NCBI GenBank assembly: GCA_013239625.1
Contig: MU053513.1
Location: 4,074,303-4,118,155 of the forward strand
DNA from: Lama guanicoe
Taxonomy: Eukaryota
Direction of reading: 5' to 3'
DNA: 43,853 nt
The notes under the pieces are model-generated. The model made no database searches. It worked only from the letters and a program-made list of their open reading frames with translations, and had not been told where the DNA came from. Every line of letters begins with the position of its first letter. Position 1 is the stretch's first letter. This document shows positions 1 to 43,853 of this stretch, piece by piece. Position numbers and translations under genes: made by a program.

Positions 1-450
1 GCATTATGCTAAGTGAAATAAATCAGACATAGAAAGATAAATATTGTATGATCACTTATATGTGGAATCTTAAAAACAAAAGAACCCCTCTCAAATCAAG
101 CTTACAGATACAGAGAACAGATTGGTTGCCAGAGGTGGGAGGTGAGGCAGGTGGAAGAAATGGGTGAAGGGGATCAACAGATAAAAAGTTCCAGTTATAA
201 AATAAATAAGTCATGGGGATGTAATATATACAGCATGGTGACTGTTCTTAACAATACTCTTGTTTATTTGAAAGTTGCTAAGAGAGTAAATCTCAAAAGT
301 TCTCATGGCAAGAAAAAATATGTTTGTAACTATGTATGATGATGGATGGTAACTAGATTACTGTGGTGATCATTTTGCAATGTGTGCAATGTAGAATCAT
401 CACATTGTGCACTTGAAACTAATATAATATGTTAATTATACTTCAATGAC
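1..450 (+). mobile_element. LINE-1 3' end (L1MA-like), cut by the window edge
   Basis: gcattatgctaagtgaaataaatcagac...cacttatatgtggaatct...ttgaaagttgctaagagagta...gtggtgatcattttgcaat, typical of an L1 3' UTR. Confidence 0.85.
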
Positions 451-1514
451 AGAAAACAAACTATAAAGTAAAATAGTTAGGAAAATAATTTTTAGAAACC
501 GACAATGTGCAAGACATTAGAGATACAAAAATGATGGAAATACAGCTTTCCCCTTCAAGCAAATTTTAGTACGGTGATGGTGGATGTATACGTGTGCAAT
601 TAATACATGCAAAGCTGCTCTTTGATATGTAGGATTACACAGGTGGAGACAAAGTGCTGTGTAATGTGTGGCATTACAACGTATAGCACTGGGAAAGTGC
701 TGCGAGAAACAAATGGAGTAAATTAATTCTGATGTGAGCTATCAGGAAAACTTCTCAAAAGAGGCAACATTGGAGCGCCTTGACCGATAAGCAGAATTTA
801 AAGAGCACAACAGAAGATCATAGCAACTGCACAACAGTGTCCACAACGCAAACAAAACCTGTAATAACAGTGCTGGGAGGAAAGCTCTGTGAGGACAGGG
901 ACTTTGTTTTATCTCTATGTGACTGACACACGGTAGGCTCTCTATATTTTTTAAGGAAATGAATAAATTGTAAAAGCATTGTGCAATTGTTGTATCATGT
1001 GTGAATAGAAAGTTAACAGTTTGATCATTGGGAAAGATTTCACTTTTCCTCTTGCCTGGCTTATATTTGGAGGCAGGACTTTCTTTCCAGTTATCCTTGG
1101 AATAGCTAAAGAAAATAGGTCATTTCTGTGATATTCAAATGTATGAAAAGCTCGTGTTAATAAAACTGACAGAAAGATCTGGAAAAGGTATATAGAGAAG
1201 GAAAGAATTTCCTAGCATATTTAGATAGTCTGCCACCGATTTGAAAATGAGCTAACGAGGATGTCCAGAAGTACTAAATAATAAAATGCAGTCTTTGAAA
1301 TGTAAGACTGAGTGGGCCAGCTAGAAGGAGATTAGACACAGCTGAAGAGGGAATGAGTTTGCCGAAAGATAACCCGAGTAAATGCCACAGAACGAAGCCC
1401 GTAGAGAGATGGGAGCAGGAGGGGTGGATGAAGGTGAGACAGAGAACAGATCGATGAAGCAGGTCCCCTGTATGGCTAATGGCAGTTTCAGAAGGAGAGA
1501 AGAGATAAGGAAAG

Positions 1515-1725
1515 GTGTGAACCATGGACTTTAGTTAATAATACTGTATAAATACTGGCTCCTCAGTTGTAACAAAAACACCACGCTAACGTAAGTTGCC
1601 GATAATAGGAGAAACTCAGCCAAAAGAGGGGCGAGGGGAGGTGTATGGGAACTCTCTGTGCTTTCTTCTCAGTTTTTTGTCAACCTAAAACTACTCTCAA
1701 AAATAAAATCTGTTTAAATAAATAA
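1515..1725 (+). mobile_element. old LINE-1 3' end (L1MC-like)
   Basis: atggactttagttaataat...gtatgggaactctctgtgcttt...aacctaaaactactctcaaaaataaa. Confidence 0.75.
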
Positions 1726-2340
1726 ATAGTAACATGTGGTGGGTTAACATTAAAGTTTAAACTGAACCATTGTAGAGGCAAAAGGAAAAGGGGCTGAGAC
1801 ATAAATGCTTAGCAAAAACCAAACGCATCTAAGTCCAGGATGTTGAACTGTGGAGTTAAAGAACACAGGCACGTGCGGGTGTTCACATTCTTTTGCCCTG
1901 CGGAGCCTGCATGTTGAGAGCAGCGCAGCGGAGCAGGAGGGGCAGGAGAGGCTTGAGGGTCAGATCCTATTGTTAAAGACCTAAAGTTCTAACCAAAAAA
2001 TACTCCTTATTATAAAACTTATACAGCAGGGCTAGATTTACTCCCCCTCCCCAACCAAACTGAAGCCTGTTGGAAGGTCTGCCCACGGAAGGATGACAGC
2101 AGCCATTTTTCAAGATTCTTCAACACGTAACCCAGGAACTGACACCACTCCTGTCGAAATGGGGAAAGGTCATTGTTTACAAAACATGGCGCTCATCACT
2201 GTTTTTGCTCTCATGTGACATCAGGTGGTTCTGAAAAAAGCTTCATTTTTCTGGGTTTAAGTTTACCCATGGAGACCTTTGCCTTAGCTTCCAAAACATC
2301 GGTTATGAGTGATGAGTTTGGGAGCTTGCAGACTCCTAAA

Positions 2341-2517
2341 CAGGGCTGGCGTCATAGGTATAACCACACGTGTGGTTGCACAGTTCCCCTGCTTAGAAGT
2401 GCCCAGCACTTACCTTCACTCTCTGTCATTGCCATGTTGTAATTCTTAAACATCTTTAACAAGGGGCCCCACGTTTCTGTTTTGCACTGTCCTCTAAAAA
2501 TGATGTAGCCAGTCCTG
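2341..2517 (+). mobile_element. MER91A-like hAT DNA transposon
   Basis: Terminal inverted repeats CAGGGCTGGC...GCCAGTCCTG; internal aacaaggggccccacgtttctgttttgcactg. Confidence 0.75.
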
Positions 2518-2577
2518 CTCTAATCTCTTATTTATTCTATAATGTACTAGCATCATAGTTTACCCCAAGTTTCTAAC

Positions 2578-2913
2578 CAGGGGTTGCCAACCCTGGTGCC
2601 CACAGGGACCGAGCATTGAGGTGTGAACGATGGCATCAGGTGAGCCTGGGGGCCAGTAGGGGGCGCTGCAGCTGTGGTGAGCAGGCGAACGAGCCTTGTC
2701 TAAAAGGCGCAGCCAGTACTTGGCTCTGCTAAGCATCGTCACTGGCCCACTGTAGCCAGATCTTCCAAGTTTTAAAGAAAAAATAGAGATGTACTTTGAA
2801 GCAAAAATCATCATATTTAAAAATATTGTTTCAATTACGAAAAATATCCTCTGTGTGGGCCAAACAAAACACATCTGCTTGGCCATACCTCAGCTGCTAG
2901 CTTATGATGTCTG
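2578..2913 (+). mobile_element. MER102-like hAT-Charlie DNA transposon
   Basis: caggggttgccaac...gccagatcttcc...gtgggccaaacaaaacacatctgc. Confidence 0.7.
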
Positions 2914-5253
2914 GCCTAAAATTTCAAAAGCAAAGCCACGTTTTTTAATTTCCCTCCCTATTTCTCAATAAACTTGACAATTTTTTTCTCCCGCTCTTTT
3001 TGAACACAAAGGTGGTTAACAATATAGAGAAATGGAGAATCCAGACCTTAGGAATAAATTCCTGTCTCCATCCCAGGGGGGAGGAAAAAAATTCCTTTCA
3101 TTTTGGATGGATCAACAACAGTAAAAACAAACCACAAAGTAATTCTCCAATAGGTTATCTTGTATATTAAATTGTTACTAAATTTCCCTGCTGTGGTTAT
3201 TAATATTGTTGATCAGGCATTTGGATTGAACATATAAGTAAAATAATAGATTAAGGGATGCTGAGCAAGTGGGATTCAGTGTCTTCTTGGGCTTGTGGCA
3301 GCACCTGGTCTCTTGTTGATTAACCTGAAGGGTCCCAGGTAGTTCTGTTACCTTAGATAAAGCCATCAGGAGGCAGCCCCTCCTTCCCAGAGTCTCACGC
3401 ATGTACTCAGTTTATAGTATCTTGGGAAAACTTAGTTCCCTCGGGGATCAGTTTGAACGAGTGAAGGAAAGTCAGTGGATTATGAGCACTTGAGAAACAC
3501 CGCATGTAATGCATTCCACCACAGGAGGCCGTCCTCCCCATGCCCACACTTTTCCTACAGCTTTTATGTATTTAGGGATGATTTTTAAAAATTGTCTCTT
3601 TTCTCTTTCCATCTACCTGCCTGGCAGGTATTTCCAGATTTTATTCATAAATTAGAAGAAACGTCCCAGACATCCTGAGACTGGGAGATTTTTTTCCTTT
3701 CCAAATTCCCTGCTGGCAGGACTGCTGTACATGTTAGGATATACCAAGGTACACTGCACAACTTCAAGGAGAGCCATTCGTACTGTTACCTGTGGGGGAT
3801 AGCTCCTCCTCCTGCAGCGAAACAGCGTTTAACTGACACAGCTGGATGTGTCGCTATTCCTCCTGGCAGCTGCCTTAGACCTAAGGATAAGAACAGTGAC
3901 CTGACTAATACACTGCTTACCATCCTGTCACATATAGACACAAAATCCATGACACAGGTATGTTGCAACACCTAATCATGTTACTTTTTCTTTATTCGTT
4001 AAAAACCCTTTAATTCTTCTCCAATGCCTTCAGGATTAAGTCTGTTACCAGTGGATTCTAAAAGGACTGGGCTGATTTTTATCAGAATCCTTTGGATGAA
4101 CTGTTTTAAAAAAATTAAGATTTCCAGACTCCAGATTGAAGATTCTGGCTGGAGGTGTCTAGAGTAGGGCCTGGGAGTCAGTGTTTTAGGAAGCAGCCCT
4201 GCATGCCCAGCCCCAGACCGGGTAATTCTGCTGCCCAGCCATGCTGGCAGACACTGGTCTACCTCCACACTGGACCACAAGGCCCTTCACAGTTACACTT
4301 CAACCAGCTTGATCTTTCATACCATGTGTCATATTTCAGCTTTAATGGAATAGTCACCATCACTGAACAGATCATGCTCTCTGGTGCCTCAATTATATTA
4401 CACATTCCTTCTGTCTGCAAAATTTTTTCTTGGATTTTTCTGTCAAGTGAACTTGTTTCTTGGCCTTCAAGACCTAAACGAAATGATATCCCCCTTGAAC
4501 TGGACTTGCAGTCCCCCCTCGCCTAGAATCAATTATTCCTGCCTCTAGGTTCTTGTAACACTAGACATGATCCTCAGAAACAGTTGGCTTAGATACCTTC
4601 CCCTAAAGAATTTTTAGAACTCTGTGCTTAACATCAAAAATCTATTTGCATCATCAGTTTAAATCATTACCCATAATATAATTTCTAGCACATTAAAACA
4701 TCAACTCTTTATACTAAATGTGTGCCATCACTGTATTTTAGAAATACAGCCAAAGTAATCTCAATTCCAGTTCTTAGGTCGGGTCCTTGTAGAGGACAGC
4801 GTTCTAGTGCAAGTGATTTACTAAGCAGGAGTTCCCAGGAGAGACGAGTAAGGGAGTGGGAAAAACATGATAGGATTCAGGCGAAGTCCAAGCCTCAAGC
4901 CTGATGCTGCTGGGAGCTTAAATGACAATTGCACATCTGAGTTTATCCCGTTTCTGGGCAGCAGAATTGTCTTTTGAAGCTCTGTGCTTGTCATTATTGG
5001 CTGTGGGACAGTGAGGGTGTGTGCAGTGAGGGTAGGGGGGTAGAGGACCGGAAACAGACTCCCAGGCTGCGTCTTCTCCATCTTAGAGCGAAGGGGCTCC
5101 AGCAGCCCAAGCAAGAGCCGCGAAGCACGTAAACGGGGAGACGGGGCTCCGCGCGGGGTGGAGGGGGCGGTGGCCATCGGGACGGCTCCAAAGGCGTCCT
5201 CGACGGTTCCCCGATGTCGTGATGTCACCAACAATTTTAAAAAAATACACTAG

Positions 5254-5610
5254 ACTTCTGATTCTGGAAGATGGAGTAGATACACTTTCTATTCCTTCCA
5301 CTTAAGTGCAGTCAGAAACTCTGGACGCTGCATATGACTCTGAGAGGTGACAAGGCGAAGGCCGACCAGCTAGCGATCTTGGGACCTAAAGAACAACACA
5401 GTCCTGAGTCCCCTGCATTTTCTTTTTACCTCACAGATCCCAGACGGGGCACTGGAAAAGCCAGCAACCCAGAAATGCCAATAGGCTTAGACGGGGGAGG
5501 AAAAAAAAAAAAAAAAGCCCCAACAAAACCAACAAAAGCCTGCTCTCTCTAGCCAAAGAACCATGAAACAATCAAACAAGAGAAAACTTTTGGAAAGTAA
5601 CAGCCCTGCT
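5254..5610 (+). mobile_element. ancient L1M 5'-end fragment
   Basis: gacttctgattctggaagatggagtagatacacttt...ccccaacaaaa...gcctgctctctctagccaaag resembles old L1MC/L1MD/L1M4 5' UTRs. Confidence 0.65.
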
Positions 5611-6639
5611 GGAGAGGCCCAGCGGTTAGCCGGAGCGTGGGAGGCAGGTCAGGACAGGAGGGGCGGGAGTCAGTGTCTCAGGGGTTTAAGGCTACTGGAC
5701 TGGATGAAGTTAGCTGGGGTGAAGACAGCAATGCAAGATGAAGGCCAAAGACAGAAACTTGGGAATGCCTACAGCGTTATTACCCTCTGGTTTCCAACTA
5801 GAGAACAACTTGGGAGGTTTTAAAAAAAATACACATGCTTACTGTCCCTCCCTGGAGATTCTTGAGTCTTTTCTGTACTTTTTTCAAGGTTCTAAAGACG
5901 ATGCTAAGGTGCAGTAAACACTGAAAACTGTTAGAGGGTTGGAGAAAAAACAGAACTGAGAAGGCTTTGCTATAAACAGGGAAATTACTGAGAGGCAAGC
6001 ATTCAGCACACGGATGGAAGGGCAGATTCCCGGGTGTGAGAGTGTTAGCAGAGCCAAGCGCTGCAAGACGGCAAAGAGATGGAGAACTCAAAAGAGATTC
6101 CTTCTGAACAGTGAGATGGAAGACTGAAGATTTCCTAAATGTGGGAATATTAAAAGAAATTAGGAAAGTAAATATTAGTATCTCACTTCAAAGGCCAAGA
6201 GGAGTTCAGAGCTATGATAGAAAAAAAGGAGTAAAGAAAAAAATCTCACAGCAATTTTGGAACTTCCTGGACACCATCCCTGATGAATGTGAGGACCACA
6301 GATATCTATGAAGTCGATCTACTTTAAAAGCAAGAGTACAAAATGCTATTTGTCAAAAGGCAACCATCTGGGATGCAAATCGCAATTTATATAAAGACTT
6401 AGATAAATTATAAAAATATTAGGAAATGTCAAAAAATCACAATTCAGTGTTTCTTACCTCCTATAATTTTTCTTACTTGACGTCCTGGTGTTTTTGTCTT
6501 ACAGTTTGTTGGTTCTTTGACTGTCTAGTAATGTCTCTTTAAATGTGTACTTTTTAATGACTTGATACTCTGAAAATACATTGTGAAACATCTTCAATTT
6601 ATAATGAAAATAAATAGCAAAGTAGTAACATGCAAAATG

Positions 6640-6830
6640 GTCTATTAAATGCTTTCACATTTTTATTTAACTTGATCCTGTCAACACTCCTGTGGCATAA
6701 ATATGGGAGGGATTAGAATTACTATTCGGCAGAAGAGGAAATGGAAGCCCTTGGAAATTACGTGACTTGCTTAAAGACCTCCAGCTCCTGTGCCGCAGTC
6801 AGAACTCACACCCAAGGCTTCTGATTCCTT
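6640..6830 (-). mobile_element. MIR SINE
   Basis: cagaagaggaaatggaagccc...gtgacttgcttaaagac...agaactcacacccaaggcttctgattcc. Confidence 0.65.
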
Positions 6831-7258
6831 GCAACTTGTCACAGCACGTTTGTTCTAATGAGATTCCTGTGTCTTAAGTTATCATTTCTGACCAGGCTTA
6901 GTGGAAAAACGACACCCACCTGTTTCACGGAGACTGTGCCAGTGACAGGCTCTGGGTTATGAGAAATAATGGGGAAAGGGAGGGTTCAGGGGTTTTGTCC
7001 TGAACAAAAAGGGGGTCAGTTGTTTTATCCACAAGGTCAGAAGAGAGGAAAAAACTTGCCCTTGGACCCCATGGCAGCAAGAAACACACTGACTCCCTCA
7101 GAGGCTGAAGATTTCAAAGTTAAAAATAAGTAGAATGTTGTCATAATTTTTACTCAGATGTTCCTAATGTTAAGTTTCTCTTGAAAGGGCATTAGCATTC
7201 TCCTGTTTTGTAGAAGTGGAAGCTGAAGCTTACAGAGAAAGGCATTAAAAATCATAAT

Positions 7259-7264
7259 TTTATT
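7259..7264 (-). terminator. candidate TYW3 polyadenylation signal AATAAA
   Basis: tttatt on the + strand, about 215 nt downstream of the TYW3 stop codon. Confidence 0.5.
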
Positions 7265-7478
7265 TTTGCAATAATTCTGTGACTAAAAAAGATGGTATTT
7301 AAGAGGGAAAATTATACACAGCTATTTAACAAAGGTAAAGCTTTCTCTAAAATATAAAGAAAACTTAAATCTTGCATCTCTGAAAGGCTGATACACTCAA
7401 CAAACTAAAATACTCTTATAAAGAGCAGCTTTATAATATCTACTAGAAACGTTATTCCAGACACTTGAGAGCCAAATC

Positions 7479-7707
7479 TCAGTAATCTTCAGGGAAGATG
7501 GTAGCACCGATTCCTGGATCATCATTATCATCATTTTCAAGTCCTTTATCATTTTCTTCAGTAATGTATTTGCCACGTGCTTTTTCTGGGTTTCTTTTCT
7601 TCTTATGAGTATGTGGTGAGTTATTTTTCGCTCTGAATTTCTCTTTGGGCTGTGAGTCAGTTGTAACACTTTCTTTTTCCAAAGCATGTTGTAGGCAGTT
7701 GTAAAAC
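7479..7707 (-). CDS. TYW3: TYW3 last coding exon (229 nt including TGA)
   Basis: ttacag|G TTT TAC; (R)[12 protein letters not shown]...[14 protein letters not shown]; phase matches exon 5. Confidence 0.94.
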
Positions 7708-10700
7708 CTGTAAAGAAATAAGGTACTGCTGTTATGTCTGTGCGTTCTGAACTGAAACAAAATGACTGACATACACCTAGAACTTACGCATTACGTCAAT
7801 CTGATGTCTCAGATTAACCTTAAAATATAAGTCACATAAATAATATACTTTTTGCTTTTATGATGATTGTTTAATTAGGACAAGAAATGTGTTTTTAGTT
7901 CTTTAAGAACAGCCCAGAAAACTGGGTTGGAATCACCTCTGGACAACCCCTATCCTACCTTAATTTCTATTCCAGATGTAGGAGTCAAACAAAGAAAGTT
8001 AAAAAAAAGAACAGAAATATTTTTCTTAAAAAAAAATCATAAATGTAATAGAGGCTCACTTTAGAGAATTTGGAAAGATATATAAAGTTACAAATACAGA
8101 TCCCCTCTGTATAACTACCTAGAAATAACTACTCTGGACATTTGGATTCTTTCCTGCTTATTACTATATTCTGAATTAATACATTTGTACACGTATACAT
8201 ACACCTACTGTCTTTTACACAATTGTGATATTACAGATAAAGTTTTACATTGTTTTTCCGAATTTAATATTTAATATTGAAAACATTTTCCATAGCACCA
8301 AATGAACTATAAAATAATGCTTTTTAATGGTGCATAACATCATGCCATGTGGTTTCAGTGTTTATTTTCAGCGTATGTTGGAAGGCTGCACCGGGGCTCG
8401 GGGGAGCCCCATGTGCTCCACACCATCCTTCCCCTGGGAGAGCTGGGGCCGGGGAGTCCCAGCCTCACTGCATCTGTCTCCTCACTTACAAAACTGGTTA
8501 CTATCTTGTGCCTTGCAGGCAGATAGATGTAAGTACCCCGCACAGTGCCTGGCACCATGTAAGTTCTCAATAATGACAATGTTTTACAGAACATAGACTC
8601 CATGAGACCATCTTGGTTTCTGTTATATTCTTAGGATGGCACAGGGTGCTGCCACACTTGGTAAAAATATGGCAAATAAGTGAATAAATAACTACTGAAA
8701 AAAAAAGGTGAATATGGATGTATTAGCCCAGGTCCCAGATTAGAATGACCTAAAAGTTGAGAACTCCTTTGCCGCTGTAGAGATCTCATCACGCTTTTAC
8801 ATCCCTTTATAATGGGAGACTATGACAGGAAATTTCTGACAGCTACAGAACAGGTTGCTATTTGGACCAATTTTCTTCCTGAGTTAATCTGATGAACAGG
8901 CTAAGTTCTACACAAAAGTTCTAAAACTGACCTAAAAAAACCCAAGATATTCACCTATTCCCAAATACCCCGTTTCGTGGTAACAGCCTTTTCTTTTAAT
9001 GCATCCTTTATATCCTTACTTACCTGAAACCTGGCTCCCCCCACCCCCCCCGGCAGACACCACTGCCCTGCCTTCCTCTCAAGTGGAGACTGCTTCTTCA
9101 CTCCGTATCCTGCCTCCCACAGAGTTGACATAAGGTCAGAGTTCACCTGCCTCACCGACACTTCACCAGGCTAAACTCCTTCATCCACCCCGCAGGTCAT
9201 CTACCGATATTCTGTTGTCTTTTACATTCATGAAAACTTCTACGCTTGGCGGGCCCTTTGTCTCCAGGTCTTGCCATCACCCTAGATGACTTCAGTGACT
9301 GGCTTTCTTCCCACCTTCCACATTGCCTATTTAGAATGGCTTAATAACACGGCCCAGGAGGATGACTCATTTTATCTAAAACATAAATCCAAGTACCCCA
9401 CAAAGGGTGTGACTCATGAGAGGCTATTCATTCATGACAGGCAACTTCGTCTTCTATCCTCCTCCACCCAATGCTGCTCTTTAAACTTAGCTAACCAAGC
9501 TTTTCCCTGGTTTCTACTCGATTCCTAGAAAATTAAAGGTAAGATTAAACTCCCCTTTTATGACCACACAGAATTAACAGCTTGTGTAAAATACCTTCTC
9601 AATCACATAAAAAAGGTAATTAAAGAGGAACAGGGGCCTTACTTTAATCTTCCATGAAACAACCTAAGCTACCTCCTTGGGGTACCGAAAAACAACTGGT
9701 AAAATGGAACAAAGACCTTTCTGTGCTGAAAGCCAAGAATAAAACTCCAACAACTTTCTTCTTTTCCTTTGTTAAGGGAACTTTTAAGATGTCCTGTGGT
9801 AAACTATCTTACTCAGTAAGTCAGAAATTTGTTTTCCAATTACACATTCCATCTCATGCTATGACCCTCTACACAGCGTTCTAAAGCCCAATTCTCAAAG
9901 TGTAATTTTCTCAGCTCTCACGGGCAACAAAAAGAGCTCAGAGTGTAAAAAGAAATGTATTGCTCAGGCAACTGATTTTCTCCCCCTCAGAAGAAAATCA
10001 AATTGTCTTCAGTTTTTCTACCTCTGCAGTCAAGATTATCATGACATAGGGCAACCTGTATAGAGCTCTCTTCATGAGAGAACTTTTCAGACCAGCCCTG
10101 GGAAAACGGATTCTTGTTTTTCAGGTCAGTTAGAGGACCATGTGCAATAAAAAGCTGATATTTCTTGACTTCTGAAATAGGAACATAAAGTTAATGAAAT
10201 CTAGGCACAACTTCATACCCTTTCAGGCTTCCAGTATTCACAAATAAAAGAAGGCTATTTTCATAGATTATGTATTTGGATTTTGACTGATTTTAAGCTC
10301 AAGAGCATTTTTACTAAAAAATAATGTATGTGACAGGTGCTAGAAACAGGTAAGAGATGAGGTCTGTGCCGGCAGCGACCTCAGGGTTTAATGGGAGCAA
10401 GCAGAGCTGTGGATATGTTCAATGCGCCATGAAAAAGCTGAGATAAAGTAGGAGCGTGCTGAGGGCACGGTGCTCCAAGAGAGATCGTCAACAACTCCTT
10501 GGGAAAAAAACCCAACACTGGGCTGAACGGCAAGGGCGAATGGAAGCTGGCTGCGTGAAGGTAGAAGAATTATGAAATGAAAATTGAGAGGAGAGACACT
10601 CACGGAGGAATTCTCAAAAAATGTGTTTTCACTATATACTATTTACTTCTTTGATTGTAAGTACATAAGGAAATGTGTGAGTTATTTGTTTACCAGCTTT

Positions 10701-13700
10701 AGTTCCATTTTTAAATGTAAGACTCGACTCCTCCGTCTCTCCTCCCCCATCCCTCTCTGCTGCTACATCCAGGTTATGTTCTGCAGTGTCACCCCTATTC
10801 ATCTTGTTACTCGGGATCCTGTTACTTCCTGCCTGGACTGTGCAGCCAGAGCCTCCTCCTGCCCACCCCATCAATAAGCCATCCTACACGTCCTCCAGAA
10901 TAACCACCCTAAGGCTCTGACACCATCAAATTAGCACTATTGACAGGAAGCATCTATTAACTAAATTCAGCAAACATTTCAAACACTAGCCACTGTTCTC
11001 CTGTCAGACACTCAGAAAATAATGATCAGAAACTGTATTTGCCTTTGGGGAACTAAATATGATGTGTTAACTTTTAGTTCATTTATTGTTTATGATGAAT
11101 TCAATAAACATTTACTGGGTTTCGACTGTGAGCCAGACACTCTGTAAGGTTTTAGGGTAAAAGATACTTAGTATGCATGTGTGTGTTTGGTTGGTGAGGG
11201 GAAAGTCAGTCCTGTTTTCAACGTGACCATGTTCTAGTGGGGGAAAAAAGACATACATGCAATTAAATAATTGTAATTCAGCACAGTTCACATTTCTGTT
11301 TTGCACTGAGGCGTAAACTGTAATAATACTGGTAAGTGGTAACAAGAATCTGAACCAAGGAAATGGCTAAACGAGGCTGAGACAAAGATAAGAAAGATAT
11401 TAAGGAAAGGCTTTTCAGTTGGATGTGTTCAATAGGTCATTGGATAGATGGGCCCAGGACTCAGGAGAGATCTGGAAGGTCTGCCAGTATCTAGGGAATT
11501 AGCTGAAGCAGTGAGCCAGGGAGGGAATCCTGGAAAAAAATAGTATTTAACCAACAGGTAGAATAATAAGAGCAATCCAAAGGAAGCTAAGAAGCACCAC
11601 AAACAGGAAGGAGAGCAGCAAAGTGAGGGAACAGAAATTCTTACCAACAGGTTTATGAAAAAATGCTCAGTGTCACTAATCATCAGGGAAATGCAAATCA
11701 ATTATTGTTTAATTAGCATCGAGTTTCAGCTGGGAATAAAGAAAAGTTTCTGGAGATGAACAGCCGTGATAGTGGTGGCTGCATAGCAATGTGAATGCAC
11801 CTAATGCCAATGAACTGTACTATGGTTAGAATTACACATTTTATGTTATATATATTATACCACAAAAAAGAAAAGTGAAAAAGGGAAAAACCAACCATCA
11901 GAAATAGATCCATTTACTTTTTCACTCCAATTTGCCTTATTTTTATCAATACTTCACACCAATACATTTGGCCCTTTTATTTTACATTTTATTTAACATT
12001 TATTTTCTTAGTACACAGTTGGTGAGAAGAACATGGCTAATTTCATCCAACCCAAGTCAGATCTCTTATTAATAGCTGCAAAGGTGGCCCTCCTCTTATA
12101 ATTGGTAAACAGACTTCCCAACTTCGTATTTTTCACCTGGAAATCATTACATATGAAATCATCTGACTTTTCTAAGTAGGCTTGGGAATTGTCTTTTACG
12201 AAAGAGACCTCTCTTCTATTAAAATCATTTTACCTTTCGATTTTCACATTTCAAGAATATTTCTTGTTGCTGGAATGTTACTCATTAGGATTTCAACTTT
12301 TAAAACTTCTCTTATTATAGCTATAGAATTGTGAAACTTTGGTCCTATGACAAACCAATTTTAGTACTCAGTGTCTGATTGCAGAACTCATCACCTCCAG
12401 TGTTTATTATTTTTTCTCTTTTCAACATCAGAAGAGTAACTCTTTCTCTGCATTTGGTTGAGTGTACAGCTGTTTCCAAAGGAGCACCCTAATTTGCTCA
12501 CCCTTTCTGAATTCACATGTAATCTTCTAATCAGTATCTTAAGACACTTTTTATCCTTCTTTAATTTTTCACTGATTTTATATGATGAGCATGACTCTCT
12601 TGATAGCAGCATGCACACTATAATCTCAAAACATATTTTTCAGTCAAAAGATTTAAAGCATAATTTGATTTTATAGTTGGTGAACGTGGTTCAATTAACT
12701 TCACCAGGTGTATAGTTAGTTGATCTTGGGCTATATTTATAATCTTGTTGAAATTCAAGTAAGGAAACAGAGAAACCCATTTGTTATCTCCTACATTTCA
12801 GCCAGCAGTCTCACTAGAGCACTGTGTAACACTGTGTAAATGTAGTCAGCTTTTGGAATGGTACCAGTAAGTACCTACAACAGTGCAAACTCTGTAGTCG
12901 GGTGGAGTGGCTCTTCAGCTGTTTACCTGAAATCATCACTTTTTTTAGAATGTTTGCTCAAAGCACCTTGTGGCCAGGTAACCCCTCAGCTTTTTCCAGC
13001 CAGCGTTCTGCTGGAGGAGAAGCCCTGCTGCCCTCAGCCATCCACTGTACGTCATGAATGAACTTCTCTCCAATGTATCTAGATTGTACAGGTTCTACAG
13101 CACAGTTGGGAGAACTCAGAAGTAGTCACTTGAGTAATTTTGTTAATTCTGTGGTCAAATGAAGACGAGCCCTGGGTGAGAAAGCCTGGATGGTAGTGCT
13201 GATGTGATTACAGGTTTATCCTCCGTGTGAGTCAGTGAAGAAGCAGAAAGGCTATCCTGTCGCAAGAATCCATGACTGGCACTACACGTAGGCTGCCTCA
13301 CGTATACTGAAATTGTTCTCTGCGATAGGGATTTCCCCCACGTTAGATATAAAACAAAAAAGCCAAGAGAGTTGAGTAAGCTGTGGGGGAAGCTGGATTT
13401 GAACCCAGTTCTGTCTCTGGAGTCCAGTTCTGCCTCTTTCCAGGAAGCCACACTACTGCCGTTGGCACTTCTGGACTTCGCTGCTTCACGAACAATTCTT
13501 GATATTACAGAATTTTGAGCAGGCAAGTTAAGCAATAGGATTCCCTTACATTTTACAGACAGGAGGCTGGAGATGTGGAGAATGGCCTAGCAGAGAGATG
13601 CACCGGAAGCGCTCTACTATGAGAGCAGCTGAGAAGGCTCTGCAGTGGTCCGGGGGGAGGGCGTGGCAGGGAGGAGGGGAGAAAAGCAGGGCTCAGGAGC

Positions 13701-16700
13701 TATTCAGGCAGTGACCGACGGGCTGTGGGGTGACCGGGGGTGGGGAGAAAGCAGAAAGGGAATTACAAACGACGACAAGCTGACCATCACTCCTTAAATA
13801 ACTCAGAAATACGCATCTTACTGATGGCAGATCAGCGGCATTATCCTCCTATATGAAGGCCGTATAATAGTCACTTCTTTGTATCAAAAACCCTATTCTT
13901 AGGAAAAAGTTGAAAAAGAAAGTAATGTAAAATTAATCTATAGGGAGGTGAAGTTTAAGAACAAGGGAAATACAAAGATGTGAACTGACAGCCCTAATCC
14001 TTCCACCTGGGACAGTTACGCCAATTCAAATCTAATCCATGCCGGGAGCTGGGTTTTGAACCACCAGAGGTATAAAATATTTATCAGACTAAAATTAACC
14101 AGGCTGTTCTCCTCAAAAGGAGAGTCTTGGTAATCTCAGCAGATCCCGTCCGGGGAGCAGGGTGCGCCTCTTTCCTGACTGCCTTCAGCCTCACCAGCTG
14201 TGGTCCGTGTGACACGCATTACAGTCTGGCTTACTCTCATCCACTACTGTCATCATTTTAATTATTCACGATAAGGCTACAAATAGAAAAGCAGTTGGGA
14301 GTATAAACTGAAGACGGTGTCTGTGAATGTTTTCAGAGACGACCTAGGCATGTAAGAATAACATGGCAATGTCTAATTCATATACCTTTCAATTCTCTTC
14401 TTGTTTTCCTCCATTTTTTGATTTGCTATCTTTAATAGGAAGTCGATATACTCTTCTGTCACCATCATTTTTCCTTTATGGCTTAATGGAACTTCTAAGC
14501 CATGTGTGCTCCGGACAGCCTGCAGGGAACAATTTAGATGTGATGACTTATGTGCTAGAGACACAGAAGGTAACTAAAGAAAAGTCGCAGGCGGTGCTGT
14601 GTTTAAATACAGATTAGCTCCATTACAGCATTTAAGTTCATGCTTTGATATAATTTAGTTAAATAGAGTTGAATCAAAGGAGATTAAACAGATTTTCTCA
14701 TCATATAAAGTCATTTGTAAAGAAAGTCATTTTATACATTGTCTTACAGAGAAGCAGATATTATCAAAGAATCCAATAAACTTAACAGTATCAATCTCAC
14801 TAAAGCTGAGAAAGCTCTAATACACTATCTAAGGAAAAGAAATCAATGAAACCTCAACAGAAGTTTCAAGGGAAAATCAAAATGGACTGGACGCTAAAGA
14901 GCCTCTTGGCGCTGCTTGAGCAAGGTGGTTCCAAGAATAAACCACTTCTGCTCTACCTCCCACAGTGGTGGCTTTCTTGATGCTTTAGGGTTGCCAATTG
15001 TAGTAACCCTGTCGATGAAACAGGCAACATGTTCCAAACGAATTCAAACACTGGCCACAGGTTAAGAACACAATAAAAACTATTATGAGGGATAAAAATT
15101 CATTCAGTGAAACTTTACTGAGCACCTGTCATTTCTGGGCCCCACATAAGGTGTGAAGATACAGGTTGAGTATAACATGGCCCAAGCCTTTTCGTGCGCA
15201 CATTTCAGAACAGGAAATAAACAAGTGAACAAAAAAATCACATTAGCACAACATAGGTGCCAGGACAAGAGAAACACCCACGTGTGCATGTGGATGCATT
15301 CATGTGCAGGCGCGTGCGCGCGCACACCCCGTCTCCCCCCCACATAAACGCACACTGCTAAGGAAATACAGAGGAGGAGCAACTAACAGAGACTGAGGTC
15401 TCGGCTTTATGGGAAAGGCGGCATTTGAGTTGGGATTTTAAAGTATAATTTCACCAGATGTAAACAGGGGGGCTGGGGAGCATTCCAGCCAGAGGAAAAC
15501 TTTTCTATAGTCCTGGGGACAGGAAAAGCATGACACATTCGGAAGACAACCAATAGCTTTCTATCTGGCTGGAGGGGAGAGCGCTAGCGGAAGGCGGGCA
15601 TAAATAAGGTAGATGCAAAATAGTTTATGTGAGGCCCCGAAAATCAGAGAAAACCCCTGGACACCTGCCTTCTTTGAAAGGGGAATTCGGACAGTATTGG
15701 CTGGAAGGACTGAAGGAGAAGACGAGCAGCAGGAAGACAAGTCAGGAGACCACTGTGCAGACGGGGGTGAGAGATGATGAGTGATGGTGTAGGGGCGGCG
15801 GCACAGGGCGTGGCGAGGCGGAGCCGGCGTGAGAAATCAGAGGGAGGTGTGCCGGGACTCTTAACTAACTGAATACGGAGGACAAAGGAGAGGAAGGTGA
15901 GGGAGTGGCTCTGTCCTTGCTCTCGGCCCACAGACATAGTGAGGAGTGAGATGGGGACACAAATCAGTACCATGAGTTTTGATTTTCTGTTTAGTTCTAT
16001 TCTATTTAGCTTTACGGTGTCTTCTTTTGTAAAACGTCACCTCTGCAGGGGAAATAGGGTGTTTGTTAAAAAGAGATAGAAAATAGGAAAAATCCAGGGA
16101 GCTAGAGTAGGGGACAACCTGAAATAGTTCAAAGGCAAACAACATACACCAGGCCAAACAGTAAAAACTACCACAGGAGATCAGGGCCAAGTCGCCAGGG
16201 GTTGGCTTGGCCAGGAAAGGACTCAGAGAGGCTGTGGGACTCAGAAGGAGCCTTAAAGATCACCTAGTCCGGGATCAGCAAACTTTTTCTGTAAAAGGAT
16301 AGACAGTAAGTATTTTCACTTTTGTGAGCCATCTAATACCTGTCACAACTACTCAGTTTTGCCGCTGCAGCACATAGGCAACCGTAGACAGTAATTCATC
16401 AAATGGATTTACTGGAACCGGCCCCGCTGTGGGCTGAATTTGGTGCTACGGCAGAAGTTCACTAGAGCCCTGATGTGGCCGAGAAAATTCAGACCCTGCT
16501 GGATCCGCATAGAGGACTTCAGACCCTCTGTCTGTGCATCTCTCCACGACATCATGGAACTGATTAAACTGGGCCTCGACTATTGAGGATGAGGATAGAG
16601 AGAATCAGGTTAAAAATAAGTGGAGGGGAATGCTATAAAATAAGATCACAAATATAAATCTAACCAGTCTGGACCTTGCCCTGTAGGAAAAAGTAACCAT

Positions 16701-19700
16701 TGCAAGTTTCTGAGCAGGGAATGGTGAGAAGATTTGAGAAGAAGGTTATTTAATGATGTGGATAACTGCATGCTCAAAGCATTGCTTTTTGCCCCAAAGT
16801 ATCTTACCAACATAGTCTTTCCTCTCTTTCCCACTGTTATGCCAGAGTTCCTGAAACCAGAATCCATTGCCACCGAATGCTGTAAGAAAATAAATCTGTT
16901 AAATTCTGAGAATCTGGCTCATCAGATAAACACTTTAGCTCTACAAACTGCAGAAACATATATAACTCTAAACTTACAATTAAATAAAAAGCCAGTTGAC
17001 TAAACTAACATTGCTGTAATTTTGATAGAAGATGTAAAGTTTAAAGTTAAACCTACTCACATACCTATACATTCAAGTATAATCACAAAATTTTACCAGC
17101 AGCTGTGCGTCCTGCAACTGTCGACACTGCACATGGAGAACAAGTGGTTCAAATTTCAAAATGGCATCACCGTCTGCTTTCTTCAGCGCTACCATCTAAA
17201 TGAATGAAAAAAGTTAGGATCAGATACCAATATATGATCCTGTTCTCTGCTGACCCTTTATCCTATGTAACTTCAGTTTTTCAGAGGAACTTTCAGACTC
17301 ACTCTGCATCCTCCTTCCACAGTAACTTGTCACTCTGCTCTCTTGGCCCTCTTTCTCCAAAAACTTACTAATCTGCTTATTCTTTTCAGAGACCTGATTT
17401 CTAATTTTCCCATAAGCCCTCTGTGTCATTCTTTCCAACCATACCTTAACAAAGTAAATTACTACTCTATCTAATTTGATAACAGATGTTTCATTAAGGA
17501 ATACGGTATATAAAGACTGCACTAGGTCTGTTTAAACGCTTTGTTGTTAGACTGACGTTTGAGACACATGTACTATCATGTCTGAGCTAGAATCTATTGC
17601 TACTTCTGTCTGCCTAGGGTCCCTGCACCAACCTCCCTCCTTTACATCCTTTGATTCTGGTGGGACTGTCAATTGTGACCCTGTCACTCATAACTCCCGT
17701 CATCATAATATCAGAGATGCCAAGTGCCGAGGTCTGATCAAGGACAGCACTTCATTCTACTGGCAAAAAAGAACTGATCTCAGGGGGAGAACACCTAACC
17801 ATGCAGGGGGACTGAGGTTCCTTCTTTGAAAATGATACATGGAGCTTAAAAAGAAGTTTATTCTGCTGGTGTTGCTGGCAACTATCTTTCCTGCCACGAA
17901 GATTATCTGCAGCAGAAGAGAAGTAGGGCAAACATACAAAGAGAACCAGTACCCAAGGAAGGAGACAGCGACGGAGTGAGTACTTTGAAGACAGCTTAAA
18001 GCACCTGAGCCAGTAATGTCAGATGCCCGACTAATACAAACTTATATGAACTCATTTAAACACTTTAATTTAGGAAACTAAATAATCCAGCACAGACAGG
18101 AAGATTTTTAAAGAAGCAATCCAGGTAAGTAATGTGTAATCTGTTTCTATCAATGTGCTGGTTACACGCAGGTAGTGCCAATTCCTTTCTCCTAGCTGCC
18201 TTCTCCTATAATTTGTCCCAGGTTACAAAGCTACCAAATGACAGGATTGAAATTCAGAATTTGGATCCAATATGTGTCCAATGTCCATGAACTCTCTGCT
18301 GTGTCCAAGAGGATGTGTTCTGTTGAGCAGCCGTAAGTAATGCCTGCACACAAAATTTTATCTCCCGCAACTAAAAAAAGCCATTGTTATGAACTCTCTT
18401 TAGGCATTAAAATCTTCAGTCATTGTAATTATGTTATTTATGTTATTATAATTATTACACAAATCATCTTGAATTTTCTATTCTTTTCAGATGTATTTAA
18501 AATGACTGGGAATTAAAGTTTATTTCTAAATTTATATATAAAAACTTACCACATCGTCTTTCACACAAGGTTTGTGTGTAACCAGTAGCCAGCAACAGTT
18601 TTGTTTCTGAACCTCAAAACCATTTATACCCTAAAATTTAAAAATAACATAATTTAATCATAAAATACAAAATAATAAGTAAATGTATAGCACTTTTTAG
18701 GCTTTCTTAAATTAATAATCCCAGGCGGTGATTTTAAGTTTTATGGAGAATAATTCAGTACTCTTCTGGGTAAAGTTAATGTAAAACAAGATGAAACCAA
18801 ATTATCTGAGAGAGAAAGACAATAACTTGTGTATTAAGGTAAAAGAATGTAATAAATATTTTCTGAAATACAGTCATGATTTTGTCAGGAGAAAAGGCAT
18901 TATTAGAAGGGGTTGTACACTAGTAGCCCCTAAGTTGTATTCCAGCTGTTTTCTATGATTAGCATGATATTTTTAAAAAAATTTGAAAGCACTCTCCCAA
19001 TTACACAAAGGGCCTACCACTTTTTACTGACACTTGATCTGTTCATACCTGTTATAATATGTCCCTAGACATTACAGGCATAAGTTTGTGACCTCTGGCT
19101 TAGACTTTATATGTAGTCCCAAAAGGCAGAGCTAGGATTAAAAGGTCAAAATTTCAAGAAGGCAAATATATTAAATGCATTTTTTGCCTATTAACTGGAA
19201 AAATGTTTATTTGCAAAGTTCTATTAGGTACTCTGGATATAAACAGATCCTACCCTCAAGGACACTGGAAAGAGGATGCAGGAAACCACATGCACTTTTA
19301 AGTCACTGGACTTCTACGTGGTAACTATTTATACAATGGGTACACGAGGCTTTGCTGTCCGGCTTCGGAAAGAAGAGCTGTGCTTGTCTTAAATAACTGA
19401 TTTGTTTTCACTGAATGACCTCAATGACTTATGTATCTGATTTTATGCTGGCTGCTCTAAATCTTACAGCCAAATGTGTGGCCCACCTCTAGCAAATGTA
19501 CAGTCTAGTGGTATGTTTTGAGAACTAATGCCATCTCTGCTTCATCTTATTTATATTCCCTTTATCCAGATTTTCCCACTTTTAATTTTCCTCTTGTTTT
19601 GCCTCTTTGTAAGTTGATCTAAATCCTTTTTGAAATAAGGCAAAGTGGAAATAAATACAAGACAAGACAAAATATAATACATGACATGAAAAGAGGTTCA

Positions 19701-21223
19701 GAAAAAGTCCCAAGTCAGTTCAGGAGAAGTAGTCATTGTCTCCCAGTGGATGTGTGTGTTTGCGTTCAGGTGGAGGAGGGGAGGGTGGGGAGGTATGCCT
19801 CAGACATGCAAGGATGGGAGAAAACATTTCTGGAAAAACAAACATGAGCAAAGGCAAAGGCAGGTAGATACAAGAGGAAAAAGAGAATAGTTCAGTTTCA
19901 GTAAATAGATTAAGATGAAGACCCGTAGTGGAAAACAGAGCTGAAAGGTATACTGGTGTATTTCAGCACAGATGAGTGACATGCACAGAACTGTGCTTTA
20001 GAAAGGTGACTCTGTTAAATGTGTAACATGGTTTGGGGTAGAGAGACTGGTAGTCCAGTGCCCTGCTAGGAAACCACTGCAGAAATCCAGGGAAGATAGG
20101 GCAATGGAAATGGGGGAAGAGAGAGGGAACAAGCCAAGCAAGAGTGCCAGTGCTTAGGAGTCACTGGAAGCAATGTAAGAATGCAACCTGGGAGACCAGC
20201 GATGATCAGTGGGGGATCTGAAGAATGAGTTTATGAGTGCGCTGTCTTTCATGTTCTGAATTCAGTCCTAATGTTAAAGTTAACACAAAGCTAGCTTTTA
20301 TAGCATAATTAATATGGGTCAGACACGATGCTAAAGGTTTCAAAATTATCTTATTTCCTCCACATAAAACTCCTATGAAATGGACACTCTTTATTATCCT
20401 TAGTACATGGAACAGGGAGGGGCTGTTTCATTAGCTTTCCCTAAAGTCACAAAGCCAATTCCCGTATCTAGTTTAGAATCTGGCAGTATCACTCCAAAGC
20501 CTAAGGGTTGATCACTCTGACTGTATACTACCATACTCTTTCTCAGGTAATGTAAAAATTACCAGAGCTGTAATAACGGACTGGGCCACTAGGAGGCAGT
20601 AAACGCCCTATAACCATGGCGATCTTCCATAAAGTAGTTAACAATGATTTGGTAGAGCGGTAGAAGAGAAGACACCCACCTCGCCAGGCTGGAAAGTCTT
20701 TAAATTCCCTTAGTATTAAGGTGAAATACTCTAACCCTTGCAACTCAACATCATTCTCAGGCTAGTAGTTTCAGCGTCACTCAGGGCTTGTCAGAAATGC
20801 AGACTAGGCCCCACGCTAGACCTAAAGAATGAGAATCTGTACTTTAAAATATCTCCAAGTGATTAACAGACACATTGAAATTTTAGAAGCATTAGTCTAA
20901 GTTACCCTATCAGTTTCGCAGATAAAGAAACCGAGATCACCCATCACAAGAGGAAACACAGGCTGGGTTGGGATTGTATAGGGTGGGCATAGGGCTCCTG
21001 ATGTTGCAAACTACCGGGCAGGCGCTGGAAGGGCACCAAGGATCCTCACCCCGTCTAGGAGGATGATGCGGCCAGCGCAGGAACTGGTGGTGAAAAACTG
21101 TTCTCGACCATTCAGAAGCTGCACAAGCCCTACCACATCCTCGTCCACACTGCCCTTCCGGCTGAGATCCGCTTTGCTCAGACACTGCGCCTTCCATCTC
21201 CTGAATTCTGCGCTACGATCCAT
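7479..21223 (-). CDS. TYW3: tRNA wybutosine-synthesizing protein 3 (SAM-dependent methyltransferase); spliced CDS join(21223-21050,18630-18550,17195-17097,16879-16808,14519-14386,7707-7479), 789 nt, 262 aa
   Basis: Six GT-AG exons (174+81+99+72+134+229 nt) join in frame: [29 protein letters not shown]...[11 protein letters not shown]...DSGFRNSG...[12 protein letters not shown]...IFPEDY*. These are hallmark TYW3 motifs. The gene is head-to-head with CRYZ, as in other mammals. Confidence 0.97.
11644..11880 (+). mobile_element. L1MB-like fragment with an internal deletion
   Basis: ORF2-end motif aaaaatgctcagtgtcactaatcatcagggaaatgcaaatca joined to 3' UTR tail ...ttctggagatgaa...caatgtgaatgcacctaatgccaatgaactgtac... 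Confidence 0.75.
14386..14519 (-). CDS. TYW3: TYW3 coding exon 5 (134 nt)
   Basis: ctgcag|[47 protein letters not shown](R); donor AG|gtatat. Confidence 0.95.
16269..16472 (+). mobile_element. MER58A-like hAT-Charlie DNA transposon
   Basis: gggatcagcaaactttttctgtaaaaggatagacagtaagtatttt...acaactactcagttttgccgctgcagcac. Confidence 0.75.
16808..16879 (-). CDS. TYW3: TYW3 coding exon 4 (72 nt)
   Basis: ttacag|[27 protein letters not shown]; donor TTG|gtaaga. Confidence 0.95.
17097..17195 (-). CDS. TYW3: TYW3 coding exon 3 (99 nt)
   Basis: tttag|[36 protein letters not shown]; donor CTG|gtaaaa. Confidence 0.95.
17600..18100 (+). mobile_element. old ERVL-type LTR (LTR16-like)
   Basis: ttgattctggtgggactgtcaat...gctggcaactatctttcctgccac...agcacctgagccag resemble the LTR16 family; boundaries approximate. 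Confidence 0.45.
18550..18630 (-). CDS. TYW3: TYW3 coding exon 2 (81 nt)
   Basis: tttag|[30 protein letters not shown]; donor GTG|gtaagt. Confidence 0.95.
20290..20535 (-). mobile_element. MIR SINE
   Basis: ttatcttatttcctccacataaaactcctatgaa...ctaaagtcacaaagcca...tctggcagtatcactccaaagcc. Confidence 0.6.
20750..20898. mobile_element. MER5-like DNA transposon
   Basis: cttgtcagaaatgcagact...ccccacgctagacct...gaatctgtactttaa...ccaagtgatt...cacattgaaattttagaagcattagtcta. Confidence 0.65.
21050..21223 (-). CDS. TYW3: TYW3 coding exon 1 (174 nt)
   Basis: ATG at 21223; MDRSAEF...[14 protein letters not shown]; donor GGG|GTGAGG. Confidence 0.96.
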
Positions 21224-21369
21224 GCGACGAGGGGGCCAGGGTCTGCACTTCCCCGTTAGCCTCGCCTTTCCCTGGGCGCAGCCATGTTGAAGCCGGTGGT
21301 GGCCGCGAAAGTCCAAACTTCCTCGTGCCCGCCCCCGAAGGCGGGGCGGGGCGGAGCCTAGAAATCGCT

Positions 21370-21448
21370 GAGGTCGGTCTGGCGCGTCCCTTTTCCCCTG
21401 GAATCTGGGCGAGCCCTCGTAGATTTTGATTTTCCAGTCTAGAACCGG
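21370..21448 (+). other. CRYZ: CRYZ non-coding exon 1 (housekeeping promoter); 5' end approximate
   Basis: Consensus donor CGG|GTAAGT at 21448/21449, just downstream of the GC boxes. CRYZ is known to have a non-coding first exon. Confidence 0.75.
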
Positions 21449-22340
21449 GTAAGTGGTTTCGAAAAGCCCCCAGAGTTCAGGCAGGGGCCTCCCCACCGCT
21501 CGTCCAAAAGGAACCGAGCTGGATTTTGGCTGCGCTCCTGTTCTGCGTTCCCGTCCTCAACAAGAACTAGTGAATAAGGAGTTCGTGGCCGAAGTCCTTC
21601 CCCTCCAGGGAATGCAAGTTGATGGTCCGTAAATCCCCAGGGCAGTTTTACCTGCTAGTCCTAAGAGCTCGCTTTGCTGTCTAGCGGGGTCAGCGTTCCG
21701 GGTGCCACCGGGGCTCCGGTGGGTGCCTCCCCTCCCACCCGCTCCCCCGCCCCGCTGCCTGCCCCCGACTGGATTTCCCTGCGGCGGGGCCTGGGCCCCG
21801 GACCCCCGCCCACAGCCATCTGGAAGAGCCCATTTCTCCTTTCAGGTTCTTGCAGCTGCAGGGTTCCCAGGGCTCTTTCTGTCTGGCTTTGCTATCAGAG
21901 TTACCGTCTTACTTTGGGAGGGAAATGTAGATTTTTGTTTCACCTCCCCGCCCCACCTCCATGGTCCCCACCTAGAAGAATCTTCAAAAGAAAAAAATGA
22001 CAAAACACCCTGTTGACACATCGTTGGATATTTACACAGATCCTAAAGGAGACTTAATCTCCGTGACCAAGGAAGGTGTGTTAATGATTGAACCATTTAA
22101 AGGCTTAAGTTCGGACTGTTGTCCGCAGCTAGTGGAAGTGGCTATGTGATCCCCACCGAAGCCACTGGATCGCTGCGTGAGTGTCTGGTCAGCAGGAGTA
22201 AATCCCACCGAGCCCTGGTCACCCGACACTGGAGAGCCGCGTGACCAGTTCCATCCAACCTTTTTATCAGGGAACCTGGAGGGCTTTAGAATAACTATTC
22301 AACTCTTCCTCCGCCCCTTTTTATCAGAAGTGGGTGCTAA

Positions 22341-22500
22341 GGGGGGAGGGTATAGCTCAGTGATAGAGTACATGCTTAGCATGCACGAGGTCCTGGGTTC
22401 AAAACCCAGTACCTCCATTTAAAAAACAGGTAAATAAATAAACCTAAGTACCTACCCCCTTCAAAAATAAATAAAATAAAAATAAAATAAATAATTGTTT
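22341..22500 (+). mobile_element. camelid tRNA-Ala-derived SINE (vic-1 type), full length
   Basis: GGGGGGAGGGTATAGCTCAGTGATAGAG (A box)...CTTAGCATGCACGAGGTCCTGGGTTCAAAACCC (B box), A-rich tail, degenerate TSD AGAAGTGGGTGCTAAG / AGAGTGAGTACTAAG. Confidence 0.88.
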
Positions 22501-23479
22501 TGTTTAGAGTGAGTACTAAGATCCAGGCCATTGAAGGAACCTGACAAGGTAACACAACCAGGAAGAGACTTTTCTTTGGCCACTTTAAATTTAAAAATTT
22601 TTTTTCTGGGTTAAAGTAATAAATAATATACTTACACGAGCCATTCTTGATCAACAGCAACACATTTTGTAATGATTGATTCTCTTTCCAAGTTTTTTTT
22701 TCTTGCCAGAAATTCTTATTTAAGAATTGTTTAAGAATTTCCTACTAAAGAATGTCTTCTTTTCTCTCATAATGTGCCTTTGCATGTGAATTGATCTGTT
22801 CATTCTATGTTAAAATATATTTCCAACATTTCCCCTATCCCTTTTGATTTTCATTTAAACCAAGTGATTTCAGGTGTATCTTGGAAAAGATGACTGTTTG
22901 AAGAAGAATTTTAAATTCCGTATTTCCTTCATTTGCAAAAGATGGTTGGCAACATTTCATAGGTAAAAAGTAAAACCAAACATTAAAGCTAGGTCCTCCA
23001 AACAATTCTTTAAAGGTTATATTTGATAAATAGAAAAACCTATTTGAAGTACAGCTTAATTAAAAAACACAAACAGTGTGCCAAGCCTGCTGCTGACTGC
23101 AAATGCTGTACTCTGAATAACAGAGCTTACAGCCTGCCAGTGCCGGCATGCTCTGAAGCCCTCGCCATGTGCTGCTGCAACTCATCTTCACAAGGATCCT
23201 GTGCTGGGGAGTAGTGGCCCCATTTTACAGATAAGGAGATTATTAGTTTTCCTAACAGAATTTGCATCCTGTGTTTCTCTGGTAGATCCCTTAACTTACG
23301 GACATTTGAAACATTTCAAACTCAAACAGTTACCTAAATCATAAAATATGTAATGCTACCTGCAGATGTGTTGAATTTCATATTTCTAGCTCAGTCTGTC
23401 TCACTATCATCATTATAAATTCTATCTCTAAGAAATTAGAGGTCCTTTATGCCAACATTTCAAAGGATGAGATGAAAGG

Positions 23480-23620
23480 GATTGTATAGTAAAGGAAAAA
23501 AATACCTAACGACGTTTAAGGTGTCAGACTTGGGTTCCAACTCTGCTTCAGTGTGACCCTGGTGAGTGTCTTAATCCCTTGAATGTTTCCTCATCCATAA
23601 AATGGATGGTGATTTTACTT
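23480..23620 (+). mobile_element. MIR SINE
   Basis: gtcagacttgggttccaactctgc...tgtgaccctggtgagtgtcttaatc...gtttcctcatccataaaatgg. Confidence 0.7.
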
Positions 23621-24639
23621 CCACTTCTGCATACAATTAAACAGTGGTTTTAATAACTGTTGCTTCTTTACCTATTGTGAAAATTATGACAGTGGATGTG
23701 AAAGATACACTTTTTAGAGGAAATCGGGTAGTTCAGGGGTTCAGGAATGATCATAATTTTTTGTGTGTTGTGTTAATTTATTCTTTTTATTATTTTTTTA
23801 AATATTGCACCTGTAATATGAAGCAGATGATGGTCCTGTGGGTACCTGGGGTTCAAGGCAATGAGTGCAGATTGGAGCCTGATCAGTCATAGTGGCAAAG
23901 GCTTGGTTGGAAATAAGAGCCCTAGAAGCAAAATAGAAGAGAGCTGTGAAGGGCACGCTCCATTTCCTTAGAGTCTTAGTAGGACGAGGTGTGGTACTGG
24001 GCAGGGCAGCGGGTTCTCCTAAAGCCAGGATTAAGGATGAGTCTCCTCCTTCCTTTGTTCTTTTCTCCCAATTTAGCAAATGTCAAAATGCGACGGAAAA
24101 AATGTATGTGCTAGATATTTTTGACAGATCCTATTTCAAGGTAATTTTGCCTTTATTATTGCTACAGTTTTTTGAGGATAATAGTGATGTCTTGTGGTGA
24201 AAAGATAGATGCAAGAGCTTGAAAGAAATAAATAGGTAGGAAGTAGTTAGATATTGAAAATGGGCAAAGACCTCCTCCTCTTATCTGGTGCCTGTGGGGG
24301 AGGTGGGCGCACAGAGTGAGCAGGAGCTGGGGAGGGGCTGGGCTGGTTCCCCTGGCCCTCTGTGCCCTCTAGTTCTGCACAGTGACCTCAGAGTTAATGT
24401 TCCAAAAATACATGTTGAATGAATAACAAACTAGTGTTTGGTATTAGTGTTTTGTTTAAATGATTCTCTGGACTGTGAACTCTTTGAGGCTAAAGACTTG
24501 GTTTCATAATCAGTGTCCTGCAAATGTGTTAAATTAAATCAAAGATGATTGTAGAATTACAGAACCAAGAATATTTTAATGAGTAAGAAATTGGAAAGGA
24601 GAAAGGAGATGGGAGAGGAGTTGTGAGATCACTATATAT

Positions 24640-24840
24640 AGGAGTAGATATTTGCCAGGTGCCGTGTCTGATACTTGCCCTGTCTCTGGCACAGTAACCC
24701 CGAGTGGGAACTCAGTTTTCAGATGAAGAGGCTCAAAAAAGTTGACTGCCTTGCCCAAGGCGGCTAGTAAGTGATAGATCTGGGATTCATGCTGAGAGCT
24801 GTCAGATTCCAAAACCCACACTCTTTCCACAACACCATGC
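24640..24840 (-). mobile_element. MIR SINE
   Basis: ttttcagatgaagaggctca...ccttgcccaagg...ctagtaagtgatagatctgggattc...cagattccaaaacccacactcttt. Confidence 0.75.
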
Positions 24841-26043
24841 TAAAGACAAAAAAAGAAAGAAAAACTGGTGTTCTTATTTTCAGTATGGAAAAGTCTGACC
24901 TAGGCAACCTTTTCTATTTCTGTTTTATTTTCTTTGTATTTTCACTTTCTTGTCTAAGCAATACTCAGCTTGAGCCGAGACCCAAATAGAAATGCAGTAG
25001 TGAGACCGCTGGGCAGGTAGGCGTGATGGGAGCTGCTCTTTTCCTGGTCCTGGGGCTTCTCACCCCGGGGACTGCTCAGCTGCTCTGCTGTGCAGTGTGC
25101 TTTCTGCCTGCTTCTGCCCACTTTCCTAATAAGAAAGCTGCCCTTCAGGTTATATCATTGCTAAACAACCTTTTAGCAGTGGAGAGTTTACTTTCTTCTC
25201 TGTGCTAGGTACTGTATTAAATATTTTAAATAAAGATTTTTTAATGACACAATTTTTGATGAACTCTATCATGAACTTCCCATTAATGACACCATCAAAG
25301 TGCTTTGATCCCCCCACACACATGGAAGGCCATTTTATAGTTAGCCTGGGCTCCGTTCTGAGCAGTCCAGTGTTGAGCTTCAATACAATAAAAGTCTGAA
25401 TTCTTTCATCTCAAGTCCTAGTTTCTGCAATTCTTTTTGATATTTCAGCTGCTCGTGGCTGGTGAATATGATTATTCCAGAAGTTAGCAAAGATGTTCTT
25501 GGTGGTGGCAAAGTCCAGCAATGTTTGCTTTGCTTAATTTCAAGAAATTGGGATAGTGCCCAAATAAAGTTATGGATATCACTCGGAACCCTTTCGTTAC
25601 ATTACAGAAGATTTCTAAAGTTATCTGATTCTATATTTAAATGTTCTTTACCTTTTCTTAGAGTTTATTTTAACTCAAAGTTTTCTTTTCATTGTACTAT
25701 TAGCCATGGTAGGAGAGAAAGCTGAACTGTAAATTCCCCTTGTGATTTACAGATTATTCAAAGCAGTGTATTTAGTCTCTAATGCTTTTCTTCCTTTGTT
25801 AAAATGCATGAGCTTCATAAAGCCAAGTGTTTCAACAATGATAAATCTCTAAAACCTAATGCGGAGAGGAAAAAGGAAGTTGCAGGATTCAGCACAATGT
25901 GACCTGATCTAGATAAAGCCTGAAAACCTGCAGAACAATAGCACACATTGTTTGCTAATGCAGACGCATGTGGGCAGTGGCATTACATCGTGCCTGAGAG
26001 GGATGAGCACTGAGTGTATAGAACAGTCAGCTCTTAAAAGCGT

Positions 26044-26087
26044 GGGACAGAAGTGGGTTTGGGGACAGAACTGGGTTTGGGGACGGG
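26044..26087 (+). repeat. 18-bp tandem duplication, G-tract rich
   Basis: gggacagaagtgggtttg gggacagaactgggtttg gggacggg. Confidence 0.85.
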
Positions 26088-26215
26088 CGCAGGAGGCTTC
26101 AGTTACATTTGTGTTTTAGGTTTTTACAGTGTTTGAAGATTTGTTAAAGCTGAGTGGCAGGTAAATGTTTATTATATTCTTTATTCTCTTTCTCTGTTTG
26201 AAATATTACATAATC
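26085..26215 (+). mobile_element. ancient L1ME-like 3' end fragment
   Basis: ggaggcttcagttacattt...ttaaagctgagtggcaggtaaatgtttattatattcttt...tgtttgaaatattacataat. Confidence 0.55.
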
Positions 26216-26618
26216 TAACAAAAGAAGATCTATTTATCTAAGAAAACTTACATTTCTTAACATTAGATAACATGTAGCTCCTAAAATTGCCAAGATGTTG
26301 CAGCCCAAGCTTATACAAAAGGAAATGTAAGATATTGTATCATGCTATGTCTATCCAGATGGTTTTGTTTGTATATTTGATTGCCTTGTTGAAGGCACTG
26401 AATCTCTGCAGGAAGTAAAATGAAGTATTTTGCTTTGTAGCTGAAGGATTTGTAAGATGAAAGGTCCTTAAACATGAAATGAGATCAGTGGTAAGCTCAT
26501 GATTTAAATTGTTGTTTGAGAAATTGTTTGATCTTCCCCTCCAGGGTAAAAAACATCCTGATAGCCTAGATACAATATGACAATACATTAACTTTTTTTT
26601 CTTAGTATCTAGATCACT

Positions 26619-26729
26619 ATGGCAACTGGACAGAGGTTGATGAGAGCGATTCGAGTTTCTGAATTTGGTGGACCAGAAGTGCTGAAACTCCAGTCGGATG
26701 TTGCTGTACCGATTCCAGAAGAACATCAG
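26619..26729 (+). CDS. CRYZ: CRYZ exon 2, coding part (exon starts at 26606 with 13 nt of UTR)
   Basis: ttttcttag|[54 protein letters not shown]; donor CAG|gtggaa. Confidence 0.96.
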
Positions 26730-29700
26730 GTGGAAATCATTACTTAAAAACAGGCAGTAATTACACTGAGTCTGAGTCTCTAGCACATCAAGTTAGTGTT
26801 CAAAGGAAGCAGACTCACACTGATTTATAAAGACGTTGAATTAGGACAGTGTTTACACTGTTTTCATCTGTAAGCGCTGACAAAGATGACATCTTCCTAA
26901 TTAGTGAAGTGAATGTATGAAAAGGAATAACTGCTTATAAGAAAATTTTTGCAGTAGAGAATCATCTATGCAGTGTAGTAATCGGATTTTCCTGAATGGA
27001 GTCACAGTAGTTTTGAACAAGTTATTCTATCACAAACTTTCATGATCTTTATTTTGTACATGGTGGGAAAACCATTTTCTTCTGTAGACATGCTTTGTCA
27101 TACATGAGAGAATTTGAATGTAGAGTTTCTGTATTAATTGAGGGCAAATTAACTTCCATAGTAGATGGAGCCTCAAAATCTCAGCAGTTCAACCGTAGAA
27201 AATCATTTCTCATTCCCTGAATTCCAAAAGTCTAAAATGTCGGTGGATACTCCAGCAGATTTAGGGACCCAGGCATCTTCCATCATGTGTCTGTTGCCTT
27301 CAGCTCCTTGCTTCTGGGGTCTCTGTAAAAGGGTGGGAACACCATGTGCGTTGCCTGGGAAGGTCTCTGGGCCAGGCGTGAAGGTAGCCCGCCTCCCTTC
27401 TGTTCATGTTCCACCGGCTGGAACGCAGTCATCCGGCTGCTCATAACCGTGAAGGAGCAACAACGAGGGCGTGGTCTTCCTCCATACCCAGGAGGAGGAG
27501 GAGACAGGTCTGAGGAGCACATAGAGGTCTCTGCCACACACCCCCTCAGACATGTTGCCACCACTATTTTCCCCAAGTGTTTTTAATAGAGCACATAAGC
27601 CATTCTGTCTTACTTATATATGTTGGTTTGTTAACACTGGAATGTGAGCTCATTGAAGGCAAGATTTTTCTCTCCGGGTTTACAGGTCCCAGGGTCACTG
27701 CAGGCCTAGCATAGTGCTGAGTGAGTGTCTAAATGCTCTGTGTGAACTCAAGTACACTGTCGTTGCAGGTTCTAATCAAAGTGCAAGCCTGTGGTGTGAA
27801 CCCAGTGGACACATACATTCGCTCTGGTACTTACAGTAGGAAGCCGCGCCTCCCCTATACTCCTGGTTTAGATGTGGCTGGGCTGATAGAAGCTGTTGGA
27901 GAGCGTGTATCTGCTTTCAAGGTATTACATTTTTCATTTTGTCTCTTTTGGCTTAGTATATATTTTGTTAAACATTTTAGCATAGCTTTAAAATACGTCT
28001 GTATTTGTCTTTAAAAGGCCCATTACACAATTTGTGCCACTGGGGGGCTCCTCTAGTCAAAAAAGAAATTACCTTTTATCCAGAGGCCTTGCTTGTTTGC
28101 ATTGTTGGGGGTCAGTCCTGGGTAATTTCTGCATCTTCACATCTGCTTAGAATTGAACTGTGATCCTTTGATTTCACAGAAATGTGGAAGGAAAAAGAAC
28201 AAGCAAGGAAACTGTACTATTTCCTAACCTGGTAGTGCACAGCCAACATACATTTTTATTTTTATATAAATTTAGCTTCACGGAATAAAGGGAAGGCTAA
28301 TTCTTTTGAATAATAAGTAAAAGATGAAAAAATGTGAGGTCAACTATACATTTTTAGAGCTATGACTCAGACCAAGGTGACTGAGTCAATGAAAACGTTA
28401 TGATCCGGGCTTGTGTTATTTATGTGCCGAACCACATAAACAACGGAGATTGTATATTCACATTCTGGCATCTTTCCTCGTCGTTCCTTGACCTGCTCAA
28501 CTTTGGCAGCACATTTACCAAAATTGGACTGAGACGGAGAAGATGAACGTGGCCCCTGCCCAGGAAGACGGGCGAATTCCTGCGGCTTTCCTCTCCTCCG
28601 CCCGCGGCAATCTGGCTTCTGCCCCCTGCGCTCCGTGGAAACGAGGCTTGTTAATGTCGCTAATGGCCTCTGTATTGCTGGAGTTAATGGGCCCTTTTAT
28701 GTCATTATCTCTCTTGACTTCTCTGTGACACTTGACACTCAGCCACTTACTTTTTCTTAAAAAAAAAACTTTTCCTTCAGCTTCTGTGACCTCATTTTCC
28801 CCCATTCTCTCGCCTCCTTCCTCTCTGGGCACCCTTTCTTTTTTTTCTCTGGATGCGCCTCACATCTTGGTGTTGCTGTGCACACCGTGCCTAATTAGAC
28901 TCTGCGTTTTAGATTCTACACCTTCTTCGTGATGGTCTCGTCCCCGTGGTTTCCATTGTCACCATGATACTAAGTATCACTAGATATTTAGACTCTTCTA
29001 AGCTCTGGACCTGTGCTGTCCAGTGAAGTAGCCACTAGCCGCGCATGGCTATTTAAAATTCAAATTCAATTGAAATTAAAAACTCAGTTCCTCAGTCATG
29101 CTAGCAACACCTCAGGTGCTTAACAGACCCATGTATCTGGTGGCTGCCCCACTGGACAGTGCAGATGTGGAGCGCCAGCCTCACCACACAGAGCTGCGCT
29201 GGACAGCACGGGACCCACGCAGTCCGTCTCCAGGGACCTCTGACTCCCTGTGTCCAAAACTGAGCCTCTCTTTTTCTCACCTCAGATCTGCTGCTGTCTC
29301 CTGTGACTGCCTCGGTGACATCTGGGGTTTGAGGCTCATCTCGTCACTCTCCCTCGCCCAGCTCTCCCTTTCTAGGACTGCGTCCTGCCCCCTCCCCTCC
29401 TCACTGCCTGTAGCTGAGTTCAGGTTCTCTTCCACAGCCTCTCGCCTGGATTTCGGCGACAGACACTCACCTTTCCACCCGCCCTCCTTCCCCCTCGAGT
29501 TTGTTCTTGCTCTATAAGCAGTGATTTTCTCAAGTGTAATTCTGATTTTCACACCTCTCTTTTAGTTCTTGCGTTAATTCCTTGTAGATTTCTGGGTGTT
29601 GTTGAGACCGCTCCTGTTATGAAGGAAGAGTGTTTTGCGCACTCTCTCCCACCTCTCTCTCCATCCTTATCTCCCATCCCCTCTCAACTTGTGGGTTATT

Positions 29701-32700
29701 CTTTAGTAATAACTGTTAGTTCTTCCCTTGCACATCCTATGCTCCTTCATATCTGTGTCTTTGTTCGTATTGGTTCTTCTTGGCAGAATTAAACTGAAAC
29801 TTATAAACATAGATTCAAGGGATTTTATCCTCCAGCTTTAATTTCTTTTCATTTTATCTCTTGAAACTATTACAGTCCACGCATCAGGCCACTTACTCAT
29901 CGGGAGTGAACGCCAGTGATCTCTCAGCACTTCTTCCTGCCACTGTTCCTTTTCTCCCTTTCGTTCCTTTGCCCAGCTTTAGTTTTCAGAATCTTGTCCC
30001 GTCCTGCAAGGCCTGCCTCAGATGCTAGCTTCTCAGTGAGGCTATTCTTGATGCTTTCAGCTTAGAAACAATTCCTTTCCTTCTACCTATCTTTGATGCT
30101 TCTTCATCTTTGCCTTGCTTTGTAATTATTCCTGTCCTTCTCTTCTCTCTCCTGGAGTTTAAGAAGCTTGAGATTAGGGAGAGTGTCTTGCTACAAATAT
30201 CCACCACGGAACTCAAAGTACTGCTTTCCACAGAGGAGTCTTAGAACACATTTGAGTTATATTGAAATCACTGCAACGTGTTTTTAAGCTGTAAAAACAG
30301 GATTAATCTTAACACAGTCACATTTGACGACTTGCAGGCCATGCCGTTAAACAGGGATGGTTGTCTTTGACTCCTAGATGCCTTATGAATCTTTCTTATC
30401 TTTACCCCACCACATCGTGTTTTATTGTAGGACAAATTTAAGTATATGGAGAGTTGCTGTCTTAATGTTTTGCTTATTCCAAGGAATATCCACTTTTCTT
30501 TTTTCACGGAGGAGCTGGAGGAGGTGTCTGTGTTGGGCGGCCTAACTTCCCTAGCGCACAGGCACATCGGGCAGGCCTGTGGTGCCGGTGTGGTGACTTC
30601 CCTCCCTCAGCTGCACATCTGCTTTTCAATAGCAAGGACCCAGCAGACGTTTACTAGAGTTTGTTGTGTTGCTGGTGCGGGGATGAGCGAAGATGCCTGT
30701 CCTGGCTGATCTTTGCTGTCAGGATTGGGGCAGAATGGCCTGCTTTTTGGTGTATGCATGAAAAGTGAGAGACATGCAGGAAGAAATCTGTGGAAAGGAT
30801 TTAGAACAGGTGTTTGGTGTGTGGAAGAAACCTTACATTATATTTCTTTTCCCTAGTACTTTAGACCAAAAAAAAAAAGAAAAATGTTCTATATTAACTG
30901 CCATTTACTAACTGCTTGATCTGAGCCAATTACTGAACTTGCTTGTGCCTCATCTGTATAGTGGGATTATCTAAGGGAGATAATAGAAGTTCCAACCTCA
31001 GAGGCTGTCGTGAAGATAAATCAGGTAGTAGGAGGCATAACTGCCTCGCCTGCCCGGCAAGCCCTCGGGGGAGGTTAGGCTCCGTCGGCAGGTTCTCTCT
31101 TTTCTTGTTTTCCCCCCTTCCCTTGATTTTTTCTTCTTACTAGTTCCCATTAATAAAACACTTAAAAATGTTCAGTGTTTTGAAATAATTCTTATGAGAC
31201 CTTACAATGCATACATAAAACCATACATAAATACGTATTTCTTGTTCTAAAGGTTGCACTATAAAGAATGGTGCCCATGTGGACATCATTTCTAATCCCT
31301 GAAGCATTTACCGCCTTACTGCTCTCCCCAGAAAGGTGACAGAGTCTTCACCACCAGCACGGTCTCGGGCGGCTATGCCGAGTACGCGCTGGCCGCCGAT
31401 CACACTGTTTACAAGCTGCCGGAGAAGCTGGACTTCCAGCAAGGAGCTGCCATCGGCGTCCCGTACTTCACGGCCTATCGCGCTCTGCTCCACAGGTAAT
31501 GACCCACTCGGTCAGCTTTATAACCAGCGCCAGAGGAGGGCAGTGTCAGTTAGCGGAGGATAGTATATAATTTATTATCCTTCGTGCTACCTGTCCATCC
31601 ATCTGTCAGTCATTTTTGGTTACCATTCAGTTACCGTTAAGCATTATGGAGTAGAAACGGTTCTAATTTGGGAGATTGTTCTAATCACCGAAGATACAAA
31701 GAAGAGCAGAACACTGTCTTCACCTTCAAAGTGCTCACAGTCTAGCAAGGGTAATAATGTTGATGTATGATGTGGACAGGACAGTGGAAGAGATGTGCAT
31801 AGGGGCTTATGGGGTTGCAAGGGATGTGGCTGTGGGGATGAGGTAGAGCTTCCTTACACGATGTAAGACTTGCATTATTTTAAAGCCGTGGTTCAAAAAT
31901 CTTGTTATTCGGCTGTAGAAGCTAATTGCTGCAAGGTGGAAAGTACAGCACAGGGCTCTACCCTAGACGCGCTGGTCGGATTCCATGGCTGGTTTCTGTA
32001 CTTTCATTGAATTCTCTAGGTATCTGCAGAGGATCAGAGGGGGTTGTCTTGGGGAGTCAGCTGGGAGTGGGGAGGGCATCCTAGACAATGGGAATTGCTG
32101 GTGTCGGTGGGGAGTGTGATACCTGAGGAGAGCTCTGGCAGTTTGGTTTTGTTGGATAGAAGATTTCAAGGCAAAGAGTGAAGAATAAGGTTGGCGCGTA
32201 GTAATCTCTCAAGAACTGTTAGCTGTCATTGTCAAGTAGGTGGGCTGCAGGTTGTAACACGCTGGATTATAGAGCTCACACGTTGTTCTGTAAGGGATTG
32301 GGGGTCATGAAATGTTTAATGTAGGAGAGTGATAGTGTCGTATTTGTGTTTTCTTAAGGCCATCTGCTGCCTTGTGGAGGATGGATTTGATGGCAGGAAT
32401 GGGGAAGGAGATGGGAGGGTCCTACAGAAGTACCCTCTAGGCCAGAGACTTAAGGGCCAGGGTAAGGGTCATGGGAGAAGAGGTGGAGTGGAGAGGGCAA
32501 ATATTTAGGGAGCAAACCCAGAACTGCTTGGTGACTGCATGTGGAGAGTGAGGAAGAGGAAGAGCTTTAAGAATACTTACAGCAACGTGGGTGATGTTTA
32601 CCTTGACAAAGAGAAGGAGGAAGAAGTTTCACAGGGAAACTGGACGTGAATCTAAGACATGGTAGTGAATCTAAGACATCCAGCTCCCTGTTAGATGAGA

Positions 32701-35700
32701 GTCTGGTGCTTGAAGGTTGGAGATCCCAAGTGGATCCCAAGGCCAGGAGAGTCTAGCGGTCGTGGTGTCTGTTGAACATCTGTTAAACTCATGGGCACTG
32801 AAGACAGGAGACCTGGGTTGGAGTACCACCTTCCCCAGCTACTGCCCAAGTTACTTTCCTGTCTCAGCTGTAGTTTACTGATCTGAAAAACATGGATAAG
32901 AACAGCACGTACCTCATAGGGATGTGGTGGGAATTACTGAGGTCATGCACGTAAAGCTCTTGTCTGAGCCTGGCACAGGGAAGTGCTCAGTCACTGTGGA
33001 CAGTGCCCGGGGGTCGTGGTGATGTTGCTACTGAGGAGGAAAGCTAGTTGTCACTTGCATCAGTGAGGTCTGTTTGGGAAAAAAAAAAATAGCAGTTGGG
33101 CTTAGCAATTTGGAGGTCATTGGTGGCTTTTGTCAGATCATTTTCAGTAGAGTGGTGAACTTGAGGGAGTGGATTGAGGAAGGAAAAGGAAATGTGTTCT
33201 TTTAGAGGGGGCGGCAGTTCGGTTTATTTATTTATTTTTTGATGGAGGTACTTGGGGATTGAACCCAGGCCCTTGTGCATGCTAAGCATGCGCTATATCC
33301 TTCCCCTGGAAATTGATTCTTGAATGGAGACAACCCTTAAACAGTGGGGGAGATGGGAAGGAGTGGCTGGAAGAGTACTTGAGGAGAGTGTGGGAACAAA
33401 AGGGTGTTTTTAAGGATGGACAGGACTTGGGCATTTTTGTAGCTGAGAGAGGATCTAGCAGAGAGGGGGGGATAGAAGGTTTGGAAGCAAGGGCGGAGTG
33501 GCGGACGGAACAGGATCCTGCAAAGGCAAGAGGCAGAGGGCTCAGGACCTACGTAGAAAGACTGGCTTCAGACAACGAAAGGAGAGCTTATCTGTTAAAC
33601 CTGGAAGAGGTGAAGACGGTATAATTATGGAAAGTTTGTGGGTTGGGAGGTGTGGGGTCGAGGGAACGCAGATGTGATTGCCTCACTTTTCATAGTTAAA
33701 GAGGAGGCAAAGAGATCTTCTGAGAGTCGGAATGGGAGTGGCAACAAAATGCATGGTCGTGTGATTTTTTTCTATAGCACTCAGCCATTTGGATAAATTA
33801 TCAAGGAAGTTAGACTTTCATATTGATTCAGGGCTGGAATATTACTGGCAAAATGAAATAGTGCAAAAGAAATGAGAGTGCTGGAGACAGGGAGGGAGAG
33901 AGGTCGGGGCAGTGTGCCGTGGGGCGCGGGCTGGTTGGGAAGGGCATGGGGCCAGGAGGGTGAGAGGGCAGAAACAGGGCCATCGGGAGACAGTGACCTC
34001 TGGGACGTGGAAGGAAAGTTTTGAGGAAATATGGGCTTAGAGTCAGGACAGGAGATTACTGTCATAATATTAGTCATCAGTGTCTGACAGTGGAATGGTT
34101 GGGGGTGGTTACCAGGTGGAGCCCGGGGAGAGAGCGGTAAAAGTGGGGGAGAATCCAGGAATTGTGCTGCGAGGTTGTCGTCTGTGCATGTGGGAGTCTC
34201 CAGGCTGGGGCTGGTTTGAGGGTGGAAGAGAAAGCCTGCGGGCTGGGTCCCAGTCTTGGGTGACAGGAGAGGGTACTCCAGCAGCACAGGAGGCCGGGCC
34301 AGATGCCCGACGGCTGCCCTGAGTCCCAGGGGGAGGTGACAGTCACGGTTCTCTGGAGAAACAGAACCAACAGAAGGTGTGCATTGATGGACTGCACAAT
34401 GGTGTGCTCGGTGAGTGTAAAATCTGAGGGGATAGACCGGCAGGATGGAGAGCCCAAGAGGAGTTGTGGTCAATTTACTGGCAGAATCCCTTCTTGCTCC
34501 AAGAGTCCATCTTTGTTCTATTAAGGCCTTCAACTGATTGGATGAGGCCCATCCACATTATCCACTATTCTCAAAGTCTACTGACTTAAATGTTCATCTT
34601 ATCCAGAAAGCACCTTCATCCAGAAAGCTTGACCCATATCTGGCACCATGGCCCAGCCAGGTTCACATAAAATTAGCCATCACAGTGACTCTACCCAAGG
34701 ATAGAGGCATCGTAGCCGAGGCAACTGGGGAGAGGGTTAGTCAGCTTCTTCTCCACCCACTGCAGGCCCAGGGGTTTAGGAGAATGTGCTTAGTGTTTGA
34801 AGGGTCATTTTAGATTTGAAAAAAAAAATCATTAGGAGGAAGTATTTTCTATTCCATAGGCTACCATTAGTGGTCCTGTTCCTTACATGTGTATTTTACT
34901 TTTTTAATTGTCAGTGTTTTGGTAATAGCTATCACAGCTGATCATTCCAAATCCTGTTTAACTCATTGCCATCTACCCCCACCTCCATGCAAGTGTGTTG
35001 GAGAAACTCTGTTTCCTCACTCACAATGGGCAGTTGTCAGCTGTTGGCACCCAGCCTTGCGCGGGACCCCAGGTGACTGTGTTCTCACTCCCACATTGAG
35101 CGTAATGTCCATCCAGGGTGGCCACCCCTGCCCATCCTAGTCAGTAAGGATCCTCCCTGAGAGTAACACCTGGATCACACAGCCTCTGCCGGCTTGTGCC
35201 ACCAGCACTGGTCCATCTGGAATGACGCAGCTTCCCCTCTCTGCTGGCTGCACGTTCCTTGTTTTCAGTGTAATAGAAAAGTCGTCGTGTGAACCAGAGG
35301 TAAAAAGGATATGTCATTTACCAGAGGCTCTGGACATTTCAGGGGTGACAGGGGAACCTGGGTGACAGGATTTACTGTATTTCTCACTCTCTTACCATCG
35401 CTAACTCAGCGCTGCTTTCTGAAATGAGGCTTCGAGGCTGTGCAGCCAGATGCTCAAAGGCATGGGGAAGGAAAAGGGGAGCTGCTGTACCTACCTGGGT
35501 GTGACTCTGGAGCACGGAGTGAAGACTGAGCTGTGATAACCCTGTTTTGAGACACTTTCTGGGTGAATGAATGAGAGACTCCAGTTCCTCTAGGTTAAGC
35601 AATTCCACTTCATGTACCTACGAGCCCTCTTAGAAGGTGGCACCAGAGTGTGGGCCTGGCATCCAGCACGATGCCTGGCTCCTAACAGACTCCCAGTAAA

Positions 35701-38700
35701 CATTTTTGAATGAATAAATGAATTGAAGGTTTTCTTCGCTCTATGGCTCTGACGAACCATTGTTTGATCCTGTGGTGCTTACAGAATATCTTGGGTTGTA
35801 TGGCAGAATGGGATTCCTCTCTGGGGAAGTGTTAGCTGAACTGAGGGTAGAATTTCCTTAAGGAGTATGACAAACATCGAGCTTAATTAGCTCTAGAGTA
35901 AGGTGACGAACCTATGCTCTCTTTCAGTGCCTGCGCGAAAGCTGGAGAAAGTGTTCTGGTTCACGGAGCTAGTGGAGGAGTAAGTATTTTATTTTTAAGT
36001 TTATTTTTTAAAGAGCTTACATTTTTGGGTTTCATACTATATTTCTTTAAGTTGTTTTTAAAAGCCAAATTTATAAATATAGTCAAGGATGCTTTTTTTC
36101 TTTTTGTAGTGAAGCTTCTTTAAATTCTGTCTTCTGAAGGTGATTCCTCGTCATTAGCATTTCTTGGTTAATAAATCCAACAGATTACCCCATCAAAAGG
36201 GTATATATTAGGTTTTCCACCTGGGTTGGGTGTGGACCAAGATAAGCCGGCTTTGTTTTTCTCTCCAAGTAGCCAATGTTCTCAGAATATTTATTTAGAA
36301 TTTTAAGCAGTTCTTTAAGGTTCATATAAACTCCATATTCCCTTAGATAAGGAAACTAAGGCTCATTAAAGCTTTACCTCCGTTGCCTCAGACAGCGCTG
36401 TGAAGCCGCACTGTGAGTTCTCGTCCTTCCTAGCTCCCTTCCGCCGCTCGCCTGCTGCGCTTTGATGACAGTTCGTGGAGTGCACAGTATACGACTGTGT
36501 CCTTAACACCACAACCCACAGCTTAAAATGCTAATAGGGGATTGGGGGTGGTGAGGGGACTCAGAACTTATAAAATCAGCCCTTCGGTGAAATCACCCAG
36601 CGCAGGGCTGTCAGAAAACCTCTTCGAGAAACTGGCTGTCAATCCACCTCTGAGGAGCTTAGAGGAAAATTTAGAGCTCTGAGGTTGGAATTTAACAAGA
36701 AATCCACATGACCTCTATCCTGCACGCAGAGGCTTTAGAAATTTTGGAGACAAGAGTTCGCTTTTTTAAAATGCAGGGCCTGGGGCTGGATGGCTTACCT
36801 GAGGAAGCTGGTTAACCCTTTCAGAGCCCTGTGCATCCAGAGAGTAGATGAGAAGAACTAACCTATTAACGGCACGTTGTCCCTGGAATAATGAGAGGCA
36901 TCCTGAAAACTGAATTTACCTCTACAGGTGGCCAGATAATGCAAGCAGAGAATTCAGACTCCTGTGTTCGTTACTTTACATGGATGAATATGAAACCAGA
37001 CAGCTTTCACACCAGCTTCCTGTGTAGCTCCAACAGACCAATTCTGAGGGGATGCCACAGATCAGGGTATTTACTGAGAAATACCAAGATTATCTTTATG
37101 GGGCTTGAGAAAATGTGACAGATACACCTTGTCAGAAACTCCTACTGTTTAGCTTCACAGAAAAGGCTATTTTGGGGTTAAATTTAATTTAACCCTAAAT
37201 AACTAAAAGATCTGTCAAACATGCATTTATTTAAATTGCTTTGGCTTTCAGAGAGCTAACCTCGTGCTTTGTATCAAAGGGAGAGATTTCAGTAGGAAGG
37301 GGAGAGAGGAGTTGAAAGGAAATCTCTTTTTATTCCCTTTACCCTCTGGTAAAAAGCCGGGTCGCTTCACCATAATTTTTTTCAAAATGCAAAATCCACA
37401 CTATTCTCTGCTGGCTGAGTTTGTTAAATCCTTGGCTGGCGGGGATAGGCTGGCGACCTGGTGTGTGAAGCGCTTCTGATCCTCTCTGCCCTATGGAAGG
37501 GAAACAGTCCTGGGTTTTGTCTTGCTTCTGTTGGTACTTTCCGCCCTCATTTGAATCACATTCCTTTGGGATTATGTTGTGTATTTAAAATGGTGTGGAA
37601 TTTATGGACACAGCTATTATCCAGATATGTTGGTGGGGAGTGCCCAATTTTAGTGTCAGCGGAATAAAGAGGGGAAAAAATAGTTGACACGTAACGGTAT
37701 GTAATCTATTGAAGGAATAGTGTTAGTATAATTGTTGACAAAAATAGAATAAACAGCGCCTTTTAAATAGTATTGAGTGCCCCCTTAAAGTAGTCAGTGC
37801 ATAAAGAGATACATTTACATTAACTCTTAGGTTGAAATGCGGTTTTATTAGAGCCCTCCCCTCCCCTTTTTAAACTGAAAATTAAAGTAGCAAAAATCAG
37901 TTGTGCCAACCCTGCAGTGTATTGTTACTCCGTGGAACTGAGTGCCTCTCTCATTTAGTAGACAGTGAATTCCATGTGTTTGGTTGAATCAAACAAATCC
38001 TCACCATAACCCAGCTGGGTTCAGGCTCATCGCTCCCATACGCCATACAGTCTTTCAGGTCTATTTCCAGCCTGGGAGTCTGTGATTCTGTTGCAATTTT
38101 AATTAGTTTCTGTCATCATTTTTCATTCTGATTCATTTCTATCACACCCAATCCATAATGATTTTACTTTCCCTTAAATCAGTGGTAATCAACAAGGGGT
38201 GACTTTCTATCATCTCTCCTCCCTGTTGGGGACATTTGACGTTGTCTGGGGACATTTTTGGCCGTCACAACTGGAGTAAGGGGTCTGGTGTCCCATGGAC
38301 AGAAACTGGGCATGCTGCTAAACATCCTTCAATGCATAGAGTAGCCCCCACAGCGAAGTGTTACCCAGCTTAACAGTGCCAGGTTTTGAGAAAGCTTGCT
38401 CTAAATGTATGTGACACTCATCTGTGCTATTCGTTTGGCATGTGATCAAACGCATATTTCCTAGTTTTGCAACTTAAGTAATTGCTTTTATCTATATTCC
38501 TAAAATAGTTCTATTTCTCCTTTATACTAAGCACATTTATCTAGTGATCCAGTGAATTCATCCAATCCTGTGGCTGTAAATACCATCTCTAACTGATGAA
38601 TTGCAAATTCATGTTTCCACTCCTGAACTCCTTCAAGCCCATACCCACATTCAGCTGATGACTGAGCAGCTTCAGCTAAGTGAGCAGCCTGCAGCTCAGC

Positions 38701-39844
38701 GTGTTCAAGTCAATTCCTGATGCGCTCGCAGACTTGATCCTCTCGAATCTTCCTCATCTCCGTTAATCTGGTCAAAGACCCTCCCCTTTCCCTCACCCCC
38801 CACCCTCAATCTCTGACAAAGGCCTGGTTTTTCTGTTCCCATTTTCCCCCACCTTCTTTTTGCCTCTCATGTAATTGGAGTGTTCTTTTAAAAGCCTAAT
38901 TCAGATTACACCACTCTCTTGCTAAAACCCTCCAGTAGTTCTGCATTAGCTCTTAAATATGATCCAGAGCCTCCAAGGCCCTGTGTGCCTCTGCCTCTCT
39001 GCCCTTCTGGCCTCATCTTCTCTCACGCACGCCGCACGCCGCACGCCCCACCCTCCACCCTCTAGGCGCCTTTCTGACTGAACGCCCGAGGCTCACGCCC
39101 GCCTCTCCGGGTCCATGACCACTCTGCCCACAGCCTTCTCCAGACCTCCACGCGCTTGTCCCGCACTTTGTCCCAGTGCCGTCTCCTCAGAGTGGCCTGG
39201 CCCTTCCTGATGACTAACTGGGCCCCTTTTCTGTCTCTTTATAACCGCGTAGGCTGTTTTATTTTTTTCAAGTACTTTTCATTTTCCCAATTTACTTTAT
39301 TCATTGATTTGTTCACGTGTTGATTATCTTCCCCCTTCCATAGACTGTTTCTTGCATGAAGAACCATGTCTAGCATGTAGTAAACAATAAATGTTCATCA
39401 TATTAATGAACAAATTAATTTGCCCATGTCTGTACCTGTCTTTTCCACTTAAATGGTAGAGGCCTTATGTTTACTGTATAGTATTTTATATGTACAGTTA
39501 GAGTATAAGTCAGCATATTTGGATCATCTTGAAACCCCATGTCTTCTGCATACAGCAGATGCTAAGTAAACATCTAGTGCACTGGCTGCCAACTCAAGCT
39601 TTCCAGTCTGACCTGGTCCAGCTCCTGTTTCCATCTATATGGGTTTCTGTTTCCTCATCTGTGGACCAGAGACAGTAACACTGTCTGTCTACTTCATATT
39701 ATTGTGAGGAGGAAATGAAGCAATCCATAGAAAAGTATTTAGTGTGATACCGGGCGTATCATAAATGCTCAACAAAAATTAGCTATCATTCTTCTTATTT
39801 CTTTGTTTAGACTCTTAAATTTCTTGATAATAAGCCAGGACCAA

Positions 39845-39885
<41 letters not shown>

Positions 39886-42370
39886 GCCAGGACCTAGAAG
39901 AACCTTAATCTCATTATATATGTTTAATAAGTTGTTTGCAAGGATGCAAAGATTCTAAAACCGCTGGGCTCTGTTGTGTTTTTCAGGTTGGACTAGCAGC
40001 ATGCCAGATTGCTAGAGCTTATGGCTTAAAGGTTTTGGGCACGGCCGGTACTGAGGAAGGACAAAGGGTTGTTTTGCAGAATGGAGCCCATGAAGTCTTT
40101 AATCACAGAGAAGATAATTATATTGACAAAATTAAGGTAAACTTGTTCTATAATTTTATAAAAGTAAAATGTTGTTTCTTGGGAGACTGACAAGTTCTTT
40201 TGCTAAGTTCTTTTATCAACTCTCTTTTCCCGTCACTGTTGTGGCTTCTTTTAGTTCTTACCTTCTCCAGCTTTGACCATTTTTCACAGCTGAGCTAATG
40301 TCCCTTCTGTCTTCTCTACTATCACAAGAGTTATTTGGGTCTCTGTTTTGAAAAAAAAAAAAAGTTTTCAGAAATACCTGAAATGAGAGCTCAACAAGAG
40401 TAGGAATCTCCGTCGCTGTACCTGCAGTGCCTGAAGACAGTGCCTGGCACAAGAATTAGTGATTGAACACTTGCCCCCCAAAAGTCCGTATCTTTTAACG
40501 TGGTATTCAGTGCGTTTTCACAATCTGAACCAATTTGCCATCTCCTGTCTCCTGCCTCTTCCTCTCCACACCCCCCCACCCCCTCACGCCCACCACCTTC
40601 CCAAATACGTACTCCAGCTCTGCTGGGCTGCTTTCCAGTTCCAGCTTCTGCTCTCTGTCCCTACATCTTTGCTGTTCTGCTTCTTCTGTCCAGACTGACT
40701 GCCTCCTGTCTAGTTTCCCCTTGCTCACCTTCCTTCTGCTGTCCTTAAAGAACTCCTTCTCTTCCTTCAGGGCCGGGTCATTGTCTCTGGGGAATTTTCT
40801 CTGACCTACACAGGTGATCAGAGTAGTGACTTTTTGGCACTCCTAGTACCTAGCACAATGTCTGACACAATACTCATTTTTTTGTTAAAATGTATATGAG
40901 GTAAGTATGTATAGCTTAGTTAAGAGCCAGTTTTAGATGTTGGGAACTGACATCTGAGAGCACAAAACAAAAGTAGTGTGCCAAGCTGATTGTAGACCAC
41001 TTAGAACAAAAATGAATGCACACATATGCGCGCGTTTGCACACACACAGAATCCTACAACACTAAGCCAATAATTTTTTCTTTTGTTTTCTATTTTTTAA
41101 TAAAAATGGGAGCCCTGTTGCAGGTTAGGATTTTTGATTTGTTGTTTCTTTCTCTATTAAAATATATTTTGAAGATAGAAAATTTTCAACTAAGGAAAAA
41201 GTATTTTATAGTCAAATTGAATCTAAGCACCTGAAAATTCTAAACAAATTTTGTTTCATTATAGCAATTTATACAAGTCTTTATCATTTTAGATGTTATG
41301 ACTAGAACCCTGGAACTGTGTCACAACGTTGTAATTAAATTACCTTAAAATTTGCATTATTAGTCTTAAAAATGTAGCATTTTTTGTCATTTGAAACACA
41401 TTTCTGTAATCTATGGGACTGTGATAACAGTTTTTTTTAACTTGTTTTCTAATCTACTCTGCGTTCTTTTATATTCAGAAATCTGTTGGTGAAAAAGGAA
41501 TTGATGTTATTATTGAAATGTTAGCTAATGTAAATCTTAGCAACGATCTGAATCTTTTGTCCCAAGGAGGACGAGTAATAGTAAGTATTTCATTTTTTAA
41601 CCACTTTGAAGTTTTACCATAATTTAACACTATTTTGCAGTAATCTGTAACTATAGACATGTTGTTTTTCATACTAGATTGTTGGCAGCAAAGGTCCTGT
41701 TGAAATAAATCCACGGGACACCATGACAAAGGAATCTAGCATAAAAGGAGTTACTCTCTTTTCATCAACCAAGGTAGGAAAAGAAATGATTCTGATTTCG
41801 CAGGCTTAAACATTGAGATGGTTTGCCTACTGAAAGTTCAAGCAGATGTTAAACTTAGTTATTTCACTAAGTAGCTTAATAATTAATCCCTAGAAGATAA
41901 CTGGGATGACAAATATAATTTATTTTCCAAGCCAGGACACGTATGAAAGAGACAGGAGATACCATTACTGATTACTCCAGGACAGTAGGTATTTTGTAAA
42001 CTGAGGCTGCCACAGACAAATTGCACTGATGGTTCCCTATAGAGAACCACTTGGTCTGTAGTTCTGAACAACTTGACAAAAGCCGTGCGTTTGTGAGAAA
42101 CTCTTAATGCCATCTTAGATTCTGAAAGGTTTTAATGCTTCTGAACATCAAGTCATATCTTCCTGTACCAAAAAAAAAAGCAACACCTCTTTTTCTTTCC
42201 CTTAGGAGGAATTTCAGCAGTTTGCAGCGGCCCTTCAAGCTGGGATGGAAATCGGTTGGTTGAGACCTGTGATAGGTTCCCAGTACCCACTGGAAAAGGT
42301 GGCCCAGGCTCATGAGGATCTCACTCACAGCAGTGGCGCTGCTGGGAAAGTGGTTCTTCTCTTAAAATGA
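26619..42370 (+). CDS. CRYZ: zeta-crystallin / NADPH:quinone oxidoreductase (MDR family); join(26619-26729,27769-27921,31332-31495,35928-35979,39987-40136,41479-41580,41678-41773,42206-42370), 993 nt, 330 aa
   Basis: Eight GT-AG exons in frame: [24 protein letters not shown]...[12 protein letters not shown]...HGASGGVG (NADPH-binding loop)...[11 protein letters not shown]. Confidence 0.98.
27769..27921 (+). CDS. CRYZ: CRYZ exon 3 (153 nt)
   Basis: ttgcag|[57 protein letters not shown]|gtatta. Confidence 0.96.
28600..29560 (+). mobile_element. LINE-2 fragment (decayed RT region), interrupted by MER3
   Basis: caatctggcttctgccc...gaaacg...ctcttgacttctctgtgacacttgacac corresponds to decayed L2 RT motifs QSGF/TETA/LLDLSAAFDT; L2-like sequence resumes after 29220. 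Confidence 0.65.
29011..29211 (-). mobile_element. MER3-like hAT-Charlie MITE
   Basis: Terminal inverted repeats CTGTGCTGTCCA...TGGACAGCACGG; gtagccactagcc..atggctatttaaa; aaactcagttcctcagtc. Confidence 0.8.
31332..31495 (+). CDS. CRYZ: CRYZ exon 4 (164 nt)
   Basis: ccccag|[57 protein letters not shown](S); AG|gtaatg. Confidence 0.96.
32810..32995 (+). mobile_element. MIR SINE
   Basis: caagttactttcctgtctcagctgtagtttactgatctgaaaaacatggataag...acctcatagggatgtggtgggaatta...cctggcacagggaagtgctca. Confidence 0.7.
33200..33306 (-). mobile_element. camelid vic-1-type SINE with an A-box deletion
   Basis: Reverse complement GGGGAAGGATATAGCGCATGCTTAGCATGCACAAGGGCCTGGGTTCAATCCCCAAGTACCTCCATC followed by an A-rich stretch; degenerate TSD GGAAATGTGTTCTT / GGAAATTGATTCTT. 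Confidence 0.85.
34337..34684 (-). mobile_element. MLT2-like ERVL solo LTR
   Basis: ggttctctggagaaacagaaccaa...aaggccttcaactgattggatgaggccccatccacatta...cacataaaattagccatcaca. Confidence 0.8.
35928..35979 (+). CDS. CRYZ: CRYZ exon 5 (52 nt)
   Basis: tttcag|[24 protein letters not shown]|gtaagt. Confidence 0.96.
38180..38398 (+). mobile_element. MER20-like DNA transposon
   Basis: cagtggt..tcaac..ggggtgacttt...ggggacatttg...tctggggacatttttggccgtcacaactgg...atgctgctaaacatcct. Confidence 0.8.
38545..39420 (+). mobile_element. LINE-2 3' portion, decayed
   Basis: ctgtggctgtaaataccatct...actctcttgctaaaaccctccagt...ccaaggccctg...gtctcctcagagtggcct...catgtctagcatgtagtaaacaataaatgtt. Confidence 0.6.
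39640..39790 (+). mobile_element. MIR SINE
   Basis: ctgtttcctcatctgt...attgtgaggaggaaatga...cataaatgctcaacaaaaattagctat. Confidence 0.7.
39845..39883 (+). repeat. (AAT)13 microsatellite
   Basis: 13 perfect AAT units, flanked by a 16-bp direct repeat. Confidence 0.95.
39987..40136 (+). CDS. CRYZ: CRYZ exon 6 (150 nt)
   Basis: tttcag|[56 protein letters not shown]|gtaaac. Confidence 0.96.
41479..41580 (+). CDS. CRYZ: CRYZ exon 7 (102 nt)
   Basis: attcag|[40 protein letters not shown]|gtaagt. Confidence 0.96.
41678..41773 (+). CDS. CRYZ: CRYZ exon 8 (96 nt)
   Basis: tactag|[38 protein letters not shown]|gtagga. Confidence 0.96.
42206..42370 (+). CDS. CRYZ: CRYZ exon 9, coding part (165 nt including TGA)
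   Basis: ccttag|[57 protein letters not shown]. Confidence 0.96.
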
Positions 42371-43074
42371 TCGATCCTTTCATGGCTTTCCTATTAGAAG
42401 TTTCTTACATTGTCTTTGCTTTAACTAGCATTCATTTGATTTAGGAAGTTTCTTATGTTAAAAGAAGAGATTTATCTTTAGAGACTATAGGCATTAAGAG
42501 TATGATTTATTTTATAGCTGGCAGTATTCTTTAAGCCTCTACCTCTCATCAGGGAGGCATCAGAGTAGGAAATAGAATGTTAGTGGTCACTTGGCATTGG
42601 AGTGCGTTGCAGAAACACCTGATTGATGCGTGATCATTAATTCCGTACCTTTGACTAAAACCTGCTAATTCAAAATAACACTGCTTGATTTCCAAGCCTA
42701 ATTCTCCTTTTACAGGTTCTTTAGTCTCTGATTAGCCCAGAATTATATTGGACTCTGAAATCTTCTGGACTAAATGAGACCCCCTTTTCAACACTAATCT
42801 CATCTAGATCTATAAGACTCTCAGAAGGGCAAGATAACCATGTCCAGAGAAATGTGTTAGTTTTCCAATAGTTTCCAAAATAGCAGAACATTGACTAGGT
42901 TAATGATTGATTACCAATGATCCATATCTTCTGTGAGAACAGCAGCCTTATCTTTGATATAATATGATACTGGGTACGTAGTTTCCAAATAGATGCTTTT
43001 TGATTGATTCAGCTTCAAAGAAGATTTAGAATGATCTGTTTTTGTGATGGGGACCATATATTTTTCTTTAAATT

Positions 43075-43273
43075 AATAAATGAATTTAACACACTAAGAA
43101 TGATCTGCTTTTGTTATAACGTGGTAACTTCAGTAAATTCTATAGGAAACTAAAAACTATGTCTTTCTGGTTTCTCTTATATATAGTACTTGCCTTACTT
43201 CACTTTTACATAGCACCAAACGGTTACTTCCTAACAGTGTAAGTGCTGGAAGACTTTATCTACACTAAATAAA
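43075..43273 (+). terminator. two candidate CRYZ polyadenylation signals (AATAAA at 43075-43080 and 43268-43273)
   Basis: Canonical hexamers 0.7 and 0.9 kb after the stop codon; the second is followed by a GT/T-rich tract (about 43316-43348). Confidence 0.55.
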
Positions 43274-43853
43274 GGGATGTACCTCTTGCCGTCAATATTA
43301 TGTCCACGGAAATGAGGTTTGATTGTTGTTTTTGTTCTTATTTTTTTTAATATGAACACAGCTTCCTATCTGTTGCATTATGTGGGGTAATTCTCTTGAC
43401 CGGATTTGTTCTGCAGAATGACAGTTTCTAATTTGAGCACGGAATCCTGCTTTGCGAACGGAGAGCACTGCTAACTTTTACAACTGAGGGGTGTCATCGG
43501 CTTCTGGCTCTGTGCCGTGGCTGAAGTGTTCTTGCTGTTAACATTTTCCAAGTTTATTCACTGTTTCTTTCAGAGGTTAGAGTCTTGTGGAATGAAATGA
43601 CATGTTTGAAGAAATTGTCAAAAAAAACAATGTCATGAATTTGGAAACTAGCATTTTATTACATCCCCAAATGGAGGGTTCCTTCCCATACAGAAAGATA
43701 AGGGAACAGTTATTCCGTGAAAGCCAGTTTCATCTGTTTTCACGTTGCCTCATCTGTAGCTGAGCCAAGGCGTACTGCTGACTCCACAGCGTCCAGCCCA
43801 TTGATGCGGTTCAATTAATCTCAGAAGCAAAGCTAGCCAGACTTCCCGCACTA

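Follow-up and report, generated by a model that had tools for sequence, protein, structure and literature searches.

The window, by which we mean the whole stretch of 43,853 nucleotides analyzed here, is the TYW3-CRYZ locus, in which the plus strand carries CRYZ. The coding sequence of CRYZ, spread over eight exons from 26619 to 42370, gives a protein of 330 amino acids, and exons 2 and 4 match the human quinone oxidoreductase 1yb5. With regard to both gene and lineage, the premise of a preliminary description of this DNA, namely that it carries a camelid CRYZ, holds: the protein is identical to that of Vicugna pacos (XP_006217168.1/XP_006217169.1) at 330 of 330 positions, and it shares 327/330 positions with Camelus and 322/330 with the llama lens zeta-crystallin Q28452. 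By these figures the lineage is a New World camelid. The Q28452 sequence, a Swiss-Prot entry, is further from the CRYZ of the window (8 differences) than Camelus is (3). Several of its eight deviating residues are adjacent (119-120, 172-174, 204-205), and they are possibly errors in an old cDNA. For alpaca, and likewise for the Bactrian camel, RefSeq lists an identical protein under two consecutive accessions, a pairing that would fit, as an indirect sign, two UTR variants.

TYW3 exon 1 extends on the minus strand from 21223, which is also the position of the TYW3 start codon, and the CpG observed/expected ratio at 21001-21500 is 0.76. TYW3 and CRYZ are arranged head-to-head on one CpG island (21050-21448). 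The strongest splice donor in 21300-26610 is that at 21448/21449, where the housekeeping first exon of CRYZ ends. Between this exon and exon 2 of the camelid CRYZ lie the candidate promoter and first exon that are the subject of this analysis. The two flanking exons are as follows.

21397..21448, plus strand: 3' part of the CRYZ housekeeping first exon, placed by its donor, the CpG island, the TYW3 neighbour and the match to the CRYZ-like protein P0096 (see below)
26606..26729, plus strand: CRYZ exon 2, with the start codon at 26619; common to either first exon

The elements of the candidate itself, within intron 1, are these.

25834..25840, plus strand: Sox-type site 1, AACAATG, at about -213 from the inferred start at 26047; putative binding site
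25881..25894, no strand assigned: MARE-like element TGCAGGATTCAGCA, a perfect TCAGCA half-site with a distal TGC; putative binding site
25894..25899, plus strand: Sox-type site 2, ACAATG, which abuts the Maf half-site and forms its 5' flank on the minus strand
25934..25952, no strand assigned: inverted Sox pair AACAAT-N7-ATTGTT
25953..25970, plus strand: TGCTAA, a possible imperfect second Maf half-site adjoining Sox-type site 4, followed by ACGCATG
26017..26023, plus strand: TATA-like box TATAGAA, with one mismatch to TATAWAW
26044..26084, plus strand: 18-bp tandem duplication, 2.3 copies at 95%, from a tandem repeat scan
26047..26160, plus strand: candidate non-coding first exon of about 114 nt, ATG-free, its presumed 5' end placed 30 nt downstream of the TATA-like box
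26097..26129, plus strand: pair of acceptor-like AGs (ends at 26119 and 26129), with 11/17 pyrimidines each
26140..26215, plus strand: possible likeness, in sense orientation, to an old L1M-type 3' terminus
26158..26166, plus strand: candidate splice donor CAG/GTAAAT at 26160/26161, from its sequence and donor score

Every motif that the preliminary description had named is present at the position it had given. The motifs, their spacing and their uniqueness are direct observations; factor binding, the start site, splicing and lens specificity are inferred. AACAAT at 25934 and CATTGTT at 25946, which had been presented as an inverted pair, contain an exact one (AACAAT/ATTGTT) with 7 nt between its halves, and the overlap claimed for the MARE-like site and the Sox motif ACAATG at 25894 amounts to one common base. 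The four Sox hexamers of that description, all within 120 bp, were matched in density by 12/2000 dinucleotide shuffles of intron 1; when the plain ACAAT core was counted instead, the same density was reached in 114/2000. A second cluster of four ACAAT/ATTGT cores, which lacks a Maf half-site, is found at 26508-26590, just 5' of exon 2.

According to the passages we cite, a MARE consists of a TGCTGA half-site with a TGC flank, or of a half-site with a 5' AT-rich flank (PMC9903618). The predicted element at 25881-25894 has the half-site together with the TGC flank. Its perfect Maf half-site occupies 25889-25894, and the 5' flank of this half-site is just moderately AT-rich. Within the window the 14-mer is the sole TGC...GCA pattern with a perfect half-site, bare half-sites numbering 22. 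The TGCT that follows Sox-type site 4 may be read as a second, imperfect Maf half-site.

The preliminary description had also suggested a loose likeness to the DC5 enhancer of chicken delta1-crystallin, a target of Sox2 and Pax6, and this suggestion did not stand. The 7-nt Sox site of the candidate is identical to that of the DC5 oligonucleotide in the cited part of the source (PMC4330359), but downstream of it only 4/18 bases match in register. Relative to DC5, TTGCT is displaced by -2 and CATG by +1; the candidate's Pax half-site is out of register, and a DC5-type composite was not found. In DC5, as far as the cited part extends, Sox2/Pax6 spacing is rigid, a change of -1/-2 leading to competitive binding and one of +1 to about 30-fold less cooperativity (PMC4330359).

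Pax6 sites were scored against the P6CON consensus as it is given in the cited portion of PMC2612750. No Pax6 consensus was found in 25800-26030, where the best site has 5/16 mismatches to P6CON, and 273 sites across the window do as well or better. Intron 1 has a single Pax-like core, ACGCATG at 25964, which deviates from P6CON at 6/16 positions. Natural Pax6 sites are often degenerate. As judged from these scores, Pax6 binding at the candidate appears unsupported. Since there is no Pax6 consensus, and the spacing rule of DC5 fails as well, the regulatory logic looks like one of Sox and Maf.

There is no ATG between 26004 and 26164, in agreement with the ATG-free stretch that had been described, and freedom from ATG is in itself ordinary, as 937/5043 intron 114-mers have none. 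The start of exon 2 at 26606 was confirmed, and the donor therefore lies 445 nt before exon 2, as had been claimed; the predicted splice would remove an intron of this length. On an approximate matrix, the donor at 26160/26161 scores 9.19, compared with 4.3-8.4 for all seven coding-exon donors, and among the GT sites of intron 1 two score above it and one equals it on the same approximate scale. The duplication at 26044-26084, which sits at the presumed transcription start, has the highest score of the 15 tandem rows in 21000-26300, and its high identity suggests that it is recent. Neither this duplication nor the pair of acceptor-like AGs had been mentioned in the preliminary description.

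A second CRYZ-like copy (P0090-P0094, P0096), about 92% identical and with a full-length frame, occurs on other contigs in alpaca, dromedary, Bactrian camel and wild camel. The 5' extension of this copy agrees with a junction of housekeeping exon 1 and exon 2, and for this reason the copy is probably a retrocopy, one probably older than the split between Old and New World camelids. The 39-residue N-terminal extension of the alpaca sequence P0096 was considered as support for the candidate junction and was rejected, because it fits housekeeping exon 1 better. Over 5 codons the candidate junction accommodates the extension best of 301 intron GT sites, and by 16 codons it ranks 40th-equal or worse. 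When a 10-residue piece of the extension was compared without gaps, the one best match lay in housekeeping exon 1 (21397). When frameshifts were allowed for, the score was 23.0 for exon 1 (2nd of 309 GT sites), 15.5 for the candidate (outside the top 12) and 7.0 for unspliced sequence; the top score of 25.5 belongs to a weak donor (24693) and lies close to the tail expected by chance (maximum 23.5 among 600 other GT sites). In search of orthologous DNA from mammals that did not recruit CRYZ, metagenome contigs were scanned for a non-human mammalian CRYZ exon 2 pattern, with 0 matches.

The preliminary description had further placed the donor in an L1ME-like fragment and proposed that the exon was exapted from a LINE. 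We are somewhat more inclined than not to take the segment 26140-26215 for an old L1M 3' terminus. Even if accepted, it would comprise the donor and about 20 of the roughly 114 exon bases, with the promoter excluded. The proposal was thus overstated, and no tool lent it support. Downstream of TYW3 there are three segments that we take to be old L1-like 3' ends (1-460, 1500-1730, 11640-11885), one of which has a weak LINE-1 ORF2 match (E 0.1). A search with nhmmer gave no significant second copy of the fragment in the window; the best non-self match (E 1.9) falls on one of these three ends, in the same orientation. In comparison of the fragment with the three putative ends, equally good scores came from shuffled queries in 264, 55 and 103 of 500 cases, and two pattern scans of the sequence collection for the fragment returned 0 matches.

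Other repeats were also noted. Two copies of a tRNA-derived SINE, 79% identical to each other, lie at 22346-22466 and 33200-33299, and the tail of the former carries the donor-like 9-mer CAGGTAAAT (22427), the same as in the candidate exon. Rfam, applied to 21000-26300, returned just a tRNA-like match at 22346-22417 and one chance match. A bacterial promoter scan found nothing, and it is not relevant to this locus.

Textbooks cite zeta-crystallin as an example of gene sharing and of one enzyme being recruited repeatedly. Gonzalez et al. in 1995 (Mol Biol Evol 12:773) reportedly described its independent recruitment in camelids, and are said to have placed the lens promoter in intron 1, upstream of exon 2, with the protein unchanged. 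That llama promoter shares gene and lineage with our candidate and, as reported, would share its intron-1 position; the candidate is probably the published camelid lens promoter. Since such a promoter has already been published, locating it is a rediscovery. In the literature searched, with the primary paper of 1995 outside the searchable text, neither the position nor the sequence of the llama promoter turned up in print, and we found no mention of the Sox/Maf anatomy, the 18-bp duplication or an L1 contribution. The existence of a camelid CRYZ lens promoter is already known, while its anatomy may be unpublished.

Two further systems invite comparison. In the portions of the reports cited, camels and the guinea pig have zeta-crystallin as a crystallin, and in the guinea pig an alternative lens promoter of the Pax6/Maf type is used (PMC3554465, PMC2605723). 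The guinea pig promoter is likewise an alternative promoter of the same enzyme gene with a Maf-type element; it differs in that it uses Pax6, whereas the candidate has no Pax6 consensus and has four Sox-type sites instead. c-Maf and Sox1 are named as key crystallin factors in the cited section of another report (PMC5737492). The proximal promoters of mammalian gamma-crystallins, with Sox1, c-Maf and TATA, are like the candidate in that a Sox site abuts a Maf half-site upstream of the TATA box. They are ancient and conserved, whereas the candidate is intronic and is proposed to be lineage-specific. We presume that the Sox-Maf junction of the candidate is also closely similar to these promoters in sequence; a printed gamma-crystallin promoter sequence was not found in the literature searched.

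The preliminary description had put this location forward as the best candidate in intron 1, and our results favor this view. We defined a composite as a TATA-like box with a Maf half-site and a Sox site no more than 200 nt upstream and a strong donor 60-400 nt downstream, and this composite occurs once on both strands of the 43.9-kb window. Under six settings, loosest first, it appeared in 42, 7, 2, 0, 0 and 0 of 1000 intron shuffles, rates that are optimistic and flatter the site since the settings were picked post hoc, with the site already known. Intron 1 contains four pairs of a TATA-like box and a donor. Only the candidate yields an ATG-free exon. In the 250 nt upstream, it is also the only pair with a Maf half-site, accompanied by four Sox cores; the other three lack such a half-site there and come with upstream ATGs (3, 5 and 7). 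The location is therefore the best candidate in intron 1, and a statistically unusual one. It could nonetheless be argued that the motifs have clustered by chance in an AT-rich intron and that another part of intron 1 holds the published lens promoter, TATAAAT 23414 with the donor at 23561 being one example. The frequency of the composite at its loosest setting, the second four-core Sox cluster from 26508, and the pair 23414/23561 itself all speak for this explanation: the latter has a perfect TATA, compared with the imperfect one of the candidate, and the strongest donor within intron 1 lies 147 nt downstream of it, in what we take to be a MIR-like stretch. We consider the explanation unlikely, however, as that pair has three upstream ATGs and neither a Sox core nor a Maf half-site within 250 nt upstream, and as the tighter composites arose in just 0-7/1000 shuffles and are found nowhere else in the real window.

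Another view would accept that an alternative promoter with its first exon is real and deny that it is lens-specific; transcription would be Sox-driven and would also take place in other epithelia or in the gonad, with the lens amplifying or merely sharing it. The inverted Sox pair is compatible with this, because SoxE dimers also read that layout, and so is the missing site for Pax6, to which the guinea pig promoter owes its restriction. RNA data were also consulted. Among the 24 runs listed, 13 contain part of 25960-26180, and none of the 24 is labelled eye or lens. Of 23 words taken from this stretch, nine RNA or guessed-RNA runs from three studies contain 0.35-0.52; four of these nine are recorded as RNA and belong to one study with the label reproductive system metagenome, and four unclassified runs of one study contain 0.87-1.00 of the words. 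The predicted fraction is 0.44-0.53 for an exon of 114-131 nt, 0.01-0.06 for a cassette of 31-41 nt and 0.53 for a 2%-diverged relative at full coverage. Since the observed fractions fit the exon and such a relative equally, they were counted neither for nor against any reading; if the RNA runs do contain the candidate exon, it would be expressed outside the lens, given that the four recorded RNA runs are labelled reproductive system. The adjacency of Maf and Sox sites and the TATA box, on the other hand, suit crystallin promoters, and the CRYZ-like copy, which must derive from germline mRNA, favors exon 1. A promoter of this broader kind seems to us improbable. We give even less credence to the possibility that the Sox/Maf cluster acts as an enhancer in the lens, or belongs to a promoter with a first exon that has its end at another place, and that 26120/26130-26160 is at most a 5' UTR cassette exon spliced from exon 1. 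The pyrimidine content of the two acceptor-like AGs inside the proposed exon is no lower than that of some genuine acceptors of CRYZ, which span 9-17 of 17, and this would allow a cassette exon of 41 or 31 nt, and intron 1 has further strong donors. Against it, the TATA-like box is at promoter distance from the cluster and yields an ATG-free exon, whereas the other TATA-donor pairs carry 3-7 upstream ATGs.

Taken together, we find it reasonably probable that the candidate provides camelid CRYZ, and thus zeta-crystallin, with an alternative promoter of lens type and a first exon that is non-coding. Under the mechanism we propose, SoxB1 proteins in lens fibre cells would bind and bend the DNA at the four sites from -213 to -101, and a large-Maf dimer (c-Maf) would occupy the TCAGCA half-site at about -166, beside Sox site 2. 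Together these proteins would recruit TBP to TATAGAA at -30, and transcription would start near 26045-26050 (at about 26047), within the 18-bp duplication. The ATG-free exon of about 114 nt would then be spliced from 26160 to exon 2 at 26606, so that a protein identical to the housekeeping enzyme would be made at crystallin level. The element appears to have arisen within the intron through point changes together with a small duplication, and the donor may stem from the old L1 end. Our boldest proposal, which we advance with considerable doubt, is that camelid zeta-crystallin follows a Pax6-independent, gamma-crystallin-like Sox and Maf code unlike that of the guinea pig, formed de novo within intron 1; the 18-bp duplication at the start would then be fresh, and the donor would have matured from an ancient L1 3' end that is silent in other mammals.

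A separate intronic promoter would presumably let CRYZ rise in the lens without raising its head-to-head neighbour TYW3. If our boldest proposal is true, two recruitments of one gene would have followed distinct regulatory paths, and their steps could be dated by aligning camelids with pig, cattle and whale. Should the promoter indeed work with Sox and Maf, without Pax6, and take its donor from the end of a LINE, it would provide a compact model (about 330 bp) of how a promoter and exon, strong and tissue-specific, can be born from intron DNA.
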